Assembly: GCA_017555595.1 (NCBI GenBank)
Contig: JAFZGC010000067.1
Location: 514 to 64,513, forward strand
Direction of reading: 5' to 3'
DNA from: Paludibacteraceae bacterium
GTDB taxonomy: Bacteria > Bacteroidota > Bacteroidia > Bacteroidales > Paludibacteraceae
Length of the DNA stretch: 64,000 nucleotides
Of this stretch, positions 1-64,000 are shown piece by piece. The notes beneath the pieces were generated by a model. It ran no database searches. It was not told where the DNA came from and worked only from the letters and a program-made list of their open reading frames with translations. The first letter of the stretch is position 1. Every line of letters begins with the position of its first letter. The position numbers and the translations under genes were made by a program.

Positions 1-29
1 TTCAGTTTGATACGAATCTTTTGACTCAT
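1..29 (-). CDS. rpsJ: 30S ribosomal protein S10, first 9 codons only (gene runs off the left edge)
   Basis: The reverse complement of 1-29 reads ATG AGT CAA AAG ATT CGT ATC AAA CTG = MSQKIRIKL, the usual S10 N-terminus. It lies downstream of fusA. Confidence 0.6.
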
Positions 30-157
30 TGTTTTAATTGTTTTTAATTTGTTTTACATTACCCTAGTCGCTCGCACATCCAAAGAGTCATTTGCTCAGA
101 TGACTCGCGCTTCGGTGTTTCTTTACTATGGTTGCCTACCTCAATCATGCCGCGCCT

Positions 158-181
158 GGAACCTTGAAACCTTGGAACCTT
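158..181. repeat. Octamer array ggaacctt gaaacctt ggaacctt in the fusA-rpsJ spacer
   Basis: Three phased 8-mers. Further 8-mer pairs are atcgaact/ttcgaact (283-298) and ttttattg/ttttatta (303-318). Confidence 0.85.
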
Positions 182-321
182 TTTTACAGCGCAGCGTATA
201 TATTATAAGGTACGCGGGTGCGTGCGCACATGCACGCGTGAGTGAAGAGGTTTGAAGTATTGAGCGGCCCTTTGCTCAACCTTATCGAACTTTCGAACTC
301 GGTTTTATTGTTTTATTAAGC

Positions 322-353
322 CAAGGACCAACACATTGGAAGATTGGTCCTTG
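322..353 (-). other. 10-bp stem-loop directly after the fusA stop
   Basis: caaggaccaa-(12-nt loop)-ttggtccttg. No clear T-tract follows, so it may be an attenuator or processing hairpin rather than a terminator. Confidence 0.5.
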
Positions 354-367
354 ACCTTATTTGTTCA

Positions 368-2482
368 TTATACGAGATCTACACGACCACCACACTCTGT
401 CAAGACAGTCTTAGCGATTGTGCTTGATACTGCGTCGTAGTGAGAGAACTCCATGCTGCTGGTCGCACGACCAGAAGTGATGGTACGCAATGCGGTTACA
501 TAACCGAACATCTCGCTCAATGGCACCTTAGCCTTGATCACGCGTGCACCTGTACGAGCGGTATCCATACCCTCTACTTGACCACGACGTTTGTTCAAGT
601 CACCGATAACATCACCCATGCTCTCTTCTGGAGTTACCACCTCAACCTTCATGATTGGCTCCATCAATACTGGACGAGCCTTAGCGCATGCGCTCTTGAA
701 CGCCATTTGTGCGCAGATATCGAATGAGAGTTGGTCAGAGTCAACTGGGTGGAAGCTACCGTCCATCAATGTTACTTTGAGTTTATCTACTGGATAACCA
801 GCCAATACACCAGTCTTCATAGCAGCAGTGAAACCTTTCTCCACAGCTGGGATGTACTCTTTAGGCACGTTACCACCCTTAACCACATCCACGAATTGCA
901 AGCCACCTTCGAAGCCCTCGTCTGCTGGTTCAACGCGAACAATAATGTCAGCGAATTTACCACGACCACCTGATTGCTTCTTGTATGTCTCACGCAACTC
1001 TACTGGAGCAGAGATTGCCTCGCGATATGCTACTTGTGGACGACCTTGGTTACATTCTACCTTGAACTCACGTTTCAGACGGTCGATAATAATCTCCAAG
1101 TGAAGCTCACCCATACCAGAGATCACAGTCTGACCTGTTTGCTCGTCAGTCTTAACGGTAAATGTTGGATCCTCCTCTGCCAATTTAGCCAAACCTACAC
1201 CCAGTTTGTCGAGGTCAGCTTGACTCTTAGGCTCTACAGAGATACCAATCACTGGTGCTGGGAACTCGATAGACTCCAATACAATTGGTTTGTCCTCAGC
1301 ACACAAGGTGTCACCAGTACGAATATCCTTAAAACCTACACCTGCACCGATATCACCTGCGAGAATAGTCTCAACTGGGTTTTGACGGTTTGAGTGCATT
1401 TGGAAGATACGAGAAATACGCTCGCGTTTGCCAGAACGTGGGTTATATACATAAGAACCCGCATCCAACTTACCACTATACACACGGAAGAAGCACAAGC
1501 GACCTACGTATGGGTCAGTAGCAATCTTAAACGCCAATGCGCACAATGAATCCTCATCATCTGGTTTACGAGTAATAGCCTCACCAGTTGAAGGATCTGT
1601 ACCATCGATAATTGGAGTATCGAGTGGACTTGGCAAGTATGCACACACAGCGTTCAACATGGTTTGTACACCCTTGTTCTTGAAAGAAGAACCACAAACC
1701 ATTGGGAAGATTTGCATGCTCAAGCAACCTTTGCGGATAGCAGCACGGATCTCATCCTCTGTGATAGTAGATGGATCATCGAAATATTTCTCCATCAACG
1801 CATCATCAAACTCAGAGATTGTCTCGAGCATCTTATCGCGCCACTCCTCTGCCTCAGCTACGAGGTTTGCAGGAATCTCCTCTACAGAGAAGTCAGCACC
1901 CATAGTCTCATCATTCCATACGTTAGCCTTCATAGTCACAAGGTCAACTACGCCCTTGAAAGTCTCCTCAGCACCGATTGGAATTTGGATTGGACAAGGA
2001 TTAGCACCAAGTACCTCCTTGATTTGGGTAACTACGTCGAAGAAGTTAGCACCAGAACGGTCCATTTTGTTTACGTAGCACAAACGTGGTACGTTGTATT
2101 TATCAGCTTGACGCCATACGGTCTCTGACTGTGGTTGCACACCACCTACGGCGCAGAACGCAGCCACAGCACCGTCCAAGATACGCAACGAACGCTCTAC
2201 CTCTACGGTAAAGTCAACGTGTCCCGGAGTGTCAATCAAGTTGATTTTATACTTATTGCCAGCATATTGCCAATAAGTAGTTGTAGCAGCAGAAGTAATA
2301 GTAATACCACGCTCTTGCTCTTGCTCCATCCAGTCCATGGTAGCTGCACCATCGTGAACCTCACCGATTTTGTGTGTCAAACCGGTGTAGAACAAAATAC
2401 GCTCAGAGGTAGTAGTCTTACCAGCATCAATGTGAGCCATGATGCCGATGTTTCTGTTTAATTTTAAATCGCGTTTAGCCAT
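368..2482 (-). CDS. fusA: Elongation factor G
   Basis: 704-aa ORF with GTPase motifs [17 protein letters not shown] and NKMD. It follows rpsG in str-operon order. Confidence 0.97.
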
Positions 2483-2534
2483 TTTCGTTTCTCTTATCTA
2501 ATACCGTATAATATATTACGCGCGCAGGCACATA

Positions 2535-3008
2535 TTAGAAACGGAAGTGTGCAAATGCACGGTTAGCCTCTGCCATGCGGTGCATATCCTCCTTACGCTT
2601 GAACGCACCACCTTGGTTATTAAACGCATCCATGATCTCTGCAGCAAGTTTCTCAGCCATTGAGTGACCACCACGCTTGCGAGCGAAGAGGATCATATTC
2701 TTCATTGAAATAGACTCCTTGCGGTCAGCACGAATCTCAGTTGGCACTTGGAATGTTGCACCACCGATACGTTTTGACTTCACCTCTACCAAAGGAGTAA
2801 TGTTGCTAAGAGCTTGTTTCCAAACCTCAAGAGCTGTTTGCTCACTCTTCATCTTGTTGGTTACAATCTCCAAAGCGGTATAGAATACGCCATATGCAGT
2901 ATTCTTCTTACCGTCGAGCATAAGGTGGTTCACAAATTTAGCCACCATCACCTCACCAAACACTGGATCTGGAAGGATAACTCGTTTTTTTGGTTTTGCT
3001 TTTCTCAT
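2535..3008 (-). CDS. rpsG: 30S ribosomal protein S7
   Basis: 157-aa [21 protein letters not shown]..., lying between rpsL and fusA. Confidence 0.96.
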
Positions 3009-3056
3009 TGTTTTGTTTTGTTTTTTGTTGATTGTCTTAACTTCAGCAGGTTTCTT

Positions 3057-3091
3057 CAGCCTCTCGCCTTTAGCCTTTAGCCTCTCGCCTC
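3057..3091. repeat. Five heptamers cagcctc tcgcctt tagcctt tagcctc tcgcctc in the rpsL-rpsG spacer
   Basis: Exact 7-bp phasing. On the mRNA strand it reads GAGGCGA GAGGCTA AAGGCTA AAGGCGA GAGGCTG. Confidence 0.9.
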
Positions 3092-3186
3092 AAGAACTTA
3101 CTCCACCCTGCTTACTCAACCGATCAACCCATTAATAATCTGTCCCAGCGTATGGAACTTTTAGTTAGTTTTGTCAGAATAACCCT

Positions 3187-3220
3187 GCCTTTAGCCTTTC
3201 GCCTCATAGCCTCATAGCCT
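3187..3220. repeat. Second array in the rpsL-rpsG spacer (gccttta gcctttc gcctcata gcctcata gcct)
   Basis: The period is 7/7/8/8 and the motif family is the same GCC(T/A). Confidence 0.85.
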
Positions 3221-3248
3221 ACAAAGCGAGCCCACAGGGCGTGCAGCT

Positions 3249-3629
3249 TTACTTCTTAGCTTTAGGACGCTTAGCGCCATATTTGCTTCGACGTTGCAAG
3301 CGGTTAGCTACACCAGCGGTATCCAATGTACCACGAACAATGTGGTAACGTACACCTGGGAGGTCTTTCACACGACCACCACGCACCATTACGATGCTGT
3401 GCTCTTGCAAGTTGTGACCCTCACCTGGGATGTAAGCGTTCACCTCCTTTTGGTTTGTCAAGCGAACACGTGCTACTTTACGCATAGCAGAGTTTGGCTT
3501 CTTAGGAGTTGTTGTGTAAACGCGTACACAAACGCCACGACGTTGTGGGCAGCTATCCAATGCTGGAGACTTGCTCTTGTCGATAAGTTCTGCTCTTCCT
3601 TTTCTAACTAATTGTTGAATTGTAGGCAT
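3249..3629 (-). CDS. rpsL: 30S ribosomal protein S12
   Basis: 126-aa [15 protein letters not shown]...[11 protein letters not shown], the canonical S12 sequence. Confidence 0.96.
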
Positions 3630-3720
3630 TTTAAACTTTTAATTTTGGTTAATAATTTATGTTAATTTAAACTTGTTAGTTTCTTTCGTTTTACACTCAC
3701 TCATTCCACCCTTTCTTCCC

Positions 3721-3769
3721 CTTGCCGCTCGCGATGTTGGCGAGCGGAATTATTGTTTGTGTTGCCTTC
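3721..3769 (+). repeat. Dispersed ~50-bp hairpin element (copy A), inside the rpsL leader region
   Basis: Hairpin ccgctcgc-gatgttg-gcgagcgg followed by aattattgtttgtgttgccttc. It is about 85 percent identical by eye to 37608-37658, and its hairpin is related to the one at 13762-13784. Confidence 0.75.
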
Positions 3770-3808
3770 ATCACACCCACCCGCGTGCACGCGCCGCGAA
3801 AAAGCATG

Positions 3809-3816
3809 CAAAGGTA
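3809..3816 (-). promoter_or_regulatory. Bacteroidetes-type -7 box TACCTTTG upstream of rpsL
   Basis: The plus strand reads caaaggta, about 180 nt upstream of the rpsL ATG. The same 8-mer class recurs in front of many genes in this window. Confidence 0.6.
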
Positions 3817-4242
3817 CTACTTTTTTTCGAATTGGGCAAATATTTCTCGCTAAAAGTTACACTTTTTAGTCATTTTTCTGTATAAAAATTAAAATTGCTA
3901 AACCGACTTTGCAAAATTCACCCCACTTTTCCTCTTAACCCCCTACTCGTCCAATCACTTACAAAACTTTTCAACAACCCAACTCTTTTATAAATCCCTT
4001 TGCCTCCCGCCGTCCTTTGGCTAACCATCGATGCGGTTCTTCGACAATTTAGTTGAAGCCTGTTGCATCAACTTAAGATTCAGCGCACGAGCAGAGCGAG
4101 GAGCGGTGGTAATTTATTACGGAGTACATCGAAATGAAGATGGCACACGCTTTGCAAATAAGATTTATAAGATTTCTCGCGCTTGCGCGTAGGAACTTCG
4201 GTTCTTCGTCAAATTAGTGCCCCCCCTCGCACGCACGATATA

Positions 4243-4297
4243 CCGACACATAACCGACGCATAACCGATACATAACCGATACATAACCGACACATAT
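4243..4297. repeat. 11-bp tandem repeat x5 (ccga[ct][ag]cataa)
   Basis: ccga recurs at 4243, 4254, 4265, 4276 and 4287, an exact 11-bp period. Confidence 0.9.
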
Positions 4298-4342
4298 GAA
4301 TACCCCGTGAATATCCCACGAATACTGACTAAACCTGAAAAA

Positions 4343-4565
4343 GTGTATTGACCCCCATTTTTTGGACACATTAAGTGTTTCATTATGAGACCAAAAGTGT
4401 CATTAGAGTTAAAAATGGAGGCGTTAAAATTGCTTCAAACAGGCTTATCCGTTAGTTCGGTAAGTAAGCAACTCAAGATACCTTCTGGCGTATTACAAAC
4501 CTGGAGTCAGATTTATGCCAAAGAAGGAGTTAAGGGTCTAGTGTACTGACCCCCATTTTTTGAAC
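4343..4565 (+). mobile_element. IS3/IS150-like insertion-sequence remnant: a terminal repeat present twice, flanking a 54-codon transposase orfA (HTH) fragment
   Basis: A 25-bp near-identical direct repeat gtgta(t/c)tgacccccattttttg(g/a)ac occurs at 4343-4367 and 4541-4565. The ORF at 4385-4549 encodes MRPKVSLELKMEALKLLQTGLSVSSVSKQLKIPSGVLQTWSQIYAKEGVKGLVY, which resembles an IS3 orfA N-terminal HTH. No catalytic orfB is present. Confidence 0.5.
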
Positions 4566-4640
4566 CTTAAAAAACACCCTGCCTCGCCACCCTACACAAA
4601 AAAAAATCACCTTTTTCTTGCATATTCGAAAATTTTTCTA

Positions 4641-4648
4641 TATCTTTG
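4641..4648 (+). promoter_or_regulatory. -7 box TATCTTTG, the only good promoter upstream of the 858-aa gene
   Basis: tatctttg at 4641-4648, about 370 nt upstream of the ATG at 5020. Confidence 0.55.
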
Positions 4649-4837
4649 CAGCCGATTTATGAATTTTACACACACATGACTGCCTATCAAAATGCAAAAT
4701 ATTCGACTTCTGCCCTTCAAATAGGGGGGGGTATTTTGTGTGGTTTGACAGGAGATAATTTCTTAAACACGACATCTCGCATATTGTCGCGACTTTTCGC
4801 AGCGACTTGTACTTTTCGACGACGATTTATTAGCAGC

Positions 4838-4871
4838 TGATTGCAATAGATAGTATTGCAGTCACTTTTTG
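4838..4871 (+). terminator. Intrinsic terminator-like hairpin inside the 5' leader of the 858-aa gene
   Basis: An 11-bp stem, tgattgcaata (4838-4848) paired with tattgcagtca (4854-4864, one G-U pair), has the loop gatag and is followed by cttttt. Confidence 0.55.
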
Positions 4872-5019
4872 GCGCGTTTGTATGTTTTATGCAATGCGCA
4901 ATTTTCGCTTTTTTACTTGTCTGTTTTGTCTGTTTGTGATTTATAGTTCAAGGTACATTGTATATTCAAATCTGTTTGATTTATTTATTTTTTATTATTA
5001 ACTTTTAATTTACAAAATT

Positions 5020-7596
5020 ATGAGAAAAATTTTCTTATTTTTGTTCGCAGCTGTGCTGTCAATCGGTACAGCTATGGCGGAATTGGTGACCATCACCGAA
5101 AATCAGTGTACTCTCGAGTACGAAGTGGATGGTAGGGCGTTGTATATTACTGGCGACTACCTCGGAGATCCATTTTCATTAACTCTTTTAAGTGAGAATG
5201 ACATTGACTTGACCGCAGAATCATTTGTGTGCGATGTGCAATCATTGAATATCGCAAATTACAGTAAGTATGCTGATAGAGGTACCGCTACAGTAAAAGT
5301 TTACCCTTATGGCATTGGTATATCAGCAACAGGACTGTATGACTTCGTTGGTGATGACCCAAACACATACGACTTGGTCGATCTTTGGGCAGAACCTAAA
5401 GAAGCTGCCGGAGGTGATGATGTTTCGTATGATGCAGAGTTTACAGTAGATATGACAGGTTTGGAAGCTACAATGGAGCTTACATTTGCGGCTTCAGGAC
5501 AATCAGATGATACGCAATTGGGTGGCCCATTGGGAACTGTAGTAACATATCTAGAATGCGATTGGGAAGCGGTAGATGGCGCTTTACCTGTTCTTCCTGG
5601 CAATAGTTCCTTAACTTTGGCAGATCATGGTCTTCTTGGTGAAGTGTTGGCTGGCTCTGTTGTTCCTGTGCTGGATGCAAGCGAGACCGCATTTGTATCT
5701 GCAACTGCTGTTGTATATGTTTATTTTGAAGATATGGGTACTTTCAAATTCACATTAAACATGACAGCAGGTAGTTCAGAAGAACCAGGAGAACCAGGAG
5801 AATCTGCTACAGTTTCTGTACAAGTATGGAATGCTACATTGAGTCAACAATATGGCACATTGATGCTAGATGGTAGCATGAATGGTGTAGCTGTGCATGC
5901 AGAAGTTCCAGAATTTGAATTTGTGCCTGATACTTGGGACAGGTTTGACTATAGCAATGTCATGGTTGAGGTAGGCACATGGGGAGAGTCAGACTATGTA
6001 GGTATGGCTTACGGCGATGCTACTGTGGAGTTGGATCAAAATACAGTAACAATAACTGGTACAATGACGACAAGTGGTGGAACTACATTTGTTGCGTATA
6101 TCCAAGGCTCATTGCAACCTGCTGACCCAATGGCCTCTACAACCCTTACCATGGAAGGTTTGACAAAATCGGAAGTTAATCGTGGTATGGGTCGTGGTTT
6201 CACACAATTGGCAGATGCTAGCGATAATTCAATTGAGATTTACAACCTCCAAGAGGATGGAACATTTGCATACGGCGATTACCTAAAAGTTACTGCAAAC
6301 ATTAATGAAGTAAGTTTAGAGGGTTCTGGATCTTGGCAAGAAGTGGACGGAACAGAAACCCTAATTGCTACTCTTTATGACGATTATTATACTGAGGTTT
6401 ACTACGTAACAGCCACTGTTGCAGGCGCAAAAACCATAACCCTCACTTGTAGCGATGCGGTTTATTATAAGAACGAATACAACGAGACTATCTTTACAGG
6501 AGTAACCGCAAATGATGAGAGCGTAAAACTTACAATCGCGAATCTTAAAACGGGCATCAACACCGCAGATGCAGGACGTCCTATTTTATGCGAATATGGT
6601 CCTTGGTACGATCCAACATACCTACAAGCAGAGTCTGTTACAGTAACAGCCATTGATCTTACAACTTACACCGTAACAGGTGAATTTACTGACGGTATTA
6701 ACACCTATAATGTTACTATTACGGCAACCCCAATGCCAATTATAGATATGACTATTACTGACGCTGTTTACGAGAAAGATGAATATGGAAATATCTACAT
6801 CAAAGCCGAGTGGAATGGAACCACAGTAAACTTCGAATTACCTGTATGGGCTGGTAACGAAGGCGAGTATTCAGATGTATATTTCACAACAGGAAATGGC
6901 ATGGGCGATGATGACTTTAGTGCTACTGCAGGATACGCTTTATTAGAAACAACAACCACCGAATTTACTCTCACCGGTACATTTACGCACGATTGGGAAC
7001 AAAAGATGTACAACGCAACTATCTCTGGAACTTTCCCTGTTTTCACCCGCACAGTAACTTCTGGTAACTACGGTACAATCTGCTTGCCATTTGGTTCAAC
7101 CGAGTTCTCTGGTGCTACTTTCTATGAAGTAGTAGGTAAAGAGACTGGTAAGGTATACTTGGGCAGCGTAAGCACATTGGTTGCTGGTGTTCCTTATATC
7201 TTCCAAGCTTCTGCAAACGAGTTGACTGTTTACAGCAACGGAACAACTACTGACGAAGCTGGAAGCAAGAATGGTTTGATTGGTAATTTCACCGATGAAA
7301 CAGTTGTTCCTGCAGGACACTATATTCTCTACAGCAACGCATTCATCCCAGCTGATGGTACAACAAACAAAGTGAACGCTAACCGTGCATACCTTAATAT
7401 GAATGCAATAACTGGTGGCAAACCACAACAAGTTCCAGGTCGTCGCTACATCGGTATGGATGTTCAAGACGAGAACGAGGCTACTGGTGTTGACAATATC
7501 ACAACAGGTGCTGAGGTAGTTAAGACTATCGAGAATGGTCAACTCATCATCATCCGTGAAAATGTTAAGTACAACGCACAAGGACAAAAATTATAA
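5020..7596 (+). CDS. Secreted repeat protein of unknown function (858 aa) with a conserved C-terminal domain and tail ...ENGQLIIIRENVKYNAQGQKL
   Basis: Signal peptide MRKIFLFLFAAVLSIGTAMA. T/G/V-rich beta-type modules. The C-terminal ~180 aa align with the C-terminus of the 2658-aa protein. Confidence 0.85.
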   Translation: MRKIFLFLFAAVLSIGTAMAELVTITENQCTLEYEVDGRALYITGDYLGDPFSLTLLSENDIDLTAESFVCDVQSLNIANYSKYADRGTATVKVYPYGIGISATGLYDFVGDDPNTYDLVDLWAEPKEAAGGDDVSYDAEFTVDMTGLEATMELTFAASGQSDDTQLGGPLGTVVTYLECDWEAVDGALPVLPGNSSLTLADHGLLGEVLAGSVVPVLDASETAFVSATAVVYVYFEDMGTFKFTLNMTAGSSEEPGEPGESATVSVQVWNATLSQQYGTLMLDGSMNGVAVHAEVPEFEFVPDTWDRFDYSNVMVEVGTWGESDYVGMAYGDATVELDQNTVTITGTMTTSGGTTFVAYIQGSLQPADPMASTTLTMEGLTKSEVNRGMGRGFTQLADASDNSIEIYNLQEDGTFAYGDYLKVTANINEVSLEGSGSWQEVDGTETLIATLYDDYYTEVYYVTATVAGAKTITLTCSDAVYYKNEYNETIFTGVTANDESVKLTIANLKTGINTADAGRPILCEYGPWYDPTYLQAESVTVTAIDLTTYTVTGEFTDGINTYNVTITATPMPIIDMTITDAVYEKDEYGNIYIKAEWNGTTVNFELPVWAGNEGEYSDVYFTTGNGMGDDDFSATAGYALLETTTTEFTLTGTFTHDWEQKMYNATISGTFPVFTRTVTSGNYGTICLPFGSTEFSGATFYEVVGKETGKVYLGSVSTLVAGVPYIFQASANELTVYSNGTTTDEAGSKNGLIGNFTDETVVPAGHYILYSNAFIPADGTTNKVNANRAYLNMNAITGGKPQQVPGRRYIGMDVQDENEATGVDNITTGAEVVKTIENGQLIIIRENVKYNAQGQKL

Positions 7597-7603
7597 ATAA
7601 TTT

Positions 7604-7668
7604 AGACCGCCTTACGGCTGAAAGAAGTCAGACCATTACATTGTCAGACCGCCCTACGGGCTGAAAGA
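7604..7668 (+). repeat. Two copies of a 22-23 bp unit agaccgcc(t/c)tacgg(g)ctgaaaga in the spacer before the mini-ORF
   Basis: The copies are at 7604-7625 and 7646-7668. They are followed by three copies of GACAGYGAARCG, starting at 7679, 7704 and 7727. Confidence 0.8.
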
Positions 7669-7760
7669 CCCAAGAATCTGACAGCGAACGCAGTGAGTGT
7701 TCTGACAGTGAAACGATCTGACATCCGACAGCGAAGCGGTCACAAAACAAAGTTTTGATT

Positions 7761-7901
7761 ATGAAAAAGAATTATATCGCGCCTCAAACAGAGGCAATTC
7801 AACTTCTCGGTGAGAATGCAATCATGGCTGGTAGCCCTACTGTAGGAGGTGGTAAATTCATCTCAACAGGTGCTGCACAAAGTGATGTTTACGGAGATTA
7901 A
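7761..7901 (+). CDS. Mini-ORF, 46 aa, paralogous to the mini-ORF at 29181-29315
   Basis: Encodes MKKNYIAPQTEAIQLLGENAIMAGSPTVGGGKFISTGAAQSDVYGD. 17 of the first 26 residues are identical to the second copy. Both share the same position 3' of a giant gene, and a terminator follows. Confidence 0.55.
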   Translation: MKKNYIAPQTEAIQLLGENAIMAGSPTVGGGKFISTGAAQSDVYGD

Positions 7902-7967
7902 TAGATAACTTATACAGTTCCTTTTTGTATCGGCACAAGATACCAACAGGTAACTCACAATCAACAG

Positions 7968-7994
7968 AAAACCGCCTCCCAGGCGGTTTTCTTG
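7968..7994 (+). terminator. Rho-independent terminator after the mini-ORF
   Basis: aaaaccgcct-ccc-aggcggttttcttg: a GC-rich stem followed by a T-tract. Confidence 0.8.
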
Positions 7995-8165
7995 TATATT
8001 TCGGTCACCTATAGCAAGAAGTATTGCCGTAAAAACTTGGTACTATTATTGAAACTTTTATAACAAAAAACAATTATTCTAACAAAATTATGCTAATAGA
8101 ATAATTTTATTTGCATAATTCAAAATATTATTGTACCCTTGCAGCGGATTTTCACTTAAAACGCT

Positions 8166-8328
8166 ATGACAACCATCAGAAACCCATTTATCATCCAGTA
8201 GTTCCGTACAATCTATCAAGCAACTCCTATCAGAAGATTGGATAAGTTATTCTTCTAACGAGCAGGGACAAAAACAGTATATGCTCTCCGATCCGTTCTT
8301 TATGATTTGGATACAACGATATTTCTAA
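8166..8328 (+). pseudogene. Decayed ATPase gene remnant (N-terminal NPF... stub plus a C-terminal ...YMLSDPFFMIWIQRYF stub)
   Basis: ATG at 8166 gives MTTIRNPFIIQ then a stop. A second frame ends ...EDWISYSSNEQGQKQYMLSDPFFMIWIQRYF at 8328. Both ends resemble an archaeal-type/DUF234-like ATPase with the middle missing. Confidence 0.3.
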
Positions 8329-8381
8329 TACTTTGACACCCCCATCGCTAAGAGTGCGGGCGTATCTTGAATAGCACAAGA

Positions 8382-9182
8382 TTAAGACTTCACTTGGCAA
8401 CTACACATGCTTTGCAACACCGCCTCTGCCATCTTCTTTTGCCCTTTTTCATTAGGATGAATACCATCATCACAGAGATACGCGCCCAAATTATGTTCTT
8501 TCAGCAGTCCACTCGTCACATCCACCCACTGTACACCAGTACGCTGCGCGACACGCATAGTAGCTAAATTATACAACTCATGTCCCGACATAATCGCACT
8601 GGTAGAACCACCCAACCAACGTAGCACATTATCTTTCAATTCTTGCATCCAACCCATAGAGAAAAAGTCAAAGTACCTTTGCGCATCTATCGGAGGCAAC
8701 GACAACACCAACGGTGTTGCCCCCAACTCTTTTACCTTATTGATTACGCGCTCATACACGCTCTCAAACACATCAATCGGCGTCTTAGCAAAATGCTGAG
8801 CATCAGGCGCTTCCGCAATGGCTTTCCAGTCGTAGTCACTATCATTTCCACCACACTCTAATAGCACATATTTCGCCCCAGCGAACTTGTCTGCAAAGCG
8901 ATTTAATATACGCTCGCCTGCCTCAATGGTACAACCCATCTTACCCAAGTTCACACTCTCTATACCCAAGCGCTCCGCGCAACATTCCACTATACTCTTA
9001 TCCGCCAACGAGTAGCGACTGCGCTCACCTTCATAGTTCAGTATCACTCCTTTGATTACCGAATCTCCTAATGCAACAAGTTTCATATCTTCTTCATTTT
9101 CAAAATCTGCTGCAAAATTACTGCCAAAATTCTGACTACACAAACTTTTGTGATAGTATGGCACAATTTTTGTTGAAAACAT
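8382..9182 (-). CDS. SGNH/GDSL family hydrolase
   Basis: Blocks LVALGDSVIKG, ECGGNDSDYDW and DDGIHPNEKG are present. The true start may be the internal MKLVALGDS at 9086. Confidence 0.8.
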   Translation of the reverse strand: MFSTKIVPYYHKSLCSQNFGSNFAADFENEEDMKLVALGDSVIKGVILNYEGERSRYSLADKSIVECCAERLGIESVNLGKMGCTIEAGERILNRFADKFAGAKYVLLECGGNDSDYDWKAIAEAPDAQHFAKTPIDVFESVYERVINKVKELGATPLVLSLPPIDAQRYFDFFSMGWMQELKDNVLRWLGGSTSAIMSGHELYNLATMRVAQRTGVQWVDVTSGLLKEHNLGAYLCDDGIHPNEKGQKKMAEAVLQSMCSCQVKS

Positions 9183-9189
9183 AAATATA

Positions 9190-9249
9190 GTGACAAAATA
9201 TGAATATTTGTGACAAAATATACAGAACTAACATTTCGTCACAACAAAT
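9190..9249. promoter_or_regulatory. Direct repeats GTGACAAAATAT x2 (20-bp period) plus a degenerate third copy, in the divergent promoter region
   Basis: gtgacaaaatat occurs at 9190-9201 and 9210-9221, and gtcacaacaaat at 9238-9249. The region lies between the SGNH hydrolase gene and the LytTR gene. Confidence 0.4.
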
Positions 9250-9263
9250 TAATTGACTAAATT

Positions 9264-10067
9264 ATGAACAATCTACCTGCTATTTCTCGCAAACTGAGCA
9301 ACCAAATGCTCTACATATTGGGCATACCTGCATTCTTTCTTTGCTTCGTGCAAATCTACAAGCCCAGCCATGCAGTACGACTCCTTGAGATGGGACAAGA
9401 CATGCTCAGTTTCAATACCACCATTATCATGTGTATAATGCTTGGCATAATGCTTATCTCGCGCGCACTAATGATGGTGCTATCACACCACCAATTGCGA
9501 CTCAACTGGATGCGTTATGTATATTGGGAAATAGCCGAACTGATTGCCATGAGCCTATTCATGGCATTATACCTCACACTCATGTACAAAGGTACCTTAC
9601 CGTATTTCCATGTAGTAGGGCAATCTTTATACGCGCTACTAATCATCTGCATCTATCCCTACGTTATCTTCAACCTGTCCATTGCCTATATGGCACAAAA
9701 AGAAGAGCAAGCCACCTACGATGACTCGCTCATGCGTTTTGTGGATAGCACGCAGCGCGTTAAACTAATGATTGCGGCTTCTGCTGTACTGTATATCAAA
9801 GCAGAAGAGAACTACGTACATATTTGCTATATGGAAGGCGAACGCCTCAAAGAATACCCTTTACGAGCGTCTATGAAATCATTAGAGGAACTAATGCACA
9901 AGCACGGATTGATTCGCTGTCAACGTAGCTATTATATTAACCCACAACACATTAAGGTACTACGCCGCGATAAGGAGGGAATAATCACTGCTGAACTCAA
10001 CAACCCACAGCTCAAACCTATTCCGGTCTCCCCTCGCTACTACAACGAACTGGCCAAGTGGCTATAA
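9264..10067 (+). CDS. Membrane-anchored LytTR-family DNA-binding protein
   Basis: The N-terminal half has several hydrophobic helices. The C-terminal part, ...VLYIKAEENYVHICYMEGERLKEYPLRASMKSLEE...CQRSYYINPQHI, is a LytTR domain. Confidence 0.8.
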   Translation: MNNLPAISRKLSNQMLYILGIPAFFLCFVQIYKPSHAVRLLEMGQDMLSFNTTIIMCIMLGIMLISRALMMVLSHHQLRLNWMRYVYWEIAELIAMSLFMALYLTLMYKGTLPYFHVVGQSLYALLIICIYPYVIFNLSIAYMAQKEEQATYDDSLMRFVDSTQRVKLMIAASAVLYIKAEENYVHICYMEGERLKEYPLRASMKSLEELMHKHGLIRCQRSYYINPQHIKVLRRDKEGIITAELNNPQLKPIPVSPRYYNELAKWL

Positions 10068-10085
10068 GTTTATTTTTGTAGCGCC

Positions 10086-11759
10086 CTACCCTTGCCCTTG
10101 CGACTTGTAGGTCACTTTGCCTTTCACTGGCAGATGTCCTTCTACCTTCATTTTGCGCACAAACAACCTATCCCCACACACCACATACAGATAATTTCCA
10201 CTAAACGCCAAGGACTCTACCCTACCTGCTGGCAAAGACAATATAGCACGCACACGACCATTATGGTCTGCCACCTGCACACCCATCTCGGTAGCCACAT
10301 ACAGGTTTCCTTTAGTATCAAACGCCATATTTCCTGCTGGTTGCAACACGCCATTGCTCAGGTCATGCAAGTAGTAGTAGGGTTCGCTATAGAGCATTTT
10401 ACCTTGATTGTCAATGATCGTGCTGATGAGATGATGGGTCTTATCCTCACCCGTTACACAAAAATGCTCATCAGGTGCCACAGCCAAGGCTCTACAACCC
10501 GCGTTTACCACCCACACATGGCCGCGGCTTTTAGCCTTGCCATCGCACAACGCAAGGTACTTGCCATCTGATAGCGCCTGTACAGCCTCTAACCCAGACA
10601 GCCCGTCCGCCACTTTCGCGCCGTCTTTGTACAAACTGCTTCCTCGAGCGGTCAAGCCTGCACCCATCAAGCGCTCGCCCGTCTTTAGTTCTCCTACGCG
10701 TGCACACGCACCTGCAGGCGATACCTTATAAATAGAAGTACCCGAAGCAAAGACCGCTGAACTATCCGCCGCAGCAAAGAGATCGCTTTCTACGATTGCA
10801 GGAAGAGGTATCTCGTGCCAATCTTCGTTCTCCAGCAATATATCCTGCAACATGCCGTTGTTAGACCAACCTTTTTGCACGCGTGCTGGATAGCCTTTCC
10901 ACAACCAACGCATAGCATCTGGGAAAGCCAATGTGCCATACTTAATGCTATGATTGCCCCTATCCCACTTGTGGAACACCTCATATCCCGCAAAGTTGAA
11001 GGCAGACTCCATCAGCATATTATATTCAAACCACTCGCCAAAGATGGGATTCCACACATCATACCAACCATCTTGCATATAGATACGCAGCGGTTTGGGT
11101 TCGGTCTTGCGCACAATAGCTGGATACTCGTGTCCGCCACGCATCGCCACGAAAGTGCCGACCGTGGTATATACGCGACTGAAGAGGTCGGGGCGGTTCC
11201 ACGCCACGCTAAAAGCAGCTATTCCACCGCTGCTCGCACCCGTGATAGCACGATCATTCGCATCTTTGGATAGAGCAATGGTCTTACCGCTTTCAGTCTG
11301 CATGCCTTCTACCTTAGGCAGAACCTCTTTCTCGATAAAGGTAGCCAAATTATCATCTGTAGAGTCAAACTCCTTGCAGCGGTTGTAGCGTACCACTGCC
11401 CCCTCCTCGTCATACACCACGCCTGGCTGAATAAACACGCCAATCGTCACAGGCATCTCACCCGAAGCAATCAGGTTGTCCATCACCGTGGTGGCGTCAT
11501 ACAAGATGCCATCCATACACACCAATAGGCATGCAGGCGCATTACTCTTGTACTGCTGAGGCACATATACCAATACCTCACGTTCAGTACCAGGATAGAT
11601 CTGCGAATCGTTGAGCATAAACTTCAAAACTTCGCCACGGAAGCTCTCCTCCATCTTCACCGTGGCTGGGTCAAAAGGAGCGCGAACATTATACGCCTGT
11701 TGAGCATAAGTGCTCAATGCTAAATAAAGAACAAATAAGATTGATAATACTTGTTTCAT
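10086..11759 (-). CDS. Secreted esterase (alpha/beta hydrolase, GASSGG nucleophile elbow) fused to a C-terminal beta-propeller-like domain
   Basis: Signal peptide MKQVLSILFVLYLALSTYA. The esterase motif ITGASSGGIAAF is present. The C-terminal ~230 aa carry repeated strand motifs (NLYVATEMGVQV, YLYVVCGDRLFV). Confidence 0.7.
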   Translation of the reverse strand: MKQVLSILFVLYLALSTYAQQAYNVRAPFDPATVKMEESFRGEVLKFMLNDSQIYPGTEREVLVYVPQQYKSNAPACLLVCMDGILYDATTVMDNLIASGEMPVTIGVFIQPGVVYDEEGAVVRYNRCKEFDSTDDNLATFIEKEVLPKVEGMQTESGKTIALSKDANDRAITGASSGGIAAFSVAWNRPDLFSRVYTTVGTFVAMRGGHEYPAIVRKTEPKPLRIYMQDGWYDVWNPIFGEWFEYNMLMESAFNFAGYEVFHKWDRGNHSIKYGTLAFPDAMRWLWKGYPARVQKGWSNNGMLQDILLENEDWHEIPLPAIVESDLFAAADSSAVFASGTSIYKVSPAGACARVGELKTGERLMGAGLTARGSSLYKDGAKVADGLSGLEAVQALSDGKYLALCDGKAKSRGHVWVVNAGCRALAVAPDEHFCVTGEDKTHHLISTIIDNQGKMLYSEPYYYLHDLSNGVLQPAGNMAFDTKGNLYVATEMGVQVADHNGRVRAILSLPAGRVESLAFSGNYLYVVCGDRLFVRKMKVEGHLPVKGKVTYKSQGQG

Positions 11760-11802
11760 GGTTGTAGAACTTTCATTCAGATATAGTTAACAGAAGTGAA
11801 TT

Positions 11803-11842
11803 AAATAAAAAATGCTGCGATAGAATAAACTATCACAGCATT
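11803..11842 (-). terminator. Terminator after the tRNA-Leu genes
   Basis: The minus strand reads aatgctgtgatag-tttatt-ctatcgcagcatt followed by ttttttattt. Confidence 0.7.
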
Positions 11843-11846
11843 CTCT

Positions 11847-11933
11847 TGGTGCGCAGGATGAGACTCGAACTCACACGGTCTTGCGACCACTACCCCCTCA
11901 AAGTAGCGTGTATACCAATTTCACCACCTGCGC
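11847..11933 (-). tRNA. tRNA-Leu (anticodon GAG), long variable arm, CCA encoded
   Basis: GCGCAGG...CTACT-TTGAGGG-GGTAG...GTGAGTTCGAGTCTCATCCTGCGCACCA. A cloverleaf can be drawn by hand. Confidence 0.85.
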
Positions 11934-11937
11934 ATTG

Positions 11938-12019
11938 TGCCCAAAACAGGACTCGAACCTGCACGTCTCTCAACACTCGCACCTGAAACGAGCGCGTCTA
12001 CCAATTCCGCCATTTGGGC
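11938..12019 (-). tRNA. tRNA-Leu (anticodon CAG)
   Basis: GCCCAAATGGCGGAATTGGTAGACGCG-CTCGT-TTCAGGT-GCGAG...GGTTCGAGTCC...TTTGGGCA. Confidence 0.85.
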
Positions 12020-12079
12020 GTTACGTCAGCGACCTTGAATCGACTGCCGATTCTATTCCGTATTCAAAGACCTTTTTAG

Positions 12080-12104
12080 AAAAAAAGCAGGAACCATGTC
12101 CTGC
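12080..12104 (-). terminator. Hairpin plus T7 directly after tRNA-Gly
   Basis: The minus strand reads gcagga-catggt-tcctgc followed by ttttttt. Confidence 0.6.
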
Positions 12105-12116
12105 TCATCTCTATAG

Positions 12117-12189
12117 AGCGGCAAACGAGACTCGAACTCGCGACCCCAACCTTGGCAAGGGTGTGCTCTACCAACTGAGCTATTGCCGC
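12117..12189 (-). tRNA. tRNA-Gly (anticodon GCC)
   Basis: GCGGCAATAGCTCAGTTGGTAGAGCACACCCTTGCCAAGGTTGGGGTCGCGAGTTCGAGTCTCGTTTGCCGCT. Confidence 0.9.
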
Positions 12190-12228
12190 AAAATGTTAAA
12201 GAACATCGCTCTCATCCGAAAGCGAGTG

Positions 12229-12236
12229 CAAAGGTA
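12229..12236 (-). promoter_or_regulatory. -7 box TACCTTTG upstream of tRNA-Gly
   Basis: caaaggta on the plus strand, 40 nt upstream of the tRNA 5' end. Confidence 0.65.
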
Positions 12237-12330
12237 CTGCTTTTTTTTGAATTGACCAAATATTTTGACAAAAAAATAACAAAAAAGTGAAAAATATTGT
12301 ATTTTTGTGCAAAATATGCCATTTTTTTAC

Positions 12331-12338
12331 TACCTTTG
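12331..12338 (+). promoter_or_regulatory. -7 box TACCTTTG upstream of ttcA
   Basis: tacctttg lies 19 nt before the ATG at 12357, which argues against the longer ORF-track start at 12297. Confidence 0.65.
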
Positions 12339-12356
12339 CATGATTTTTCGCCGATT

Positions 12357-13115
12357 ATGCAACGAACACCCCAACAAATTGAGTACATCAAATTGCAGTC
12401 ACGTTTGACCAAACGTTTTCATAAAGCCTGCGCGGATTACGGACTGATTGCCGATGGCGATCATATCCTCATTGGACTCAGTGGAGGCAAAGATTCGCTT
12501 GCTTTGGTGGAACTGTTAGGCAAACGCGCTCAGATATATGTACCCCATTTTAAGGTAACAGCCGTATATATTCGCCTCAAAGAACGTTCATACCAGTCAG
12601 ACATTGATTATCTGCAAGATTTTTGCGCGAGCATGCGCGTACCTTTTATCGTGCGCGATACCGAGATTGGCGCGGAAGAAAAGAAAGATCCATGTTTCTT
12701 ATGCTCCTGGTACCGCCGCAAGGCGCTCTTTGATGTAGCACAAGAGTTGGGATGCAACAAGATCGCCCTCGGTCATCACAAGGACGACATCGTCGAGACC
12801 CTCCTCATGAACCTGATCTTCCAAGGCAGTATCGGCACTATTCCACCGCTTCTACAAATGGAGAAGATGCCTATTCAGATGATTCGTCCTTTATGCTTAT
12901 TAGAAGAACGCGATATTGCGCGCTATGCGGAGTTGAGTGGGTACGAGAAGCAACTGAAGGCATGTCCATTTGAGAAAGAGAGCAGCCGCACGCAGATGAA
13001 ACAACTACTCACGCAACTAGAACAGCTCAATCCCAATGTCCGCGACAGCATCTGGTCCGCCATGGAAAATATCAAGGCAGAGTATCTGCCCAAGCGCGCC
13101 CGTACAAGGCAATGA
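12357..13115 (+). CDS. ttcA: PP-loop ATPase, tRNA 2-thiocytidine synthase TtcA family
   Basis: LSGGKDS PP-loop, CFLCSWYRRKAL and LGHHKDDIVETLLMN are present. The start was moved to MQRTPQQ because a promoter box lies inside the longer ORF. Confidence 0.8.
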   Translation: MQRTPQQIEYIKLQSRLTKRFHKACADYGLIADGDHILIGLSGGKDSLALVELLGKRAQIYVPHFKVTAVYIRLKERSYQSDIDYLQDFCASMRVPFIVRDTEIGAEEKKDPCFLCSWYRRKALFDVAQELGCNKIALGHHKDDIVETLLMNLIFQGSIGTIPPLLQMEKMPIQMIRPLCLLEERDIARYAELSGYEKQLKACPFEKESSRTQMKQLLTQLEQLNPNVRDSIWSAMENIKAEYLPKRARTRQ

Positions 13116-13254
13116 GGTAACTCCTACGCGCTAACGCGCGAGAAATCTTATAAATCCATTTAGCTCGCATTGCTCGCAAACAGTTCTCCGAAATAAATTG
13201 CCACCACTCCCGTTGGTCGCTGAATCTTCGGTAAATAACGGAACATGCACCTCC

Positions 13255-13320
13255 CACGGACGAGCACGGATGGACACGGAAACACGAATATGGAAAGAGG
13301 CGAGAAGCGAAAGGTTAGAA
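13255..13320 (+). repeat. Decamer array (CACGGAnnnn x3-4) followed by a heptamer array (gaggcga gaagcga aaggtta) abutting the start codon
   Basis: cacgga occurs at 13255, 13265 and 13275, and cacgaa at 13283. The heptamers span 13297-13317. The ATG is at 13322. Confidence 0.8.
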
Positions 13321-13321
13321 T

Positions 13322-13693
13322 ATGAACAGTTTTTACACAATAGCATTATTAGTAGCGTCGAATGTGTTTATGACGCTGGCGTGGTATGGTCATTTGAAGA
13401 TGGCTGAGTTTTCGTGGTTCAAGACATTGCCTCTGATAGGCGTGATTGCCTTGTCATGGGGCATTGCGTTTTTCGAGTATTGTTTGCAGGTACCTGCCAA
13501 CAGAATTGGCTTCGAGGGCAATGGAGGCCCCTTCTCGCTCATGCAACTGAAGATTCTGCAAGAGGTGATTACGTTGGTGGTGTTTGTAGTATTCTCAGCG
13601 ATTGCCTTCCACATGCAAATCAAGTGGAATCACATTGTAGCTGGATTGTGCTTGGTGGCAGCCGTGTATTTCGTGTTTGGGTTTAAGGGATAA
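13322..13693 (+). CDS. Small DMT-superfamily membrane protein (DUF486-like)
   Basis: 123 aa with four hydrophobic helices. The N-terminus ...SNVFMTLAWYGHLK is typical of this family. Confidence 0.7.
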   Translation: MNSFYTIALLVASNVFMTLAWYGHLKMAEFSWFKTLPLIGVIALSWGIAFFEYCLQVPANRIGFEGNGGPFSLMQLKILQEVITLVVFVVFSAIAFHMQIKWNHIVAGLCLVAAVYFVFGFKG

Positions 13694-13761
13694 TGTTTCC
13701 TACTCGCTTCGCTCGAGAGATCTAAACTATCTAAACTAAATTATAGAAGACAATAACTAAA

Positions 13762-13784
13762 GCGCTCGCCGATGTGGCGAGCGC
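13762..13784. terminator. Bidirectional terminator hairpin between convergent genes
   Basis: gcgctcgcc-gatgt-ggcgagcgc, with T-rich sequence on both sides (aatttgtttg on one side, tttagtt on the minus strand). Confidence 0.7.
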
Positions 13785-13795
13785 AATTTGTTTGA

Positions 13796-16700
13796 TTATT
13801 CTACAACAACACCCAGCACGTTGTAAGTCTTGCCCTCATGGATAATGATGAGTTGACTGTTTCGGAGGAGTTTATAGGTAGTAGCCGTGGGCGTCTGGAT
13901 CTCACCTACTGATGTTGGTGCTTGGTTATAGACACAACCATAATCATCGAAATCTGGGTGGTCGGTGGTATAGAGGCAGTTATCATCGCGCCAAGCGCAG
14001 AGCATGACGGAAGTTTGTGTTTCGCTACTAGCACTTCTGGCTGGGGCAGCGTGAACATCACTTGTTCGCTTAGCAGCATTGTGCACGATGCCATCCACAG
14101 AGCCGAGACCTGCTAACCACACTTTTTGTGCGTTTTCTACAGAGGAGGTTTCATCAGGGAAGACAACTTCCAGCATCATGCGGCAAGCGCCATTCTCGAG
14201 GGTGTCTTTACCTGTCACCACATGGGTGTAGGTGGTTTCTTGAGGATAGTTGTTGATACCCGCAAAGATCTCTATGGTGTCGCCAGGCTCGGCGGTAAAG
14301 TCATAGAGGACATACTCTACTCCATCACGGAGGAAATACACGCGGTTGTCTTCATCTTCGCCGAAATGCAATGCACCCACAAAAGATTTGGTGATAGCCG
14401 TATCTTTGGTAGATTGGCGAGCGAGTTGGTAGAAGGTTTTACCCTTGGTAACAATGGAGTCGTTCTCTAAGGTGTAACTAAAGGTCTCTGCACGCAGGAT
14501 AGTTGGGGTACCGTCCATCTCTTTGGTTTCTACTTCTAACATATTCCATTGAGTAGGCGTTGGTCTGCCACCAATCTTGCCGTTCTTGGCATTATCTTTT
14601 TTAGGACCGCTATTGTAATCGCATAGGCACTCTGCACCCAAGCGTTCCATCTCGGTGTCGTCCATTTGGTAGAGGAGTTTGTTGTTCTTGCTTACGCAAA
14701 CGAGGTGGGTGCCTGTGTGACATGGTACAACGACTTCTTGAATCAATCCGAAGAAGTTACCTCCACGGCGACCACCATACATACCAATACCCTCTACATA
14801 CTCCATTCCGTTATTGAATGTCCATTTCTTGTATTCCTTTCCGTCAAGGAGTGTGACATTAGAAATATCTGTAACGACAAATGTGTCAGCAGGGTATATT
14901 GTTCCGTCTTCGAAGTCTTTGTTGTAATCTACCACATCTAAGTTATATGGTATCCAATCCATAGCATTGCGCGCATGGTAATAAATATACAACGCTGGCA
15001 GCGAGTCGCCTACTTCCAACGTGAAGTCATACAACACAAGGTCTTTATTAAGTAGTTGGCTATATATCAATATCTTATTATCTTCTTCACGCAGGAGATA
15101 ACCATCGCAAAGGATATAAGGTTTATTATTTTCAAAGAATATTTTGTCAAAAGTCTGTTTGTAGGTATTATTCGCAGAATTATCATCCTCTGTCTCTCCG
15201 CAATACTCATTGCAAACTGTTCGTTGCAAGCCTGACAGCATAGGGAAAAGATCTTCATCAACGGTTCCATCATTATTATAAACGCATCCCATGTTCTTAT
15301 AATCCGAGAAGTTAGTGGTATATACACATTCATCATCGCGATATGCGCAAAGCATAATTATCGCGCCATCACCACCAACTCCTGGATTAGATGGATTAAA
15401 GATAATGCCATACGTAGAACCTAATCCTTCTATCCATGTTACAGGATGTTTTTCTTCAAAATATTCCCCAGCACCATTATCTATACGGATAACAACATCA
15501 GCTTGTATTTGTAACCTACCATCATCTAATGTCTCTTTGTCTGTGATAACATGGGTGTATGTCTTATGATAGTTATAAAATTCTAAACCAGCAAAGAGTT
15601 CTAACGTATCTCCTAGTTCTGCACCAAAATCGTAAAGCAGATATTCAGTTTCGTCAAATGCGTAGTAAAAATACACTTGCTTGTCTTCTGTAAAGCGTAA
15701 TTCACCAATGAGATTAGTTGATTCCACATCAGGTTTACTGGATGAGCACATAAGAGGGATATACTCTTGACCATCTCTATTGACAGTATTATTACTCAAC
15801 CAAAATATGCTCGTACGCGCCGCTACCAACGGGTCTTGCGGACCTTGATATCCGTGCGAAAGGATATTCCATTGGTTGCACCAAGTGTCTGACCATTTCT
15901 TTTCTACATCACATAGGCACTCTGCGCCAAGGCGTTCCATTTCGGCGTCGTCCATTTGGTAGAGGAGTTTGCCGTTACGGCTGGCGCATACTAATTGTTC
16001 ACCCAAATAACATGCAGGAAGAGGATATGGATTAGCAATATTTATATAATCTCCTCCAAAACTACCAATTCCTTCTACATAATAGTTGCCATTTTCCCAA
16101 TCATTGCCAAATAGCCATCTTTTATATTCTTTTCCGTCTAACAATGTGATTGTTGATACTTCAGTGACATGTTTCGATCCTAATGGCTCTTTCTTAATTA
16201 TAAACTCATCTGTTGCTACATCATAATCTTCGTATGCTATGTAATCCACTACCGCTGCGTATTCAAGTTCGGGGAAAGAATAGATGTCTATTCCGAGATT
16301 TTGCAAAGTGTCGCCAACTTCTAAAGTATAATCATATAAGACCAAGTCTTTTTCGTATGGAAAACTATAAATTAGAACTTTCGAATCTTCTTCACGCAAA
16401 AACACACCGCCACATTTAAGATATTGTTTGCCATTAATTTCCGTTATCTCTTTGGGTGAAAATAAATAACTCTTGTTTTCTTCGCATCCATCAAACCATT
16501 CATCGCAACTTGTTCGCTGCAAGCCCCAAAGCGTTGGAAAGAGGTCTTCGGGACTTTGTTCTGCATCATCACCACAACCGTACTCTTCGTATAAAGGACC
16601 TGTATATTTTAATTCATCGCCTTTGTAGGCGCAGAGCAAATACTCTGAACCACCACCATCCATTTCTACGTAATGATTGATGCCATTAAGAAATCCATTT

Positions 16701-17260
16701 ATATCACCGACTCCTTCTATCCATTGGGTTTGACGATAGAACTCTCTAAAATCATCAGGGTGATTATGTACTTCCAGAGTGATAGTCGCAGGGCATCCTA
16801 CACATGCGTATTGTTCAATGCCTGTCACGGTGCATTTGTATGTTTTGATTTCAGATGTATAGTTGTTGATACCAGCAAATACTTCTAACTCATCACCTTC
16901 TTGGACATTGAAATCATACAATAAGTATTCGGCGTTATCGTAATAGATATACACTTTTCTATCATCAGTAAAGCGAACTGCTGCCACATATCGAGGTGCA
17001 TCAAGAGCATCGTTGATAGCTTTGCTAACAACAGCAGTATAGGTGTGCTCACCTATGACGGTATCTTTCGCCAATTGATAACGATATGTTTCTTCATGTG
17101 GTGGATATACACTGCCATTTTCCACAAATACATTCCATGTATCGCACCACTGGGATTGGTAGGAAGTATTATCATACGCGAAGGTTGACACACCTGCCAT
17201 GAGGGCGAGGGTAAGAGCAAGGAGTTTGCTGTGGAAAGAGGTAATCGTTTTCATACGCAT
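13796..17260 (-). CDS. Secreted Cys-rich repeat protein (about 1154 aa from MRMKTITSF), module order A-B-A-B-A, tail ...NSQLIIIHEGKTYNVLGVVVE
   Basis: Signal peptide MRMKTITSFHSKLLALTLALMAGVSTFA. The start was trimmed because the -7 box at 17304-17311 lies inside the ORF-track extension. Strong internal repeats are present. Confidence 0.85.
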   Translation of the reverse strand: MRMKTITSFHSKLLALTLALMAGVSTFAYDNTSYQSQWCDTWNVFVENGSVYPPHEETYRYQLAKDTVIGEHTYTAVVSKAINDALDAPRYVAAVRFTDDRKVYIYYDNAEYLLYDFNVQEGDELEVFAGINNYTSEIKTYKCTVTGIEQYACVGCPATITLEVHNHPDDFREFYRQTQWIEGVGDINGFLNGINHYVEMDGGGSEYLLCAYKGDELKYTGPLYEEYGCGDDAEQSPEDLFPTLWGLQRTSCDEWFDGCEENKSYLFSPKEITEINGKQYLKCGGVFLREEDSKVLIYSFPYEKDLVLYDYTLEVGDTLQNLGIDIYSFPELEYAAVVDYIAYEDYDVATDEFIIKKEPLGSKHVTEVSTITLLDGKEYKRWLFGNDWENGNYYVEGIGSFGGDYINIANPYPLPACYLGEQLVCASRNGKLLYQMDDAEMERLGAECLCDVEKKWSDTWCNQWNILSHGYQGPQDPLVAARTSIFWLSNNTVNRDGQEYIPLMCSSSKPDVESTNLIGELRFTEDKQVYFYYAFDETEYLLYDFGAELGDTLELFAGLEFYNYHKTYTHVITDKETLDDGRLQIQADVVIRIDNGAGEYFEEKHPVTWIEGLGSTYGIIFNPSNPGVGGDGAIIMLCAYRDDECVYTTNFSDYKNMGCVYNNDGTVDEDLFPMLSGLQRTVCNEYCGETEDDNSANNTYKQTFDKIFFENNKPYILCDGYLLREEDNKILIYSQLLNKDLVLYDFTLEVGDSLPALYIYYHARNAMDWIPYNLDVVDYNKDFEDGTIYPADTFVVTDISNVTLLDGKEYKKWTFNNGMEYVEGIGMYGGRRGGNFFGLIQEVVVPCHTGTHLVCVSKNNKLLYQMDDTEMERLGAECLCDYNSGPKKDNAKNGKIGGRPTPTQWNMLEVETKEMDGTPTILRAETFSYTLENDSIVTKGKTFYQLARQSTKDTAITKSFVGALHFGEDEDNRVYFLRDGVEYVLYDFTAEPGDTIEIFAGINNYPQETTYTHVVTGKDTLENGACRMMLEVVFPDETSSVENAQKVWLAGLGSVDGIVHNAAKRTSDVHAAPARSASSETQTSVMLCAWRDDNCLYTTDHPDFDDYGCVYNQAPTSVGEIQTPTATTYKLLRNSQLIIIHEGKTYNVLGVVVE
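14615..17170 (-). repeat. Intragenic tandem duplication, period about 1.29 kb (about 429 aa)
   Basis: Near-identical DNA around 14620-14680 and 15905-15970 encodes LLYQMDDAEMERLGAECLCD in both copies. The flanking protein modules align. Confidence 0.8.
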
Positions 17261-17303
17261 TATTTTAGTTGTTATACATTTTTGCTGATGCTGAATTTTG
17301 CTG

Positions 17304-17311
17304 CAAAGGTA
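17304..17311 (-). promoter_or_regulatory. -7 box TACCTTTG upstream of the 1154-aa gene
   Basis: caaaggta on the plus strand, 44 nt upstream of the ATG at 17260. Confidence 0.65.
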
Positions 17312-17458
17312 CTGCTTTTTCTGAAACGCTGCAATAGCGTGGGGCATTTGTACTGATAGCCAAAATGTATAGTGTTTATATTCTGTGGGTTATATTAAAA
17401 ATGTACAGATTGCTATTTGCTATAAGGGACAAAATAATCGGCTAATGCGAAATGATTC

Positions 17459-17539
17459 TTATGGTTTTAAGCATCCGATAGGTACTACATATACACCATC
17501 TTCTCGGCGATAAGCATATTGTCCCGCAGTTAGTACCAT
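17459..17539 (-). CDS. Possible 26-aa ORF (MVLTAGQYAYRREDGVYVVPIGCLKP) or the C-terminal stub of a lost gene
   Basis: The ATG at 17539 lies 15 nt downstream of the -7 box at 17554-17561. The peptide looks protein-like, but no family was recognised. Confidence 0.2.
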   Translation of the reverse strand: MVLTAGQYAYRREDGVYVVPIGCLKP

Positions 17540-17553
17540 CAAGAAATTTGGCG

Positions 17554-17561
17554 CAAAGGTA
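17554..17561 (-). promoter_or_regulatory. -7 box TACCTTTG downstream of the 23-bp repeat array
   Basis: caaaggta on the plus strand, followed by an A/T-rich tract as at the other promoters in the window. Confidence 0.55.
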
Positions 17562-17586
17562 TAGTTTTTTTTATATACGCAAGCTA

Positions 17587-17678
17587 TTCCGAACTTTTTT
17601 GTTGTTTTACTCCGATTTTTTTGGTCGTTCAACTCCGAATATTTTAAGTTTTTTACTCCGAAATTTGTACTATTTTGG
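17587..17678. repeat. Four degenerate 23-bp direct repeats, exactly phased
   Basis: The tccga core starts at 17588, 17611, 17634 and 17657 (spacing 23/23/23). Each core is followed by a T-rich tract. Confidence 0.85.
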
Positions 17679-19118
17679 AAGTTGGCAAAAGTCATGTAAA
17701 TATTTCTGCAATTCTCGGGTGGGTATGCCTATCTTTTGCGCAATGCGACGCTTGAAAGTACTTACACCTGTAGCCGAGTAGTTCATCCAATCAGCTAGTT
17801 CCTCTAGCGAAGCGCTTGGATAAACAAGCATAAATACGCAGAAGACATTTTCGCGGTTGGAGAGGTGGAGTTGGTCTAAGCGGGAGAACCAGTCATGCAG
17901 TTGCGGTTCAAGGTCTTTCTTCAGGGAATTATAATCGTTCCATTGTTTGCGAGGTTTTGGGCATGTGCTGCGGATGTCTGCCAACATGGCATTGAAGTCA
18001 TAAACTCGCTTCTCCTCTTGGTACTCTGTGGCTTGTACCTCCATGCGAGTTGAGAGGTCATCTATCTGATGATGAGCCACTTGCAAGCGACGAGTAGCAT
18101 ATCGACGGTGCAGTACGATAGCAATGAGCAGTAGCAAGCATGCCACAATGAGGCATAGGAGCGCAATCCATGCCCAGCGGTAGGGATAAGGGTTAGATAG
18201 ATATTTTTCAAGTTTGGTTAGCGCAGCATTGTAGTTGCCGACACTCTCCATCAAGAGTTCGTTGGCATCCTGTCGCGCGTGTGCATACGCGCTCAATTTA
18301 TCTATATCTCCACGTGCCTTGGCATCTTGCATGAGACAGTAGTAGGCATTGACCAAGTCGTTGGGGTCGGCGGACAGCTCGACAATGATTTGTGCGTAAG
18401 GCAAAGCCGCTGCTTGGTTATCCATGTCGAGATAGACTTGCATGAGTTTCTTGTAGGTGTAGAACTTGTCTTCCTCATACTCCCAGAGGCTTAAGGCTTG
18501 GTGGAAGTAGTGGAGGGCAGAGTCATATTGGAGCTGCTCGTAGAAATAGAGCCCTTTGGTCTCGTAGTAGCGCGCGAGGTAGTAGTTGTCGATATTGTAG
18601 GATTGAGCGATACGGAGTACGCTGTCGGCTTGGGAGTAGTGATGAAGGTCGGTATGAAACTCGCTAACATCTAATAGGGTGTGTGCGTAGTACCAGTCCT
18701 TACCGCTGGCTTTGAACGCCCCGTTGGCACGAACGAAAAAGATGAGGGCGAGGCTGTCGCTCTCGTTTTGCTTGCTGATATGACCTAAGCAGGAGTTGAT
18801 GCGCCCGCGATAGATAGGGTCATCAATCTGTGCGCGGTCGGCAGCGATATAATGTTCAGCAGCTTGGGTGATTTGGTCGTCGAGACTAAGGTTGCGCCCC
18901 ATGTAGTAGTGCGCTTTGCCAAGCTGGTTGTGGGCAAAGAGTTTGCCGAAAGGATTGTCGAGCGTGCGGATGGCTTGCTGCAGCGCTGCGGTATCGTCGT
19001 AGAGGATGTGCTCAGTTTGGTCGAGGCTATCGGCGGTGGCGATGACTTGCTTCGCCTCCTGCCAATGACAAGAAGAAAGCAAGCTAATCAATACTATGAG
19101 CACACAGATATTTCGCAT
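17670..19118 (-). CDS. Membrane-spanning regulator: lipoprotein signal, periplasmic TPR-like domain, one TM helix and a cytoplasmic LuxR/GerE-type HTH
   Basis: MRNICVLIVLISLLSSC lipobox. TM helix WAWIALLCLIVACLLLLIAIVL. The C-terminus LSNRENVFCVFMLVYPSASLEELADWMNYSATGVSTFKRRIAQKIGI fits a LuxR-type HTH. The start was set after the -7 box at 19137-19144. Confidence 0.7.
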   Translation of the reverse strand: MRNICVLIVLISLLSSCHWQEAKQVIATADSLDQTEHILYDDTAALQQAIRTLDNPFGKLFAHNQLGKAHYYMGRNLSLDDQITQAAEHYIAADRAQIDDPIYRGRINSCLGHISKQNESDSLALIFFVRANGAFKASGKDWYYAHTLLDVSEFHTDLHHYSQADSVLRIAQSYNIDNYYLARYYETKGLYFYEQLQYDSALHYFHQALSLWEYEEDKFYTYKKLMQVYLDMDNQAAALPYAQIIVELSADPNDLVNAYYCLMQDAKARGDIDKLSAYAHARQDANELLMESVGNYNAALTKLEKYLSNPYPYRWAWIALLCLIVACLLLLIAIVLHRRYATRRLQVAHHQIDDLSTRMEVQATEYQEEKRVYDFNAMLADIRSTCPKPRKQWNDYNSLKKDLEPQLHDWFSRLDQLHLSNRENVFCVFMLVYPSASLEELADWMNYSATGVSTFKRRIAQKIGIPTRELQKYLHDFCQLPK

Positions 19119-19136
19119 GGTGGCTGATTTTGAGTG

Positions 19137-19144
19137 CAAAGGTA
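19137..19144 (-). promoter_or_regulatory. -7 box TACCTTTG upstream of the TPR-HTH regulator gene
   Basis: caaaggta on the plus strand, 19 nt upstream of the ATG at 19118. Confidence 0.6.
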
Positions 19145-19324
19145 GTGAAAATATTTGAATTGGTCAAGGGGATGGAACAAATGTACATGATTTTACGGGA
19201 AGAAAGGTTGATAATGTGGTAGTTGTGGGGAATTTGTACAGGGACATTGTTAGCCCACAGAAAGCCTATAGATGTCCTACAGATGTCCTATAGTGGTCCC
19301 GAAACAGGCAAGCAATTTAGTACC

Positions 19325-19366
19325 AAAACAAAATCACCTGTGCTGGATTGCACAGGTGATTTTTGT
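19325..19366 (-). terminator. Strong hairpin terminator after the exbD genes
   Basis: atcacctgtg...cacaggtgat, a 10-bp stem flanked by A/T runs on both sides. Confidence 0.8.
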
Positions 19367-19383
19367 TGATATCAATCTATTGA

Positions 19384-19854
19384 TTAGTAGGATGTGCGTT
19401 GGGTTGCAGCGTAGTTAATCTTCAGCGCGTAAGCACGGCGAAGCTCTTGTTTGATATCTGCAATGATACCCATCTTGGTTTCCTTATCTGCTTTGATAGA
19501 CACAGTCATCAAACCTTGGTCAGACTCTTTCATAGAAGAACGCTCATTGATGATATAATCACCAACCTCCTTCGCATCTGCGAAAGCGTCGTCCAATTGG
19601 ATACGTGTCTCAGCACCGTATTGCTTACGGAACTCTGCAGTAGGAGTACCCACATAGATGTAACGAACCAATGATTTTTTCTCCAACTTAGTCAACTCAG
19701 TAGCTTGTGGATTGGTGAAGTGAACCTTGAAGTTTACCTCCTTCATAGAAGTTACTGACATGAAGAAGAACAAGAGCATGAAGATGATATCTGGCAATGA
19801 ACTGGTGTTCAATGCAGGCATCTCACGTTTATCGTTTCTACGAATTTTTGCCAT
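19384..19854 (-). CDS. exbD: ExbD/TolR family biopolymer transport protein
   Basis: 156 aa. The N-terminal TM segment LPDIIFMLLFFFM is typical of ExbD. Confidence 0.85.
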   Translation of the reverse strand: MAKIRRNDKREMPALNTSSLPDIIFMLLFFFMSVTSMKEVNFKVHFTNPQATELTKLEKKSLVRYIYVGTPTAEFRKQYGAETRIQLDDAFADAKEVGDYIINERSSMKESDQGLMTVSIKADKETKMGIIADIKQELRRAYALKINYAATQRTSY

Positions 19855-19856
19855 AC

Positions 19857-20438
19857 TTATTTTCCTCCATAATTTTTAGGTTCAGCCTCAGAAATCTTTT
19901 GAGGATAAATCTTTTGGATTTTCTTTTGCCACTCCTCATCCAACTCGTTGTATGATTTGTGGAAATATTTCTGAGCGCACTCTTCACGTAATTCATTGTA
20001 AGCACGTACCAATTCGTTTTGCACCTCCAGATAAGCTTGGTATTGTGTCTCTGCATCATTTTGTACAGAAATCACGTGCTCTTTAGTATATTTGAGCGTA
20101 CCAAAAGGTTGACCAAAATCCTCTTCATAGAGTTTTGGCATATCAGCCTTGTCCTCTGGGTTAGCGATAAACTCCTTGGCTTTAGCGCGCAGTTGACGTA
20201 CATCCAGTTCTTGACCTTGAACAAGGAGCTTGTTCTCCCAGTTAATCTTCACAACAAACAAGTTACGTTTGTTGATATCGGTGTCCTCAACCTTGGCATC
20301 TGGTGGAATAGGTGCAGGCAAACGACGTGCCAAACCTTGATTCACATCCATAGAGGTGGTCACCAAGAAGAAGATGAGCAGCAAGAACGAGATGTCGGCC
20401 ATGGAACTGGCGTTAATCTCTGGAATTTTCTTTGCCAT
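19857..20438 (-). CDS. exbD: ExbD/TolR family biopolymer transport protein (second copy)
   Basis: 193 aa, MAKKIPEINASSMADISFLLLIFFLVTTSM... Confidence 0.85.
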   Translation of the reverse strand: MAKKIPEINASSMADISFLLLIFFLVTTSMDVNQGLARRLPAPIPPDAKVEDTDINKRNLFVVKINWENKLLVQGQELDVRQLRAKAKEFIANPEDKADMPKLYEEDFGQPFGTLKYTKEHVISVQNDAETQYQAYLEVQNELVRAYNELREECAQKYFHKSYNELDEEWQKKIQKIYPQKISEAEPKNYGGK

Positions 20439-20456
20439 AATGCTTAACTTATTGGA

Positions 20457-20933
20457 TTACTTTTTAATTTTTGTATAAACAACACCCCAAACCAATGCAA
20501 CTACTGTAGAAGCGGTAAGGATGTAAACGAGGTACATAATAGCGTCACTCATACGTGCCATATTACCTACGTTGTCGGTACCCTCATAACCAAGGATTTC
20601 AATTTTCTCTGGGCTACCGAGGAACCAGCACAATGCGCAAAGACCTACAGCTGCCAAAACAACGCCTACTGAAGTAAGACCACGTTTTGGATCTACCTTA
20701 AAGGTCTCAACGAGTTTTGCCAATACAAAACCAAAGGTAGCAAGGAGAACAATAGCTACGAGCACGTAAATCCAGTAGAGGAGCAAGTCGGTGTACTTAG
20801 GAATATTCAAGAAGTCACCTGCTACCTCCAAAGAACCCTCAGAGCCACCCACGAAGAACATCACTGCTGCGAGGATGCCTACCAACATGAGTACCCATAC
20901 GGTTACTTTTGGGAATAATTTATAATTTTTCAT
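20457..20933 (-). CDS. Four-helix membrane protein of unknown function within the exbB-exbD cluster
   Basis: 158 aa with four hydrophobic segments, in an operon position between exbB and exbD. Confidence 0.6.
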   Translation of the reverse strand: MKNYKLFPKVTVWVLMLVGILAAVMFFVGGSEGSLEVAGDFLNIPKYTDLLLYWIYVLVAIVLLATFGFVLAKLVETFKVDPKRGLTSVGVVLAAVGLCALCWFLGSPEKIEILGYEGTDNVGNMARMSDAIMYLVYILTASTVVALVWGVVYTKIKK

Positions 20934-20988
20934 AATAATCTGTCTTTTGCAAGTTTAACAATTAGAGTTCTGCACAATGCAAAATAGA

Positions 20989-21813
20989 TTATTTCTTTTG
21001 TGCTGCGTCGTATTCAACCACGAGGTCGAGGAGGCTGATAGAGCTATCCTCCATCTCATTTACGAGACCCTCAACAAGGCTAAGGATGTAGTTGTAGAAT
21101 ACTTGAAGAATAATAGCGATGATCAAACCGAGGAGAGTTGTCAAAAGAGCAACCTTGATACCACCAGCAACGACAGTTGCAGAGATATCACCTACTTGTT
21201 GGATCTTATCGAAGGCTTGGATCATACCGATAATGGTACCCAAGAATCCCAAAGATGGAGCAATAGAGATAAACAGAGAAATCCAAGAGAGGTTCTTCTC
21301 GAGGAGACCGAGTTGAACGCCACCGTAAGAAGCTACGGTTTTCTCAACTACGTCAACGCCCTCGCTATAACGGCTCAAACCTTGATAGAAGATACTTGCT
21401 ACAGGACCACGAGTGTTGCGGCACACCTCCAAAGCAGCCTCGATACCACCGTTCTTCAAAGCAGCCTCAACGTTAGCGAGGAGAGCCTTGGTGTTAGTCT
21501 TGCTCAAGCTCAAATAAATGATACGCTCAATACAGAGTGCCAAACCGAATACCAAGCAGAGGAGGGTTGCAGCCATGAAGCCAGCACCACCTTCAATAAA
21601 CTTAGTTTTGAGAGTCTTGTGGAGTGCTACTACAGCATTTTCCTCAGCCTCTTGATCTACTTCTTCTACTACAGCAGTTGTTTCCTCAACTACAGTTTCA
21701 GTTGTTTCCTCAGCTACAGGAGCATCAGCTTGAGCTGCGTCTTGAGCCATTACTGCAACGCTTCCGAAAGAAAACATTGCCAACACCGTAAGGGTTGCAA
21801 AAATTTTTTTCAT
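20989..21813 (-). CDS. exbB: MotA/TolQ/ExbB proton-channel protein with a signal peptide and an acidic E/T/V-rich N-terminal extension
   Basis: 274 aa with the motif SIAPSLGFLGTIIGMIQAF. Confidence 0.88.
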   Translation of the reverse strand: MKKIFATLTVLAMFSFGSVAVMAQDAAQADAPVAEETTETVVEETTAVVEEVDQEAEENAVVALHKTLKTKFIEGGAGFMAATLLCLVFGLALCIERIIYLSLSKTNTKALLANVEAALKNGGIEAALEVCRNTRGPVASIFYQGLSRYSEGVDVVEKTVASYGGVQLGLLEKNLSWISLFISIAPSLGFLGTIIGMIQAFDKIQQVGDISATVVAGGIKVALLTTLLGLIIAIILQVFYNYILSLVEGLVNEMEDSSISLLDLVVEYDAAQKK

Positions 21814-21861
21814 ACGATTTTGTTTTTAGTATTAAATTGTTTATAATTATTTTGTTCGTTC

Positions 21862-22071
21862 CTTCTGCGGAGAGAGGGGGATTTCTCCGTAATCCCCACA
21901 GTCTGCCACAGGCATCCTGTGCAAATCCTTTTACGCGCGTCCTCACTCAAGCATGCTTGGATTCGAGAGGGGGATTTCTACGTAATCCCTCAATCTGCCG
22001 ATGGCATCTTGTGCAAAGATATTCATTTGCCTCACTCAAGCGAGCTTGGACTCGTCAACTAAATATCTTTG
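21862..22071 (-). repeat. Two tandem ~105-bp degenerate tRNA-Ser-like units, each ending in a T-arm-like hairpin plus the acceptor 3' strand
   Basis: The minus strand reads GGGGATTACGGAGAAATCCCCCTCTCTCCGCAGAAGG (21897-21862) and GAGGGATTACGTAGAAATCCCCCTCTCG (21998-21961), directly downstream of tRNA-Ser(GGA), whose own end is GGGGGTTCGAATCCCCCTCTCTCCGC. Confidence 0.8.
22014..22021 (-). promoter_or_regulatory. -7 box TATCTTTG inside pseudo-tRNA unit B, a candidate exbB-operon promoter
   Basis: caaagata on the plus strand, about 200 nt upstream of the exbB ATG at 21813. Confidence 0.4.
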
Positions 22072-22159
22072 CGGAGAGAGGGGGATTCGAACCCCCGAAA
22101 CCCTTTTGGAGTTTACACGCTTTCCAGGCGTGCCTCTTCAACCACTCGAGCATCTCTCC
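22072..22159 (-). tRNA. tRNA-Ser (anticodon GGA)
   Basis: GGAGAGATGCTCGAGTGGTTGAAGAGGCACGCCTGGAAAGCGTG...long variable arm...GGGGGTTCGAATCCCCCTCTCTCCG. Confidence 0.9.
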
Positions 22160-22221
22160 TTTCGTCGCAATGCGCTTGCCTATGGACACTCACATCAAGG
22201 CACTATACACCTAACGACCCG

Positions 22222-22229
22222 CAAAGGTA
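22222..22229 (-). promoter_or_regulatory. -7 box TACCTTTG upstream of tRNA-Ser(GGA)
   Basis: caaaggta on the plus strand, 63 nt upstream of the tRNA 5' end. Confidence 0.6.
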
Positions 22230-22279
22230 CAAAAAATATTTGATATATACACAATATTTTGCACTTTTTTTTGTTTTTT

Positions 22280-23056
22280 TCACAATTTTATAACAAAAAG
22301 TGCTTTTGCATTCGCTGTTGTCTGCTCTACAACATGTTCTACAGAACAATTATACACCTCTGCCAAACGCTCTGCCACATACCGCATCCAGCGACTCTCG
22401 TTGCGCTTGCCGCGATGAGGCACAGGTGCCATATAAGGTGCATCAGTCTCCAACACCAATCGCTCCAACGGGATACCCACCAAATGTTCTGCCAACTTGC
22501 AATTTTTGAACGTCAGCACACCACCAATACCCAAGTAATAACCCATATCTACTACTTGCTTCGCCACCTCATGACTGCCACTAAAGCAGTGCATTACGCC
22601 CGTGACAGATGGAAACTCGCGCAAGATGTTCAGCGTATCCTCTGTCGCATCGCGGCTATGAATCATCACGGGTAAGTGGTATTGCTCTGCCCAACGCATT
22701 TGCTCGCGCAACGCCTCGTGCTGCTGCTCCTTAAACGTCACATCCCAATGATAGTCCAAGCCTATCTCCCCTATGGCTATCAATGGGTAAGAAGAGTTCA
22801 TTCGCTGATCTACAGCTTCTTTCAACACGCGCAGCTGTTCCTGCCAATCCTCCTTCACATTCTCTGGGTGCAAACCCAAAGCGGGAAACAAATACGCAGG
22901 AAAACGGTCACAAACCTCCAGCACATCCTTCGCCGAAGTCTTATCTACCCCAGGCACCAAAATGGCTTCCACACCGCTTTCGCGCTGTTCTGCCAAGAAG
23001 ATCTCCAGTTCTTCCGCATACTGCGGATCATCTATATGACAATGAGTATCTATCAT
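22280..23056 (-). CDS. tatD: TatD family metal-dependent hydrolase
   Basis: 258 aa, MIDTHCHIDDPQY... with conserved His/Asp motifs. Confidence 0.88.
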   Translation of the reverse strand: MIDTHCHIDDPQYAEELEIFLAEQRESGVEAILVPGVDKTSAKDVLEVCDRFPAYLFPALGLHPENVKEDWQEQLRVLKEAVDQRMNSSYPLIAIGEIGLDYHWDVTFKEQQHEALREQMRWAEQYHLPVMIHSRDATEDTLNILREFPSVTGVMHCFSGSHEVAKQVVDMGYYLGIGGVLTFKNCKLAEHLVGIPLERLVLETDAPYMAPVPHRGKRNESRWMRYVAERLAEVYNCSVEHVVEQTTANAKALFVIKL

Positions 23057-24354
23057 TTTCTAAACAAAATACTACTATCTCCGTAACTCAAAAAGCGAAA
23101 ATCATTCGCCAAAGCGTAATCATAAATTCTATGCCAATCACCACCCACAAACGCACTTACCAGCAGCAGCAACGTAGATTTGGGCTGATGGAAATTGGTA
23201 ATCAACTGATCCACTACACGGAACACATACCCAGGCTTAATCATAATCTGCGTCTCGGCGTGCAACACATCCCGCCCCGTCTGCTCCAAATAATCCACTA
23301 TTGCTTGCAATGCCTCGCGCGTAGAGAGCGCATACTCCTTCTCATAAGGTTCAAACTGCGAAACGGAGAGCACAGCATCTCCAGTATCCGGTGTCCGGTA
23401 TCCAGATTCCAACTTTTCCCCAAGGAAATACAAACTCTCCAACGTCCGCATACTCGTCGTTCCTACCGCCACAATATGCCCTAGATTCTCAGCAATCGTC
23501 CGTATCGTATCCTTTGGCACTGCTATAATCTCGGTGTGCATGGTATGTTGGTTGGCGTCAGCCACCTTTACGGGTTGGAAAGTACCAGCACCCACGTGCA
23601 AGGTCACTTCCGCTGTTTGTATTCCTCGCTCACGCAAACCATTTAGCACATTTTCAGTAAAATGCAGACCCGCCGTGGGCGCAGCCACCGAACCCTTGAT
23701 ACGCGAGTACACCGTCTGATAGGTCGTCTTATCGCTCTCCTCAGTCTTTCGATTCAAATACGGAGGAATAGGCAACTCGCCCACTGCATCCAATATCTCT
23801 GCGAAACTTATATTTAGACCGCCACTGGCTGTTAGACCATTACACTGTTGGATCACTTCGTTGTCAGACCGCTGCGCTGTCAGATTCCAAGCGAAGCGTA
23901 CAGCGAAAGTATTGCCTGTTTGTTCGCCTTTTTCAGCAAAGAGAGTTATCGTTTCACCAGAAGCAAGTTGTACAGGCAGAGATAATGCACCCGCCTTCCA
24001 CTTCTTGGCGTTGCCAATCATACACTTCCACGTACAACCCTCTGTGCTACCCAACGACAATTGATAATCATGCGGCGCTATTGGCTCCAAGCAGAAAATC
24101 TCTATGCGAGCGCCTCTTGCCTTGTCGCCTACTTCCTTGTGAAACTCCAATCGCGCTTGTATCACGCGCGTGTTATTATATATAAGGAGTGAGCCCGGAG
24201 CCAAGTATTCTCCTACTTGGTAAAAATGATCTTCGCTCACTTGTCCATCGCGATAGACGAGCAGCTTGCTTTGATCGCGATTTGCCAATGGATATTTGGC
24301 AATTCGTTCGTCAGGCAAAGGGTAATTGTATTCTTCTATAAGGATTTCTTCCAT
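23053..24354 (-). CDS. queA: S-adenosylmethionine:tRNA ribosyltransferase-isomerase
   Basis: 433 aa with YNYPLPDERIAKYPL...SKLLV...PIPPYL...TNFHQPKSTLLLLVSAF. Confidence 0.9.
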   Translation of the reverse strand: MEEILIEEYNYPLPDERIAKYPLANRDQSKLLVYRDGQVSEDHFYQVGEYLAPGSLLIYNNTRVIQARLEFHKEVGDKARGARIEIFCLEPIAPHDYQLSLGSTEGCTWKCMIGNAKKWKAGALSLPVQLASGETITLFAEKGEQTGNTFAVRFAWNLTAQRSDNEVIQQCNGLTASGGLNISFAEILDAVGELPIPPYLNRKTEESDKTTYQTVYSRIKGSVAAPTAGLHFTENVLNGLRERGIQTAEVTLHVGAGTFQPVKVADANQHTMHTEIIAVPKDTIRTIAENLGHIVAVGTTSMRTLESLYFLGEKLESGYRTPDTGDAVLSVSQFEPYEKEYALSTREALQAIVDYLEQTGRDVLHAETQIMIKPGYVFRVVDQLITNFHQPKSTLLLLVSAFVGGDWHRIYDYALANDFRFLSYGDSSILFRK

Positions 24355-25508
24355 GATTTTCGGTCACCTTTGAATAGTTCATACTTATTAAACAAGCACT
24401 CCAAATCGCCATTCACCAGATGTATTTTCTTCGCAGGGCGCAAGCCTATACACTTCATCGCTTCTTCGTTGCTGGAGATAATCCACGCGTTCGCACCGCT
24501 AAACTGATGCTTCAGCGCAGTACCCACATCTTGATACAAGCGCAGTACATCTTTGTCTTGCGACAATCGTTCTCCGTATGGTGGATTCATCATAACAAGC
24601 GCCCCCTCAGTGTCTCTATCCGCAAGGCGCAATTCCTCTACACGAATCTGTTTCACTTCTATATCCCGCTGAAGATTAGCCGATTGCACATTCTTTGTCG
24701 CAGCCTGCACCGCATAGAAGCCCGCATCAGAGCCGTAGATCTTATGATCAAAATCACGCTCACGACTATCATCACTATAGATATCCTCAAACAAATCCGC
24801 ATCAAAGTTCGCCCACTTTTCAAATGCAAATCCCTTGCGATAGATGCCTGGAGCAATATTTCTTGCTATCAATGCTGCCTCTATCAGCAATGTGCCCGAA
24901 CCGCACATTGGGTCATAGAAATCACTCTGACCCTTCCAGCCCGCGAGCAGGAGCATACCTGCCGCAAGAGCCTCATTGATTGGTGCTTGCGTGTTAGCAA
25001 CACGGTATCCACGCTTGTGCAGACTCTCGCCCGAACTGTCCAACGACAGTGTAACCGTATCGCCTGCTATGTGCACATTGAGGTAGAGATCGGGATTAGT
25101 GAGTTGCACACTTGGACGTACACCGCCATGCTCCATCCACCAGTCCACTATCGCATCTTTAACGCGATAGGTAATGAACTGCGAATGGCGAAAAAGGTCG
25201 GAATAGACCGTGGCGTCAATCTGGAAAGTGGTTTTGGCAGTCATGTATTGTGCCCAATCCAACGATTTGACTTGCTCGTAGATATCATCGGTCTTCTTCG
25301 CTTTGAAGGTTGCTATTGGCACGAGCACGCGCGAGGCTGTACGCAGACAGTAGTTTGCGGTATAAAGCATACGTTTGTCACCTGTAAATGACACAGCTCG
25401 ACGTTCTATTTGGACATTATTGGCACCTAATTCAATCAGTTCGTTTGCAAGCACTTGCTCCAAACCCTTGAAAGTCTTTGCCAACATTTGAAATTCGTTG
25501 TTCATCAA
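24336..25508 (-). CDS. THUMP-domain class I SAM-dependent RNA methyltransferase
   Basis: 390 aa. The N-terminal region is THUMP-like, followed by DPMCGSGTLLIEA and MMNPPYGERL motifs. Confidence 0.85.
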   Translation of the reverse strand: MMNNEFQMLAKTFKGLEQVLANELIELGANNVQIERRAVSFTGDKRMLYTANYCLRTASRVLVPIATFKAKKTDDIYEQVKSLDWAQYMTAKTTFQIDATVYSDLFRHSQFITYRVKDAIVDWWMEHGGVRPSVQLTNPDLYLNVHIAGDTVTLSLDSSGESLHKRGYRVANTQAPINEALAAGMLLLAGWKGQSDFYDPMCGSGTLLIEAALIARNIAPGIYRKGFAFEKWANFDADLFEDIYSDDSRERDFDHKIYGSDAGFYAVQAATKNVQSANLQRDIEVKQIRVEELRLADRDTEGALVMMNPPYGERLSQDKDVLRLYQDVGTALKHQFSGANAWIISSNEEAMKCIGLRPAKKIHLVNGDLECLFNKYELFKGDRKSWKKSL

Positions 25509-25511
25509 GCA

Positions 25512-25539
25512 AATTTTGAATTAAGAATTTTGAATTATA
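25512..25539. repeat. Heptamer array aattttg aattaag aattttg aattata
   Basis: Exact 7-bp phasing. The array fills most of the 38-nt spacer between the lptF/G stop and the methyltransferase start. Confidence 0.85.
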
Positions 25540-25546
25540 CAAAGGA

Positions 25547-26620
25547 TTACTTGCTAACACGCAGATAAAGCACCACGCCAATAGCAAAGAATAGAAAGTT
25601 AGGCAACCATACGCTCATAAAAGGCGACATGATACCATTTACCGAAAATGTTGTCGAAACGGTCGAGAACAGAATATATAACGCACTAAGTGTCAATCCT
25701 ATTCCTAAATTCTTACCCATTCCACCTCGCACTTTCTTCGAACTCAACGTAACGCCTAATAGGGTCATAATAAACGCACCTACAGGACTTGCCCAACGTT
25801 TCCACCATTCAGTTTCAAAGGCATTTACATTGCCCGAACCACGTTGACGTTGCGTTTCAATATATGCTTTCAATTCTGGATTCGGCATCATCTGGGCATT
25901 CTCTGCAGTGTAGAATAGCTCTTTGGGTAGTACAGGAATAATCGTATCCAAACGATTGCCACGTGTCAGTGTTTCTCGCATGCCATCAAAATCACGGCGC
26001 ACATATTTGTCAAAATGCCAATTATAGGCAGAATCGTAATGAATACGATCAGCTGTGATACGCATGGTCAGTTTCTTGCCTTCAAAATGCTCATAAGAGG
26101 CACGATATCCCATCTGCGTACGTTTTTGGAAACTCTCGATATAAAGAATCGTACCTGGTTCTACCTCCATCTGCACATTACGAGCATTCTCCCGAGTGAA
26201 GTGCTGAATATACTTGTCTTGAAAAGTAAGCATCTTCTCTGAAGCAGGCGGAATCACATAACCTGTCATCCAAAACGAGAAGAGAAACAATAGCAGAGCA
26301 CTAACAAAATAAGGCCACATCAACCGATGATAGCTCACACCACTCGCCAATATTGCAATTATCTCACTATCACCCGCCAGTTTCGACGTGAAGAAAATCA
26401 CCGAAATGAAGATGAATAGCGGACTAAACATATTCATAAAATAGGGGATAAAGTTTAGGTAATAATCAAAGACAATCTCTCGAATAGAGACTTGATTTTC
26501 AAAGAAATCATCCAATTTCTCCGTCAAGTCAAAGATAACGGCAATAACCATAATCAACACAATCGAAAAGAAGAATGTGCCCAAAAACTTACCGATGATA
26601 TATCTATCAATTCGCTTCAC
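25547..26620 (-). CDS. LptF/LptG family LPS export permease
   Basis: 357 aa, (GTG)KRIDRYIIGKFLGTFFFSIVLIM..., with six TM segments. Confidence 0.85.
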   Translation of the reverse strand: MKRIDRYIIGKFLGTFFFSIVLIMVIAVIFDLTEKLDDFFENQVSIREIVFDYYLNFIPYFMNMFSPLFIFISVIFFTSKLAGDSEIIAILASGVSYHRLMWPYFVSALLLFLFSFWMTGYVIPPASEKMLTFQDKYIQHFTRENARNVQMEVEPGTILYIESFQKRTQMGYRASYEHFEGKKLTMRITADRIHYDSAYNWHFDKYVRRDFDGMRETLTRGNRLDTIIPVLPKELFYTAENAQMMPNPELKAYIETQRQRGSGNVNAFETEWWKRWASPVGAFIMTLLGVTLSSKKVRGGMGKNLGIGLTLSALYILFSTVSTTFSVNGIMSPFMSVWLPNFLFFAIGVVLYLRVSK

Positions 26621-26650
26621 CCTTTAACCTATAACCTTTAACCTACATCC
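26621..26650. repeat. Heptamer array cctttaa cctataa cctttaa cctacat
   Basis: The array forms the entire 22-nt tgt-lptF/G spacer and runs into the tgt stop codon at 26643-26645. Confidence 0.85.
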
Positions 26651-27782
26651 TCTGCATCAATCGTGGGGTGATTTCGTCTTTCCAAACTTTGAAGTCGCCT
26701 GCGAGGATATGCTTGCGTGCTTCGCCCACCAACCATAGGTAGAACGCCAAGTTGTGAATACTCAATATCTCCAACCCCAACATCTCTTGTGCGTGGATCA
26801 GGTGACGCACATACGCGCGGGTATAGTGATGATCCACAAAACTGGTGCCGCATGGGTCCAATTCAGTGAAGTCGTCTTCCCACTTCTTGTTGCGCAGGTT
26901 CATCACACCATTCTGCGTAAAGATCATACCATTGCGACCATTACGCGTTGGCATAACGCAATCGAACATATCCACTCCGCGCTCAATACCCTCAAGGATA
27001 TTCCACGGTGTACCTACTCCCATCAAGTAGCGAGGTTTATTCTCTGGTAGAATGTCATTCACCACTTCAATCATCGCATACATATCTTCAGTAGGCTCGC
27101 CTACCGCCAATCCACCTATGGCATACCCATCGCGATCCAAATCGCGCAAGCGTTTAGCCGCCTCCTGACGCAAGTCAGGATAAACACAGCCCTGCACAAT
27201 AGGAAAGAGGTGCTGCTTGTAACCATACAGATCAGGCGTAGAATCGAAGCGCGCAATACAGCGGTCGAGCCAGCGATGCGTACGCTCCATAGATTTCTGC
27301 GCATAAGTTCGGTCTGCTGTACCAGGGCAGCACTCGTCAAAAGCCATCATAATATCCGCCCCTATCTCGCGCTCAATATCCATGACACTCTCAGGGGTGA
27401 ACATCAGTTTGCGTCCATCAATATGCGAGGAGAACTGCACACCCTCCTCGGTCATTTTGCGAATGTCGGTCAGCGAAAACACTTGAAAACCGCCCGAATC
27501 GGTCAGTATTGGGCGTGTCCACCCCTCAAAACGGTGCAATCCGCCTGCCTTATGCAAGATCTCGGTGCCTGGACGAAGGTACAGGTGGTATGTGTTACCT
27601 AATATGATTTGGGCGTTAATATCCTCTTCAAGGAAAGTACGCTGCACTCCTTTCACAGTACCCACGGTGCCTACGGGCATAAAAATAGGGGTTTGGATAT
27701 CCCCATGGTCGGTATGCACCACGCCAGCGCGTGCGCACGTGTGCACGTCCGTATGTATCAGGTCAAAAAAAGTTTTTTCCAT
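26643..27782 (-). CDS. tgt: tRNA-guanine transglycosylase (queuine tRNA-ribosyltransferase)
   Basis: 379 aa with TPIFMPVGT, DSGGFQ and the zinc-site region. Confidence 0.93.
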   Translation of the reverse strand: MEKTFFDLIHTDVHTCARAGVVHTDHGDIQTPIFMPVGTVGTVKGVQRTFLEEDINAQIILGNTYHLYLRPGTEILHKAGGLHRFEGWTRPILTDSGGFQVFSLTDIRKMTEEGVQFSSHIDGRKLMFTPESVMDIEREIGADIMMAFDECCPGTADRTYAQKSMERTHRWLDRCIARFDSTPDLYGYKQHLFPIVQGCVYPDLRQEAAKRLRDLDRDGYAIGGLAVGEPTEDMYAMIEVVNDILPENKPRYLMGVGTPWNILEGIERGVDMFDCVMPTRNGRNGMIFTQNGVMNLRNKKWEDDFTELDPCGTSFVDHHYTRAYVRHLIHAQEMLGLEILSIHNLAFYLWLVGEARKHILAGDFKVWKDEITPRLMQRM

Positions 27783-27802
27783 CCTGTCGAAATCTTTCGC
27801 CT

Positions 27803-28144
27803 TTATACTCTATTGTTATTAGGGAAAATGATAGCTGGCTTGAAATTTTTAACTTCCTCTTCGGTCATCAACGCATATGCCATGATGATGACAGTATCGC
27901 CCACATGTACAAGGTGGGCTGCTGCACCATTGATGCAGATACAACCACTGCCGCGCTTGCCTGGGATGACGTAGGTCTCAATACGTGCACCATTGGTATT
28001 ATCCACTATTTGTACCTTCTCGCCAGCGAAGATGTTCGCGGCATTCATCAGATCTTCATCTATAGTGATACTACCTATATAGTCTAAGTTCGCTTCAGTC
28101 ACCGTCACGCGGTGTATCTTGGATTTTAGGATTTGTAACAACAT
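27803..28144 (-). CDS. panD: Aspartate 1-decarboxylase
   Basis: 113 aa, [32 protein letters not shown], with the GS self-cleavage site. Confidence 0.93.
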
Positions 28145-28162
28145 TTTTATACGATTTTGGGT

Positions 28163-28170
28163 GCAAAATT
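28163..28170 (-). promoter_or_regulatory. -7 box TAATTTTG upstream of panD
   Basis: caaaatta on the plus strand, 19 nt upstream of the panD ATG. Confidence 0.55.
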
Positions 28171-28234
28171 ACTATATTTTTTGCATATTGGCAAGAATTT
28201 TCACTAAAAATTTGCGTATTTAAAAAAAAAGTAG

Positions 28235-28242
28235 TACTTTTG
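28235..28242 (+). promoter_or_regulatory. -7 box TACTTTTG upstream of tRNA-Ser(TGA)
   Basis: tacttttg, 37 nt upstream of the tRNA 5' end. Confidence 0.6.
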
Positions 28243-28278
28243 CACTCGATTTCGGGAAACGACTATGTTCTACCGAAA

Positions 28279-28363
28279 GGAGAGATGGCAGAGTGGTCGA
28301 TTGCGGCGGTCTTGAAAACCGTTGAGCTGAGAGGCTCCGGGGGTTCGAATCCCTCTCTCTCCG
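28279..28363 (+). tRNA. tRNA-Ser (anticodon TGA)
   Basis: GGAGAGATGGCAGAGTGGTCGATTGCGGCGGTCTTGAAAACCGTTG...GGGGGTTCGAATCCCTCTCTCTCCG. Confidence 0.9.
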
Positions 28364-28377
28364 CAAACTAAAATGAA

Positions 28378-28408
28378 GAACGAGTCCGATAGGGCTCGTT
28401 TTGTTTTG
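28378..28408 (+). terminator. Terminator after tRNA-Ser(TGA)
   Basis: gaacgagtcc-gat-agggctcgtt followed by ttgttttg. Confidence 0.6.
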
Positions 28409-28492
28409 TGCACTATGGTGGACCAAACTTGTTTGAGGACACAATAGGGAACAAAACAAAAGAAGAGTTGCTCCGCAACTTCTTCATTTTGG

Positions 28493-28558
28493 TTTGCGCT
28501 GGATGCCCGTGGCAAAGATTAGGGATTACGAAGAAATCCCTCTCTCTCCGCAGAAGGA
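28493..28558 (+). repeat. Third copy of the tRNA-Ser 3'-half-like element
   Basis: tttgcgctggatgcccgtggcaaagattagggattacgaagaaatccctctctctccgcagaagga. About 65 bp align with the minus strand of 21862-21925, and the last 19 nt repeat the 3' end of the adjacent tRNA-Ser. Confidence 0.8.
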
Positions 28559-28559
28559 A

Positions 28560-28599
28560 GCCAACAAGGTATTGAAATTCAATCTTGTTGGCTTTTTTT
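28560..28599 (+). terminator. Terminator after the tRNA-like element
   Basis: gccaacaag-(15-nt loop)-cttgttggc followed by ttttttt. Confidence 0.7.
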
Positions 28600-28751
28600 G
28601 TGCCTAAAAACTTGCACCAAAAATGCACCAACCCCGTTTATAAGCACTTTGGCGGGCGTTTTTTCGCCCAAACTTTCTATCCTATCTTTACTCTCTGCTT
28701 GGCAACGCAAAATGCGGTGTGCATTTTTTCTGCCATTTTATATTAAAAAAT

Positions 28752-28784
28752 GCACGAAAAAGGGAACCACCTTTATAGTTCCCT
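28752..28784 (-). terminator. Terminator after the ATPase remnant
   Basis: The minus strand reads agggaac-tataaaggtg-gttccct followed by ttttt. Confidence 0.6.
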
Positions 28785-28785
28785 T

Positions 28786-28983
28786 CTAAAAATGTTTTTC
28801 CATAAACATTCGCCTTTTCTTATCTCCGATTGCAAAATATGGTCTCATTGCCTTGAAATCTCCCAAGTGGCGTATAGCAGTAGATTTGCCAATTTGGCGT
28901 GCACCACGCAGAAGCAATGGCTTGCGATTCGCTCTGTCTTTCCACTCTAATAACGCTTGGTCAATAGCTCTTTCTATATACAT
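28786..28983 (-). pseudogene. Truncated AAA-ATPase gene (N-terminal Walker A part only)
   Basis: MYIERAIDQALLEWKDRANRKPLLLRGARQIGKSTAIRHLG... stops after 65 aa. It has its own -7 box at 29008-29015. Confidence 0.5.
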
Positions 28984-29007
28984 AATGACGATTTTTATTT
29001 CACGCCG

Positions 29008-29015
29008 CAAAGGTA
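29008..29015 (-). promoter_or_regulatory. -7 box TACCTTTG upstream of the ATPase remnant
   Basis: caaaggta on the plus strand, 25 nt upstream of the ATG at 28983. Confidence 0.5.
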
Positions 29016-29089
29016 CTAAAAATAAATGAATTACGCAAGTTTTTGCAAAAAAGGAAGAGGAATGTGCTTATTAGAATAATGTACTTCTC

Positions 29090-29135
29090 CACTACAAACA
29101 CCAACAACCACCCTTGCCATACGCAAAGGTGGTTG
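29090..29135 (-). terminator. Terminator after the second mini-ORF
   Basis: A 13-bp stem, caaccacccttgc (29105-29117) paired with gcaaaggtggttg (29123-29135, one G-U pair). On the minus strand it is followed by ttggtgtttgt. Confidence 0.65.
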
Positions 29136-29180
29136 ATTGTGGAATGTGTTAGTAACTTTGCCAGTTACCTTGTATGAGTA

Positions 29181-29315
29181 TTAGTCTGGTTGACCAGGAG
29201 TTCCCGTTCCATCATATAAGTTAAGCATCGTCGTTGGAGGACTACCAGCCATAATAGCGTTAGTACTTAAGAGCAGAACTGCTTTTGTCTCGGGTGTTTG
29301 ATATATCTTTTTCAT
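29181..29315 (-). CDS. Mini-ORF, 44 aa, paralogous to the mini-ORF at 7761-7901
   Basis: Encodes MKKIYQTPETKAVLLLSTNAIMAGSPPTTMLNLYDGTGTPGQPD. In-frame upstream ATGs at 29321 and 29324 are also possible starts. It begins 15-24 nt after the stop of the 2658-aa gene. Confidence 0.55.
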   Translation of the reverse strand: MKKIYQTPETKAVLLLSTNAIMAGSPPTTMLNLYDGTGTPGQPD

Positions 29316-29339
29316 ATTCATCATTGTTTATAATGTTTA

Positions 29340-32300
29340 TTATTCCATTCGTTGTCCTTGCATGTTATACATTTCTTCTCCACGGATAATAATTAGCTGT
29401 CCGTCTTTTAGAACCTTTCTTACTTGGTTGGCAGGTTGCGTTTCTACCATTGGGATAGAAGTAGCGGCATTATCTTGGAATACTACACGAGCTCGAATTG
29501 GCAGTGGTGAAGCAGACTTGAAGTAAGCACGAAGACCAAGAATCGTACGAGGATATGTTCCTGCGCAATACAACGCATTATTTGACAGGAAGTATTCATC
29601 AGACTGATTCAATGTACCACCTGCATCTAATACAGGTACCATTGTTACAGTACCAGAGGTAACAGGTTTCAAAGACAAATCAATCTCTACACCTTCCATA
29701 GTGAAACCATCTTCTGCATCGTATCCACTGGCAGCGGTTTTAAGGATGTATGGCGTACCTGCTGTGATAGTGCTGACTGGTCTGAATTGCAAGTGAACTT
29801 CTTCTGCATTATATTCAACTACATTGTCCAACGCATATACAATAGCATTGCCGAATACATTGCGAATTTGTGTTTCATTCATATCAAATGGCAATGTCAG
29901 TGTCAAATACTTGTTCGCTTCGAAGTTGCGTTTAACCGTTGCTGTTACTACCTCACCGTCATAATTTTCAAGAGCAGTAGTGTTGTCTGCATTTTCGTCA
30001 ACGGTCACAGAAGACTCCAACGCAACATCAAATGTATAAATAGTTGCATCTGCTACAAGTGTGATTAGAAGATTTGTACCATCTACTTCCACAGCAGTTG
30101 CCGCAGCTGTTGCTGCTTGTGGCGTGGTGATATTGCGCGTCTCTAATTCTTGTGCTGTTGCAAGACCATTAGTGATATCAATAATTTTCACACCTGCTAC
30201 ATTTTCGCCGTCTGCATATGGAGCCACCATCAAGTGTTTGCCTAAAACAGTGAGGTAAGTAGCACCATTGAATTTCTTGCCGAGAGTATTATCAGCAATA
30301 TTAGCATTCACAATAGGGTCTTGCCCGTAAGTTTGTGGATTAGTAAACTCTGATGGCTCCATTAACTCTGCATCAATAATCCAGTTTTCTGTAGCTAGTG
30401 GAGATGCATTAAGTTGGAACTTCACGCCATGAGTAGTCTCGTTGTAAACAGCTGCATCAACTCCTGCACTAGCTCCTTTAAACTTCTTACCTATATAATA
30501 ATAATAAGGAAGTGATACCGCACCATCAGAAGTATCAATGTACTTTCCATCTATTATAGAGAAGTGCGACATACGAACACCACGGTGCGTGTTATGAAGC
30601 CCCGTAACAAGAATGTTGGCATTAGTAGAAGTTCCTGTAACGGCCATTGTGTAACCTTGATCTGAGGTAGCAGAGTTGCTTGAAGCACTAGACTGGAACC
30701 AAATAGAAGGATTTGCAGTAAGATTATCCCAAATATAGAATGTTGCTAAGTTAGAACCGCCAAATGTTGTTTGAACATAGTTACAAGCCACCAACTTGCC
30801 GTCCTCTGTCGCAGCAATATCAGAGATTGAGAGATAACCTGCCGCAGCAGCCTCTACACCCACTTGTGATATTTCTGCTTCTAACTCACCAGCCACTACT
30901 TTATAGAGGTGTGGAGTGCCATTTGCTTCGTGTGTGAGAACTACGGTGCTTTCGCCAATTTGAACAGCGCGTTTCACAACACCTTCCATTGCAAGTGGCT
31001 TCAATTCGAAGTTGGCAGTAACAGTTATATCACCTTCTACAACGAGCGCCAATGGATTGTCTGCAACAGTAGTTGTTCCATAAGTCCAGTTTACAAAACG
31101 ATAGTTCTCATTAGCAGTTGCTGCCAGTGTTGCCGTTTCGCCAGTCTTGTATTCACCACCACCTGCTACAGTACCCATCGCATTGTCATTAGCCTCTACA
31201 GTTACTGTATATCTTGCTTCTTTCATGATTATTTGTGACTCAGGAGCAGGAACGGTGCAAGTGTTGTTGTTGGTAGGAAGAACATACTTGTAGAAGCGCT
31301 CTGTGCCAGAGTGTACTACATATAAGTCACCCGCATAGTCGAAGGCAAGACCATCAAGTTCATTCCTTCCAAGATTTGGAGTTTGGCATATTTTAGAAAT
31401 TGATGGTACACCATCAGCAGCATATGTCACTTGGAATACAGAAGCACATGCTTGTGAATGTACAGCCAATATGTCTCGTTGCTTATCATATGCAATTGCT
31501 CCACGATAGTTTGCTCCAGCGAACCAATCAGAATATTCTTTATCCGCTTCGACTTTGAAATCGATTTTATTTTCAGCCACATTCACATGGAATAATGTAC
31601 CAGCTGCCGTTCCCCAACGATTCTGTGCAATCCAAAGACCACCATGACCATCAGAAGCCATAGCAATTTCTTGATCATAGAACAAGTTTCCGCCATTTGA
31701 TGTCAACTCTTTATAAGTACCATCAGTCTTTATCTGATATATGTTTCCATTTGGAGCACCAGATGTAGAAACATTAGCTACTACATACAAATTGCCTTCA
31801 TCGTCAAAGCATAGTGCATTTACTTTTTGAATTTCTGAAATATGCTTTGTCAGATTGATAGCTTCACCAGCTAAATTCTCTCTGCTTACTGCATATGCTC
31901 CACCATTCGTGGTTGTATTATTGCAGAATGCAATATCTCCATTCGCTGGATTAATTGTAATACGCTTAAAGACTTGTCGGTTTGCACCTATTGTATATGG
32001 CAATTGGGGTTTGATACCTGTGTTAGCAGGGGCATTCAACTCCTCTAATGCTTGATTATAGATAAATATACCTGCCTTTTGGGTATCAGAGCGATCCGCT
32101 ATGCCATCTGATGCACCATTATACGACTGTTGAATATAAATCTTTCCAAATTCATCGGAGTTAGGATCATTATCCACTACTACGCCCATCATGTTGTAGA
32201 AGTCGTAGATGTTGCGTGCTGGGTTAGTGATTTCTGCCATTTTAGCAATTGCTTCACCTGCGAGTTCTACTTCCCAGTAAATATCTTTGGTAGCAGCAGC

Positions 32301-35300
32301 AAATACGGTCTTTGCAATCGTAATTGTTTTTTCTTCAGCAGTAGTAGCAGTTGCGGTATGTGTACCAAAGTTCTGTATATTACCATCCTCATCCTTAAAG
32401 ATTAAGGTAGCAGTACCTGCGCTGGTTGTCTTGAAGGTGAATATGTAATTAGCTGGATCTGTATCTGCGTCTAACCTTAAATCATACGCCCACGCGCGTG
32501 GAACGGCAACTTTGAAGTTAGCTGTCAGATTTACATCCCCTGTTAATTCATCTATAGTACGAGTTTCCTCAGTTACGCCATCGCTCCAATCTACGAATAC
32601 ATAACCACCCTTAGCTGTTGCGGTCAGCGTCACCTCTGTACCCTCATAGTAAGAACCATCACCTGTAACAGTTCCCATAATGTTATCATAAGTCACATTG
32701 ATGGTGTATTTCGTTTTCTCTACGAAGTTAGCAACATAAGTAGCAGACTCTGTTACGACAAATGTATATGGATTCTCAGTAGATACCTCTGCATCATCTT
32801 TAGTCCAATTAACAAACTTGTAGTTTGTTGCAGCAACAGCGGTGATAGTAGCATTTTGATTTTCTTCGAATGTTCCGCCACCGTTAGCGATACCCCACTC
32901 ATTATTATTAGATGCTACACTTACGGTGTACACTGGAGTAAAGCGAACAGCCTCTAATGCAGGAGCTGCTACGGTGCAGATGTTGTCTGCGGTAGGCAAG
33001 GTGAACTTTTGGAATTTCTCTTTATGTGAGTTTACTACATACAAGTCACCTGCATAGTCAAATGCAAGACCGTCAATATTATTGCCTAAATCATCACTTG
33101 CGATAGTATATAATGGAGTCAATTCGATAGTAGGCTCGTAGCTTACAGTATAAAGCTCTACCTTACCATTTCTACCTTGTGCTAATATCTTACGCTCTAC
33201 ATCGTATGCCAACGCACCACGATTAGAACCTCCTTCAAAACCATGAGGTGTCTCCTGATTTACCCACCAATCAAATTCGCCAGTGCTTGTTACATGCACC
33301 AATTGATAATAATATGGAGCACCATCCATTTGACCACGGTTTTGGCTTATCCAAAGACCACCACGACCATCGGATGCCATTGTGATATATGCATTAATAA
33401 ATTTAGCTGAAATTTCAGTAATTCGAGTTGCTTCTCCATTTATTACCTTGTAAACAGCACCTGTGCTGCCAGCGAAATCCATTACATACAGTGTTCCTTC
33501 TGCGTCAAAGCAATGTGCTACCGAACGGGTCATATCTGCAACACCTGTGAGCAAGTTGGTAACATCACCAGTCATATCATCACGATTGATAGCAAACACT
33601 GCTGGTTTACCTGCAACTGCGTGACTAAATACCAAGTTACCTGTCTTAGGATGGATATTCAATCGTTGGAATGCAGAAGAAGACGAACCGATCTCTGTAT
33701 ATCCAGCTGGCATTGTAGGTTTAAGACCAACATTTGAAGGATTATTCAATTCCTCCAACGCTTGATTATAGATGAACACACCAGATTTTTGGTCATTTGA
33801 ACGAGTAGTTAGACCATTGTTACTTGTACTACTACTTGCATAAGAACGCTCATACGACTGTTGAATATAAATTTTACCAAAGTCTTTTGAGTCGGTATTA
33901 TTATCCACAACCACACCCATCATATTATAGAAGTCGTAGATGCCGCGGGTTTGGTCGGTTACTTCTGCAATAGCAGGGATAGGCTCACCGTCCATTGTAA
34001 TAGACCAAAAAGCATCCACACCTGCTGCAAAAGCGTTTTTAGCTATAGTGAACTTATTCTCTCCAACAAAAGCTGCTATTGTTTGTGATGCAGGTTGCGC
34101 CAACGCATTACCGTCCTTATCTTTGAAAGTGATGGTTGCTTGTCCATCGGCAGTCGCTTTGAAGGTGAATGTGTAGTTGTCGCCATCCTCACCTAATTTC
34201 ATATCGTATGCCCATGCGCGAGGGTGCGCCTCTGCAAACTCAGCGATATACTCTGCTGCACCAGTTACAGTAATAGTGCGTGGGTTGTCGGTGTTACCAT
34301 CATTCCATTGAGTGAAGTAGTAAGCGCTCTTAGCAACAGCTTTGAGCGTAACTTCTTCGCCTTCGTAATAGTCGCCACGACCTGTTACATAACCTTTGCT
34401 TGTATGGTCTGCGTGTGCATTGATGTTGTATTGCGCCAATGCCTCGAAGTTGGCTACGAGTTCTACATTCTCTGTTACAGGGAATGAATAGGTTGCCTCA
34501 GTCGAAACCTCTACACCATCTTTTGTCCAATTCACAAATTTGTAACCAGTGTTAGGAGTTGCTGTCAAAGTAGCAGTTGCTCCTTCTTGGTAAGCGCCTG
34601 CGCCTGTAACAGTTCCGTTTGTAGCACTTGCAGAAACGGTGTAGTTTTCTTTGAGAGATACTCTCCAAACAGCCGCTGCTACAGCTGGACAGAATTGATA
34701 GATATAAGCCGTCTTCTCATCTACAACTTGCACATTGAGCCAGTTAGCAGCACTATTTTTGCTTGTCTTATCTTTTGCAAAGAGTATTTCTTCAGAAACA
34801 AGTTTTCCGTCTGTAGCATTTATCAACTGCCATTCGCTGGAGTAGGCAGTTGTACCAGCGACATATGCCCAGAACTCTTTTCCTCCCAATTCAAATGTAC
34901 AGCCACCGATTGTAGAATTTTTCTTAGCTAAATAAGGATCTTCGGTAGATGTTAATGTGGTAATATTGTACTCAAATGCACCTGCATTTTTAGATTGTGT
35001 ATGGATATTACCATAAATATCCAATACCACATTGCTTTGCGAGGAAGCAGCATTAGTAATATTTGCTATAGTATCGTCTGTTACATCTTCAGCGGTTGCA
35101 GCACCATTTTTGATAAATAATCTTGATATCGTTTTTTGATCCTTACAGAAGAAATACACATACCCCCCCTCTGCACTATAGATATTTCCAGAAGCTGTTA
35201 GGAAATCGCAACGACCTGGTGCATCTAGTGTGAAACTTACAGGAGTTCCTGTAGTGCTACCATTTGGATAAATAATGATAGCATTGGGATTTGCAGCATA

Positions 35301-37316
35301 GAAAGTAGCATTAAACACAATCAAGTTACCTGCCTCATCAACAGCAATTTGCTGACCAATACCAGATGATGTCACATATTCTGTACCAGTATCATCTGCA
35401 TCAGAGTAGGTTAATATTTTCTTGTTACCAGCATCTTGCATATAAATTGTTCCATCCCAACCTACTGCTTGATAACCATTACTTGTAGATGTAGGAACAT
35501 GCGTATTCTCCCAAACTTTCTCAATGGTAAATGTAGGATCAGCTGCGTACTCTTTTACAAAGTAAGCAGAAACTGCTTTATTGTTATCCATTGTGAGAGT
35601 GATAGAAGGTGTAGTTGCTTTGTTGCTCCAAGCAAGCAGTTTGTAGCCAGGCTTTGGAGTAGCAGTCAGTGCCACCTCTGTACCATATTCATAAGAACCT
35701 GTAGCGACATCTATTGTACCTTTGTTCTCGTCATTAACAAACACGGTCAAGGTGTGTTTCTGCTTCTCAAAGTTCGCAGTAATAGTCATATCGCTATTTA
35801 CCGTAATGGTCAATGGGTTCTCATTAGAAGTAACATCACCTGTCCAATTGACAAAATCATAGTGTTCGTTAGCTACAGCAGTAAGTTCTGCGGAAGCGCC
35901 TGCTTCATAAGTACCCAAATTACCTGTAATTGAACCCTCGCCAACAACTTGTGTTGTCACCGTGTATAATGTTACATCCGCTTCTTTTTTCGTAACAATA
36001 TACGCCTTTTTAGCTGGTACTTCACAGGTATTGTTGTCTGTAGGTATTGTATATTGTATAAGACGCATAACATCACTATCTGTGCCACTATAAGACGCTC
36101 CGGTACAAGCAAGAAGGTTGCCAGCATAATCAAACGATAATGTACTAACATATCTATCAGAAATGGTATGCGTCTGTTTTAAAGCAAGCTCAGGTGTCTT
36201 ACCATCCCATACTACATCATATTCTAATATGCTTGTTGAACCACAAATAAATAACTTACTATTATCACTATTTACAGCGAGACCTGCACCTTCACACTTT
36301 CCCTTGTCTATTGAATATTGCAGAACTCCTGTATTATCAATGAACGCTAATTCTTTACGACCTGTTGTTCCATCATTTTGACTCACCCAAACACCTTTTT
36401 CTGTAGCAGCAAAGGCATTGTTGGTAGATGGATTTATACTAGCATAGGCGGTGCATATCCAGGTAGGTACATCGCTCCAAGTTTTTAATATACTACCATC
36501 TAGTTGACCAATATGATAGCAAACTGCTGATGAAGCATTTGTTCCATCTTCCATCATAGTATAAAGAACAGTATTTGCACCTGATCCATAAATACCCACA
36601 CCTGAAGTAGAACTACCTATTTCTTTGCCTGCAGCATTGGTAAAGAGACCATTAGAATCACGAGTACCATTATAGAACTGTGTACAAGTGGTTAGGTCTG
36701 ATGGATTTACCACCCAAATTCCAGATCTTCTAGCATCTGTATAATCTGCTAAAAACAAGGTACCGTCTGCAGCTACTGCGGGACGTGCGTATCCACTTTC
36801 ATCTCGACCGAGTGCATAGACCGTATTATTAATAAGCTGTAAATCAGGAGTGTAGACATATAAGCCACTCTTGCTATTAGAAGTTCGTCTATCTGTAACA
36901 TATACTCGACCAAAGTAATCAGATTCTGGGCTATTATCGATAGTAGCATGGCCGCGACCATATTTTTTGGCACCAGTGTACACTGCTTCGAATGCAGTAA
37001 CTTCTGCAGCTGATAACTCTACTGACCAATTGAGTTGCTGACCATCATTGCCTGGCAAACTATACTCAGCAATTTCAACTTCGTTTTTGCCCAATACAGG
37101 ATTTGTCAATGCTATCTCTCCTACCAACTCACTGGAGGTTGCATCATAAAATATGATCTTACCAGATGTAGGAGTTTCATTCGCTGTGAAAGAAAAGGTA
37201 TAAACCTTATCCACCAGCGCAGACGAAAGATCATAAGCGTATATTCGCTTAGGTTGTGCTGCAAACGATAACAAACTTATCGTCATCGCAACTAAAAATA
37301 GAGTAAGTTTTTTCAT
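29340..37316 (-). CDS. Giant secreted modular protein (2658 aa): beta-propeller-like modules alternating with seven InlB B-repeat/Listeria-Bacteroides-type repeats, a conserved C-terminal domain and tail ...KDGQLIIIRGEEMYNMQGQRME
   Basis: Signal peptide MKKLTLFLVAMTISLLSFA. Seven copies of the ...G.V.G.G.Y..G....L.A....GY.F..W... repeat are present. LAFDYAGDLYVV occurs twice and the variant LSFDYAGNLL once. Confidence 0.9.
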   Translation of the reverse strand: MKKLTLFLVAMTISLLSFAAQPKRIYAYDLSSALVDKVYTFSFTANETPTSGKIIFYDATSSELVGEIALTNPVLGKNEVEIAEYSLPGNDGQQLNWSVELSAAEVTAFEAVYTGAKKYGRGHATIDNSPESDYFGRVYVTDRRTSNSKSGLYVYTPDLQLINNTVYALGRDESGYARPAVAADGTLFLADYTDARRSGIWVVNPSDLTTCTQFYNGTRDSNGLFTNAAGKEIGSSTSGVGIYGSGANTVLYTMMEDGTNASSAVCYHIGQLDGSILKTWSDVPTWICTAYASINPSTNNAFAATEKGVWVSQNDGTTGRKELAFIDNTGVLQYSIDKGKCEGAGLAVNSDNSKLFICGSTSILEYDVVWDGKTPELALKQTHTISDRYVSTLSFDYAGNLLACTGASYSGTDSDVMRLIQYTIPTDNNTCEVPAKKAYIVTKKEADVTLYTVTTQVVGEGSITGNLGTYEAGASAELTAVANEHYDFVNWTGDVTSNENPLTITVNSDMTITANFEKQKHTLTVFVNDENKGTIDVATGSYEYGTEVALTATPKPGYKLLAWSNKATTPSITLTMDNNKAVSAYFVKEYAADPTFTIEKVWENTHVPTSTSNGYQAVGWDGTIYMQDAGNKKILTYSDADDTGTEYVTSSGIGQQIAVDEAGNLIVFNATFYAANPNAIIIYPNGSTTGTPVSFTLDAPGRCDFLTASGNIYSAEGGYVYFFCKDQKTISRLFIKNGAATAEDVTDDTIANITNAASSQSNVVLDIYGNIHTQSKNAGAFEYNITTLTSTEDPYLAKKNSTIGGCTFELGGKEFWAYVAGTTAYSSEWQLINATDGKLVSEEILFAKDKTSKNSAANWLNVQVVDEKTAYIYQFCPAVAAAVWRVSLKENYTVSASATNGTVTGAGAYQEGATATLTATPNTGYKFVNWTKDGVEVSTEATYSFPVTENVELVANFEALAQYNINAHADHTSKGYVTGRGDYYEGEEVTLKAVAKSAYYFTQWNDGNTDNPRTITVTGAAEYIAEFAEAHPRAWAYDMKLGEDGDNYTFTFKATADGQATITFKDKDGNALAQPASQTIAAFVGENKFTIAKNAFAAGVDAFWSITMDGEPIPAIAEVTDQTRGIYDFYNMMGVVVDNNTDSKDFGKIYIQQSYERSYASSSTSNNGLTTRSNDQKSGVFIYNQALEELNNPSNVGLKPTMPAGYTEIGSSSSAFQRLNIHPKTGNLVFSHAVAGKPAVFAINRDDMTGDVTNLLTGVADMTRSVAHCFDAEGTLYVMDFAGSTGAVYKVINGEATRITEISAKFINAYITMASDGRGGLWISQNRGQMDGAPYYYQLVHVTSTGEFDWWVNQETPHGFEGGSNRGALAYDVERKILAQGRNGKVELYTVSYEPTIELTPLYTIASDDLGNNIDGLAFDYAGDLYVVNSHKEKFQKFTLPTADNICTVAAPALEAVRFTPVYTVSVASNNNEWGIANGGGTFEENQNATITAVAATNYKFVNWTKDDAEVSTENPYTFVVTESATYVANFVEKTKYTINVTYDNIMGTVTGDGSYYEGTEVTLTATAKGGYVFVDWSDGVTEETRTIDELTGDVNLTANFKVAVPRAWAYDLRLDADTDPANYIFTFKTTSAGTATLIFKDEDGNIQNFGTHTATATTAEEKTITIAKTVFAAATKDIYWEVELAGEAIAKMAEITNPARNIYDFYNMMGVVVDNDPNSDEFGKIYIQQSYNGASDGIADRSDTQKAGIFIYNQALEELNAPANTGIKPQLPYTIGANRQVFKRITINPANGDIAFCNNTTTNGGAYAVSRENLAGEAINLTKHISEIQKVNALCFDDEGNLYVVANVSTSGAPNGNIYQIKTDGTYKELTSNGGNLFYDQEIAMASDGHGGLWIAQNRWGTAAGTLFHVNVAENKIDFKVEADKEYSDWFAGANYRGAIAYDKQRDILAVHSQACASVFQVTYAADGVPSISKICQTPNLGRNELDGLAFDYAGDLYVVHSGTERFYKYVLPTNNNTCTVPAPESQIIMKEARYTVTVEANDNAMGTVAGGGEYKTGETATLAATANENYRFVNWTYGTTTVADNPLALVVEGDITVTANFELKPLAMEGVVKRAVQIGESTVVLTHEANGTPHLYKVVAGELEAEISQVGVEAAAAGYLSISDIAATEDGKLVACNYVQTTFGGSNLATFYIWDNLTANPSIWFQSSASSNSATSDQGYTMAVTGTSTNANILVTGLHNTHRGVRMSHFSIIDGKYIDTSDGAVSLPYYYYIGKKFKGASAGVDAAVYNETTHGVKFQLNASPLATENWIIDAELMEPSEFTNPQTYGQDPIVNANIADNTLGKKFNGATYLTVLGKHLMVAPYADGENVAGVKIIDITNGLATAQELETRNITTPQAATAAATAVEVDGTNLLITLVADATIYTFDVALESSVTVDENADNTTALENYDGEVVTATVKRNFEANKYLTLTLPFDMNETQIRNVFGNAIVYALDNVVEYNAEEVHLQFRPVSTITAGTPYILKTAASGYDAEDGFTMEGVEIDLSLKPVTSGTVTMVPVLDAGGTLNQSDEYFLSNNALYCAGTYPRTILGLRAYFKSASPLPIRARVVFQDNAATSIPMVETQPANQVRKVLKDGQLIIIRGEEMYNMQGQRME
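31005..34226 (-). repeat. Intragenic tandem duplication of a ~570-aa module (period about 1720 nt), recognisable at DNA level
   Basis: HPRAWAYDMKL starts near 34226 and VPRAWAYDLRL near 32506. DNA at about 32130-32240 and 33860-33970 is clearly homologous (ttgaatataaat...cccatcat...tagaagtcgtagat). Confidence 0.85.
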
Positions 37317-37424
37317 AAATATTTGGTATTAAATTAACATCAATCCTATTTTGGTAGCGCAACGTGCCATATTTTTGTTTCTTCAAAAATTTGGCAGAAT
37401 CAGCCACACAAACGCTTTAGCGCG

Positions 37425-37432
37425 CAAAGATA
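37425..37432 (-). promoter_or_regulatory. -7 box TATCTTTG upstream of the 2658-aa gene
   Basis: caaagata on the plus strand, about 110 nt upstream of the ATG at 37316. Confidence 0.55.
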
Positions 37433-37607
37433 CGGAAAATTTACGGAATACGCAAGAATTTTAATAAAAAAGTATTGATTTTCATTCTTTTAGTGGCACT
37501 TTTAGCTTCCAGAAGGACAATTTTGCACGTCATCAGCTATCAAAGAACTCCGAAAAGTGCCTTATAGAATAAGTCTTCAAGACTCACAACTGTATTTTGG
37601 TAGTGCC

Positions 37608-37658
37608 CCTGCCGCTGAGCAATGTTGGCGAAGCGGAATTGTTGTTTATGTTGTCTTC
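37608..37658 (+). repeat. Dispersed ~50-bp hairpin element (copy B)
   Basis: cctgccgctgagcaatgttggcgaagcggaattgttgtttatgttgtcttc aligns with 3721-3769 (cttgccgctcgcgatgttggcgagcggaattattgtttgtgttgccttc). Confidence 0.75.
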
Positions 37659-37670
37659 TTACCGTATTTA

Positions 37671-38669
37671 CTACACCAACGTCTTGCCAACCGCTTTGGC
37701 TATCGGTTGCAACGATGCATACATGTCCGCAAACTGCTGGTGGTCAAGCTGCTGTGCAGCATCACTCTGAGCGCACGATGGACATGGGTGCGTCTCAATC
37801 AACAAACCATCTACACCCATTGCAGTACAAGCACGAGCCAAATCGCCAATGCCATAGACATAACCCATCGCATGGCTTGGATCGAGGATAATAGGCAGAT
37901 TACAATGCTCTTTCAACCATGCTACGCCACAAAGATCCAATGTGAAACGGGTATTGGTCTCAAAACTGCGGATACCACGCTCGCACAAGATAACCTGATC
38001 ATTGCCACAACTCATAATGAAATCGGCACAGTTGACTAGTTCCTGCAAAGTCGAACCAAAACCGCGCTTCAGTATCACAGGTTTGCCCGACTGACCCGCT
38101 GCGGTCAGCAGCCCGTGGTCATACATGGCCTTGGCACCCACCTGCACAATATCAGCATACTCCACCACCTTGTCGGCATGCGTAGCATCGCGCATCTCGG
38201 TGGCAATCAGTAGTCCGTACTTCTCGCGCATCTCTGCCAGCAACTTCAATCCGTCTTCGCCCAATCCGCGAAAGGTGTAAGGCGATGTGCGAGGCTTATA
38301 GCTACCTGCGCGCAACACACGAATACCTTGTTGCTTGAGCATCTGACACGACTGCTCAATCTGCTCCCTACTCTCCACCGCACATGGACCTGCAATCATC
38401 AGTTGGTTTTTGCCATCGCCTCCAATATAGGTATCGCCAATCGCAATACGGTGTGTCTCTGGCATATATTGTCGTGAGGAGAGTTGCATGTCTGTTTGGA
38501 ACACCCAGTGATTGAGTGCTATGTCTGCGAATTGAGTTGGCAGTTGCTTGACAGTATGATTGGTGATTAGCACGTAATGCTCTGGTTGTTCCAAACACAA
38601 TGCACCTGCACTCTCCGCGTATGCATGCGCGCTTGCGCGCGTTATATTTTTAGGTAGATGAATTATCAT
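37671..38669 (-). CDS. 3-deoxy-7-phosphoheptulonate (DAHP) synthase, type I-beta, with an N-terminal ~85-aa regulatory-type extension
   Basis: 332 aa with MIAGPCAVES, SYKPRTSPYTFRGLG and ILDPSH, motifs of the KDO8PS-like DAHPS subfamily. Confidence 0.8.
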   Translation of the reverse strand: MIIHLPKNITRASAHAYAESAGALCLEQPEHYVLITNHTVKQLPTQFADIALNHWVFQTDMQLSSRQYMPETHRIAIGDTYIGGDGKNQLMIAGPCAVESREQIEQSCQMLKQQGIRVLRAGSYKPRTSPYTFRGLGEDGLKLLAEMREKYGLLIATEMRDATHADKVVEYADIVQVGAKAMYDHGLLTAAGQSGKPVILKRGFGSTLQELVNCADFIMSCGNDQVILCERGIRSFETNTRFTLDLCGVAWLKEHCNLPIILDPSHAMGYVYGIGDLARACTAMGVDGLLIETHPCPSCAQSDAAQQLDHQQFADMYASLQPIAKAVGKTLV

Positions 38670-38672
38670 TTT

Positions 38673-38707
38673 GTCAATTCAAAATTCTTAATTCTTAATT
38701 CAAAATT
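38673..38707. repeat. Heptamer array gtcaatt caaaatt cttaatt cttaatt caaaatt
   Basis: The array fills the kdsD-DAHPS spacer. It carries the same motif as 25512-25539 in the opposite orientation relative to transcription. Confidence 0.85.
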
Positions 38708-39683
38708 ATTTAAAGTCAATGATGTGGTGAATCGATATGATACCGATGATATCGGTCGTTTCTTCTGTTTCGGTCACCGCCAGTGTGGTAATGTTGTAGG
38801 TATCCATCACTGCCAGTGCATCAGTCAGAAGAGCATCCTTAGCAATATGCTTGTAGGATGGTGTCATGATGTCCGCAGCGGTAATATGCACATCGTTGTA
38901 CTTCTGTATCGCACGGCGGATATCGCCATCAGTGATGATACCAATGCAGTTGGCAGTTGATAGTTGACAATTGATAGTTGGCTGTTGGTCATAAACCATA
39001 GTCATACCCAAATGCTTGTCCGACATCTCGCATACCACATCGCGGAACGAAGTACTAACTGCCACGCGTGGCACATCCGTAGTCATCACATTCTGTACGC
39101 GTCCCAGCAGTTTTCTACCCAATGCGCCACCTGGGTGGTAAAGGGCGAAGTTCTCTGCCTTAAACTCGCGCATCTCCATGAGGCATACCATCAGCGCGTC
39201 GCCCATCAGCAAGGTCGCGGTGGTGGAGGTAGTGGGGGCTAATCCCAACGGACAAGCCTCGGTATCCACGTGAATAGAGAGTGCATAATCAGCACGCTGT
39301 GCTAATGGCGAATCCATATTGCCAGTCATTGCCACAATCGTGCAACCCAATCGGTGAAGTGGGTCTATGATATTTAAAATCTCATTGGTAGATCCGCTAT
39401 TGCTAACTAATATTGCCACATCATTAGCATTGATCATACCCAAATCACCATGCACAGCCTCAGCGGCATTCACGAAGATGGATGGAGTGCCTGTCGAAGC
39501 AAACGAAGCCGCCATCTTGTGGGCAATGATACCTGTCTTACCAATACCCATCATTACCACTTTGCCTTGACAATGATATAGCACCTCTACCACCTTGTCA
39601 AAGGTTGCATCAATGCTATTCTTGAGTTTCTCTAACTCGCGAATCTCTTCTTCGAATATCTCTTTTGCTCTATTTGCGTACAT
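38706..39683 (-). CDS. kdsD: Arabinose-5-phosphate isomerase (KpsF/GutQ family; SIS domain plus two CBS domains)
   Basis: 325 aa with GKVVMMGIGKTG, SNSGST and CBS-pair signatures. Confidence 0.88.
   Translation of the reverse strand: MYANRAKEIFEEEIRELEKLKNSIDATFDKVVEVLYHCQGKVVMMGIGKTGIIAHKMAASFASTGTPSIFVNAAEAVHGDLGMINANDVAILVSNSGSTNEILNIIDPLHRLGCTIVAMTGNMDSPLAQRADYALSIHVDTEACPLGLAPTTSTTATLLMGDALMVCLMEMREFKAENFALYHPGGALGRKLLGRVQNVMTTDVPRVAVSTSFRDVVCEMSDKHLGMTMVYDQQPTINCQLSTANCIGIITDGDIRRAIQKYNDVHITAADIMTPSYKHIAKDALLTDALAVMDTYNITTLAVTETEETTDIIGIISIHHIIDFK
38946..38987. repeat. Six heptamers (plus strand gcagttg gcagttg atagttg acaattg atagttg gctgttg) inside the kdsD coding sequence
   Basis: The 42 nt are in frame and encode QPTINCQLSTANCI within the first CBS domain. 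Confidence 0.85.
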
Positions 39684-39686
39684 AAT

Positions 39687-39728
39687 TCTAGCCTTTAACC
39701 GTTCGCCTTTAACCTCTAACCTCTCGCC
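39687..39728. repeat. Six heptamers tctagcc tttaacc gttcgcc tttaacc tctaacc tctcgcc
   Basis: The array spans the kdsA-kdsD junction. It provides the last four kdsA codons (QARG), the TAG stop at 39716-39718 and the whole spacer up to 3 nt before the kdsD ATG. Confidence 0.9.
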
Positions 39729-40516
39729 TGCTCAATCGCCATCGCTTGCCTCAGTATCGCTTCTACATCGCTCAAACGTACTTGATTGGCAGCGTCGGAG
39801 ATGGCTTTTTCTGGTTCTGGGTGAACCTCCAAGAATAGTCCATCTATGCCTACTGCCACCGCCGCACGAATCAGATGCGGTACCATCTCTCGGTTGCCGC
39901 CCGTCACGCCTGCCTGACTGCTGGGTTGCTGTACGGAGTGGGTAGCATCGAACACAACAGGATAGCCATACTCGCGCATCTTCACCAGCGATGTCATATC
40001 CACAATCAAGTTGCCATAGCCAAAGCTACTTCCGCGCTCCGTGAGCCAAATCCCCGCCTCTTGCCTTTCGCCTCTCGCCTCATCGCCTAATAGTCTTCTC
40101 GCCTCTTCTATCTTCGCTATCGCACCGCGCATGTCCCATGGTGCCATAAACTGCCCCTTCTTCACATTGACAATCTTGCCTGTCTTAGCCGCAGCCACCA
40201 GCAAGTCGGTCTGACGAGAGAGAAAAGCAGGAATCTGCAATACATCCGCCACTTCTGCTACTGGAGCACACTGCCATGACTCATGTACATCGGTCAAGAT
40301 GGGTAAACCGAAAGTAGATTTCACTTCTTGCAAAATCTTCAGTCCTTCGTCCATACCCACACCGCGATCCGACATACTCGTGCGGTTGGCTTTGTCGTAC
40401 GACGATTTGAAGTATAGTGTGATACCCAATCGCTCACAGATCAGCTTCAATGATTCAGCAGTATGCATCACGATATCGCGGCTCTCTATGGCACATGGCC
40501 CTGCTATCAGAAACAT
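39716..40516 (-). CDS. kdsA: 2-dehydro-3-deoxyphosphooctonate aldolase (KDO-8-phosphate synthase)
   Basis: 266 aa with [34 protein letters not shown] and FDATHS. Confidence 0.92.
40054..40105. repeat. Heptamer-type array (ccgcctc ttgcctt tcgcctc tcgcctc atcgcct ... ttctcgcctc) inside the kdsA coding sequence
   Basis: It encodes ...[16 protein letters not shown]... The corresponding E. coli KdsA segment, as I remember it, is about 11 aa shorter. Confidence 0.75.
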
Positions 40517-40564
40517 AGTTTATCCATTTTTATGGTTTCCGGACTCCGGCCACCGGTTTCCAAA

Positions 40565-41638
40565 TTACTTTGTAAAGACGCGTATCCAATCAATTTTCAA
40601 CTGACCAGCGCCTGCTTTTTGGTTCTCAGGCAAGTAACTGCGAACCAACAAGTGCATCGCTTCGCCTGCCAACGCATTCTTCTCGCGTTTTACCTCTTGG
40701 TCGTTTACATAACTGATAACCTCTTTCTCATTCCAGACGAGGGTGTAGATTACTTCGCCCTTAGCTGGTTGAGAGATGATTGGCAATGCCTTTTGCACTT
40801 CTGAAGTAGTGAGACAAAGCACATGATTAGCCTTGCCCGAACAGCACACCTTTGCTTGCAGCACACCTGCTGCTGGAGCCACTGCCTCAGCAGTATGCCA
40901 CACATCGCTGGTGTAAGCAAACTCTTGCATAACCATACCTTTGGTTGGATGCCAAGCAGCTGCGGTAGCTTTCTCCTTCTTGGTTGTAATGGTTAATGCG
41001 CTACCTGCTACATTAGTATTCTTACCTTGGGTGTAGGCCTGCAATTCGCCCACATGCGAGTGATTAGCCTTTAGTTCCTTGCTTGGATAGAGGAAACCTG
41101 TTTGCCATACATTGGACATTTGGCTAGTCTCAAATTCCTCCGCCCACACAGTCTTATAATTCTCTAATTCAACGATTTGCTTCTCATCTTGCGCCAAGAA
41201 GAACACAATATCTGCGTGCTTCGCCAATTCGTTATAGCGCTTCTCTTGTTGGCTCTCTGAGGTAGTAAACCAGCGCTTAGCGTTCTTCCAAAATGCATTG
41301 TTTTTTTGGAACTCTGGCTCTTGTATTTGCGCAGCCAATTCAAGGTATTGTGCTACCTCCGCTTTCTCCTTGTATGCTTCTTTCTTGAGCAAGTTGTATA
41401 GAACAACTGAGGTGTTCCACTTCAGGCTCTTGTATTGCGCCATGGTCTTTCCCTCTGGAGTGTCTGCATAACGGGTGCTAGTCAACTCTTTTTTCTTGGC
41501 TTGGAAATCAACTGATTCTACCACTTGCTTCAGGTTGTTGTATTCAGCCAAGATATCGCTCTTCTCTACTTGGCGATATCGCACGATAGTTTGTGCTTGT
41601 TCCTGAAGCCATTGCTCAAATGATTTGGTACTTTTCAT
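40565..41638 (-). CDS. Hypothetical cytoplasmic protein: helical N-terminal half and beta-sandwich-like C-terminal half ending ...LKIDWIRVFTK
   Basis: 357 aa with no signal peptide. No family was recognised with confidence. Confidence 0.6.
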   Translation of the reverse strand: MKSTKSFEQWLQEQAQTIVRYRQVEKSDILAEYNNLKQVVESVDFQAKKKELTSTRYADTPEGKTMAQYKSLKWNTSVVLYNLLKKEAYKEKAEVAQYLELAAQIQEPEFQKNNAFWKNAKRWFTTSESQQEKRYNELAKHADIVFFLAQDEKQIVELENYKTVWAEEFETSQMSNVWQTGFLYPSKELKANHSHVGELQAYTQGKNTNVAGSALTITTKKEKATAAAWHPTKGMVMQEFAYTSDVWHTAEAVAPAAGVLQAKVCCSGKANHVLCLTTSEVQKALPIISQPAKGEVIYTLVWNEKEVISYVNDQEVKREKNALAGEAMHLLVRSYLPENQKAGAGQLKIDWIRVFTK

Positions 41639-41657
41639 GTCTTTTTGTTTGTTTCTA

Positions 41658-41701
41658 ACAGCGCAGCGGTCTAATATCCAACAGCGCAGCGGTCTAACAT
41701 C
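41658..41701. repeat. 23-bp tandem duplication aacagcgcagcggtctaa(t/c)at x2 across the end of the LOG gene
   Basis: The copies are at 41658-41678 and 41681-41701. The upstream copy encodes LDRCAV, and the other lies just past the TAG stop. Confidence 0.85.
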
Positions 41702-42218
41702 TGTATTAATTCATCCATTGTATCCACGAATCGTGGTGCATATTGCTCCTCTTGTGGCAGGAATGCAAGCTGGCGCATGTGCTCTACCTGAAACTTGAGT
41801 CCTGCGTAGAACCCTTTGTAGTTCAGCACGAAGCAGGGTTTTCTATGTTCATCCACTGTGCCACTCGCCACCACGTCCATCATCTCGTCTAAGGTGCCGT
41901 AGCTGCCAGGCAAGCAAACAAAACAATCAGCCAACTCCTTCATCTTCTGCTTGCGTTCGCACATATTGTTTACCACATAGAGCGTATCACAATTATCTGC
42001 CATGCGCTTGGCTTGGATGATGCGTTGCGGAATAACACCTTCTACGACGCCTCCTGCTGCTTTTGCCGCATTACTCACGCGGGTCATCAGTCCGCCTGTA
42101 GCTCCGCCATATACGAGTGTGTGCCCAGCCTCAGCAATCCACTTGCCAAGCGTATCCCCCAAGGACAGATACTCCTCGGGGATACGATCCTTCGCACTAC
42201 AATATACTGCTATCTTCA

Positions 42219-42219
<1 letters not shown>
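41671..42219 (-). CDS. LOG family (lysine-decarboxylase-like / nucleotide phosphoribohydrolase) protein
   Basis: 182 aa with VYGGATGGLM and PGSYGTLDEM motifs. Confidence 0.85.
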
Positions 42220-44441
<2,222 letters not shown>

Positions 44442-44571
44442 TTATTGTGATTTCACTAGGATTTTCACTAGAATGCAGCCATAAATCTTTAGTGATTTAT
44501 TAGTTATTCTTTAGTTATTCAGCAACTTTCACTATAGGATGGATTGTAAATGCCCGCTGCGGGCAGATAAA

Positions 44572-45782
44572 TTACTCCACTTGCAAGACCAATCCTTTAA
44601 GGTACTCGCCCTCGGGGTGGTAGATATTGATTGGGTGGTCGGCTGGCTGGTGCAATTGGTGCAAGATACGCACCTTGCGTCCCACCTGTGCCGCAGCAGA
44701 GAAGACTGCCAAACGGAACATATCCTTATCAATCGCCTGCGAACAAGAGAAAGTGAATAAGATACCGCCCGGACGGATGGCTTGTATGCCCTTCGCATTC
44801 AAACGTTGATAGCCACGGAGTGCATTCTTAATCGCATCGCGGTGCTTAGCGAATGCTGGAGGATCTAGTACAATCAAATCGTACTTATTCTGATTCTTAG
44901 CCATAAACTCAAATGCCTCCTCAGCAAACGCCTCGTGCGGAGCATTCTTACCAAAGTTGTGCGCCACATTGCTGCGCACCAAGTCAATGGCTTTTTGGCT
45001 GACATCTACCGAGTGTACCAACTTAGCGCCACCGCGCAATGCGTAAACAGAGAACCCACCTGTATAGCAGAACATATTGAGCACCTCTTTGCCCTTAGCA
45101 TAATGCTCCAGCAACGAACGGTTGTCGCGTTGATCGATGAAGAAGCCCGTCTTCTGTCCTCGGAGCCAGTCGATACGGAAGTCCAATCCGTTCTCTTTTG
45201 CCCAGAAATCGCCGTTGAAGTCGGCTTTTTCTGCACCAATCAAGTATCCCACACGCTCGCCATCAATCTGCGCCTTGTGGGGCAAAGTATCGTCGGACTT
45301 ATAATACACCTTATCCACCTGAGGAACTACCTGCTCAATAGCCTTAGCAATCTCCAAGCGATGGTAGTGCATACCGATGGAATGGGCTTGAATAACAGCT
45401 GTATCGGCATACACATCCACAATCAAGCCAGGGAGGAAGTCACCTTCGCCATGCACAAGCCGATAAGAGTTGTTATCGGCAGCAATAAGTCCCAACGAGC
45501 AACGCACTTGATACGCCGCAGCAATACGCTCTTGCCAAAAATCCGTAGGCAACTCCCCTACTACAAAGGCTAAGATTCGCACAGCAATAGAGCCTATCTG
45601 GTAGTGACCGACACCTAAGATTTTTCCGTTGGAATCGCGCACTTGTACCACTTCTCCCTCTTGTGGTTGCGGATGTGATAGTCGGCATCGAGTTGAATAC
45701 TGCGGATAGCACCCGAGAAAACCCAAGGGTGGAAGCGAAGAAGCGACTCTTCTTTATGGGGCTTTAAATATACTGTTGTCAT
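44572..45782 (-). pseudogene. RlmI-like PUA/SAM-dependent rRNA methyltransferase, reading frame broken near the N-terminus
   Basis: The ATG at 45782 gives MTTVYLKPHKEESLLRFHPWVFSGAIRSI... in one frame. The rest (...EGEVVQVRDSNGKILGVGHY...LDPPAFAK...) is the 44572-45726 ORF in another frame. Confidence 0.7.
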
Positions 45783-45786
45783 ACTA

Positions 45787-45821
45787 GGCGAGAGGTTAGA
45801 GGTTAGAGGTTAAAGGCGGGG
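45787..45821. repeat. Five heptamers ggcgaga ggttaga ggttaga ggttaaa ggcgggg
   Basis: On the minus strand the array encodes the last residues ...PPLTSNL and the TAA stop of the exonuclease gene. It lies 4 nt upstream of the rlmI-like ATG. Confidence 0.9.
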
Positions 45822-46554
45822 TGCTTTCAGCGCACTTCTTAGCCATGGCCTCTTGTTGGCGTTGGATTTGTTTTTCCTTCTCTGCACGCTTGAGCGCTTC
45901 TAGTGCGCGCTTGGATAGCGGTTTGACCTGCTGCAATGCCAGATAGATGCTCAGCGTAGCCCATGCATCGGTGGAAGCATAGCGCGCTTGCTCGGCAGTG
46001 AGGTGGGAGTTCTCCCAGTTGGTGAGTTGTTGCGCCTTACTGATCTTCTTACCAAAGATAATGGCAAAAATCTTTTGCAATCCCAATTCCATGATACCAT
46101 ACTTGCAGACAATGGACTGCAGATCAATACAATTGGCAGGTTTGAAGTCGCGTCTGCGGCGTAGACCATTGATATCATCTTTGAAAGCAAGACCTACCTT
46201 ACAAATATCAGGATTAGCGAAGATTTGTGCGATTTCAACGGGCATTCCCACATGCGTTAGGCGGAACAGATAGCAACGCTCCAAGGTAGCAATCTGCACC
46301 AAAGCAGTAGGATAATGCACACCACGCTTGAAAGAAGGACGTGCCTCGGTATCTACACCTAAGATAGTATGCTGGCGCAGATACGCGGCAGCCTCTGCCA
46401 CCATCTCGGGCTTGTCCACCACAATCACTTCGCCTTCAAAAAACGCTATCGGCAGCGTCTGAATAATCGCCTTATCAATATGCGGTGCAAAAGTATTTGG
46501 CAAAAAACTACTCATCTGCGGATAATGATAATGCGTGTAACGGACGAAGAACAT
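45796..46554 (-). CDS. 3'-5' exonuclease (RNase D/DnaQ-like) domain protein
   Basis: ILGVDTEARPSF...ALVQIAT... is an Exo I-type motif. The probable true start is MSSFLPN at 46515. Confidence 0.8.
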   Translation of the reverse strand: MFFVRYTHYHYPQMSSFLPNTFAPHIDKAIIQTLPIAFFEGEVIVVDKPEMVAEAAAYLRQHTILGVDTEARPSFKRGVHYPTALVQIATLERCYLFRLTHVGMPVEIAQIFANPDICKVGLAFKDDINGLRRRRDFKPANCIDLQSIVCKYGIMELGLQKIFAIIFGKKISKAQQLTNWENSHLTAEQARYASTDAWATLSIYLALQQVKPLSKRALEALKRAEKEKQIQRQQEAMAKKCAESTPPLTSNL

Positions 46555-47047
46555 TCAGCAGTTTTTGTCCCCAATGTTGCTCAAAGCCTTCCAAACAATT
46601 GACGAGCGCATCGTTCATAATGGCTTCTTCGCGAGTCTGATAGTTGCATGCCAAGTCCTTGAGTTCTTGGTAAATATCTGCAATATTCTCCGAAATAAAT
46701 GCTGTGATGGGCTCGTCTGAATAACGCATATCCTCGACAAACACCTCTAAGTAGGCATCGTCTGAACCCAATTTAGCAGCTATCATCTGGCGAAGGTCCT
46801 CGTACTCTTGATCCGTCACAAAACGCTCAGGATAGCCATCCATTTCCTCGGTGGCTTTGGGTAAGAGACGCGCTTTGAGGTACAAAAGGGGCAACAAGCA
46901 AAGCATCTTCTCGATAAAATCAGACTTCTCATGCTCTGCCACTTGCTCAAGATATAAGCACAACTGCACCGCCACCGTCACAAACTCGATGACTGGCTCT
47001 TGGTAAACATAATACGTAGGGTTCGTGGACATAACTATATTTTGCAT
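46508..47047 (-). CDS. Conserved Bacteroidetes hypothetical protein (DUF5063-like)
   Basis: 179 aa, acidic and helical. The segment VIEFVTVAVQLCLYLEQ resembles that family from memory. Confidence 0.55.
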   Translation of the reverse strand: MQNIVMSTNPTYYVYQEPVIEFVTVAVQLCLYLEQVAEHEKSDFIEKMLCLLPLLYLKARLLPKATEEMDGYPERFVTDQEYEDLRQMIAAKLGSDDAYLEVFVEDMRYSDEPITAFISENIADIYQELKDLACNYQTREEAIMNDALVNCLEGFEQHWGQKLLNVLRPLHALSLSADE

Positions 47048-47057
47048 AAATTATTTG

Positions 47058-47065
47058 CAAAGGTA
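47058..47065 (-). promoter_or_regulatory. -7 box TACCTTTG for the DUF5063-like/exonuclease operon
   Basis: caaaggta on the plus strand, just upstream of the ATGs at 47047 and 47032. Confidence 0.6.
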
Positions 47066-47097
47066 CGATTTTTTTTTGACATATGAAAAAAAAATAG

Positions 47098-47105
47098 TAA
47101 TTTTG
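47098..47105 (+). promoter_or_regulatory. -7 box TAATTTTG upstream of upp
   Basis: taattttg, 28 nt before the ATG at 47133. Confidence 0.55.
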
Positions 47106-47132
47106 CACGAATTTTTAACACCACATACCAAA

Positions 47133-47795
47133 ATGAAAGTAATCAATCTATCCGAGCAACCATCTTTGCTCAACCAATACATCAAAGAGCTACGTAGTGT
47201 GACTATTCAGAAAGATAGCATGCGCTTTCGCCGCAATATCGAACGAATAGGAGAGATGATGGCTATGGAAATTAGCAAACATCTTACCTATGCCACAGAG
47301 GAAGTACAAACACCATTGGCAATTGCCAAGATGCAAGTACCACAAGACAAGGTAGTATTAGGTACATTGTTGCGTGCAGGTTTGCCTATGCATCAGGGTT
47401 TCTTGAATATGTTTGATCAAGCAGAGAATGCCTTTATTAGTGCTTACCGCCAAGAGACTATCTGTAGAAGAGGTGAGATGCATATTGATATTGTATCAGA
47501 ATATTTAGCAGCTCCCAATATTGATGGAAAGACATTGATTTTGGTGGATCCAATGTTAGCAACTGGCTTATCAATGGAGGTTGCCTACAAGGCACTACTC
47601 AGTCATGGTACTCCCAAAAATGTCCATGTAGCTTGTCTGTTCGGTACTCCTCAAGCAATCAATCATCTATCAGAAACAATGCCAGAGGATGCTACATTGT
47701 GGTGTGCTGTAGTGGACCCAATGTTGAACGAAAAGAAATATATTGTTCCTGGTTTAGGTGACGCAGGCGACCTATGCTTTGGCGAAAAGCTCTAA
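47133..47795 (+). CDS. upp: Uracil phosphoribosyltransferase
   Basis: MKVINLSEQPSLLNQYIKELR... with the PRPP-binding loop LILVDPMLATG. The start was trimmed to follow the promoter box. Confidence 0.85.
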   Translation: MKVINLSEQPSLLNQYIKELRSVTIQKDSMRFRRNIERIGEMMAMEISKHLTYATEEVQTPLAIAKMQVPQDKVVLGTLLRAGLPMHQGFLNMFDQAENAFISAYRQETICRRGEMHIDIVSEYLAAPNIDGKTLILVDPMLATGLSMEVAYKALLSHGTPKNVHVACLFGTPQAINHLSETMPEDATLWCAVVDPMLNEKKYIVPGLGDAGDLCFGEKL

Positions 47796-48160
47796 CATAC
47801 TGGCGTAGCCTAGCAGTAGCGTTCGCAATCGCATACGCGTGTCTGCTGCGTGAGCCATCATACAGATTACCTCAAATAGAACATGGTGACAAATGGGCGC
47901 ACTGGTTGGCGTTCATGGTATTAACATTGGTGGTGTTATGGGATAGCAAGAAAGCAAATTTGCAATCTTGGGAAATGTGGCTATTAGCAATAGTATTTCC
48001 TGCTTTTTATGGCGGTTTTATCGAGCTATTGCAAGAGCGATACTTCTACCCCCGCACAGGTGACTGGGCGGATTGGCTGGCAGATTGTATTGGCATACTG
48101 ATCGGTATAGCTGTGTGGGTGATTGGGCAAAAATGGCATGAGAGAAGAGTGGATAAATAG
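47774..48160 (+). CDS. VanZ-like membrane protein
   Basis: 128 aa with four TM segments, DKWAHWLAF and ADWLADCIG. Confidence 0.65.
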   Translation: MLWRKALTYWRSLAVAFAIAYACLLREPSYRLPQIEHGDKWAHWLAFMVLTLVVLWDSKKANLQSWEMWLLAIVFPAFYGGFIELLQERYFYPRTGDWADWLADCIGILIGIAVWVIGQKWHERRVDK

Positions 48161-49211
48161 AATAGCAATAGCATGGAGTAACCGCACGCGTCAGCGACAG
48201 TTGCGCAACGTATTGGATCAGTACGGTAGTGCCTTGGAAGCTGTTGCTCGTCATCCCGATATGATAAGCCGTGATGCTATAGAGCATGCACGCAGAGAAC
48301 TCGATTTTATCGAAAAACATCGTATCCAGCTCTACTACTACAAAGATGATAACTACCCATATCGCTTAGCACAATGTACTGATGCTCCAATTGTATTGTA
48401 TGCAAAAGGAGACATGGATATCAACCCTAAGCGCGTGGTAAGTATAGTGGGCACACGTATGCCCAGCGAAAGAGGGAAAGATTGGTGCAAGCAATTTGTA
48501 TTAGATCTGACAACGCAAGTACCAGATGTAACCATTGTGAGTGGCTTGGCTTATGGCATAGATGTGGTAGCACACAGAGCAGCAATAGATACTGGAGTAC
48601 CTACAATCATCATCCCTGCGCACGGATTAGATAGAATTTACCCTGCCGCGCATCGTAATGTGGCTGTAGAAGCGTTGAATAACGGAGGAATAGTGACAGA
48701 ATATACTACAGGCACCGAGCCAGAACGGTATAATTTTGTCGCCCGCAACCGCATCATTGCAGGCATGGCAGATGCCGTTGTAATTGTAGAGTCAAAAACC
48801 AAAGGTGGCTCACTGATTACTGCGCAGATGGCACAAGACTATAGTCGCGATGTATTTGCGCTGCCAGGACGATTTAATGACAATAATTCAACAGGGTGTA
48901 ACGATTTGATAAAAATGCAACGGGCGCAATTGATCACTTCGGCAGAAGATTTGACGCATGCTATGCAATGGCAAACTGAAAGCAAACAACCTGCCCAAAC
49001 AGTGATGGTGGAACTCTTGCATGATTTGACCGATTTGCAGCGTCAGTTGTGGGAGAAATTGAGCGTAACAGAAGACGGATGGCATGTGAACCAATTAGTA
49101 ATGGAATTGCAACTACCCTATAATGAAGTGGCTGCCGAACTGATGATGATGGAACTAAATGGACTAGTGAAAGGACTACCAGGAGGCGTTTGGCGTAGGG
49201 TGGAAAGATGA
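48123..49211 (+). CDS. dprA: DNA-processing protein DprA (Smf)
   Basis: 362 aa with SIVGTR, SGLAYGIDVVAHRAA and GGSLITAQMA. Confidence 0.9.
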   Translation: MGKNGMREEWINRIAIAWSNRTRQRQLRNVLDQYGSALEAVARHPDMISRDAIEHARRELDFIEKHRIQLYYYKDDNYPYRLAQCTDAPIVLYAKGDMDINPKRVVSIVGTRMPSERGKDWCKQFVLDLTTQVPDVTIVSGLAYGIDVVAHRAAIDTGVPTIIIPAHGLDRIYPAAHRNVAVEALNNGGIVTEYTTGTEPERYNFVARNRIIAGMADAVVIVESKTKGGSLITAQMAQDYSRDVFALPGRFNDNNSTGCNDLIKMQRAQLITSAEDLTHAMQWQTESKQPAQTVMVELLHDLTDLQRQLWEKLSVTEDGWHVNQLVMELQLPYNEVAAELMMMELNGLVKGLPGGVWRRVER

Positions 49212-49260
49212 AATTCGCTAAAAAAATGATTAAAAACTTGCGTATTTGCGAAGTTTTTTG

Positions 49261-49268
49261 TACCTTTG
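49261..49268 (+). promoter_or_regulatory. -7 box TACCTTTG upstream of the small membrane protein and folB
   Basis: tacctttg, 35 nt before the ATG at 49303. Confidence 0.6.
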
Positions 49269-49302
49269 CGGCGCAATCTATGAAACAACAAAAATAAAAT
49301 AT

Positions 49303-49470
49303 ATGAATACTTTATTGAAAAACTTAGGCGCAATCCTTGTGTTGCTCGGCGTAATTTGCTTAGCCGTGTATTATTTTGGTATGCAAGTCAATGGTCTATT
49401 AGTAGCAGCATTGGCTCTTGAGGTAGTAGGTGTATTATCTTACATCCTTCTTAATAAGCGTTTAGGATAA
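49303..49470 (+). CDS. Small two-helix membrane protein (55 aa)
   Basis: MNTLLKNLGAILVLLGVICLAVYYFGMQVNGLLVAALALEVVGVLSYILLNKRLG. The start was placed after the promoter box. Confidence 0.5.
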   Translation: MNTLLKNLGAILVLLGVICLAVYYFGMQVNGLLVAALALEVVGVLSYILLNKRLG

Positions 49471-49472
49471 TT

Positions 49473-49814
49473 GTGATAATCCGTCTTCGCGACATCCAGT
49501 GCTATGCTTATCACGGCGTACTGGAAGAGGAGAAGCAGAAGGGCAACACCTTTCTCGTGGATGTAAGCATCACGGTAGATGACCCACAGGGCATGCCTTC
49601 GGACGATATCCAAGATACCTTGGATTATCGTTGTGTTTGTGCAATAGTGAAACAGGAGATGCAACAACCATCCGACTTGCTGGAGCATGTGGCATGGCGT
49701 ATCAAACATGCATTGGAAGAGTCATTTCCGCAGGCTCGCGATGTGGCAGTAAAAGTGGCAAAGCAAGCACCACCATTGGATTTGCCTGTAGCATGGGCAG
49801 AGGTAGAGATTTAG
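49473..49814 (+). CDS. folB: Dihydroneopterin aldolase
   Basis: 113 aa with a GTG start. ...CYAYHGVLEEEKQKGNTFLVDV... is FolB-like. Confidence 0.8.
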   Translation: MIIRLRDIQCYAYHGVLEEEKQKGNTFLVDVSITVDDPQGMPSDDIQDTLDYRCVCAIVKQEMQQPSDLLEHVAWRIKHALEESFPQARDVAVKVAKQAPPLDLPVAWAEVEI

Positions 49815-49836
49815 ATCAGAGTTTAGTAACAAGACT

Positions 49837-52464
49837 ATGGCAGAGCATAACGACTCAGTGAAACAACATTTGACAGGCATGTACCAAGACTGGTTCTTGG
49901 ACTATGCTTCGTACGTCATATTGGAACGTGCCGTCCCTGCAATCGAGGATGGTCTGAAGCCTGTGCAGCGTCGTATTCTGCATGCGATGAAGGGTGTAGA
50001 TGATGGCAAGTACAACAAAGTTGCCAATATTGTGGGTCAAACCATGCAGTATCACCCTCACGGTGATGCTAGTATTGGTGATGCGTTGGTACAGCTCGGC
50101 CAAAAGAACCTTCTCATCGACTGCCAAGGAAACTGGGGTAACACTCTCACGGGTGATGGTGCTGCGGCACCTCGTTATATTGAGGCGAGGTTGAGCAAGT
50201 TTGCATTGGACACAGTCTTCAATCCTAAGACTACCCAATGGATGATGTCTTACGATGGTCGCAAGAAGGAGCCAATCCATTTGCCCATCAAGTTCCCATT
50301 GCTGCTTACACAGGGTGTAGAGGGTATCGCCGTAGGTCTCAACTCGAAGATTCTTCCTCATAACTTCTGCGAGATTTGTGATGCTGCATTGGCGTATTTG
50401 CGTGGTGAAGAGTTTCAGCTATACCCAGATTTCCCAACAGGTGGCGAGATTGACGTGAGTCGCTACAACGATGGCGAGCGCGGTGGTGCTGTACGTATTC
50501 GTGCGAAGATTCAGAAGTCAGATGACAACAAAACGCTGATCATCACCGAGATTCCGTTTGGCACTACCACCACCAAGATCATCGAGACTATCATGCGCGC
50601 TGTGCAGAAAGGCAAGATCAAGGTGCGCAAGGTAGATGATTTCACGGCAGAAGAGGCACGTATCGAAGTGCAATTGGCGCCAGGTAGTTCGTCCGATAAG
50701 ACCATCGACGCACTCTATGCCTTCACCGATTGCGAGGTGAACATTTCGCCTAACTGCTGCGTGGTGCAAGAGAAAAAACCTATCTTCACCACGGTGAGCG
50801 ATCTGCTTCGTATGTCCGTTGAGCATACCAAATCGCTGTTAAAGTGGGAGTTAGAGATTGCAAAAGCCGAATTGGAGGAGCAATACTTCTTCACTTCACT
50901 AGAGAAGATCTTTATTGAGAATCGCATATATAAGGAAAAGGGTTACGAAGAGGCGCCTGACAAAGAGAAGCTGATTGCTTTTGTGGACAAGGCCCTTGAT
51001 CCTTGGAAAGAGAAACTGATTCGTGAGGTACGTCGCGAAGATATTGAGCGATTGTTTGAGATTCGCATGATCCGTATCACTCGTTTTGATTCAAAGAAGG
51101 CGGATGAACTGATGCGCGAATTGGATAAGAAGATCAAAGCTACTATCAAGAATCTCAAGAACCTCAATGACTATACCATTGCTTGGTTTGACTCATTGAA
51201 GAGCAAGTATGGCCATCTCTATCCACGCCGCACGGAGGTACGTAACTTTGCAAATATCAATATCAAGACAGTCGTTGAAGCCAACGAAAAGTTGTATATC
51301 AACCGCGCTGATGGCTTTATAGGTACTGGTCTGAAGAAAGATGAATTCCTATTCAACTGTTCGGACATAGATGAGGTGATTATCTTCCACAAAGACGGTA
51401 AGTATAAGATTGTGAAGGTAGCAGATAAGGTGTTTGTTGGAACAGACATTATCCATATCGATATCTTCCGCAAGAATGACCATCGTACCATCTACAATGC
51501 TATCTATCGTGATGGTAAGAAGGGTATCTACTATATGAAGCGTTTCGCGGTTACTGGTGTAGCTCGCGACAAAGAATACGATCTCACTCAAGGCAAACCA
51601 GGTTCGCGCGTGATGTACTTCACCGCTAACCCAAATGGTGAGGCAGAGGTGATTAAGATTCAACTCAAACCTGCATTGCATCTTAAGAAAATGGAGGTAA
51701 TCAAAGACTTGAGCGAACTGGCCATCAAGAGCCGTACCGCACGAGGCAATGTGCTGACCAAGTACGAGGTGAAGTCTATCACCTTGAAGCAAAAAGGTCA
51801 CTCTACCTTGGGTGGTCGCAAGGTGTGGTTCGATCCAGACGTATTGCGTTTGAATTATGATGGACAAGGCATGTATTTGGGCGAGTTTACAGATGATGAT
51901 CGTATCTTGGTGATTACCAATAATGGTGGCTACTACCTTACGAACTTTGATTTGACAGCGCACTTTGATCAGAATATCTGGCGTATTGAGAAGTTCGATA
52001 GCGAGAAAGTATGGTCACTCGCCATGTGGAATGCCGATTTGGGATATTACTACGGCAAGCGTTTCCAACTGGATGCGCAAGCGAAGTTGCAGAATATGTT
52101 GGGTGAGAATAGCGATAGTAAGATGACTATTCTTACTGACCGCGAGGAAGCTATATTCCGTATCACTTTCGTGGATGAGACCAAACTGCCTTTGGAGGTA
52201 AATATGTCCGAATTTATCGAGGCAAAATCGCCAAAAGCCAAAGGCAAACGTTTTTCTACCTTGGATATCGCCAAGATTGAGGATATCACTCCAGAGCCAG
52301 AAGTAATAGAGGAGATAGACGAAGAAGGTGAGAACGAAGCGATCGAGGAAACTACGGAAGACAATAATGCAACAGAAGCACAAACGGTAGATGTTCCATT
52401 CACTATCACCAACGAAGTGCCCGAGGATAGCAAACCCGTAGATGAACAACTGAGTTTGTTCTAA
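49837..52464 (+). CDS. parC: DNA topoisomerase IV subunit A
   Basis: 875 aa. WFLDYASYVILERAVPAIEDGLKPVQRRILHAM is the Bacteroidetes ParC-type N-terminus. The C-terminal tail is acidic. Confidence 0.88.
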   Translation: MAEHNDSVKQHLTGMYQDWFLDYASYVILERAVPAIEDGLKPVQRRILHAMKGVDDGKYNKVANIVGQTMQYHPHGDASIGDALVQLGQKNLLIDCQGNWGNTLTGDGAAAPRYIEARLSKFALDTVFNPKTTQWMMSYDGRKKEPIHLPIKFPLLLTQGVEGIAVGLNSKILPHNFCEICDAALAYLRGEEFQLYPDFPTGGEIDVSRYNDGERGGAVRIRAKIQKSDDNKTLIITEIPFGTTTTKIIETIMRAVQKGKIKVRKVDDFTAEEARIEVQLAPGSSSDKTIDALYAFTDCEVNISPNCCVVQEKKPIFTTVSDLLRMSVEHTKSLLKWELEIAKAELEEQYFFTSLEKIFIENRIYKEKGYEEAPDKEKLIAFVDKALDPWKEKLIREVRREDIERLFEIRMIRITRFDSKKADELMRELDKKIKATIKNLKNLNDYTIAWFDSLKSKYGHLYPRRTEVRNFANINIKTVVEANEKLYINRADGFIGTGLKKDEFLFNCSDIDEVIIFHKDGKYKIVKVADKVFVGTDIIHIDIFRKNDHRTIYNAIYRDGKKGIYYMKRFAVTGVARDKEYDLTQGKPGSRVMYFTANPNGEAEVIKIQLKPALHLKKMEVIKDLSELAIKSRTARGNVLTKYEVKSITLKQKGHSTLGGRKVWFDPDVLRLNYDGQGMYLGEFTDDDRILVITNNGGYYLTNFDLTAHFDQNIWRIEKFDSEKVWSLAMWNADLGYYYGKRFQLDAQAKLQNMLGENSDSKMTILTDREEAIFRITFVDETKLPLEVNMSEFIEAKSPKAKGKRFSTLDIAKIEDITPEPEVIEEIDEEGENEAIEETTEDNNATEAQTVDVPFTITNEVPEDSKPVDEQLSLF

Positions 52465-52575
52465 GGAAAAGCAAATTGTCAAAAGACCCCTGCTTTTCCC
52501 TTGTAAATCTTAGGTTATTTATAGGTTTTTATCACTAGTGTCCAAACGTATTAAATAAAAATTCTTTGAAAACCT

Positions 52576-52622
52576 CTCACCTCGCTACAATTGCATTTAA
52601 GTAGCGGGGTGAGTTTTTCTTT
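52576..52622 (+). terminator. Strong terminator after parC
   Basis: A 13-bp stem, ctcacctcgctac paired with gtagcggggtgag, followed by tttttctttt. Confidence 0.8.
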
Positions 52623-52658
52623 TCTATTTCTTCTCGCGGAGTTCTATAACCGCCACGA

Positions 52659-52702
52659 ATTGTGTGGTTATTGTCTGGTAATAGTGTGGTTATTGTGTGG
52701 TG
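52659..52702. repeat. 11-mer array attgtgtggtt attgtctggta atagtgtggtt attgtgtggtg (downstream flank of asd)
   Basis: Exact 11-bp phasing over four units. Confidence 0.9.
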
Positions 52703-52723
52703 CGAGTGAGAACCCTCAAGGAA

Positions 52724-53749
52724 TTATTTCTTGGCGAGGATCTTCTCGGCAATCTGCACTGCATTGAGGGCAGCACCTTTGCGGATTTGATCGCCAACAC
52801 ACCAGAAAGTAATACCATTCTCATTCGCCAAATCCTTGCGAATGCGACCCACATACACGTCGTCTGTACCGCTGAGGTAGAGAGGCATTGGATAAGGGAA
52901 TGTACCGCTAGACTTGGTTGGATCATCCATCACTTGTACGCCTTCGGCATGAGAGAGGGCTTCGCGAACTTGCTGTGGAGTAAGTGGCTCTGCAGTCTCT
53001 ACCCAAATAGCTTCAGAGTGCGCACGCAAGGAAGGTACACGCACGCAAGTAGCCGACACAGCAATGTCGGAGTGCATGATCTTGCGGGTCTCGTGGTACA
53101 TCTTCAATTCCTCTTTGGTATAGTCGTCATCGCCAAAGACATCAATCTGTGGGATGAGGTTATATGCGAGTTGATAAGCGAACTTATTGTGTGTTACCTC
53201 CTCGCCATTAAGGGCTTGGCGGTATTGATCTTCGAGCTCAGCCATAGCTGAAGCACCTGCACCAGAGGCTGATTGGTAAGAAGAAACGTGTACGCGCTTG
53301 ATATGTGAGAGTTCCTCGATCGCTTTCAAGCAAACAGCCATGATGATGGTAGTACAGTTTGGGTTGGCGATGATACGTTTGCCACCCTCTTGGAGCGCCT
53401 CGGCGATGTCGTCGGAGTTGAGTTCTGGAACTACCAAAGGCACTTCGTTGTCCATGCGGAAGGCAGACGAGTTGTCAATCATGATGGCACCGTGACGGGT
53501 GATATCCTCTGCATATTCCTTGGATACAGAGCCGCCTGCGGATACAAAGGCGATGTCAATGCCCTTGAATAAGTCGCCATGTTGAAGCAGTTCTACGGTA
53601 TATTCCTTGCCGCAGAAAGTATATGTGGAGCCCGCAGAACGTGCGGAACCGAAAAGTCGGAGAGATGTGATTGGGAATTGGCGCTCAGCCAAAATCTTGA
53701 GAAGCTCTTGTCCTACGGCGCCTGATGCGCCCACGATAGCTATATTCAT
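52724..53749 (-). CDS. asd: Aspartate-semialdehyde dehydrogenase
   Basis: 341 aa with [20 protein letters not shown] and ANPNCTTI. Confidence 0.93.
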
Positions 53750-53758
53750 AGTAGTCGA

Positions 53759-53810
53759 ATTGTGCGTCTATTGTCCGTCTATTGTGTGTGAATAGTGCGT
53801 TATTGATAGG
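53759..53810. repeat. 11-mer array attgtgcgtct attgtccgtct attgtgtgtga atagtgcgtt attgatagg (upstream flank of asd)
   Basis: The motif family and orientation are the same as 52659-52702. Confidence 0.9.
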
Positions 53811-53856
53811 TAAAACAGGGTTGTCTGACATGTGTCAAACAACCCTATCGTAGTAC

Positions 53857-54051
53857 TTAGAGAAGTGTGATAGTTAAATCTTCACCCTCTGTGAAAGATA
53901 CTTTACCCTCGCGAGCCAACCAGCCCAAAGCAAGATAAAGTTCGTCGTTTTTCAATTTTGTAGCTTTCTTCAAAGCTTTGAGCGTGAGAGCACCACCTTG
54001 TAATGCATTCCAGATTAAACCTGCGTTCTCACCAATTTTAGTTGTAATCAT
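53857..54051 (-). CDS. Small winged-helix protein (DUF2582-like)
   Basis: 64 aa, MITTKIGENAGLIWNALQGG...LALGWLAREGKV. Confidence 0.6.
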   Translation of the reverse strand: MITTKIGENAGLIWNALQGGALTLKALKKATKLKNDELYLALGWLAREGKVSFTEGEDLTITLL

Positions 54052-54072
54052 AATACCTTAAAAATAAAACAG

Positions 54073-55338
54073 TTAATATTTTTTGAAAAGCAAGCAAGCA
54101 TTGTGTCCACCAAAGCCAAAGTTGTTGCTCATGGCATAGCGGATGTCACGCGACTGTGCTTGGTTGAATGTAAAATTGAGTTTATAATCAATATTTGGAT
54201 CGCTGTCTCCCTCTTCGTGATTGATAGTAGGAGTCACCATACCATGTTGCATAGATAGAATGGATATAATAGCCTCTACCGCTCCTGTTCCGCCCAATAG
54301 GTGACCCGTCATAGACTTGGAAGAAGTGAGATTGATGCGATAGGCGTGCTCTCCAAAGAGGTTTTGGATGGCTTTCACCTCAGCCAAGTCGCCAATAGGA
54401 GTGGATGTGCCGTGGGTGTTGATATAATCAATATCCTCAAGTGCAATGCCAGCCTCATTGATAGCAAGTTGCATGGCATTTTTAGCACCATGACCTTCTG
54501 GGTCAGAAGCAGTGAGATGGTATGCGTCAGCCGTAAGCCCTGTGCCTACTAACTCAGCATAGATGTGGGCTCCGCGTGCTTTAGCATGCTGATATTCCTC
54601 TAAGATAAGTGTACCTGCACCTTCTCCCAAGACAAATCCATCGCGAGAGGCTGAGAATGGGCGACTTGCCGTTTTGGGCGACTCGTTGCGTGTGGAAAGC
54701 GCATGCAACGCATTGAAACCACCAATTCCGCAACACTCAATAGCGGCCTCACTTCCACCAGTCAGGATTACATCTGCCATTCCCATTCGAATTTGATAGT
54801 ATGCATTAGCGATAGCATGCGAAGAAGAAGCACAGGCAGAAGTGGTAGCGTAATTCACACCCCTGAATCCATAACGAATAGCTAACATACCCGCAGCCAT
54901 ATTGGTAATGATCGTAGGAATAAAGAATGGACTATAACGAGGCGTACCGTCCCCCGTAGCAAATGCTGAAATATTCTCATCCAACATATGCACACCACCC
55001 ATTCCACTACCATAAATGACACCACAACGGAACTCATTCTCTTGACTCATGTCAATGTGTGCATCGCGCATAGCTTCTTCGGCAGAATACACAGCAAAGT
55101 GAATGTGGCGATCATACCTGCGTGCTTCCTTGCGGTCAAAAATAGGCTCCATATTCAATCCAGTCACTTCACAAGCGAACTGTGTTTTAAACTTGGAGGC
55201 ATCAAATCGGGTAATAGGCCCTGCACCACTTTTTCCTTGTACCAAATTTCCCCAGTTGGCGGCTACATCATTGCCAAGAGCGGTTACCATTCCAACACCC
55301 GTAACAACTACCCGTTTCATCTTCATAGTTAAACACAA
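54073..55338 (-). CDS. fabF: Beta-ketoacyl-ACP synthase II
   Basis: The ATTSACASS active-site Cys, HGTSTP and GHLLGGTGAVE are present. The probable start is MKMKRVVVTG at 55326. Confidence 0.93.
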   Translation of the reverse strand: MCLTMKMKRVVVTGVGMVTALGNDVAANWGNLVQGKSGAGPITRFDASKFKTQFACEVTGLNMEPIFDRKEARRYDRHIHFAVYSAEEAMRDAHIDMSQENEFRCGVIYGSGMGGVHMLDENISAFATGDGTPRYSPFFIPTIITNMAAGMLAIRYGFRGVNYATTSACASSSHAIANAYYQIRMGMADVILTGGSEAAIECCGIGGFNALHALSTRNESPKTASRPFSASRDGFVLGEGAGTLILEEYQHAKARGAHIYAELVGTGLTADAYHLTASDPEGHGAKNAMQLAINEAGIALEDIDYINTHGTSTPIGDLAEVKAIQNLFGEHAYRINLTSSKSMTGHLLGGTGAVEAIISILSMQHGMVTPTINHEEGDSDPNIDYKLNFTFNQAQSRDIRYAMSNNFGFGGHNACLLFKKY

Positions 55339-55393
55339 CAGCGAGTCTATGGTTTTTCCATAAACTCGCTAAGGTCAAAATCAAAGTAACGTA

Positions 55394-55627
55394 TTATTGA
55401 AGTTTCTCAATGTAGCTAATAACATCTTGTACTGTGTTGATCTTTTGAGTATCTTCATCTGGTATTTGCACACCAAATTCTTTCTCAAATTCCATAATCA
55501 ACTCAACAGTATCAAGAGAGTCTGCGTTAAGGTCTGCTGTGAAGCTTGCCTCTGGAGTTACTTGTGATTCTTCTACGCCCAATTTATCAACGATAATTGC
55601 TTTTACTTTTGATTAAATTGCTGACAT
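55394..55627 (-). CDS. acpP: Acyl carrier protein, with an in-frame TAA at codon 5 (nonsense mutation or sequencing error)
   Basis: ATG 55627: [25 protein letters not shown] ... [17 protein letters not shown]. The ORF track only finds a TTG-started 62-aa piece at 55394-55582. Confidence 0.75.
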
Positions 55628-55752
55628 AATTACAATGTTTTTAATTTGTTAATTATACTATTTTTATTATTTTCTTTTGAATGATTGCAAAATCGGGTGC
55701 AAAGTAACTACTTTTTTTTGGAATATGCAAATTTTTTAGCATAAATATGCAA

Positions 55753-56601
55753 TTATTCACCTAAAATTAGTGAAATTTTACCAATTCTTGCCCCTGATTT
55801 CCCCATTTGCGCTAATAAAACCCTATTACCATCTAGATTTTCGATATATTTATTTGTTACTATCTTATGGGTGTGTCCACCTATAATAACATCTATGTTT
55901 CGTGTTTTTTTTGCCAACAATATATCTGATACTTGCTCATCGTTTGTAGCATCAGTACCAAGATGGCTAAGACATATTACAACATCACAATTATGTTGTT
56001 CTTTAAGTTCATCTACGGCTTTTTGTACTGCGGAAATAGGTTCTAAATATCGAACGGGGAAAAAGTTCTTCTCTGCCACTAACCCCTTTGGATTAACTCC
56101 TACACCTAATATACCTATTCGTATGCCCGCGCGCGTAAGTACAACGTAAGGACGGACAATATCCTCAAGAGGTGTGTCTTGTACATCGTAATTAGCAGAT
56201 ACTACAGCAAAATTAGCATGTTGTAATACCACAGCCAAAGTATCAACTCCGTTGTCAAACTCATGATTACCGAGTGTGACAACGTCGTATCCCATTCTAT
56301 TAAAAGCGTCTATTTCGATACGTCCATGGTAGAAATTGAAATATGGTGTACCTTGACTAAAATCCCCTGCATCGACCAATATGAGATTAGGGTGTAGATT
56401 TCTTTCTTGTTGTACTAGTCCCATTCGTCGTGCATATCCAGCATAGTTGCCATCACGTTTGCCTACAGCAATCGGTTCCACTTGCGAGTGCGTATCATTG
56501 GTGTGTAAAATCACAAGTGTATCCGTAGAGGGTGAACAAGAAAAGGTAATAAGACTGAATATCAGCCCTAAACAACCATTAAAAACGTTTTTGTATTTCA
56601 T
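55753..56601 (-). CDS. Metallophosphoesterase (5'-nucleotidase N-terminal type) lipoprotein
   Basis: FSC lipobox, with HTNDTHS, DAGDFSQGTP, GNHEFD and GGHTH. Confidence 0.85.
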   Translation of the reverse strand: MKYKNVFNGCLGLIFSLITFSCSPSTDTLVILHTNDTHSQVEPIAVGKRDGNYAGYARRMGLVQQERNLHPNLILVDAGDFSQGTPYFNFYHGRIEIDAFNRMGYDVVTLGNHEFDNGVDTLAVVLQHANFAVVSANYDVQDTPLEDIVRPYVVLTRAGIRIGILGVGVNPKGLVAEKNFFPVRYLEPISAVQKAVDELKEQHNCDVVICLSHLGTDATNDEQVSDILLAKKTRNIDVIIGGHTHKIVTNKYIENLDGNRVLLAQMGKSGARIGKISLILGE

Positions 56602-58372
56602 CTTTTGTAAGGATTGTAAAAATGGTTTGACCGTTACTGAGATATTGTGCTGAACAATTTTCTGTGAAACGCATAATTAAATCGCGCATTTCTATATCGC
56701 TAAGTTCTCTACCTATAGGTATAGCCATCCTATCAGCCAATGCTAATGTCATTGTTTCTTGCCATTGCTGTTTGAGATTGGAACCTGTATCTTGTACTTG
56801 ATGTATCACTTGCAAAATTGTCTCTGCAGGATTAGCATTCTCTAATAACATCGGAATTGCGGTAATTGTATAGGCATTCGGAGTTAATTGATGCATAGCA
56901 AACCCTATTGTCTGTAAATCTTGTTGCAGTGTTTGTAGTATGTTAATATCTTCGTTAGATAGTTCTAGTACATCGGGAAAAAGCAATGATTGTGATATTC
57001 CTTTTTGTTGTTGCAGTTGTTTTAATAATTCTTTGTATAAAATAGCAGTATGCACTCGATGTTGATGTAAGATTACAATACCATCAGTTGTTAACATTAT
57101 GATATATTTATTCTGCCATTGAACTAGAGGTGTGGATTCGGTAATGTTTGGCAATTTAAATAGTTGTTGGTTTGGCTCTTGGTTAGTTGGTTCGAAGAAA
57201 GATGGGGTGTATAAATCTTCCCATCCCGCAGTATTTTGTCGTTGTTGTGCAGATTTTTTGAATGGACTATACGATGGATCAACTTGCAGTTTTGGCATTG
57301 CAATAGGGGGAATTTGCGGAGATGCCTGTGGCATTTCAATGTGCATTTCTGAAGTAAAATCCAAAGATGGAGTTATATTAAATTTGCCTAAAGCCTCTCG
57401 TATAGCAGCTAATAATATTTGGAATATGGCTTGTTCATCGGCAAATTTTATTTCTGTCTTTGTTGGATGTATATTGACATCAATAGCATCAGGTTGTATA
57501 TCAAAATAAATGAAATACGATGGGGTATAATCGGCTGCTATTAAACCTGAATATGCTGTTATAATTGCTTTATGAAAATAAGGATGGCGCATAAATCGCC
57601 CATTAACAAAGAAAAATTGTTGGCTATTCTTAGATGCCATTTCTGGTTTGCCAACAAACCCACAAATATTTACCAATTCGCTATTGGTTGCTACATCTAC
57701 CAATTGTCCTGTAAAGGGTTTAGAAGTGTGTCCAAAAATATTTTCTATCCGTTGTTTGGTAGTAGATATAGGCAGTTCAGATATAATTTCGTCGTTATGG
57801 ACGAGAGTGAATTGTACATGCGGATTAACAAGAGCAATGCGATTATATTCTGTTATGATATTTCGCATCTCTGTTTGGTCGGTTTTCAAAAATTTCCTAC
57901 GTGCAGGAACGTTATAGAATAGGTTTTTGACACGTATATTTGTACCTATAGGACATTGTACAACCTCTTGTTTGATTACGTTAGAACCCGTGATTTCCAA
58001 TTGTGTACCTACTTCGTCTTCTGGTCTCCGAGTGACGAGCTCGACATGAGCAACAGCGCAAATACTAGCCAATGCCTCTCCGCGGAATCCCATTGTATGC
58101 AATTGAAAAAGATCGGATGCTTGTTGTATTTTAGACGTCGCATGGCGTTCAAATGCCATACGAGCATCAGTAGGACTCATCCCTTTGCCATTATCTATGA
58201 CCTGCAACAAGGTTCGTCCCCCATCTTTTACCAAGATGCGAACATGTGTAGCCCCAGCATCTAGCGAATTTTCGACTAACTCTTTTAAGCAAGATGCAGG
58301 GCGTTGAATTACTTCGCCAGCCGCTATTTGGTTGGCTACGTTGTCAGGTAACAGATGAATTATATCACTCAT
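56579..58372 (-). CDS. mutL: DNA mismatch repair protein MutL
   Basis: MSDIIHLLPDNVANQIAAGEVIQRPASCLKELVENSLDAG. The start was set at 58372. Confidence 0.92.
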   Translation of the reverse strand: MSDIIHLLPDNVANQIAAGEVIQRPASCLKELVENSLDAGATHVRILVKDGGRTLLQVIDNGKGMSPTDARMAFERHATSKIQQASDLFQLHTMGFRGEALASICAVAHVELVTRRPEDEVGTQLEITGSNVIKQEVVQCPIGTNIRVKNLFYNVPARRKFLKTDQTEMRNIITEYNRIALVNPHVQFTLVHNDEIISELPISTTKQRIENIFGHTSKPFTGQLVDVATNSELVNICGFVGKPEMASKNSQQFFFVNGRFMRHPYFHKAIITAYSGLIAADYTPSYFIYFDIQPDAIDVNIHPTKTEIKFADEQAIFQILLAAIREALGKFNITPSLDFTSEMHIEMPQASPQIPPIAMPKLQVDPSYSPFKKSAQQRQNTAGWEDLYTPSFFEPTNQEPNQQLFKLPNITESTPLVQWQNKYIIMLTTDGIVILHQHRVHTAILYKELLKQLQQQKGISQSLLFPDVLELSNEDINILQTLQQDLQTIGFAMHQLTPNAYTITAIPMLLENANPAETILQVIHQVQDTGSNLKQQWQETMTLALADRMAIPIGRELSDIEMRDLIMRFTENCSAQYLSNGQTIFTILTKDEIQKRF

Positions 58373-58608
58373 AACAAGTAGTAGAAGGCAAAGAGCAATA
58401 ATCCCAATAGTGCAATCCAAAATACGAGTTTAGACTTACGCTTTGCTTGGTCTTTTCTATAATAAGTGTTCGCCTCGTGTGCTTCACGAAACGAACCACG
58501 ATGAAGACGCGCAAGTTTATCCTTGCGCGCCTCCTTCTCTTTATCATAGTAGATGGGGCGATAATCCCACCCACGTGGTTTGGGTACTTTTGGGAAAAAG
58601 ACCGACAT
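58369..58608 (-). CDS. Small basic protein with a C-terminal TM helix (79 aa)
   Basis: Its stop overlaps the mutL start (ATGA overlap). The C-terminus is LVFWIALLGLLLFAFYYLL. Confidence 0.5.
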   Translation of the reverse strand: MSVFFPKVPKPRGWDYRPIYYDKEKEARKDKLARLHRGSFREAHEANTYYRKDQAKRKSKLVFWIALLGLLLFAFYYLL

Positions 58609-60299
58609 TACTTAAGAATCGCTTGGAATTGCTCGTCTCCTTGATATTTAGCAAATTCGATGTCGTTGAGTGCCTTTTCCTTCATTTGTGCATTGCGTTG
58701 CACAGCCAACTGAAGGTTGGTATATACAGCATCACGGTCGTTTGTGCGAGCCCCTACTACAGCTGCCAAATAAGCAGTGGTAGCATTAGGTTTAGCGACA
58801 CGTGCTAATGTTTGGCGTGCTGCAGCATAATCTTCATTCAAGATTTGTTGTACAGCAGCATTGTTGGTAGCCTCTTTTCCGTAAGCTGTTTTAGCAGCAG
58901 AATAATCTCCCTTCATAGTATAGAGTGTACCCATTGCTACTTTTAAGTCTCCTTTTGTGCCAGCTGCCTTGCCAAGATATTGTTCTGCTTGTGCGAGGTC
59001 ATTCTCTGCCATAGCTGCAATACCTGCATTATAGTTAACATCAGGATTAGCAGGAGCCAATTGAAGAGCTTTTGCAAAGCTTCTACGTGCATTAGCAACA
59101 TCACCCTGGGTAAAGTAGAGCATACCAATATTGTTGAATGAGCGATAATCTGTAGGGAACAACTCAGAAACTTGGGTATAGATAGTCATTTTTTCGGTAG
59201 CATCTTGTGTGAGAGTTGCAGCATAAAGCAACTCATCTACATTCAATGCTCTAGGATCATTCTTTGCTAAGGCAGCTATTTCCTCGTCTGATTTACCAAT
59301 TAAATCTGTAGTCAAAATTAAACGGCTACGACGCAAAGCAGGAAGAATCTCGTCAGCGATAGTCTTGTAAACAGCACTAAGGTTCTTGATCTGTGCCTCA
59401 CGCTCCTCTGGATCAGAGTACATGCTGAGCACGCGGAGAACAAGTTCCTTATCTTGAATGTTGCTTGCCTCCATAGCAGCTTGGAAGCCAGCCCAATCCT
59501 CAGCTGTGATGTTAGACTCGATAGCAGCAGCTACTTTAGCTTTCTTAAGTTGTTTAGCCAAATATTTTTGAGCTTTTGTTTGACGAGCGTCAGCCAACTT
59601 AGTGTTCAACTCAACATCACCATCAGGGGATGCATAACCAGCAACTTCCAATTTGTTGATAGCTTTGTTAGCGGTAGTATCAGCATCCTTGATAGCAGCG
59701 TACAAGTCCTTCATCTCTTGTGACTTCAACTCTGAACTACGGAGAGTTGATTGTTGAATCAAGAAACGGATATCAGCCTCTTGCACCTCTTGGATAATGC
59801 GTTGAAACTTATCAGCAGTAATTTGTGGTTTAACCTCCTCTGCTGTAGCCACAGCTAATTTAGCAGTAGAAACTACGCCATCAGCAATTTTCACATCAGG
59901 AATAACCACTTCCTTATTACCAGAACGCGCAACAAAACGCAAATACAGTTCTGACTTAGCCATAGCAGGTACGTAGTCAAAGGTGGCTACTTGTGTATAT
60001 TTACCACCCTCCTTGTACGATACAACTTGACCGTTTTCTTTAGCTTTTTCTCCAACATAAACAATTGATTGGGATAAAGCTTCTCCGCCTTCATATTTAA
60101 GGACAGGTGTCACTGTCAATACAGCATTTTTAGCAAATTTCTTTACAGGGAAGTTTCCTGTAATCTCTGCTTCTACTTGGTTGCCTACTACTTTTAGTGG
60201 ACTTGGATTAACGGAAATTTGTTCTGGTTGAACTGCGGTTCCGCAAGATGTCAGCATTGCAATGACAATTGCTGATACAAAAAATAATGATCTTTTCAT
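58608..60299 (-). CDS. TPR-repeat lipoprotein
   Basis: MKRSLFFVSAIVIAMLTSC lipobox. The C-terminal third has TPR-like A/L/Y-rich repeats. Confidence 0.7.
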   Translation of the reverse strand: MKRSLFFVSAIVIAMLTSCGTAVQPEQISVNPSPLKVVGNQVEAEITGNFPVKKFAKNAVLTVTPVLKYEGGEALSQSIVYVGEKAKENGQVVSYKEGGKYTQVATFDYVPAMAKSELYLRFVARSGNKEVVIPDVKIADGVVSTAKLAVATAEEVKPQITADKFQRIIQEVQEADIRFLIQQSTLRSSELKSQEMKDLYAAIKDADTTANKAINKLEVAGYASPDGDVELNTKLADARQTKAQKYLAKQLKKAKVAAAIESNITAEDWAGFQAAMEASNIQDKELVLRVLSMYSDPEEREAQIKNLSAVYKTIADEILPALRRSRLILTTDLIGKSDEEIAALAKNDPRALNVDELLYAATLTQDATEKMTIYTQVSELFPTDYRSFNNIGMLYFTQGDVANARRSFAKALQLAPANPDVNYNAGIAAMAENDLAQAEQYLGKAAGTKGDLKVAMGTLYTMKGDYSAAKTAYGKEATNNAAVQQILNEDYAAARQTLARVAKPNATTAYLAAVVGARTNDRDAVYTNLQLAVQRNAQMKEKALNDIEFAKYQGDEQFQAILK

Positions 60300-60425
60300 A
60301 CTTTATTAATTATTTATTTTTTTGACTAACGTTTCTATTCCATTCAAAGCCCTATCGTCACGTTAATGGAGTGTGCTTTTTATTTACCTACAAAAACCGT
60401 GCTAAAGGGCATAATATATCGCCTG

Positions 60426-60433
60426 CAAAGGTA
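60426..60433 (-). promoter_or_regulatory. -7 box TACCTTTG upstream of the TPR lipoprotein-mutL operon
   Basis: caaaggta on the plus strand, about 127 nt upstream of the ATG at 60299. Confidence 0.55.
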
Positions 60434-60631
60434 CTACAAAAAATGGACATATGCAAACATTTTCTATTAAAATTTTATTTTTCATTAAAAATGATGCTAA
60501 ATTCATCCATCTAAAATTAGAGAATATCGAGAATTTGCTCAAATAATCATTAAACAAGTACGAATTGATGGAAAACTATATTTGTATCATGAAAAGTCTA
60601 TGAATTAGTTGCATATCTCAAATATTTGTAG

Positions 60632-60639
60632 TATTTTTG
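60632..60639 (+). promoter_or_regulatory. -7 box TATTTTTG upstream of the lipoprotein gene
   Basis: tatttttg, 14-23 nt before the ATGs at 60653 and 60662. Confidence 0.55.
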
Positions 60640-60652
60640 CAGCAAATTTAAA

Positions 60653-61471
60653 ATGAATTTTATGAAACGATTATTTCTATTACCTCTATTCGTGCTATAT
60701 TTAGCAGGTTGTCAACCGACTGATCAAGAACAAGCAATGGCCTTAGTAAGCGAAGCGCAAATATTGGTCAATAACGGTCAATGGCGTCAAGCTCGCATTG
60801 TGCTAGATTCGATACACTCCACCTATCCTCGTGAAATAGTACAACGCCGATTAGCAAAAGCACTAGAAGATAGCATTACCTATCTTGAAGCCAAACGCAC
60901 TTTAGCATATGCAGATTCGATGTTACCTCCTTTATTGGAGCAATCGGATCAACTTATCAAAACATTTAGATACGAAAAAAACAACAAATACGAAGATAAA
61001 GGGCGATATGTACATCGCTTATTAAATACGGGTGATAACACTGAGCGAAATTTCCTACAAGCTTATGTGCGCGATGATTACCAGACCATTGTAAAAAGTT
61101 ATTATTATGGACATTATGCTGCTAATCAAAAACAAATCACTCTATCCGCAACTGACGAAGAAGCGTCCTTTACAGGTAGTAACCACGCTTTTGAAGCAGA
61201 AGGATGGCATGAGATTATGAGTATGGAAGATGATGTCGCTTTACAATTGCTAAACTTTGTATCATCCCACACCAACGATCGGATTCGCGTGCGTGGGGAG
61301 GGAAAAAACTCATCAAACGCATGGGTATATTACTTGACAGACAAAGAGAAAAATGCACTATCACAAACCTATCAACTTGGGTTTTTAATGAAAGATATTG
61401 AGCGTTTGGAGCAAATGAGTAATACTGCACAGCGACAGATTGGACATTACGAACATAAGAAAGGTAACTAA
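60653..61471 (+). CDS. Hypothetical lipoprotein
   Basis: MKRLFLLPLFVLYLAGC lipobox. No family was recognised. Confidence 0.65.
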   Translation: MNFMKRLFLLPLFVLYLAGCQPTDQEQAMALVSEAQILVNNGQWRQARIVLDSIHSTYPREIVQRRLAKALEDSITYLEAKRTLAYADSMLPPLLEQSDQLIKTFRYEKNNKYEDKGRYVHRLLNTGDNTERNFLQAYVRDDYQTIVKSYYYGHYAANQKQITLSATDEEASFTGSNHAFEAEGWHEIMSMEDDVALQLLNFVSSHTNDRIRVRGEGKNSSNAWVYYLTDKEKNALSQTYQLGFLMKDIERLEQMSNTAQRQIGHYEHKKGN

Positions 61472-62490
61472 TGCCAACACTCCTTGCAGATTGAAATCTT
61501 ATTGCTATCACGTATTACTTGCCGACGAAATTCGTCGGCTTTTTTATTGCGCCAAACCGATGCCAATGAATGGTTAAGCAACAAACCGTAAGCATATTCA
61601 CCTGCTTTATCATAGCAACAAGGCAAAATTTCACCCGTGGTCGTTATGACGCATCCTGACCAGAGGCGGTAGCAAGGAGTAAACCAGAAACGAAAAACAG
61701 AGAACGGGAATGGAAAACGATGCAAACGATACGTACCATCAGATTGTTTTTTATAGCGAGAATACCGTTCGTTGGTTGGCATTAGCGGATGACCGTGTTC
61801 ATAATCGTATAACTGCGCAGTCTTGAACACAAGGTGTGTAGCACCCAAAGATTTGTAATTACGCCTAATCCATTGCCACTCATGTTCATTGCTGCGCAAT
61901 CGAAGCACTTGCAATTCAATACGAATAGCTGACCCAAGCATATCTTTTGAGTCTCGCAAAAAACGCAATCCTGCTAATGCGCGATGCAAACTACCTCCTA
62001 TGCGATAAGCCGCATACGCTTCCTCAGAAAACCCGTCAATAGACACGATTATTCTACTCAATCCACTCTTTACCAAAGCATGTGCCATCTCCTTATTGAG
62101 TGCTTGCGCATTGGTAGAGACGATGGTGTATAGGCCTACTTGGCGAGCTTGAGTAATCATCCGTGGCAGGCACTCATTGAGCAAAGGTTCACCCTGAAAA
62201 TAGAACTGAATCGTATGCGCCGTGGACTGCACTTCAGATAGTATCTTTTCAAATAATTCGAGCGATAAATAATGCGTGTCATCTGGGATGTTTTTGCGCC
62301 TTCCAACAGGACATTCAGGACAACGCAACTGACACAGATTTGCAGGTTCAATGCTTACAAAAGTAGGTAAATGACGCACACGCACTATTCCAAACAAAGA
62401 TAGTGCGTAACTCCACCAACAAGATAATTGATTGGTAATTCTACTTGCAAGGAATCTTATTGACACGACGCTCGTGACGACCACCTTCAA
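61468..62490 (-). CDS. Radical SAM protein with a C-terminal SPASM-type Cys cluster
   Basis: CQLRCPEC (CxxxCxxC) and C-terminal CCYD...CKEC. The start is uncertain because the ORF-track start overlaps rpiB by 50 nt; GTG candidates lie near 62385. Confidence 0.75.
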   Translation of the reverse strand: MKVVVTSVVSIRFLASRITNQLSCWWSYALSLFGIVRVRHLPTFVSIEPANLCQLRCPECPVGRRKNIPDDTHYLSLELFEKILSEVQSTAHTIQFYFQGEPLLNECLPRMITQARQVGLYTIVSTNAQALNKEMAHALVKSGLSRIIVSIDGFSEEAYAAYRIGGSLHRALAGLRFLRDSKDMLGSAIRIELQVLRLRSNEHEWQWIRRNYKSLGATHLVFKTAQLYDYEHGHPLMPTNERYSRYKKQSDGTYRLHRFPFPFSVFRFWFTPCYRLWSGCVITTTGEILPCCYDKAGEYAYGLLLNHSLASVWRNKKADEFRRQVIRDSNKISICKECWH

Positions 62491-62884
62491 ACTCAGTTGT
62501 AAGGAATATCTTTATCAACTCAATAGCTTTCTCCGCAGAGATGTAGTTTGCAGGCAACCCAATAATATTAGCATTGTTGTGCTGACGAGCAAGGCGAGCG
62601 AGAGATTCATCCCAACAAAGAGCAGCACGAATCCCCTGATGATGGTTGCAAGTCATGGTAATACCATTACCTGTAGAACAAATGGCAATACCCATATCAT
62701 TGACACCCTCTTCTACGGAAGTTGCCATAGGATGAGCGAAATCAGGATAGTCACAACTATCGGCAGAAGGGCAACCGTAATCTGTAACCAGTACGCCTTG
62801 CTCTTTGAGCCATGAAATAACGATTTTTTTGAGTGCAAAGCCTGCATGATCACAGGCAACGCCAAGTTTAAGAGTATTCATCAT
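62441..62884 (-). CDS. rpiB: Ribose-5-phosphate isomerase B
   Basis: 147 aa with GVACDHAGFALK and CSTGNGITMTCNHH. Confidence 0.9.
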   Translation of the reverse strand: MMNTLKLGVACDHAGFALKKIVISWLKEQGVLVTDYGCPSADSCDYPDFAHPMATSVEEGVNDMGIAICSTGNGITMTCNHHQGIRAALCWDESLARLARQHNNANIIGLPANYISAEKAIELIKIFLTTEFEGGRHERRVNKIPCK

Positions 62885-63669
62885 ATATGCTTATTAAAAG
62901 GACAAACAATCTGACACTGTAAACAATGGTGAGTGGCATACGCAATACACTCGCGAGCATCCCAAACATCGTTTCGGAGTGCTCCTGTTGGGCAGGCATC
63001 TATACAAAGTTGACAATCGGTGCACGTTTCAGCAATCGGATACGGCTTATCGGATAATGGAACAACTTTATTTATTATTATTTCGCCCGGATGCACCATG
63101 CTACCCAATACAGGATGAATAAATTGATGGTTCTTGCCAATAAACCCCAATCCTGCCTCCACACACCAACGGCGTTCAAGCATCGGAGCCGAGTCGCAAA
63201 AAACATGCTGGTGCGTCTGCGAAACAATATCATCCCCGAACACCTCTCGCAGTTTGGCATCCAACGCATAAAGCATGGATTTAACACGGCGATGATAGTC
63301 TCTACCCGAACGATCGAAATGAAGCAAACACACCACTACCATTTGTGCATTAGGCACAAGCAGAGCTGGGTCGTAGCGTTTGTCGCAGTTGCGCTCCAGA
63401 TAATCCATCTCGCCATGTAGTCCCTGCGCAATCCAATTGTCCATAAACAGCGCATCCGCGTCCAAACGATGAACAGGAGCCACACCGCAAGCGTCAAAAC
63501 CTACCTCGTGCGCCAGTTTACAGATATTTTCTAATGTCAGCTTCAAGTGCGTTAAAATCGGTATATCGCCCTTGCACATTACCTTTTCGGTCAAGCAAAA
63601 AGAGCGTTGGTAACGATTGGACATTATAGCGCAGCAATACATCCATAGCTCGTTCGCCAGCATAGACAT
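62881..63669 (-). CDS. queG: Epoxyqueuosine reductase
   Basis: GLHGEMDYLERN and the ferredoxin motif CTDCQLCIDACPTGAL. The start is uncertain because the longest ORF overlaps the upstream gene. Confidence 0.8.
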   Translation of the reverse strand: MSMLANELWMYCCAIMSNRYQRSFCLTEKVMCKGDIPILTHLKLTLENICKLAHEVGFDACGVAPVHRLDADALFMDNWIAQGLHGEMDYLERNCDKRYDPALLVPNAQMVVVCLLHFDRSGRDYHRRVKSMLYALDAKLREVFGDDIVSQTHQHVFCDSAPMLERRWCVEAGLGFIGKNHQFIHPVLGSMVHPGEIIINKVVPLSDKPYPIAETCTDCQLCIDACPTGALRNDVWDARECIAYATHHCLQCQIVCPFNKHI

Positions 63670-64000
63670 TCGTCCAAGGCAAATTCGCTACACCATCTTC
63701 CCACAGCAATTTGTTGCGATCAAGCGAGACGGAATAGATGGCCAATCCTTGTTTACTGTATTGGTTGTACAAGTCGCGTAGTTCGAAGATATACCCATTG
63801 CTTTGCTCCATATCAATTGCTGAGAAGTCCAATATAATCACTTTACCTCGCAAATCTGAGAGCGATTGGGTAATACCATTATTATCGGGTAAAACTATAT
63901 CCAAGAACGTATTCTCCGCATTATCAATAATCTGCTGCATCGCCGCTTGTTGCTTCAACTCACGCTCCGCTTCCAATACCCCTTTAACTTGTGCATAGAG
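63518..64000 (-). CDS. Thioredoxin-fold (TlpA/AhpC-like) protein lacking the CxxC motif; partial, continues past the right edge
   Basis: ...LSDLRGKVIILDFSAIDMEQS...LPTLFLLDRKGNV. The frame stays open to position 64000. Confidence 0.6.
   Translation of the reverse strand, partial: LYAQVKGVLEAERELKQQAAMQQIIDNAENTFLDIVLPDNNGITQSLSDLRGKVIILDFSAIDMEQSNGYIFELRDLYNQYSKQGLAIYSVSLDRNKLLWEDGVANLPWTNVYAGERAMDVLLRYNVQSLPTLFLLDRKGNVQGRYTDFNALEADIRKYL

What the first reader, a model, noticed from the sequence alone, without database searches (positions are those of the whole stretch)
7761..7901. Unannotated 46-aa mini-ORF after a giant secreted protein, paralogous to a second one 21 kb away (copy 1)
ATG 7761 to TAA 7901 encodes MKKNYIAPQTEAIQLLGENAIMAGSPTVGGGKFISTGAAQSDVYGD, which is below the 60-aa cutoff of the ORF track. 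A second hidden ORF at 29181-29315(-) encodes MKKIYQTPETKAVLLLSTNAIMAGSPPTTMLNLYDGTGTPGQPD. By hand alignment 17 of the first 26 residues are identical (MKK-Y--P-T-A--LL--NAIMAGSP). The last ~20 residues are unrelated and G/T/P-rich. Each ORF lies on the same strand directly 3' of a giant signal-peptide protein that carries the same C-terminal domain (5020-7596 and 29340-37316). Each is followed by a stem-loop/T-tract terminator (7968-7994 and 29090-29135). The conserved module is therefore giant gene -> mini-ORF -> terminator. A conserved N-terminal half with a variable tail resembles leader/core precursors (RiPP or bacteriocin-like), or a cognate partner or chaperone peptide. However, no maturase, protease or exporter gene is adjacent, so I cannot assign it to a known system.
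Basis: partly seen in the sequence, partly recalled or inferred. Interest (0 to 1): 0.8.

Follow-up and report, generated by a model that had tools for sequence, protein, structure and literature searches.

The report
Conserved micro-protein beside secreted giant proteins
The 46-codon ORF is a real, strongly conserved gene from a previously undescribed family of about 40-65-residue proteins in gut and rumen Bacteroidales, almost always encoded directly after large secreted proteins that carry one particular C-terminal domain; its function is unknown.

Summary
Both mini-ORFs exist as described. They belong to a family of at least 188 distinct small proteins with no Pfam, NCBIfam or PDB match. 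The reading frame is under purifying selection: dN/dS is 0.16 in frame, against 0.83 and 2.8 in the shifted frames.

In about 75 loci from Paludibacteraceae, Prevotella and other Bacteroidales, the mini-ORF lies 13-176 nt downstream of a large signal-peptide protein. That protein ends in an uncharacterised ~150-aa all-beta domain followed by a short tail resembling a type IX secretion signal. In a sample chosen by the tail alone, 38 of 40 genes with the beta-domain are followed by a mini-ORF. None of 18 genes with only the tail is.

The mini-protein has two parts. The N-terminal part (MKKxYxxP plus a predicted helix) is the more conserved. Paralogues within one genome resemble each other more at the protein level than copies from different genomes, although their synonymous sites are equally diverged. 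The second part is a Gly-rich, acidic, Cys-free tail that co-varies with the neighbouring beta-domain.

No maturase or exporter gene is linked. The most likely role is a cognate partner of the cargo's anchor-proximal domain. A leader/core exported peptide is not excluded. The terminator is not a constant part of the module.

The parts
5020..7596 (+). Large secreted protein 1 (858 aa), with a Sec-type signal peptide MRKIFLFLFAAVLSIGTAMA. The passenger region has no Pfam match above threshold.
   Evidence: Maximum 10-residue Kyte-Doolittle hydrophobicity of the signal peptide is 3.2, against 1.0 for the mini-protein.
7030..7470 (+). C-terminal all-beta domain of protein 1 (about residues 671-817). 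Motifs include GTICLPF, AGxPYIF and ANRAYL. This is the feature whose presence predicts the mini-ORF. Boundaries are approximate.
   Evidence: AF2 model: pLDDT 90.6, 12 strands. No Pfam or NCBIfam hit. No PDB sequence hit and no Foldseek PDB hit (best E 0.2). The giants share only this region plus the tail.
7471..7596 (+). Flexible linker containing ..EAT/GVDNI.., followed by a three-strand C-terminal tail ..VKTIENGQLIIIRENVKYNAQGQKL and the stop codon. Candidate short T9SS secretion signal.
   Evidence: AF2 gives strands at 163-168, 171-176 and 179-181 of the 188-aa query, after a linker with pLDDT below 50. Related tails from other lineages hit the C-termini of PDB 4kca and 7jvi (E about 3e-8) and weakly the RgpB CTD (E 0.15). 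The layout matches the 'short CTDs' of Prevotella intermedia (PMC11969387). Public T9SS CTD HMMs do not hit.
7597..7760 (+). Structured spacer between the giant gene and the mini-ORF. It holds repeated words (AGACCGCCYTACGG x2, GGCTGAAAGA x2, ATCTGACAGCGAA x3) that form a long imperfect hairpin.
   Evidence: RNA fold -71.3 kcal/mol, z = -4.1. Repeats. The first, 24-nt repeat unit (7645-7668) has no second copy in the window at up to 3 mismatches. The spacer recurs in closely similar form before the mini-ORFs in L012 and L007 from other genomes. It is not universal: other lineages have 19-46 nt spacers.
7761..7901 (+). Mini-ORF copy 1, 46 aa. Conserved N-terminal part MKKNYIAPQTEAIQLLGENAIMAGS, then the tail PTVGGGKFISTGAAQSDVYGD.
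7781..7795 (+). Small hairpin GCCTC-AAACA-GAGGC inside codons 7-12 of the mini-ORF. Synonymous sites in the stem are invariant and those in the loop vary.
   Evidence: Codon table: GCG 30/30 Ala codons, CCT 31/32, GAG 31/31, GCA 32/32, while CAA/CAG and ACA/ACT/ACG vary. pS is 0.32 for codons 2-12 against 0.71 for codons 13-25. Hairpins at the same place with different sequence occur in L036 and L046.
7966..7992 (+). Bidirectional intrinsic terminator after copy 1 (12-bp stem).
29340..37316 (-). Large secreted protein 2 (2658 aa), with seven InlB B-repeat (Flg_new_2) domains and the same C-terminal beta-domain plus tail.
29343..29930 (-). C-terminal beta-domain plus tail of protein 2 (about residues 2463-2658), ending ..KDGQLIIIRGEEMYNMQGQRME.
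   Evidence: BLASTP against protein 1. Whole-ORF match to the CTD profile E = 1e-26.
29181..29315 (-). Mini-ORF copy 2, 44 aa (47 aa if read from the upstream ATG at 29324).
   Evidence: The orthologous module in L035 follows a 2837-aa Flg_new_2 protein.
29105..29135 (-). Intrinsic terminator after copy 2 (13-bp stem).

Best explanation
The mini-ORF encodes a real small protein that forms a two-gene cassette with a particular ~150-aa beta-domain. That domain sits at the end of large, Sec-exported proteins that are probably type IX secretion cargo.

Shown:
- The small protein is under purifying selection.
- It is encoded 13-176 nt after, and on the same strand as, the gene for a beta-domain-bearing protein.
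- It has a more conserved N-terminal part (MKKxYxxP plus a predicted helix at residues 8-24) and a Gly-rich acidic tail.
- The tail co-varies with the class of the neighbouring beta-domain.
- N-terminal parts of paralogues within one genome are more alike at the protein level than between genomes, with no sign of recent gene conversion.

Inferred:
- The tail is the cognate-specific part and contacts, or acts with, the adjacent beta-domain. By analogy with the Prevotella intermedia short CTDs (not tested here), that domain would become the C-terminal, anchor-proximal domain of the mature cargo once the secretion signal is cut off.
- The N-terminal part is a constant handle read by one shared factor in each genome.

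My preferred version follows from the lack of any signal peptide. The micro-protein would act in the cytoplasm. It is probably made from the same transcript just after the cargo's C-terminus (co-transcription is inferred from the short same-strand spacer). It would escort or hold the beta-domain until Sec export is complete. A version in which the peptide is exported by an unlinked machine and meets the beta-domain on the cell surface is nearly as likely.
For: Family and coding evidence:
- 82 + 17 clusters at 90% identity and 73 representatives at 50% identity. The called proteins are 36-87 aa (the longest carry upstream extensions) and none is fused to anything larger.
- dN/dS is 0.16 in frame, against 0.83 and 2.8 out of frame.

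Linkage to the beta-domain:
- All 31 distinct Paludibacteraceae modules with upstream DNA follow a protein of 660-2660 aa that carries the CTD.
- The same arrangement occurs in distant lineages with 45-58% GC and in a Prevotella sp. MAG: L036, L038, L039 (two modules), L042, L046, L047.
- Loci chosen by the CTD alone: 3/3 (L049 twice, L050).
- Sample chosen by the tail alone: the automated count is 29/9 against 1/19 (p = 1.3e-7). After I read the discordant loci the count is 38/2 against 0/18 (p = 4e-13).
- No other gene is conserved nearby.

Two-part behaviour:
- Mean identity is 80% for the N-terminal part, 31% for the tail and 36% for the beta-domain.
- Mantel correlation of beta-domain distance with tail distance: r = 0.50, p <= 5e-4.
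- Within-genome paralogues: N-terminal identity 0.88 against 0.81 between genomes (permutation p = 0.001). pS is equal (0.68 against 0.70) and pN is halved (0.08 against 0.15).
- AF2 predicts a helix at 8-24 and a disordered tail.

Cargo context:
- The C-terminal tail matches the layout of experimentally validated short T9SS CTDs (PMC11969387).
- T9SS and gliding genes occur on related contigs.
Against: - No physical interaction was tested.
- Co-variation of tail and beta-domain could come simply from inheriting the cassette as one unit.
- The cargo crosses the inner membrane unfolded and works outside the cell. The mini-protein has no signal peptide (maximum KD 1.0-1.9, against 2.5-3.2 for the giants' signal peptides), so the two can only meet in the cytoplasm unless an unknown exporter exists.
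- The predicted helix is only weakly amphipathic (muH 0.19).
- Two natural loci (L098, L125) keep the beta-domain gene without the mini-ORF, so it is not strictly essential.
- No expression data were available.
Confidence: 0.45

Rival explanations
1. Dispersed leader/core peptide precursors (RiPP-like or bacteriocin-like). The conserved N-terminal 25 residues are a leader recognised by one unlinked maturase or exporter per genome. The variable tail is the core, which is released. Adjacency to the beta-domain genes reflects co-expression, or the released peptide acts on that domain at the cell surface.
For: - More conserved leader-like half and variable tail, with several copies per genome.
- Within-genome similarity of the N-terminal part without gene conversion fits one shared reader.
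- An orphan radical SAM/SPASM gene lies at window 61468-62490(-) and matches no curated family above cutoff. A radical SAM/SPASM gene preceded by the same queG and rpiB-family genes lies about 9.5 kb from the copy-2 orthologue in L035.
- The tails are Gly-rich, as in some microcins.
Against: - No maturase, peptidase or ABC exporter within +-10 kb in about 30 loci, and none conserved.
- The radical SAM gene sits in a queG-rpiB operon, 32 kb from copy 2 and 54 kb from copy 1.
- No Gly-Gly cleavage motif: position 24 is Val in about a quarter of the sequences.
- Cys is 0.1% of tail residues, which excludes lanthi-, sacti-, ranthi- and thiopeptide chemistry.
- No Asp/Glu at core positions 7-9, as a lasso peptide would need.
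- The model does not by itself explain the near-absolute linkage to one protein domain.
Confidence: 0.22
2. A cis-acting translated small ORF. What matters is ribosome occupancy, or a nascent-peptide effect of the conserved N-terminal 25 residues, together with the in-ORF hairpin and the structured spacer. These would stabilise or process the 3' end of the very long cargo mRNA. The peptide itself would have no function in trans.
For: - Extra nucleotide-level constraint in codons 2-12, and a hairpin whose stem is invariant at synonymous sites.
- The spacer is strongly structured (z = -4.1).
- The conserved part is about as long as the ribosomal exit tunnel, and the rest of the peptide varies.
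Against: - Tails keep class-specific motifs (..YGD..GGGMR..DQW) and the frame stays open with similar length in all lineages.
- The hairpin and structured spacer are absent in several lineages, including copy 2.
- No regulated downstream gene is conserved, and terminators follow both window copies.
- The Pro at position 26 that could serve as a stall site is present in only 12 of 32 sequences.
Confidence: 0.1
3. An immunity- or antidote-type small protein that neutralises an activity of the neighbouring protein's C-terminal domain, as in polymorphic toxin systems.
For: The gene order (large secreted protein, then a small ORF directly downstream) and the co-variation of the small protein with the C-terminal domain resemble CdiA-CT/CdiI and Rhs/immunity pairs.
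Against: - The C-terminal domain is the shared part of otherwise unrelated CAZyme- and adhesin-type proteins (GH3, pectinesterase, CBM6, F5/8 type C, InlB repeats).
- It has no toxin-family or fold match.
- The only near-invariant Cys is lost in other lineages.
- A 45-aa protein made of one helix and a disordered tail is unlike known immunity proteins.
Confidence: 0.04
4. Chance ORFs or a decaying gene remnant with no function.
For: The ORF is very short. Two natural loci lack it.
Against: - At least 188 distinct members of consistent length, with in-frame purifying selection.
- Near-perfect synteny across lineages from 44 to 58% GC.
Confidence: 0.01

Closest known systems
T9SS type B CTD cargo with an adjacent cognate PorP/SprF-like gene (for example sprB-sprF; PMC9143113, seen by title and abstract only; the sprB-sprF detail is from my own knowledge)
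   Same: A subset of secreted cargo is defined by a particular C-terminal module. Each such cargo gene is followed directly by a dedicated accessory gene, with several cognate pairs per genome.
   Different: The accessory here is a 40-65-aa soluble-looking protein without a signal peptide, not an outer-membrane beta-barrel. The linked module is the domain in front of the secretion signal, not the signal. There is no sequence relationship.
Short T9SS C-terminal secretion signals of Prevotella intermedia (Ye et al. 2025, PMC11969387)
   Same: The giants' last ~36-50 residues share these features: location at the extreme C-terminus of signal-peptide proteins, a T/G(I/V/L) motif in a flexible linker, and a three-stranded sheet. 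In the non-Paludibacteraceae loci they also have Y..G.R, GxYI and a final basic motif.
   Different: This explains only the tail of the giant proteins, not the beta-domain or the mini-ORF. That paper mentions no associated small ORFs in the sections I read. The motif order in the Paludibacteraceae tails (..NGQLIIIR..KYN.QGQKL) could not be mapped confidently onto motifs B, D and E.
Prochlorosin-type RiPP precursors (from my own knowledge): many dispersed precursor genes with a near-identical leader and hypervariable core, processed by one enzyme
   Same: A conserved N-terminal part, a hypervariable C-terminal part, several dispersed copies per genome, and no maturase next to each copy.
   Different: No candidate maturase was identified. 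There is no Cys, no GG/GA cleavage motif, and the 'leader' is only 25 aa. The copies are not free-standing: they are tied to one protein domain.
Polymorphic toxin / immunity pairs (CdiA-CT/CdiI, Rhs) (from my own knowledge)
   Same: A large secreted protein followed by a small ORF that co-varies with the protein's C-terminus.
   Different: Here the C-terminal domain is the conserved part and the N-terminal passengers vary. There is no toxin signature.

Membership tests
RiPP precursor peptide | A maturase (often with an RRE domain) or dedicated protease/exporter encoded nearby or co-distributed | tested here: not met
   No conserved accessory gene within +-10 kb in about 30 loci. The window is housekeeping genes except an orphan rSAM/SPASM gene 32 kb from copy 2 and 54 kb from copy 1. 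Genome-wide co-distribution could not be tested.
RiPP precursor peptide | Conserved leader and variable core | tested here: met
   N-terminal part 80% mean identity against 31% for the tail. Alignments A1 and A2.
RiPP precursor peptide | Core residues suited to a known modification chemistry (Cys for lanthi-, sacti-, ranthi- and thiopeptides; Asp/Glu at core positions 7-9 for lasso peptides) | tested here: not met
   Cys is 0.1% of tail residues, present in 3 of 181 tails. No acidic residue at positions 7-9 after Ser25 in either window copy (read from the sequence).
Double-glycine (C39/PCAT-exported) bacteriocin or microcin | Gly at -2 and Gly/Ala/Ser at -1, with hydrophobic residues at -4, -7, -12 and -15 | tested here: not met
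   Position 24 is Val in 8 of 32 sequences and also Ala, Thr or Ser. With cleavage after G24, positions -7 (Glu18) and -15 (Thr10) are polar (and reading of the alignment).
Sec or lipoprotein signal peptide (a secreted small protein) | Uninterrupted hydrophobic core of at least about 8 residues, followed by an AxA site or a lipobox Cys | tested here: not met
   Maximum 10-residue Kyte-Doolittle mean is 1.0 (copy 1) and 1.9 (copy 2), against 3.2 and 2.5 for the giants' signal peptides. Glu11 and Glu18 lie inside the segment. Pro follows Ser25 in 12 of 32 sequences. There is no Cys.
T9SS type A CTD (TIGR04183 / PF18962) on the giant proteins | Match to the curated CTD HMMs (about 70-80 aa, seven-strand sandwich) | tested here: not met
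   No hit even at E <= 10 for whole proteins or isolated tails.
T9SS short CTD (Ye et al. 2025) | Extreme C-terminus of a signal-peptide protein; about 40-55 aa; cleavage motif T/G-I in a flexible linker; three-stranded sheet; motifs B, D and E | tested here: inconclusive
   Position, signal peptide, linker motif (EAT/GVDNI) and a three-strand prediction are met. The tail is 36 aa after the putative cleavage site. The profile of related tails hits the RgpB CTD only at E = 0.15. Motifs B, D and E are clear in L036, L038, L039, L046 and L047 but not mappable in the window's tails. The authors' HMMs were not available.
T9SS type B CTD plus PorP/SprF partner | TIGR04131-type CTD and a downstream outer-membrane beta-barrel partner gene | tested here: not met
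   No TIGR04131 hit. The downstream gene encodes 40-65 aa with one predicted helix.
Polymorphic toxin / immunity module | Variable C-terminal toxin domain after a conserved demarcation motif, with a variable cognate immunity gene | tested here: not met
   The C-terminal domain is the only shared region of otherwise unrelated giants. No toxin family or fold match.
Regulatory leader or arrest peptide (SecM/MifM type) | A conserved downstream gene whose expression the small ORF controls | tested here: not met
   Terminators follow both window copies. Downstream genes differ between loci.

The most novel reading that the evidence does not exclude
Gut and rumen Bacteroidales have an undescribed class of cargo-specific micro-proteins. 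Each T9SS cargo that carries a particular anchor-proximal beta-domain would come with its own ~45-aa partner. The partner's variable tail would recognise that domain. Its conserved N-terminal handle would plug into a shared cellular machine, so that the pair controls export competence, surface anchoring or assembly of giant adhesins and polysaccharide-degrading enzymes. This would add a new component to type IX secretion, encoded cargo by cargo.
Probability: 0.35. Interest if true: 0.85.

Novelty: categorically new. Interest (0 to 1): 0.78.

Why it matters
Type IX secretion delivers the adhesins, proteases and multi-domain glycoside hydrolases by which many Bacteroidota colonise hosts or degrade plant fibre. 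Known accessory factors are either general machine parts or the PorP/SprF partners of type B cargo. A family of hundreds of cargo-linked micro-proteins, several per genome, each paired with one uncharacterised domain next to the presumed anchoring point, would be a new layer in how very large surface proteins are handled. Both the ~45-aa family and the ~150-aa beta-domain matched nothing in Pfam, NCBIfam or the PDB, and four literature searches found no description of them. It is also a clear case of a functional gene family that many gene callers and ORF tracks miss because of length cut-offs. The pairing rule (beta-domain present means mini-ORF present) is simple enough to test directly by genetics in a cultivable Prevotella or Paludibacter, and the natural deletion variants L098 and L125 suggest the experiment is feasible.

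Tried and rejected
- Pfam and NCBIfam scans of both mini-proteins and of distant members gave nothing.
- PDB sequence searches with the family profiles gave nothing.
- Foldseek of the beta-domain model against the PDB gave no hit better than E = 0.2. Against BFVD the only hit was a probable homologue on a Siphoviridae-labelled contig.
- Rfam on the window found only tRNAs.
- Metagenome scans with alignments A4 and A3 failed because no stretch was conserved enough. I replaced them with a scan using the tail alignment A6.
- Gene conversion as the reason for the within-genome similarity of N-terminal parts: rejected, because synonymous divergence within genomes equals that between genomes.
- A catalytic role for the near-invariant Cys in GTICLPF: rejected, because the Cys is absent in L036, L038, L039b, L046 and L047.
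- A signal peptide, a Gly-Gly leader, a lasso peptide and a lanthipeptide: considered and rejected (see the membership tests).
- Read-through or frameshift extension of the giant ORF into the mini-ORF: rejected, because several stop codons lie between them and the spacer length varies from 13 to 176 nt.
- The sigma-70 promoter scan is uninformative for Bacteroidota.
- Four literature searches found no description of the small-protein family.
Full report
**1. The observation**

The two peptides share 17 of their first 26 residues. A tblastn of either against the whole 64-kb window finds only the other copy above noise (E = 2e-7; next best 0.16).

Each ORF lies on the same strand as, and shortly after, a large ORF with a typical signal peptide. 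These are 5020-7596 (858 aa) and 29340-37316 (2658 aa, seven InlB-type B-repeats). The two large proteins are unrelated except for their last ~200 residues (28% identity, E = 2e-8). Stem-loop/T-tract terminators follow both mini-ORFs. The window is 44% G+C. An identical copy of mini-ORF 1 is deposited as a hypothetical protein of a Paludibacteraceae MAG.

**2. It is a real gene family**

- A search of the 5.8-billion-protein collection with copy 1 returned 82 clusters. Nearly all are 40-50 aa; a few gene calls carry upstream extensions up to 80 aa. Copy 2 returned 17 more.
- A profile search of 1.84 billion representatives returned 73 clusters at 50% identity. All are 36-87 aa and none is part of a larger protein.
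- The sequences in hand comprise 188 distinct proteins.
- Among 33 distinct DNA copies, codons 13-25 are saturated at synonymous sites (pS 0.71) while the amino acids are kept. dN/dS for codons 2-25 is 0.16. The same nucleotides read in the other two frames give 0.83 and 2.8.
- No Pfam, NCBIfam or PDB sequence matches the family.

**3. What it is linked to**

In all 31 distinct Paludibacteraceae modules with upstream DNA available, the mini-ORF lies 24-176 nt after an ORF of 660-2660 aa ending ..NGQLIIIR.G.K[YF]N.QG... Thirty of these come from a scan of one genome per species and from contig look-ups. These giants share only their last ~190 residues.

A profile of that C-terminal region separates two kinds of protein in the same loci. 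Those with the whole region are all followed by a mini-ORF. Eighteen proteins that match only the short terminal stretch of the profile are not, and sixteen of those carry the terminal ~25-40-aa tail at their very C-terminus. This group includes a third window gene, 13796-17347(-).

I tested this in two ways that do not depend on having found the mini-ORF first:
- Contigs chosen through the C-terminal domain alone gave 3 of 3. L049 has two modules. L050 has a divergent domain followed 20 nt later by an uncalled ORF, MKKMYKKPITE....
- A metagenome scan with the tail alone gave 80 loci. The automated classification gave 29 with and 9 without a mini-ORF among beta-domain genes, against 1 and 19 among tail-only genes (Fisher p = 1.3e-7).

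I then read the discordant loci. Seven of the nine 'misses' carry divergent ORFs of a third class (MTKKIYNQPEVSVAQINTLSIICASG...DQW). Both apparent 'mini without domain' cases follow a third-class beta-domain that the HMM missed. The corrected table is 38/2 against 0/18 (p = 4e-13). The two true exceptions, L098 and L125, carry the same domain allele as L095, which has the mini-ORF, so they look like natural deletions.

The module also occurs in lineages with 45-58% G+C. One cluster member is labelled Prevotella sp. There the spacers are only 19-86 nt, and L039 carries two modules in tandem. One distant member, on a 1.4-kb contig (L037), follows unrelated ORFs.

**4. The giant's C-terminus**

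The ~150-aa domain is confidently predicted as an all-beta fold (pLDDT 90.6). It is followed by a low-confidence linker and a three-stranded tail. It has no Pfam, NCBIfam or PDB sequence match and no Foldseek match of note.

In the non-Paludibacteraceae loci the tail reads ..TTGI...(V/I)YDL.G.RV.....KGIYI.NGKKV.VK. A profile of these tails matches the C-termini of two crystallised proteins (4kca, an endo-arabinanase, and 7jvi) at E about 3e-8. It weakly matches the gingipain RgpB CTD (E 0.15-0.19).

This layout corresponds to the 'short CTDs' shown in Prevotella intermedia to be cleaved and to support C-terminal glycosylation by the type IX system. Those are 40-55 aa, form a three-stranded sheet, have a T/G-I cleavage motif in the linker, and carry motifs B, D and E (PMC11969387). 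The public CTD HMMs do not recognise the tails, and the motif order in the window's own tails is unclear. I therefore treat 'T9SS cargo with a short CTD' as likely but not proven for this window. If it holds, cleavage at EAT/GVDNI would leave the beta-domain as the last folded domain of the mature protein, directly at its glycolipid anchor. T9SS and gliding genes occur on related contigs.

**5. Anatomy of the mini-protein**

- The N-terminal 25 residues follow M-K-K-x-Y-x-x-P-x-(T/S)-E-x-(I/V)-x-L-x-x-E-x-x-(I/L)-(M/L)-A-G-S. Across the deepest divergences only KKxYxxP and the hydrophobic pattern remain.
- AF2 with the family alignment predicts a helix at residues 8-24 (pLDDT about 80) and a disordered tail.
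- The segment is too polar to be a signal peptide, and the helix is only weakly amphipathic.
- Tails have a median length of 20 aa. They are 24.5% Gly, almost free of Cys (0.1%), and carry a net charge of -2.2. They often contain a short alternating hydrophobic stretch (FISTG, FDLMYG, LNLYDG). Their class-specific ends are ..YGD..GGGMR..PGQP(D/E)..DQW or ..W..DEE.

**6. Evidence that the two halves do different jobs**

Across 31 modules the N-terminal part is 80% identical on average, the tail 31% and the neighbouring beta-domain 36%. Beta-domain distance correlates with tail distance (Mantel r = 0.50, p <= 5e-4) and only weakly with N-terminal distance (r = 0.18).

In nine genomes with two or three modules, the N-terminal parts of paralogues are more alike than those of different genomes (0.88 against 0.81, permutation p = 0.001). 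This holds even when their beta-domains are about 30% identical. It is not recent gene conversion: synonymous divergence is the same within and between genomes (pS 0.68 against 0.70) while non-synonymous divergence is half (0.08 against 0.15).

The simplest reading is a constant handle adapted to one shared factor per genome, joined to a tail that travels and diversifies with its neighbouring domain.

**7. What is not there**

No other gene is conserved within +-10 kb. Recurrent neighbours are DUF3990, AAA_14/DUF4143 ATPases, a polyvalent-protein kinase and a PDDEXK nuclease, each in only a few loci. The window itself encodes translation factors, tRNA-modification enzymes, gyrase, ExbBD and similar. 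The one gene with RiPP-like potential is an orphan radical SAM/SPASM protein at 61468-62490(-). It scores below every curated cutoff and sits in a queG-rpiB operon.

**8. Interpretation**

The data establish a two-gene cassette: a beta-domain-bearing cargo gene plus a micro-protein gene. They do not show what the micro-protein does.

I favour a cognate partner model (confidence 0.45). The tail acts with the adjacent beta-domain and the N-terminal handle engages a shared factor. Because the protein lacks an export signal, its most economical place of action is the cytoplasm. There it would be made from the same mRNA (inferred from the short same-strand spacer) right after the cargo's C-terminus. 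It could keep that fast-folding terminal domain export-competent, or mark it for handling.

The main rival (0.22) keeps the same two-part logic but treats the N-terminus as a leader for an unlinked maturase or exporter and the tail as a released peptide. A purely cis-acting role (0.10) is suggested by nucleotide-level constraint at the 5' end of the ORF. That constraint is a 5-bp hairpin at 7781-7795 whose stem is invariant at synonymous sites, together with a structured spacer (z = -4.1). The conserved class-specific tails and the absence of these RNA features in other lineages argue against it. Immunity-type and chance explanations are unlikely.

**9. Novelty**

Neither the micro-protein family nor the beta-domain has a database family, a solved structure or, in four full-text searches, a published description. 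The nearest analogy is the cognate PorP/SprF genes next to type B T9SS cargo, and that is an analogy of gene organisation only.

Noticed in passing
window 13796-17347 (-): A third large secreted protein (1183 aa, no Pfam hit) ends in the same kind of tail (..LLRNSQLIIIHEGKTYNVLGVVVE) but lacks the beta-domain, and no mini-ORF follows it. The ~25-40-aa tail is a widespread C-terminal tag on many proteins in these genomes. Related tails occur at the C-termini of PDB 4kca and 7jvi.
   Followed up: yes
window 7781-7795 (+), inside mini-ORF codons 7-12: Hairpin GCCTC-AAACA-GAGGC. Synonymous sites in the stem are invariant in about 30 loci, while loop third positions vary. Hairpins at the same position with different sequence occur in L036 (CGCAG-ACCGA-CTGCG) and L046. 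Copy 2, L038 and L047 lack it. This may be an RNA-level signal overlapping the coding sequence.
   Followed up: partly
window 7597-7760 (+); spacers of L001-L034: The spacers between giant gene and mini-ORF in Paludibacteraceae fall into about five structured classes shared between genomes and between modules of different CTD class. One class, for example, has a GNRA-capped GC hairpin followed by tandem TTACAC-type hexamers. The window's class recurs in closely similar form in L012 and L007. Their function is unknown; processing site, partial terminator or promoter are all possible.
   Followed up: partly
window 61468-62490 (-): Orphan radical SAM/SPASM protein (340 aa) that reaches no NCBIfam cutoff. 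It lies downstream of queG-like (62881-63669) and rpiB (62441-62884) genes. A radical SAM/SPASM gene preceded by the same queG and rpiB-family genes lies about 9.5 kb from the copy-2 orthologue in L035. It is a candidate only if the leader/core hypothesis is pursued.
   Followed up: partly
L098 and L125 compared with L095 (metagenome contigs): Near-identical beta-domain genes. L095 keeps the mini-ORF (MKRTYQQPTTSAIEV...), while in L098 and L125 it is missing and different DNA follows. These are natural knock-outs that could be compared.
   Followed up: partly
L039 3609-3791 and 6001-6177; L049 903-1046 and 3977-4117: Two complete modules (cargo gene plus mini-ORF) sit in tandem within 4-6 kb. 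In L039 the cargo include a GH3/CBM6/pectinesterase protein, so the cassette is attached to polysaccharide-degrading enzymes as well as to adhesin-like proteins.
   Followed up: yes
L004 10250-11815, L021, L025, L029, L033, L034 (directly downstream of the mini-ORF): In several loci the gene immediately after the mini-ORF encodes another secreted protein with the tail only, so cargo genes cluster. The terminator seen in the window is not a constant feature of the module.
   Followed up: partly
window 29316-29324 (-): In-frame ATG ATG AAT precedes the conserved MKK start of copy 2, and some database entries start at MMNMKK. The true start is unresolved. Copy 1 likewise has an in-frame TTG at 7755.
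   Followed up: no
window 11850-12189 (-), 22072-22159 (-), 28279-28363 (+): Five tRNA genes, three of them in a cluster at 11850-12189. The one at 28279-28363 lies about 800 nt beyond the copy-2 terminator.
   Followed up: no
flanks of L001, L014, L019, L026, L032: Genes typical of variable or defence-type islands recur near some modules: DUF3990, Bro-N, AAA_14/DUF4143 ATPases, a polyvalent-protein kinase and a YhcG PDDEXK nuclease. The cassettes may often sit in plastic regions of the genome.
   Followed up: no

Follow-up and report, generated by a model that had tools for sequence, protein, structure and literature searches.

The window analysed here, a 64,000-nucleotide stretch of Paludibacteraceae DNA, carries two pairs formed by a large gene and a mini-ORF that follows it in the same orientation. 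The first pair is located on the plus strand (the 858-aa gene and mini-ORF copy 1) and the second one on the minus strand (a giant gene and mini-ORF copy 2); their features are listed in Table 1. The giant gene ends in ...CAAGGACAACGAATGGAA TAA, with the stop codon at 29342-29340, after which the minus strand reads TAAACATTATAAACA and then ATG ATG AAT ATG AAA AAG. The ORF thus opened, running from 29324 to 29181, is translated as MMNMKKIYQTPETKAVLLLSTNAIMAGSPPTTMLNLYDGTGTPGQPD and terminated by the TAA at 29183-29181, and it comprises 44 to 47 codons depending on which of the in-frame ATGs is used as the start. Across the peptide family, conservation does not extend to the ATGs at 29324 and 29321. 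Since nearly all homologues start at MKK, and two of the loci (L006 and L009) lack both upstream ATGs, the third ATG (29315) was taken as the conserved start, which gives a spacer of 24 nt. The stop codon of the giant gene, the three in-frame ATGs, the TAA of the mini-ORF and the 13-bp hairpin at 29105-29135 that were listed in the preliminary description of this locus were all confirmed in the sequence.

Table 1. Position and main traits of the features of the two gene/mini-ORF pairs and of the related tail-only gene in the window.
Feature	Position	Strand	Traits
858-aa gene	5020..7596	plus	Also bears domain X and the GQLIIIR tail
Mini-ORF copy 1	7761..7901	plus	46 aa, YGD-type tail; 164 nt after the 858-aa gene
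Copy 1 terminator hairpin	7968-7990		
1183-aa gene	13796..17347	minus	Tail-only: without domain X, no downstream mini-ORF
Intrinsic-terminator-like hairpin	29105..29135	minus	13-bp stem, 5-nt loop; ~45 nt after the mini-ORF stop
Mini-ORF copy 2	29181..29315	minus	From the conserved start; 44 aa + stop; conserved head MKKIYQTPETKAVLLLSTNAIMAGS, class-specific tail PPTTMLNLYDGTGTPGQPD
Spacer	29316..29339	minus	24 nt, A/T-rich; between the giant-gene stop and the conserved ATG
Giant gene	29340..37316	minus	2658 aa; signal-peptide-like N-terminus MKKLTLFLVAMTISLLSFAA
Linker + tail	29343..29480	minus	Disordered linker PIRARVVFQDNAATSIPMVETQPANQ, then 27-aa three-strand C-terminal tail VRKVLKDGQLIIIRGEEMYNMQGQRME
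Domain X	29481..30008	minus	~175-aa beta-rich domain of the giant protein

The 24-nt spacer of copy 2 is too short to hold a promoter, and it contains three in-frame stops. A fusion of the peptide to the giant protein by read-through or frameshifting was ruled out by these stops and by the spacers of other loci, whose lengths are not multiples of three. In addition, a search for fusions between the peptide and the large upstream protein (hereafter, the cargo) found none, the cargo always ending in ...QGQxx.

When the copy 2 peptide was compared with the window by tblastn, copy 1 was its sole relative. Of 44 residues, 21 are the same in both peptides; they are concentrated in the first 26 positions and belong almost entirely to MKKxYxxPxTxAxxLLxxNAIMAGSP. 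This likeness far exceeds chance. The copy 1 peptide is identical to a protein from a Paludibacteraceae MAG. From the two copies it had been proposed that conservation applies to the peptide and to the place where it lies, and not to the spacer; the position and the ORF are indeed kept, but conservation of the peptide between the copies is confined to its N-terminal ~25 residues.

The spacer of copy 1 (7597-7760, plus strand) presents repeated CAGACC / GTCTGA-type inverted repeats and small hairpins, with counterparts in L010 (5837-6000) and L022 (5825-6000). For these three loci only, RNAalifold predicted 43 pairs, including 4 that show compensatory double changes, and the 3' end of a CAAAAC-AAA-GTTTTG hairpin lies 4 nt before the ATG. 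On the basis of these three sequences, the copy 1 spacer may be a structured RNA that gates the translation of the mini-ORF. Within the ORF itself, codons 7-12 of copy 1 (GCG CCT CAA ACA GAG GCA; 7781-7795, plus strand) contain a 5-bp hairpin, GCCTC-AAACA-GAGGC, which is absent from copy 2. In the major clade (APQTEA-type loci) the synonymous sites of the stem are invariant except for a GCC in L037, and both synonymous sites of the loop vary (CAA/CAG and ACA/ACT/ACG), a pattern that points to an extra constraint at the RNA level near the 5' end of the ORF.

The peptide family and its coding constraint

A profile built from the two window copies gathered 114 homologous peptide clusters of 39-52 aa. 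They have in common the first 25 residues (MKKxYxxPxTEAIxLLxxNAIMAGS), followed by Gly-rich tails in which the endings YGD, GGGMR/GGGMG, YTPQ, GSPR, NGPGx and PGQPE/D recur. An exhaustive HMM search among 1.84 billion proteins yielded 117 representatives at E<=1e-3, including longer divergent relatives of 50-90 aa whose tails are acidic and contain Trp, and a search seeded with divergent members retrieved 319 more distant relatives. The relatives from Prevotella occupy the same position, are acidic and reach up to 94 aa. Where members of the family have been named at all, they are annotated as 'hypothetical protein'. The two window peptides did not match any Pfam, NCBIfam, PHROG or PADLOC entry, no PDB match was found for the peptide, and no Rfam family covers the ORF. 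Likewise, the comparison of 56 distant relatives with Pfam and NCBIfam gave nothing meaningful, the sole recurrent match being lasso_cyano (E = 0.11, in 3 of the 56), and no description of the family was found in a full-text search of the literature. The family is large and uncharacterised, and it is present in Paludibacteraceae and Prevotellaceae. It resembles those of the microbiome smORF catalogues (GMSC, PMC11364881) in being a conserved family of ORFs of <100 aa, mainly metagenomic and known only as 'hypothetical protein', and it differs from them in that a specific genomic partner (domain X) and a two-part architecture are defined. It must be noted that the gene itself had already been called as a hypothetical protein; the definition of the family, the pairing with domain X and the two-part architecture are what is new here.

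Along the first 25 codons of 36 DNA loci, column entropy was 0.58, 0.32 and 0.97 at codon positions 1, 2 and 3, respectively. In the copy-2 clade, pN/pS (Nei-Gojobori) was ~0-0.1 in the head and 0.6-1.7 in the tail. Since third codon positions vary the most and the pN/pS of the head is close to zero, selection acts on the amino-acid sequence, and by this comparative evidence the mini-ORF is confirmed as a genuine conserved gene coding for a small protein. The preliminary argument that the ORF is real and not a conserved RNA element is therefore borne out by codon entropy, pN/pS, the varied spacers and the lack of an Rfam family. A chance ORF, or an RNA or DNA element that is conserved and merely happens to be open, could be suspected from the short length and the lack of any curated family, but this reading, to which we give a negligible chance, is effectively refuted by codon entropy and pN/pS, the synonymous sites varying while amino acids are conserved over >100 clusters, with frame and stop kept in all loci and no Rfam match.

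Genomic context and transcription

For the context scan one genome per species was retained, which gave 35 loci: 31 labelled Paludibacteraceae, 1 Bacteroidales, 2 Prevotella/Prevotellaceae and 1 Clostridia. The last one, on a 1.9-kb contig, is probably mis-binned. The Paludibacteraceae and Bacteroidales loci come mostly from ruminant MAGs (yak, cattle and buffalo), with up to four copies per genome. In all of the loci with upstream DNA (33/33), the mini-ORF lies 12-176 nt 3' of a co-oriented ORF of 678 to >1991 aa, which codes for a large protein with a signal peptide and ends in ...IENGQLIIIRDGVKYNVQGQKL or a close variant of it (pattern GQLIIIRxGxKYNxQGQxx). The spacers of these 33 loci belong to several unrelated sequence classes, many of them with hairpins of their own. 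An intact big gene followed by a disrupted mini-ORF, named beforehand as the case that would speak against the ORF, did not turn up among the related loci.

The hairpin located 3' of copy 2 (29135..29105) has 7 GC pairs in its 13-bp stem and a T/G-rich tail, TTGGTGTTTG, and the 126-nt 3' region to which it belongs has a minimum free energy of -40.3 kcal/mol (z = -4.5 with respect to shuffled sequences). By sequence it has the traits of an intrinsic terminator, that is, a GC-rich stem-loop and a U-rich tract at the end of the unit. A strong hairpin was found within ~100 nt 3' of the mini-ORF in 36 of 36 related loci. The consensus of the Bacteroidetes -7 motif is TAnnTTTG. This sequence is absent upstream of both mini-ORF copies (for copy 2, within 385 nt upstream), and a promoter of its own for the mini-ORF was discarded on these grounds. 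The simplest reading is that the mini-ORF would be the last cistron of the transcription unit of the giant gene, both genes being presumably co-transcribed.

With regard to the neighbourhood, the only neighbours that recur in the 33 loci are AAA-type ATPases and three families of unannotated ORFs (~157, 189 and 380 aa). Neither in the annotated neighbourhoods nor in the 33 loci was there a recurrent gene for processing or export close to the pairs. AAA-type ATPase genes recur beside giant-gene/mini-ORF pairs elsewhere (AAA_14/DUF4143 in L001). In the window, a short ORF (MRREIKIVIMYIERAIDQALLEWKDRANRKPLLLRGARQIGKSTAIRHLG...; 28786-29010, minus strand) comes immediately after the terminator; apparently truncated, it is similar to the N-terminal part of the AAA-type ATPases found near other pairs. 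Beyond this short ORF there is a tRNA-Ser(TGA) at 28279-28364 (plus strand).

The C-terminal module of the upstream protein

The giant protein bears seven Flg_new_2 / InlB B-repeat domains and a C-terminal module. Its gene has a -7 promoter motif, TATCTTTG, at 37425-37432 (minus strand), 116 nt before the ATG. The last ~220 aa of the two mini-ORF-linked proteins of the window align with each other and with 243 database proteins, mostly fragments. AF2 modelled this module with a pLDDT of 88, the block means of domain X being mostly 93-98, and the layout obtained was a beta-rich domain X of ~175 aa, a disordered linker and a 27-aa tail of three strands. The conserved motifs of domain X are LPF, AGxPYI, Y and RAY(F). 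A Foldseek comparison of the module with the PDB gave no match at E<=1e-3 (best E 0.05, probability 0.21), and nothing was found in the PDB by sequence or profile searches. None of the Pfam or NCBIfam families covered the module region in 89 module sequences, PHROG and PADLOC had no match for domain X either, and no description of domain X was found in the literature.

The 27-aa C-terminal tail is predicted to be, and probably is, a C-terminal sorting signal. The type A CTD of the T9SS (PF18962 / TIGR04183) did not match any of the three window proteins at E<=1, and T9SS CTD models left unmatched six upstream proteins of other loci at E<=0.1 and the 89 modules at E<=1. In the AF2 model the tail is formed by three strands in ~27 aa and not by the 7-strand sandwich of type A. 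No match was obtained with the models of the type B CTD (PF13585 / TIGR04131) either; the adjacent gene encodes a 44-aa peptide, where type B cargo would have a porP/sprF-like barrel gene, and no barrel gene recurs in the 33 loci. In the cargo tail (...NGQLIIIRDGxKYNxQGQKL; 29343-29426, minus strand) two strand motifs are apparently reversed with respect to the Prevotella cargo tail, ...VYDLQGRRV..KGLYIVNGKKVIIK, and T9SS CTD models recognise neither type of tail. To judge from its sequence, the cargo tail could represent a C-terminal sorting signal that is permuted or has so far gone unrecognised.

Association of the mini-ORF with domain X

Co-occurrence was scanned in the six-frame ORFs of the window and of all the loci, using HMMs of both module and peptide. 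In 40 of 44 cases, a protein with the complete module was followed by a mini-ORF, and the remaining 4 all show a mini-ORF on inspection: those of L012 and L044 had been lost to the distance filter, and L041/L043 bear a divergent ORF of 52 aa (MKKKYINP...). Conversely, the mini-ORF followed none of the 13 tail-only proteins, which lack domain X. Both figures include contig duplicates, the non-redundant cases being ~35 and 9, respectively. By these counts, what the mini-ORF is associated with is domain X specifically and not gene size. The link to the giant gene that had been proposed earlier is thereby kept in part: the place after a big gene stands, while the feature that is tracked is a specific C-terminal domain instead of the size of the gene.

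A natural negative control is present within the window. The 1183-aa protein (13796-17347) has a signal peptide and three internal repeats of ~380 aa, and it ends in ...NSQLIIIHEGKTYNVLGVVVE, a tail of the same kind as that of the two mini-ORF-linked proteins.

The same arrangement was found in Prevotella-type contigs, where the mini-ORF comes after GH3/CBM6/pectinesterase, Big_2, Flg_new and cohesin/dockerin proteins. The pairing holds there despite a different cargo tail, with up to three pairs in 16 kb. In the Prevotella-type metagenome contig L041 (1-14714) three enzyme and mini-ORF pairs are consecutive: a 2021-aa GH3/CBM6/pectinesterase with a 60-aa ORF, a 667-aa CBM6 protein with a 58-aa ORF and a 1349-aa pectinesterase with a 52-aa ORF. 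Therefore, the module adorns polysaccharide-degrading enzymes as well as adhesin-like repeat proteins.

Two-part architecture of the peptide

The 25-residue head of the peptide, which hardly differs among paralogues and is subject to strong purifying selection, is followed by a tail of 15-25 residues, Gly-rich and mildly acidic, which differs between paralogue classes and is conserved within each class across species; F-I-x-T-G...G-x-Y-G-D and GGGMR are examples of these class-conserved motifs. The net charge of the tail ranges from -1 in the Paludibacteraceae type to a mean of -5.7 in the distant/Prevotella type. When the peptide was modelled alone by AF2 the pLDDT was low (62), with a helix at residues 10-23 and a disordered tail, and its hydropathy shows two hydrophobic patches around a G-x-N turn, which fits a hairpin as well as a helix.

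In 33 pairs, the distance between peptide tails was correlated with that between domains X (Mantel r = 0.52, p<=5e-4) and with that between linkers (0.35). There was no correlation with the last 27 aa of the cargo, even though they lie physically closer (0.09), or with the head of the same peptide (0.00). In turn, the distance between peptide heads was correlated (r = 0.65) with that between these 27-aa ends of the cargo. Since the tail tracks domain X and the head tracks the last 27 aa of the cargo, the order along the DNA is A-B-B-A. The covariation of tail and domain X fits recognition but is suggestive only, because co-inherited flanks and gene conversion of the middle block give the same result.

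Between copy 1 and L010, identity is ~95% over a stretch that comprises the final ~60 nt of the big gene, the 164-nt spacer and 26 codons of the mini-ORF; exactly after the AGS-P codons the similarity ends. In these mosaic loci (7500-7840 in the window and 5740-6080 in L010), the bodies of the upstream proteins and the tails of the peptides belong to different classes. The mosaic looks like the outcome of gene conversion or cassette exchange with its breakpoint at the head/tail junction.

Putative function of the mini-protein

The reading that we prefer, with a confidence slightly short of even, is that the mini-protein is a putative partner or adaptor dedicated to the C-terminal module of the cargo. 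It is based on the fact that the mini-ORF follows only large surface proteins and enzymes that bear a signal peptide and domain X. The class-specific tail would recognise the cognate domain X, and the invariant head would contact something common, which could be the conserved core/tail of the cargo or a shared factor for export, attachment or regulation. As is the case of dedicated chaperones and adaptors, the mini-protein is small and acidic, has no signal peptide and adjoins one exported protein in all loci. Against this reading, AF2 models domain X confidently without the peptide, so that the domain needs no donated strand. The main difficulty of the partner reading is the place where both proteins would meet, which is problematic because only the cargo has a signal peptide. 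Besides, the pN/pS of the tail in the copy-2 clade (0.6-1.7) could reflect weak constraint instead of specific recognition.

Private secretion chaperones, such as those of class I of the T3SS, VirE1 for VirE2 and the Lap partners of the LXG toxins of the T7SS, are folded proteins of 65-150 aa that serve one-step or Sec-independent systems. The mini-protein is like them in being a small acidic protein devoid of signal, adjacent to and co-oriented with one exported protein, with class-wise specificity. It differs in that the cargo has a Sec-type signal peptide and in that the partner is much smaller and partly disordered, its binding being putative. A further likeness is found in the PorP/SprF proteins, the partners of type B cargo in the T9SS, which are encoded in clusters with their substrates (PMC10202324): in both cases there is a partner gene specific for the cargo, the cargo is a large Bacteroidota surface protein defined by its C-terminal region and many paralogous pairs occur per genome. 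However, PorP/SprF form outer-membrane beta-barrels with several hundred residues; the mini-protein has 40-50 aa and no signal peptide, and the C-terminus of its cargo does not match any type A, B or C CTD model.

The chief rival to the partner reading is that the ORF encodes the precursor of an exported peptide formed by a leader and a core, similar to that of a bacteriocin, a pheromone or a RiPP. The head would be the leader for a single processing or export machine encoded elsewhere and would be cut near AGS, and the Gly-rich tail thus released might act on or with the neighbouring surface protein. We regard this as unlikely, but as deserving serious weight. It would account for the abrupt change from a conserved head to a variable tail, with several paralogues per genome sharing the head, for the change of pN/pS from ~0 in the head to the values of the tail, and for the exact end of the similarity between copy 1 and L010 DNA after the AGS-P codons. 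The YxxP motif, which recalls lasso leaders, and the weak match with NF033528 (lasso peptide; E = 0.11, 3 of 56 distant members) are also in its favour. Invariant N-termini, hypervariable C-termini, several copies per genome and a YxxP near the N-terminus are indeed the traits shared with prochlorosins, double-glycine leaders and the YxxP leaders of lasso peptides. On the other hand, no GG-leader or RiPP-precursor model matches the peptides, the head ends in AGS, AVS or ASP and not in GG, and the tails are almost devoid of Cys and have no D/E at core positions 7-9. The annotated neighbourhoods lack any gene for a peptidase-ABC transporter, RRE protein, radical-SAM enzyme or cyclase, and none recurs in the 33 loci. 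Moreover, the Prevotella tails, with 30-70 aa and a mean charge of -5.7, are unlike known cores, and the strict link to domain X is left unexplained; leader-core systems offer nothing comparable to the obligate pairing with a structural domain of the giant protein encoded alongside.

Two known types of leader were considered in particular. GG leaders have a GG/GA/GS cleavage motif and hydrophobic residues at -4, -7, -12 and -15, and they go with a C39-peptidase ABC transporter. A leader of this type (TIGR01847, TIGR04149) was rejected since no NCBIfam match was obtained at E<=1 with the 2 + 56 peptides, the head ends in MAGS and positions -7 and -12 are polar; no C39-peptidase ABC transporter was found in the annotated neighbourhoods or among the recurrent neighbours. 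Lasso precursors have a YxxPxL leader with Thr at -2, a core that starts with G/A/S/C and has D/E at 7-9, and adjacent B and C enzymes. The mini-ORF does have the YxxP, but position -2 is M or A, the window copies have no D/E at core positions 7-9 and there are no B/C genes nearby, so that a lasso precursor was rejected as well. Compared with leader-core systems as a whole, the GG motif, the Thr at -2, the ring-forming D/E, a nearby maturase or transporter and a model match are all missing here.

A more doubtful explanation is that the mini-ORF codes for an independent small cytoplasmic protein, for instance a regulator, which travels among paralogues in a recombination cassette made of the C-terminal module, the mini-ORF and the terminator. 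The block of ~95% identity that extends from the end of the big gene (~60 nt) to the head between loci with different flanks agrees with such a cassette, as do the covariation (r = 0.65) of the head with the 27-aa end of the cargo and the arrangement of the pairs in tandem arrays, often beside AAA_14/DUF4143 ATPase genes. It does not agree with the fact that proteins with the same tail and no domain X never carry the ORF (0/13), nor with a pairing that is kept from Paludibacteraceae to Prevotella despite changes in the tail, the spacer and the C-terminal signal of the cargo.

Only a slight chance is given to the ORF acting in cis, with no role in trans, by means of a ribosome, possibly arrested by the nascent head, that protects the 3' end of the long mRNA or modulates the terminator. 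The tight coupling to the stop of the giant gene (12-24 nt in one clade), the terminator 30-100 nt downstream, a length of 40-48 codons (about one exit-tunnel length) and the near-neutral tail of one clade could be understood in this manner. The arrest motif of SecM is IRAG-P, which IMAGS-P loosely recalls. Nevertheless, there is no downstream gene to regulate but a terminator hairpin in 36/36 loci, AGS is not followed by a conserved Pro (the residue at this position is P, G, S, Y or N), the class-specific motifs of the tail are conserved across species (F-I-x-T-G...Y-G-D, GGGMR) and the Prevotella relatives reach 94 aa. In addition, structured RNA separates the two ORFs in the long-spacer classes, and a link to domain X instead of to gene length would find no explanation. 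Arrest leaders like those of SecM or MifM precede the gene that they regulate and have an invariant arrest motif where the ribosome stalls; a leader of this type was rejected because a terminator and not a gene follows in 36/36 loci and the residue after AGS varies. With nothing downstream and with class-conserved motifs in the tail, a purely cis-acting ORF is unlikely.

Implications

Going back to the partner reading, a bolder version of it, to which we grant only a low probability, is that domain X and the mini-protein constitute an unrecognised two-component device for the sorting or attachment of Bacteroidales surface proteins. In this device an adaptor of 45 aa, encoded in trans, would dock by its invariant head on a shared export or attachment machine, or else would be processed after AGS, its new N-terminus being joined to the cargo, and the class-specific tail would select the cognate cargo through domain X. 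If this were true, it would be a new way to address giant proteins and multi-domain glycoside hydrolases to the surface of rumen and gut bacteria. If the mini-ORF instead encodes an exported leader-core peptide, it would represent a new family of precursors without known maturation machinery.

It must be considered that small proteins are commonly overlooked or annotated just as 'hypothetical', and that this family has unusually strong comparative support and a defined partner. Domain X and the mini-protein mark a conserved two-gene module with which, in rumen Paludibacteraceae and Prevotella, many of the largest surface proteins and secreted enzymes of polysaccharide degradation end. Should the peptide be needed for their export, anchoring or regulation, its 135-nt gene would be a simple genetic handle and the peptide itself a missing component in the display of giant adhesins and fibre-degrading enzymes by Bacteroidales.

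What the first reader, a model, noticed from the sequence alone, without database searches (positions are those of the whole stretch)
38946..38987. In-frame 6 x 7 = 42-nt heptamer array inserted in the first CBS domain of kdsD
On the coding strand the array reads CAACAGC CAACTAT CAATTGT CAACTAT CAACTGC CAACTGC and encodes QPTINCQLSTANCI between ...LGMTMVYDQ and GIITDGDIRR. In the E. coli KdsD sequence as I remember it, the equivalent loop is only about 5 residues (NMMIE). Six heptamers give a length divisible by 3, so the essential gene stays in frame. This is a distinct motif family (CAACTRY) from the junction arrays but has the same period, which points to a common generating mechanism acting inside genes as well.
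Basis: partly seen in the sequence, partly recalled or inferred. Interest (0 to 1): 0.65.

Follow-up and report, generated by a model that had tools for sequence, protein, structure and literature searches.

The report
Decayed in-frame heptamer repeat in KdsD loop
A six-unit, 7-base tandem repeat sits in frame inside an LPS-precursor enzyme gene of an uncultured gut Paludibacteraceae bacterium, lengthening one surface hairpin by seven amino acids; it is a real but old, decaying coding microsatellite in a lineage unusually rich in 7-base repeats, not an active switch.

Summary
Window 38946..38987 (- strand) is six heptamers (CAACAGC CAACTAT CAATTGT CAACTAT CAACTGC CAACTGC) encoding Q233-C246 of a 325-aa KpsF/GutQ-family arabinose-5-phosphate isomerase next to kdsA. 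Relatives show an allelic series. Most have a 9-residue loop (DQLPxGNCL, already weakly 7-periodic in DNA). Some carry a perfect (CAACTGC)x3, which translates exactly to QLPTANC. Several lineages, including the window, carry six decayed units. The net gain is therefore 21 nt (3 units, 7 aa), not 42. Long alleles share derived changes, which suggests one old expansion spread across lineages now 15-20% diverged; kdsD is visibly mosaic by recombination. A second, independent +21-nt heptamer expansion (AAATCAG) occupies the same loop in a 72%-identical relative. Among 147 diverse family representatives the loop is usually 6-7 residues; the window's 16 is the longest. Period-7 arrays are strongly over-represented in the window (8-9 against 0.1 or fewer expected) and in related loci, at gene junctions and also in frame in kdsA. 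No length variants appear in four metagenomes, but only contigs were available. The organism is Paludibacteraceae, not Prevotella. Verdict: a real, ordinary-in-kind coding heptanucleotide repeat, most likely neutral, within a lineage-wide heptamer-repeat habit whose cause is unknown.

The parts
38946..38987 (-). Six-unit heptanucleotide array (CAACAGC CAACTAT CAATTGT CAACTAT CAACTGC CAACTGC) encoding Q233-C246. This is the focal feature.
   Evidence: sequence and frame. (TRF period 7, 6.1 copies, 75%). (homologous perfect 3x and decayed 6x alleles).
38706..39683 (-). KpsF/GutQ-family arabinose-5-phosphate isomerase gene (kdsD-like), 325 aa, SIS domain plus CBS pair.
   Evidence: ORF. (Pfam SIS 92.5 bits, CBS two stretches). 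(TIGR00393 316.6 bits against cut-off 203.7; KdsD equivalog model below its cut-off).
38988..39005 (-). Codons for TMVYD (residues 228-232 plus neighbours): the beta strand entering the hairpin, conserved in all relatives.
   Evidence: T228, M229, V230 and Y231 invariant. (aligns to the strand before the gap in 3fna/3k2v). (strand 227-231, low-confidence model).
38916..38945 (-). Codons for IGIITDGDIR: the strand and helix start leaving the hairpin. The Ile codon ATT directly after the array is shared (as ATH) by all long alleles.
   Evidence: G248 and I249-D254 invariant.
39688..39729 (-). Junction heptamer array (AGGCGAG AGGTTAG AGGTTAA AGGCGAA CGGTTAA AGGCTAG). It spans the kdsA stop and runs to 4 nt before the kdsD start. 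The units carry TAA/TAG.
   Evidence: Copy number and motif differ among relatives.
38671..38710 (-). Junction heptamer array (AATTAAG/AATTTTG units) between the kdsD stop and the start of the downstream 3-deoxy-7-phosphoheptulonate synthase gene.
   Evidence: Relatives carry 2 to 6 units, another motif, or no spacer.
40053..40083 (-). In-frame heptamer array of the junction family (GAGGCGA GAGGCGA AAGGCAA GAGGCGG) in a hypervariable loop of kdsA. This is a second case of heptamers inside a coding loop.

Best explanation
The array is a decayed coding heptanucleotide microsatellite.

Proposed history:
- The ancestral 9-residue hairpin loop of CBS1 (D-QLPxGNC-L) was already weakly 7-periodic in its codons (CAAyTGC CAnnnGG CAACTGC).
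- In one sub-lineage it became a perfect (CAACTGC)x3, which reads QLPTANC.
- Misalignment on this tract (replication slippage or unequal exchange) then added three units (21 nt), giving six units and a 7-aa longer loop. One- or two-unit changes shift the frame of the isomerase and are presumably removed by selection, so only a three-unit step survives.
- The six-unit allele arose once. It has since accumulated point substitutions, many of them amino-acid changing. It now sits in several lineages 15-20% diverged in DNA, helped by homologous recombination within kdsD.

The extra residues extend the solvent-exposed beta2-beta3 hairpin tip of the first CBS domain and are most likely near-neutral. 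The event is one instance of a lineage-wide tendency to form and turn over 7-nt tandem arrays.

Shown: the array, the allelic series, the shared derived states, the recombination mosaic and the period-7 excess.
Inferred: slippage as the molecular step, the direction 3 to 6, purifying selection on frame, and neutrality.
For: - (CAACTGC)x3 translates exactly to QLPTANC. That peptide was seen in 318-aa relatives, and their DNA proved to be the predicted perfect 3x array in five contigs of two alleles.
- Six-unit alleles occur in the window and in L042, L044, L067, L086-L093. All have T at position 7 of units 3 and 4 and an Ile (ATH) codon after the array. Most have unit 4 = CAACTAT. These are shared derived states.
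- The closest species representative (L001) has CAATTGC CAAGTGG CAACTGC, two substitutions from perfect.
- In the 150 nt flanking the loop, the window is nearest to long-allele and perfect-3x relatives (16-22 differences) rather than to its whole-gene neighbours L001 and L002 (26-29).
- Recombination mosaics are visible. L083 against L004 is 98-100% identical over the first 372 nt and 80-88% afterwards.
- An independent parallel exists at the same loop in L062. AGAAATC AGAAGTC AGAAATC AGAAATC AGATTGC stands against two units in its sister L032, again +21 nt.
- Loop length is 6-7 residues in 124 of 147 diverse representatives. The window's 16 is the maximum.
- Period-7 arrays number 8-9 against 0.1 or fewer expected in the window, with none at periods 8-10. 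They number 86 against 1.2 expected over 402 kb of related loci.
- Contigs from four metagenomes show no length change.
- An excess of heptanucleotide repeats in bacterial genomes, and a proposed polymerase-slippage cause, are described in PMC4679880, citing Mrazek 2007.
Against: - A slip of three whole units on a 3.3-unit tract has almost no pairing to anchor it, so the one-step 3-to-6 event is mechanistically awkward. A generic 21-nt tandem duplication or unequal exchange fits as well.
- The perfect 3x allele could instead be a secondary contraction. Misalignment of unit 2 with unit 5 in the inferred ancestor would also give three perfect units. The direction of that comparison is therefore unresolved.
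- The neighbour-joining tree of loop-less kdsD scatters long alleles in three places. I attribute this to recombination and short internal branches, but did not bootstrap it.
- Related loci are homologous, so the 86 arrays are not independent counts.
- Neutrality is assumed. The structural model was poor (pLDDT 54).
Confidence: 0.75

Rival explanations
1. Active contingency locus. The heptamer tract changes length at high frequency, and frameshifts switch the isomerase, and so Kdo/LPS synthesis, on and off.
For: - Heptamer and other short repeats mediate phase variation of LPS genes in some bacteria (background in PMC2651432 and PMC4692102).
- A perfect 3x tract exists in relatives.
- Junction arrays nearby vary in unit number between strains.
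Against: - The window tract is only 74-75% self-identical, with just two adjacent perfect units.
- Contigs from four metagenomes carry the same length.
- Long alleles are stable across lineages 15-20% diverged and change by substitution, not by unit number.
- All 95 loci with the region have intact frames.
- Three perfect units is short for a switch.
Confidence: 0.04
2. Imported or templated insert. The heptamer block was not generated in place. It was copied in from another heptamer array (template switching or gene conversion), or arrived by homologous recombination with a lineage that already carried it. This would be the same process that places junction-family heptamers into kdsA.
For: - kdsD is a recombination mosaic, and the long allele's distribution disagrees with the gene tree.
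- The kdsA loop carries the junction-family array in forward orientation in some strains and as its reverse complement in others (31/35 nt; score 50 against 8). That is hard to obtain by local slippage.
- Metagenome contigs from other loci carry (CAACTGT)n-like arrays (loose ends).
Against: - No second AACTG-type array exists in the 64-kb window or elsewhere in the 95 loci.
- The ancestral loop already supplies units 1 and 3, and the conserved Asn-Cys codons are the last unit. The array is therefore continuous with local sequence.
- Spread by recombination is compatible with a local origin, so this is partly a complement and not a rival.
Confidence: 0.15
3. Selected functional loop. The lengthened, fast-changing hairpin alters regulation through the CBS pair, or evades an inhibitor, and is kept by selection.
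For: - The same hairpin was lengthened independently at least three times: 15-, 16- and 13-residue classes.
- Amino-acid changes are concentrated in the loop, while flanking differences sit mostly at third codon positions.
- The adjacent kdsA has a similarly hypervariable loop.
Against: - The pattern is equally what relaxed constraint gives.
- No residue of the added half is conserved among long alleles. The first-repeat Cys is replaced by A, T or H.
- Most of the family works with 6-7 residues.
- No functional test was possible.
Confidence: 0.06

Closest known systems
Long simple sequence repeats (LSSR) with heptanucleotide units in prokaryotic genomes (Mrazek et al. 2007, as summarised in PMC4679880 and PMC4692102)
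   Same: - Head-to-tail 7-nt units.
- Heptamers are the dominant unit length among 5-11-nt repeats.
- Unit number differs between strains.
- Polymerase slippage is the proposed cause.
- The same peak at period 7 is seen here.
   Different: - Those surveys stress that repeats inside genes mostly have unit lengths that are multiples of three. Here a 7-nt unit sits inside a conserved enzyme and stays in frame by a three-unit step.
- The lineage (gut Paludibacteraceae) is not among those highlighted.
TAACTGA heptamer direct repeats of Beggiatoaceae, Cyanobacteria and a few Bacteroidetes, including Paludibacter propionicigenes (MacGregor 2015, PMC4679880)
   Same: - Short sets of heptamers lie just upstream of start codons, with stop codons in all three frames. 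The junction arrays here (AGGTTAA/AGGCTAA) behave the same way.
- Occasional copies lie inside ORFs.
- The family Paludibacteraceae is represented.
- The kdsD unit CAACTGC shares the AACTG core and equals TAACTGA with both stop triplets changed.
   Different: - The motifs differ, and no TAACTGA array occurs here.
- In that study, in-ORF copies lie at protein ends or in hypothetical proteins. Here the array is in an internal hairpin of a conserved enzyme, with an allelic series showing how it arose.
- The core resemblance may be coincidence.
G-rich GGGAATC / GGGGAYT heptamer repeats of Xanthomonas and Nostoc, and the tandem heptanucleotides of Calothrix PCC 7601 (Rehm et al. 2015, PMC4692102)
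   Same: - Genome-wide heptamer arrays concentrated between co-directional ORFs.
- Variable unit number, and not conserved at orthologous sites between close species. The junction arrays here behave the same way.
   Different: - Those are G-quadruplex-forming and under-represented in coding regions.
- The arrays here are not G-tract repeats, and two lie in frame in genes.
Phase-variable simple-sequence contingency loci (for example Haemophilus influenzae SSRs, PMC2651432)
   Same: A short tandem repeat within a gene of LPS-related metabolism.
   Different: - The tract is degenerate.
- It shows no out-of-frame variants.
- It is stable across species-level divergence.

Membership tests
KpsF/GutQ family arabinose-5-phosphate isomerase (host gene) | N-terminal SIS domain followed by a tandem CBS pair | tested here: met
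   Pfam SIS 92.5 bits, residues 36-166; CBS 47.8 bits, two stretches.
KpsF/GutQ family arabinose-5-phosphate isomerase (host gene) | Score above the curated NCBIfam cut-off | tested here: met
   TIGR00393 scores 316.6 bits against cut-off 203.7. The KdsD equivalog NF008141 scores 314.6 against cut-off 505, which is not met, so 'KdsD' is a role assigned from context.
KpsF/GutQ family arabinose-5-phosphate isomerase (host gene) | Genomic link to Kdo synthesis | tested here: met
   Directly downstream of kdsA (NF003543, 391.8 bits against cut-off 242), and the pairing is conserved in relatives.
KpsF/GutQ family arabinose-5-phosphate isomerase (host gene) | A5P/Ru5P isomerase activity; essentiality | not testable with these tools
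   No assay was possible. No whole genome was available to look for a paralogue.
Heptanucleotide long simple sequence repeat (LSSR) | Head-to-tail copies of a 5-11-nt unit, longer than chance allows | tested here: met
   Six units, 26/35 shifted matches. TRF period 7. Expected count of such arrays 0.1 or fewer per window.
Heptanucleotide long simple sequence repeat (LSSR) | Unit-number polymorphism at the orthologous site | tested here: met
   Three perfect units in L083-L085, L094 and L095, against six in the window and eleven other loci.
Heptanucleotide long simple sequence repeat (LSSR) | Generated by strand slippage | not testable with these tools
   Inferred only. Raw reads were not available (all runs are held as contigs).
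Phase-variable contingency locus | Long perfect or near-perfect tract | tested here: not met
   75% matches, with at most two adjacent identical units.
Phase-variable contingency locus | Out-of-frame length variants within populations | tested here: inconclusive
   No indels appear in contigs of four metagenomes, but contigs drop rare variants.
TAACTGA-type start-proximal heptamer repeats (MacGregor 2015) | Unit TAACTGA | tested here: not met
   The unit is CAACTGC or CAACTRY, 5 of 7 shared.
TAACTGA-type start-proximal heptamer repeats (MacGregor 2015) | Intergenic, within a few nt upstream of a start codon, with stops in all frames | tested here: not met
   The kdsD array is internal and stop-free. 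The neighbouring junction arrays do meet this, with other motifs.
Diversity-generating retroelement variable region | A template repeat elsewhere and adenine-specific variation | tested here: not met
   No second copy occurs in the window or loci. Differences between alleles are not confined to A positions.

The most novel reading that the evidence does not exclude
Gut Paludibacteraceae may have an unrecognised process that seeds and reshuffles 7-nt tandem arrays. It would act both at gene junctions and in permissive surface loops of conserved enzymes. It would work in either orientation: the kdsA loop holds the same array forward in some strains and reverse-complemented in others. It would recur at the same hairpin: two unrelated heptamer motifs expanded by +21 nt in the KdsD loop. 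If so, heptamer arrays would be a lineage-specific engine of protein-loop and intergenic-spacer evolution, not a by-product of ordinary slippage.
Probability: 0.2. Interest if true: 0.7.

Novelty: new member of a known kind. Interest (0 to 1): 0.38.

Why it matters
This is a clean natural example of how a protein loop grows. A codon string drifts into a 7-nt repeat, the repeat expands, and the reading frame filters the outcome to three-unit steps. The intermediate (a perfect 3x array) and the product (decayed 6x arrays) are both preserved in living relatives, and an independent replay has occurred at the same hairpin.

It also shows that the heptamer-repeat excess described for cyanobacteria, Beggiatoaceae, xanthomonads and Burkholderia extends to uncultured gut Bacteroidales and reaches inside conserved genes.

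In practice, these arrays are strain markers. They are also a source of annotation and alignment errors in MAGs.

Tried and rejected
- Structure prediction with the only alignment allowed (41 sequences, 88% identity or more) gave a poor model: mean pLDDT 54, CBS region below 50. I used it only for strand order and ran no fold search.
- A read-level test of unit number was impossible. All 21 runs holding the gene are stored as assembler contigs.
- The neighbour-joining tree of kdsD without the loop does not resolve the origin. Internal branches are very short and the gene is recombinant. I relied on shared derived states in and around the array instead.
- Chance or an old conserved loop was rejected.
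- A DGR or second-copy template was rejected.
- TAACTGA membership was rejected on motif.

Full report
**1. What is there**

The ORF at window 38706..39683 (- strand) encodes a 325-aa protein with one SIS domain and a CBS pair. It passes the NCBIfam KpsF/GutQ sugar-phosphate isomerase model: TIGR00393, 316.6 bits against cut-off 203.7. It falls short of the E. coli-calibrated KdsD equivalog cut-off. It lies directly downstream of kdsA (39716..40516, -) and upstream of a 3-deoxy-7-phosphoheptulonate synthase gene (37671..38669, -). This order is conserved in all relatives examined. 'kdsD' is therefore a reasonable role name from context.

On the coding strand, 38987..38946 reads CAACAGC CAACTAT CAATTGT CAACTAT CAACTGC CAACTGC. 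It is preceded by GAC (D232) and followed by ATT (I247).

TRF detects the array weakly: period 7, 6.1 copies, 75% matches, score 37; a period-14 reading scores 52.

**2. Is it more than chance?**

Two independent lines say yes.

- Order-3 Markov shuffles of the window give 0.02-0.2 period-7 arrays at three thresholds. The window has 6-9. Under a stricter rule it has 4 against 0.
- I noticed that (CAACTGC)x3 translates exactly to QLPTANC, and that some 318-aa homologues have the loop DQLPTANCL. I fetched their DNA. All five contigs (two protein alleles) carry GAC CAACTGC CAACTGC CAACTGC CTT, a perfect three-unit array at the homologous site.

The repeat is therefore real and has a history.

**3. 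The allelic series**

The organism and its relatives are uncultured Paludibacteraceae (Bacteroidales) from ruminant and other animal guts, not Prevotella. Loop DNA between HLGMTMVY and GIITDGDIRR falls into classes across 95 fetched loci.

| Loop class | Example peptide | Where found | DNA character |
|---|---|---|---|
| 6 residues | DxxxCV | more distant relatives, about 82-86% identity | not repetitive |
| 9 residues | DQLPxGxCL | widespread | weakly 7-periodic |
| 9 residues, perfect 3x | DQLPTANCL | L083-L085, L094, L095 | (CAACTGC)x3 |
| 15 residues | DQLPEEAEGGMSHCL | L045, L006, L010 | see the passing note on this class |
| 16 residues | DQQPTINCQLSTANCI (window) | window and eleven other loci | six decayed heptamers |

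In the 9-residue class, the closest species representative (L001) reads CAATTGC CAAGTGG CAACTGC, two substitutions from perfect. The window's loop is therefore 7 aa (21 nt, three units) longer than the 9-residue class, not 14 aa longer.

The last unit supplies the conserved Asn-Cys. C246 and G248 are invariant in the alignment.

Among 147 diverse representatives of the whole family (clusters at 50% identity), the loop is 7 residues in 87 and 6 in 37. The window's 16 is the longest. The solved E. coli-type CBS pairs 3fna and 3k2v align with a 9-residue gap at this point.

**4. One origin, then decay and spread**

All eight distinct long alleles share three features:

- T at position 7 of units 3 and 4;
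- an Ile codon (ATT, ATC or ATA) immediately after the array, where short alleles mostly have Leu or Val;
- in five of them, unit 4 = CAACTAT.

The position-wise consensus is about CAACTGC CAACTGC CAAyGcT CAACTAT CAACTGC CAACTGC. These shared derived states indicate a single expansion.

Alleles now differ by many substitutions, often amino-acid changing (QQPTINCQLSTANC, QLPTANAQLSTANC, QLPTINHQLSTVNC, QLPTTNCQQSTVNY, and others). Differences in the flanks sit mostly at third codon positions. The carriers differ by 15-20% in kdsD DNA. So the insertion is old and under relaxed constraint.

A neighbour-joining tree of loop-less kdsD places long alleles in three positions. Its internal branches are very short, and the gene is clearly mosaic:

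- L083 against L004 is 98-100% identical over the first 372 nt and 80-88% afterwards.
- L083 against L094 has a divergent patch just upstream of the loop.
- In the 150 nt flanking the loop, the window is nearest to long-allele and perfect-3x relatives (16-22 differences) rather than to its whole-gene neighbours L001 and L002 (26-29).

I read this as one origin followed by vertical descent and recombinational spread. I did not bootstrap the tree.

The direction between the perfect 3x and the 6x forms is not settled. Misalignment of unit 2 with unit 5 in the inferred ancestor would delete the decayed middle and also leave three perfect units. Some 3-to-6 step is required in any case, because the outgroup state is the 9-residue loop.

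**5. A replay at the same hairpin**

In a 72%-identical relative (L062), the same loop reads GAG AAATCAG AAGTCAG AAATCAG AAATCAG ATTGCGTA, giving 13 residues. Its sister L032 has GAG CAGTCAG CTTGCGTA, giving 6 residues. This is a different motif in a different lineage, again with +21 nt.

Together with the 15-residue class, this hairpin has been lengthened at least three times. Two of those events were heptamer expansions by three units.

**6. Is it active now?**

Contigs from four independent gut metagenomes cover the array with 0-3 substitutions and no gaps. The tract has only two adjacent identical units.

Only assembler contigs were available, so rare variants cannot be excluded.

I rate an active phase-variation switch as unlikely.

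**7. Where it sits in the protein**

By alignment to 3fna, 3k2v and 4o9k, the array fills the turn between the strand ...GMTMVYD and the strand-helix GIITDGDIRR. That is the beta2-beta3 hairpin of CBS1 in the canonical CBS fold (fold knowledge is established background).

The AlphaFold2 model built from the only permitted, shallow alignment was poor: pLDDT 54, with the CBS region below 50. It does place strands at 227-231 and 246-251 around a coil at 232-245. I draw no further structural conclusions.

**8. The wider heptamer habit**

Period 7 is the only strongly over-represented period in the window. It also dominates in 402 kb of related loci: 86 arrays against 1.2 expected, with 10 at period 8 and 16 at period 10. 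The loci are homologous, so these counts are not independent.

Most arrays sit in short spacers between co-directional genes. Examples are rpsL-rpsG, tgt-lptF/G, kdsA-kdsD, kdsD-DAHP synthase, and an exonuclease-methyltransferase pair.

- The main family (AGGTTAA, AGGTTAG, AGGCTAA, AGGCGAA) carries TAA/TAG. Because 7 is not a multiple of 3, it places stops in all three frames.
- kdsA ends inside such an array.
- At the two junctions flanking kdsD, unit number and even motif family differ among strains: 2 to 6 units of AATTAAG/AATTTTG, (ACACTAA)x3, (GGTGTAA)x4, a CTACACC family, or no spacer at all.

This matches published descriptions:

- an excess of heptanucleotide LSSRs, with a polymerase-slippage proposal (Mrazek 2007, as summarised in PMC4679880);
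- TAACTGA repeats just upstream of start codons, with three-frame stops, in Beggiatoaceae, Cyanobacteria and five Bacteroidetes including Paludibacter propionicigenes;
- GGGAATC-type repeats between aligned ORFs in Xanthomonas and Nostoc.

The period is the same, and a junction-family array lies in frame in kdsA (40053..40083). The cause itself was not shown.

**9. Verdict**

The finding is real and correctly located. It is best explained as an old three-unit, frame-preserving expansion of a coding heptanucleotide repeat in a permissive hairpin. It is now decaying and most likely neutral.

In kind it belongs to known bacterial heptamer simple-sequence repeats. The preserved intermediate, the independent replay and the in-frame location in a conserved enzyme make it a neat example and not a new category.

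The more unusual observations are in the adjacent kdsA loop and in the lineage-wide array turnover. They are listed separately as passing notes.

Noticed in passing
window 40053-40083 (kdsA, - strand); loci L001-L094, kdsA loop between MAPWDMRGA and [10 protein letters not shown]: kdsA has its own hypervariable loop, 14 to 36 residues long. In the window and in L001, L083 and L004 it is built from in-frame junction-family heptamers (GAGGCGA...). In L002, L007, L024, L029, L047 and L008 the same roughly 35-nt block is present as its reverse complement, still in frame: 31/35 nt identical, alignment score 50 against 8 forward, shuffle maximum 25. I saw no flanking inverted repeats, so it does not look like a classical inverton.
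   Followed up: partly
L045, L094, L005: kdsA loop: A roughly 45-nt hairpin-forming insert (GCACCCCAAAAATCAGCAGATTTTTCGGGGACCCCGCAGGC, -15.1 kcal/mol) encodes APQKSADFSGTPQ in frame. It is present in these loci but absent from their close kin L083, L004 and L003. It looks like a small palindromic element that inserts into a coding loop.
   Followed up: partly
window 39688-39729 and 38671-38710; the same junctions in L001-L095: The heptamer arrays at the kdsA/kdsD and kdsD/DAHP-synthase junctions vary between strains in unit number and in motif family, or are absent altogether. The main family carries TAA/TAG, giving stops in all three frames, and kdsA terminates inside it.
   Followed up: partly
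window 3054-3095, 26613-26652, 45783-45820: Further junction-family heptamer arrays lie between rpsL and rpsG, between tgt and an lptF/G permease gene, and between a 3'-5' exonuclease gene and a methyltransferase gene. The last is in the opposite orientation relative to its flanking genes.
   Followed up: partly
window 23378-23411, inside queA-like ORF 23053..24354 (-): A period-7 stretch (TCCAGTA TCCGGTG TCCGGTA TCCAGAT) lies inside a QueA homologue. That protein is 433 aa against a 322-position Pfam model, so it carries about 100 extra residues. I did not check whether the repeat accounts for part of them.
   Followed up: no
L062 2685-2723 (Ga0310696_10000200): An independent in-frame heptamer expansion (AGAAATC-type, five units against two in L032) occupies the same KdsD CBS1 hairpin in a 72%-identical relative.
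   Followed up: yes
metagenome runs X1-X4 laid on window 38937-39002: Depth rises 3- to 10-fold over the array. The cause is short contigs from other loci carrying (CAGTTGA)n, (ACAATTG)n and similar heptamer arrays with unrelated flanks. AACTG-type heptamer arrays therefore exist elsewhere in these communities. Their source could not be fetched.
   Followed up: no
L083 vs L004 vs L094, kdsD: Sharp identity breaks occur within kdsD: 98-100% over the first 372 nt, then 80-88%. This shows frequent homologous recombination between diverged Paludibacteraceae lineages in this operon.
   Followed up: partly
L045, L006, L010: KdsD loop (15-residue class): The 18-nt extra segment of the 15-residue loop class (GAAGAGGCAGAAGGTGGA / GAAGAGGCAGAGGGCGGA) resembles the purine-rich junction family (AGAGGCG/AAAGGCG). 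The junction family may therefore also have entered the KdsD loop. The resemblance is weak and was not tested.
   Followed up: no
window 40565-41638 (-): The 357-aa ORF upstream of kdsA, conserved in this position in relatives at 363-364 aa, has no Pfam or NCBIfam match.
   Followed up: no

Follow-up and report, generated by a model that had tools for sequence, protein, structure and literature searches.

What produced the run of six seven-base units that makes up the last codons of kdsA, its stop codon and the entire spacer to kdsD, and does the run have a role there? The locus lies in a 64-kb stretch of DNA (hereafter the window, meaning the whole stretch analysed) from an uncultured gut or rumen member of the Paludibacteraceae, whose best kdsA relative shares 88% amino-acid identity. 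An earlier note on the same DNA had placed seven arrays of one heptamer family, GGYKARA, in the window. All seven were present, exactly or at most a few bases away, and the phased 7-mers could be read directly at each. The following features are discussed below, with units given on the GG-containing strand unless specified.

3055 to 3091, minus strand: rpsL-rpsG hairpin-loop array, GGCGAGA GGCTAAA GGCTAAA GGCGAGA GGCTGAA
3183 to 3220, minus strand: array after the rpsL stop, GGCTATGA GGCTATGA GGCGAAA GGCTAAA GGCAGGG, the first two units being 8-mers
13299 to 13319, plus strand: array before the DMT_6 gene, three units, GGCGAGA AGCGAAA GGTTAGA
26621 to 26650, minus strand: tgt-lptF/G array, GGATGTA GGTTAAA GGTTATA GGTTAAA GG
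38670 to 38705, minus strand: second heptamer family, GAATTAA/GAATTTT on the mRNA strand, AATTCTT on the plus strand
39687 to 39728, minus strand: kdsA-kdsD array, six units, GGCGAGA GGTTAGA GGTTAAA GGCGAAC GGTTAAA GGCTAGA, followed by ATT and ATG
40052 to 40105, minus strand: kdsA-loop array, degenerate, GAGGCGA...GGCGAGA GGCGAAA GGCAAGA GGCGGGG
45787 to 45821, plus strand: exonuclease-tail array, GGCGAGA GGTTAGA GGTTAGA GGTTAAA GGCGGGG, with the C-rich strand as the mRNA

We defined a strict array as at least three phased 7-mers of the form GGYKARN (GG-Y-K-A-R-N), and a looser setting allowed one mismatch per unit. Three strict arrays were found in the window, at 3062-3089 (minus strand, 4 units), 39687-39728 (minus strand, 6 units) and 45787-45814 (plus strand, 4 units), compared with none of three or more units in 200 dinucleotide-preserving shuffles, the control that the earlier note had called for. 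The looser setting added 13299-13319, 26623-26643 and 40052-40079 and lengthened two of the strict arrays; because the shuffles then averaged 1.4 arrays, it is only their membership of the family that makes the three-unit arrays convincing. Independently of the phased-unit scan, TRF returned period-7 rows at five of the window loci, and a generic periodicity score identified 4 period-7 arrays in the window alone (0.08 in shuffles). GGCGAGA was the opening unit of 5/7 window arrays. Over both strands of the 64 kb, GGCGGGG turned up at just two places, in each closing an array at its 3' end, and an array in the related locus L003 (L numbers label related loci or contigs) had the same ending. The window also contained two intergenic tandem repeats of period 23, at 17588-17676 (TCCGAA...TTTTAC, 3.4 copies) and 41657-41701 (AACAGCGCAGCGGTCTAACATCC, two copies).

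The gene contexts first described for these arrays proved accurate. The kdsA ORF (39716-40516, minus strand) ends in ...EQARG*, and its TAG stop (39716-39718) lies inside unit 2 of the 39687-39728 array, which spans the last kdsA codons, the stop and the whole spacer before ending 3 nt short of the ATG (39683) of kdsD, encoding a SIS+CBS protein. Likewise, the tgt stop codon falls inside the 26621-26650 array, which forms the whole spacer and abuts the GTG start of lptF/G at 26620 (LptF_LptG Pfam profile positions 1-353 match residues 6-354 of this protein). The 13299-13319 array ends 2 nt upstream of the ATG of the DMT_6 family gene, and both rps arrays are located within the 240-nt rpsL-rpsG leader. 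A 3'-5' exonuclease gene takes its last 7 codons and its stop (...PPLTSNL*) from the C-rich strand of the 45787 array. The 14-nt spacer between this stop and the ATG (45782) of an RlmI-like methyltransferase gene likewise consists entirely of the array, which is thus also a junction array before a start codon, only inverted. The earlier note had overlooked this second role, as it had the 38670-38705 family, which constitutes the entire 36-nt spacer from kdsD to the next, DAHP-synthase-family, gene; related units occur in L007, L233 and L234. Four window arrays stop 0-4 nt short of a start codon, one of them in inverted orientation. The GG strand is the mRNA strand in 6/7 window arrays, as had been reported; the further proposal, that a GG thereby recurs at 7-nt intervals before the next start codon, held for 3/7 arrays and failed for the others.

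Same-species contigs from other samples and other assemblers were recovered through exact-protein look-ups; look-ups of this type meant to extend past the window returned nothing. The kdsA-kdsD array had six units in 5/5 of these contigs (three identical, two with 2 point changes), the tgt array was identical in 5 contigs and the exonuclease array in 3. Assembly or polishing artefacts, which the earlier note had considered, are therefore ruled out, since the arrays match in independent contigs from other samples and other assemblers. At the kdsA, tgt and exonuclease arrays, 5-6 independent contigs of the species showed no copy-number differences, and phase variation by contingency simple-sequence repeats (SSRs) was rejected for want of such unit-number polymorphism. 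Compared with L094, the 42-nt kdsA-kdsD array carried 2 substitutions while the 5.2 kb around kdsA differed at 0.46% of sites, so the array is not more constrained than its flanks. Two further differences between contigs were observed. At ~37470 and below, the identity between the window and L094 (99.5% above this point) collapses in the start region of a 2658-aa ORF (29340-37316), which marks this gene or its upstream region as a strain-variable locus. Relative to L222, the RlmI-like methyltransferase gene has a 1-nt deletion at ~45677 that breaks the 403-aa frame; L223 shares the deletion, which is either a true frameshift polymorphism or a homopolymer error.

We then applied the periodicity score to 1.38 Mb, made up of the window and 80 kdsA loci. 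The density of period-7 arrays was ~10 per 100 kb whether the Paludibacteraceae group was close or more distant, against ~0.1 in shuffles. Across the 1.38 Mb, periods 4-6, 9, 10, 12 and 13 were 5 to 70 times rarer than period 7, and the period-14 signal was a harmonic of 7. Runs of at least four near-identical units numbered 68 for period 7 versus 2, 7 and 1 for periods 6, 8 and 9, respectively, and locally shuffled sequence gave 0 such runs at period 7. Neither the orthologous 50-kb region of E. coli nor the six most distant kdsA loci contained period-7 arrays. Dozens of unrelated unit sequences were used across the clade (for example AATTGAC, AAATCAT, AATTATC, CTGAAAN, GTGTAAA and ACACTAA); most families were AT-rich and had no GG, and several unrelated families coexisted in single genomes. 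The GGYKARA family was used by the window lineage and a few close relatives (L001, L003, L004, L007 and L028). Of the pairs of unlinked arrays within one 20-kb locus, 20% belonged to one unit family (at most 1 mismatch), compared to 7% between genomes, and the within-genome value exceeded all 1000 label permutations. The unit order GGCTATRA-GGCGAGA-...-GGTTAAA-GGCRGGG recurred in L003, L004 and L143. In metagenome and viral scans, GGNNARA heptamer arrays were scattered over very diverse environments, organisms and GC contents, and these scans gave no help on mechanism.

Other tandem repeats were encountered in the same loci. A perfect CTTTCGA ×4 array was present in L016 (5415-5442 and 18149-18176), L017 (3592-3619), L019 (17874-17901) and L039 (19910-19937). 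Several related genomes keep it at two different loci, always with exactly four copies, and one of these loci is apparently inside an RdgB/HAM1-like coding region. Intergenic tandem arrays of period 11 occurred in the window at 4242-4325, 19265-19293, 44486-44520, 52659-52708 and 53759-53785 (5 versus 0.05 in shuffles), with 29 in the close Paludibacteraceae loci and none in the more distant group. They may form a repeat class of their own, with the period of a helical turn.

Four-unit arrays were somewhat commoner in the clade than geometric decay predicts. This mild excess, and the GG that recurs every 7 nt over four or more units in several window arrays, bring to mind G-quadruplexes or phase-variable contingency loci, the more so as four-unit-preferring heptamers of Xanthomonas and Nostoc form such quadruplexes (PMC4692102). 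We regard this as highly improbable for the arrays described here. Their G tracts are just two bases long with 5-nt loops, the ViennaRNA G-quadruplex model predicted no quadruplex, and most clade families are AT-rich; the unit number of three arrays was constant among 5-6 same-species contigs, and the neighbouring genes are housekeeping genes.

The arrays were strongly concentrated between genes. Seventy-two percent of 133 arrays lay outside ORFs, in a data set in which non-ORF DNA made up 10.5% of the sequence. Co-directional gene junctions, where the earlier note had suggested testing for enrichment, accounted for 73/88 arrays at classifiable junctions. Where spacers were short (median 43 nt), the array was most of the spacer. 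In spacers of at least 100 nt, 12/36 arrays ended within 13 nt of the downstream start, compared with 2.9 ± 1.7 under random placement (maximum 9 in 2000 trials); this clade-wide figure rests on crude gene calls (first ATG) and may be inflated, and the window cases are backed by homology. Such an excess beside start codons may reflect selection or some connection with the start region. On the mRNA strand G exceeded C in 47/73 arrays and A exceeded T in 46/70. The strand bias claimed initially is real but not a rule: one window array and both L007 arrays lie just before a start codon with the C-rich strand as the mRNA.

Such positions raise the possibility that the arrays act as RNA, either as periodic binding sites for S1, an RRM or a cold-shock-domain protein, or by offering ribosomes a structure-free landing pad that sets downstream translation in operons without Shine-Dalgarno sequences. 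The ending of four window arrays 0-4 nt before a start codon, the enrichment beside start codons in long spacers across the clade, the purine-rich mRNA strand in 47/73 arrays and the GG sense in 6/7 window arrays are all consistent with this, as is the ViennaRNA prediction that the arrays are less structured than their shuffled versions; MacGregor suggested this role for the TAACTGA repeats (PMC4679880). We nevertheless consider a functional RNA distinctly unlikely. Array orientation varies, arrays also occupy an RNA hairpin loop, a protein loop and positions after stop codons, several unrelated families are found in one genome, and orthologous junctions in relatives hold unrelated units or none. 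Array-bearing and array-free start regions folded alike (p = 0.26), conservation of the arrays does not exceed that of their flanks, and the start-codon enrichment itself depends on the crude gene calls. For the same reasons (the occurrence of arrays in RNA and protein loops, the AT-rich families without GG and the lack of a folding difference) the specific protein-binding or translational-coupling role offered in the earlier note found no support.

Several narrower functional or structural candidates were also dropped. A special RNA structure was rejected as the arrays fold more weakly than shuffled sequence and array-bearing start regions resemble others; an Rfam scan of the window returned tRNAs only, with no array match. 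Mimicry of a Shine-Dalgarno sequence (GAGGT) was dismissed since most clade families have no GAGGT and one window array is inverted before its start codon. Stop codons in all three sense frames were present in 40/73 arrays versus 33.7 ± 3.4 under column permutation, a marginal difference biased by the ORF definition, and were not accepted as a selected trait.

Orthologous sites in relatives revealed how the arrays change. The kdsA-kdsD junction of L001 carries GTGTAAA ×4 followed by GGTTAGA GGTTAAA GGTTAAA GGCAGGG; the 3' part of this array aligns with that of the window, in which the extra GGCGAAC unit is a whole-unit difference. At the same junction L004 has ACACTAA ×3, L016, L028 and L033 have other heptamer families, and L003, L005, L008, L010 and L013 have a plain short spacer. 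Within kdsA, translation of the 40052-40105 array adds 11-17 residues to a KdsA surface loop, between AKIE and IWLTERG. The insertion is a gap relative to the solved structure 1FWN (Aquifex), and the loop is short in distant relatives too. The short loop of L003 already reads GGCGAAA GGCGAAA, and relatives lacking the insertion share the native Ala-Gly codons to which the terminal GGCGGGG corresponds.

The first 35 nt of the kdsA insert (window 40071-40105) are the reverse complement of the in-frame insert of L002 (10417-10451; 29/35 matches), and the kdsA loop of L007 has an 18/18 reverse-complement match to the window insert, so that the segment is read in frame in both orientations among sister lineages. 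The 35-nt sequence occurred at the kdsA-loop locus only. From the aligned sequences, the opposite orientations look like a short in-situ inversion or template-switch event in a coding region. In Paludibacter-type genomes, kdsA runs on into a downstream HAD-phosphatase (kdsC-like) domain, and the linkers are heptamer arrays of different families (L047, L048 (4953-5020), L053, L054 (10767-10841), L057, L059, L060 and L061); here the repeats appear to have fused two genes.

Comparable turnover was seen in the rpsL-rpsG leader. Among genomes with identical S12 or S7 proteins, the leader consists of a common core with a long hairpin and two hypervariable sites. One of these is the apical loop of a conserved hairpin (stem GCAGG...CCTGC), which the 3055-3091 array fills. 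A GGCGAGA array occupies the loop in the window, L090, L236 and L237, with a 2-unit version in L232 versus 5 units in L236. Others carry CTGAAAN ×13 (L082, L086 and L235), AGAATTW ×5 (L234) or ATTGTGM (L083 and L084) in its place, a non-repeat GC hairpin (L228-L231 and L233), or a tetraloop-like turn only (L085, L087 and L089). Three heptamer families of the loop end in and resemble the native CTGAAGA, the last unit merging with native sequence, which fits local seeding. The other site lies directly after the rpsL stop, where the 3183-3220 array is part of a ~66-nt insertion that includes 28 nt of unique non-repeat sequence. This site has no array in L090, L232, L234 and L235, and holds GGYTATA ×4 in L233, YGGRTRT ×8 in L236, CTGAAAN ×6 in L082 and GC-rich hairpin repeats in L228-L231 and L237. 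No seed for the insertion was visible in the empty site of relatives.

The leader had further features of its own. In the spacers of the window (3009-3248), L081-L090 and L228-L237, a strongly conserved core (AAGTTCCATACG.TGGGAC...GGGTTGATCGGTTGAGTAAG...CTGAAGTTAAGACAATCAAC) forms the long hairpin, which is probably an S7 operator; the core had no match in Rfam, and the spacer as a whole showed no special folding (z = -0.78). In some relatives, GC-rich hairpin repeats replace heptamers at both insertion sites.

Whole-unit differences between species, and the presence of different families or none at orthologous sites in sister genomes, best support the last of the origins listed in the earlier note, a slippage or insertion footprint. 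We lean, with modest confidence, towards the arrays being heptanucleotide SSRs made by slippage or template switching in a 7-nt register and retained at low-constraint sites. The excess of period 7, the array positions, the between-species turnover and the within-species constancy are shown directly here, and the mechanism and the near-neutrality of the arrays are what we infer. Replication slippage or template switching would make whole units and then add or remove them. The products would persist only where constraint is low, that is in short co-directional spacers, in the first bases after stops and the last before starts, in the apical loops of hairpin RNAs, and in the surface loops, C-terminal tails and domain linkers of proteins. 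Divergence of the units by point mutation would end slipping and leave the array as a stable spacer. As starts in Bacteroidota would need no Shine-Dalgarno sequence, only an open leader rich in purines and in A, a direct repeat, being unable to self-pair, may be harmless or mildly useful before a start codon.

Some observations count against simple slippage, namely the within-genome sharing of families, the polarity of the arrays, the unseeded insertion after rpsL, the lack of within-species polymorphism, the four-unit excess and the abutment of start codons beyond random placement. Since a shared family and fixed polarity are not explained by simple slippage, a copying or templated mechanism is possible. 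The arrays would then be copies of a discrete, polar, dispersed element, GGCGAGA-(GGYTARA)n-GGCGGGG, spread by ectopic gene conversion, microhomology-mediated template switching or a dedicated template, with slippage acting only afterwards. Unit-family sharing far above the between-genome level points this way, together with the conserved first and last units, the confinement of the rare GGCGGGG to array 3' ends, the unit order repeated in L003, L004 and L143, the insertion after rpsL without a local seed, and the opposite orientations of the 35-nt kdsA-loop segment in sister lineages. We consider this origin unlikely, given that there are no terminal inverted repeats, target-site duplications or associated transposase, that the non-repeat flanks are unique and that array length and unit order vary; furthermore, the terminal GGCGGGG of kdsA corresponds to native Ala-Gly coding sequence found in insertion-free relatives too, and the last unit of the rps loop merges into native sequence. 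An elaborated version, in which a clade-specific templated or copy-paste process writes this polar element and the copies serve as Shine-Dalgarno-independent, structure-free landing pads before starts and also supply material for new loops, tails and linkers in proteins, strikes us as very unlikely. Conventional elements were rejected. A dispersed mobile element with conserved flanks does not fit, as the 28-nt post-rpsL leader and the irregular AAGACTATT segment of the kdsA loop were each found at one locus only, and neither does a REP/BIME or MITE, as these are direct repeats, predicted to be unstructured, with unique flanks, and only the first and last heptamers recur.

The arrays are a new family of a known kind of heptameric tandem repeat, in a newly recognised array-rich clade. 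Cyanobacterial STRR sequences were reportedly described by Mazel et al. in 1990 as dispersed tandem heptamer families, mainly intergenic, with CCCCAGT as an example; STRR families are defined by specific unit sequences of heterocystous cyanobacteria. The comparison with STRRs drawn in the earlier note is apt in that tandem heptamer families are dispersed at many loci, mainly intergenic. It is an analogy and not membership, since the host is a member of the Paludibacteraceae and the GGYKARA units are not among the defined STRR units.

Among long SSRs (LSSRs) in general, heptamers are the most abundant class according to Mrazek et al. (2007), who proposed polymerase slippage, as cited in PMC4679880 and PMC4692102. 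Published surveys, as presented there, show a heptamer bias and a position between aligned ORFs like those seen here (PMC4692102; Mrazek 2007 via PMC4679880). The features that define this class, namely head-to-tail 7-nt units, arrays above chance, gain and loss of units between species and a non-coding excess, are all found here. As summarised in these sources, LSSRs resemble our arrays in the length of head-to-tail 7-nt units beyond chance, the dominance of period 7, the strong non-coding bias, the sporadic, lineage-specific distribution and the proposed origin by polymerase slippage. They differ, on the same summaries, in being perfect repeats, whereas each array here mixes four or five degenerate unit variants and has a polarity, and the uncultured gut Paludibacteraceae lie outside those surveys as the sources outline them.

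The suggestion that nothing of the kind was described in Bacteroidales needs qualification, because TAACTGA repeats of 2-6 copies a few nt upstream of starts were reported by MacGregor (2015) in Beggiatoaceae, cyanobacteria and five Bacteroidetes, including Paludibacter propionicigenes of the same family as the window host (PMC4679880). Those repeats likewise comprise two to six heptamers, are mostly intergenic and contain in-unit stop codons that limit coding overlap; they lie a few nt before starts, including in ribosomal-protein operons (PMC4679880), a position shared by four of the seven window arrays, one of them inverted. In contrast, the arrays here have another unit sequence and many families per genome, and form protein loops, tails and linkers as well as an RNA hairpin loop. 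Membership of the TAACTGA family was excluded, as no TAACTGA tandem of two or more units was present in the window or any fetched locus. Rehm et al. (2015) described G-rich GGGNATC and GGGGA(C/T)T heptamers preferentially placed between aligned ORFs of Xanthomonas and Nostoc, with a four-unit preference and no function identified (PMC4692102). These too are genome-wide G-rich heptamers, rare between divergent ORFs and often near ORF ends, whose length and sequence vary at conserved junctions of related species and whose associated genes belong to all functional classes (PMC4692102). However, their GGG/GGGG tracts form quadruplexes in vitro, compared with GG only and no predicted quadruplex here, and they have an orientation preference unlike that of our arrays (PMC4692102).

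Why bacteria favour 7-base repeats, and reuse one unit family at unlinked sites, is a question dating from the description of STRRs. With its many closely related uncultured genomes, this clade is an unusually clean comparative system for it, and the hot spots are defined: the kdsA-kdsD junction, the KdsA surface loop and the two rpsL-rpsG leader sites. At these, arrays have been gained, replaced, resized or inverted while the flanking proteins remained unchanged. The arrays are also a hazard for annotation, as they make stop codons, start contexts and apparent gene fusions that can mislead gene callers. Finally, repeats that have turned coding, as in the C-terminal tails, the enzyme loop and the KdsA-phosphatase linker, represent a route from junk repeat to protein.
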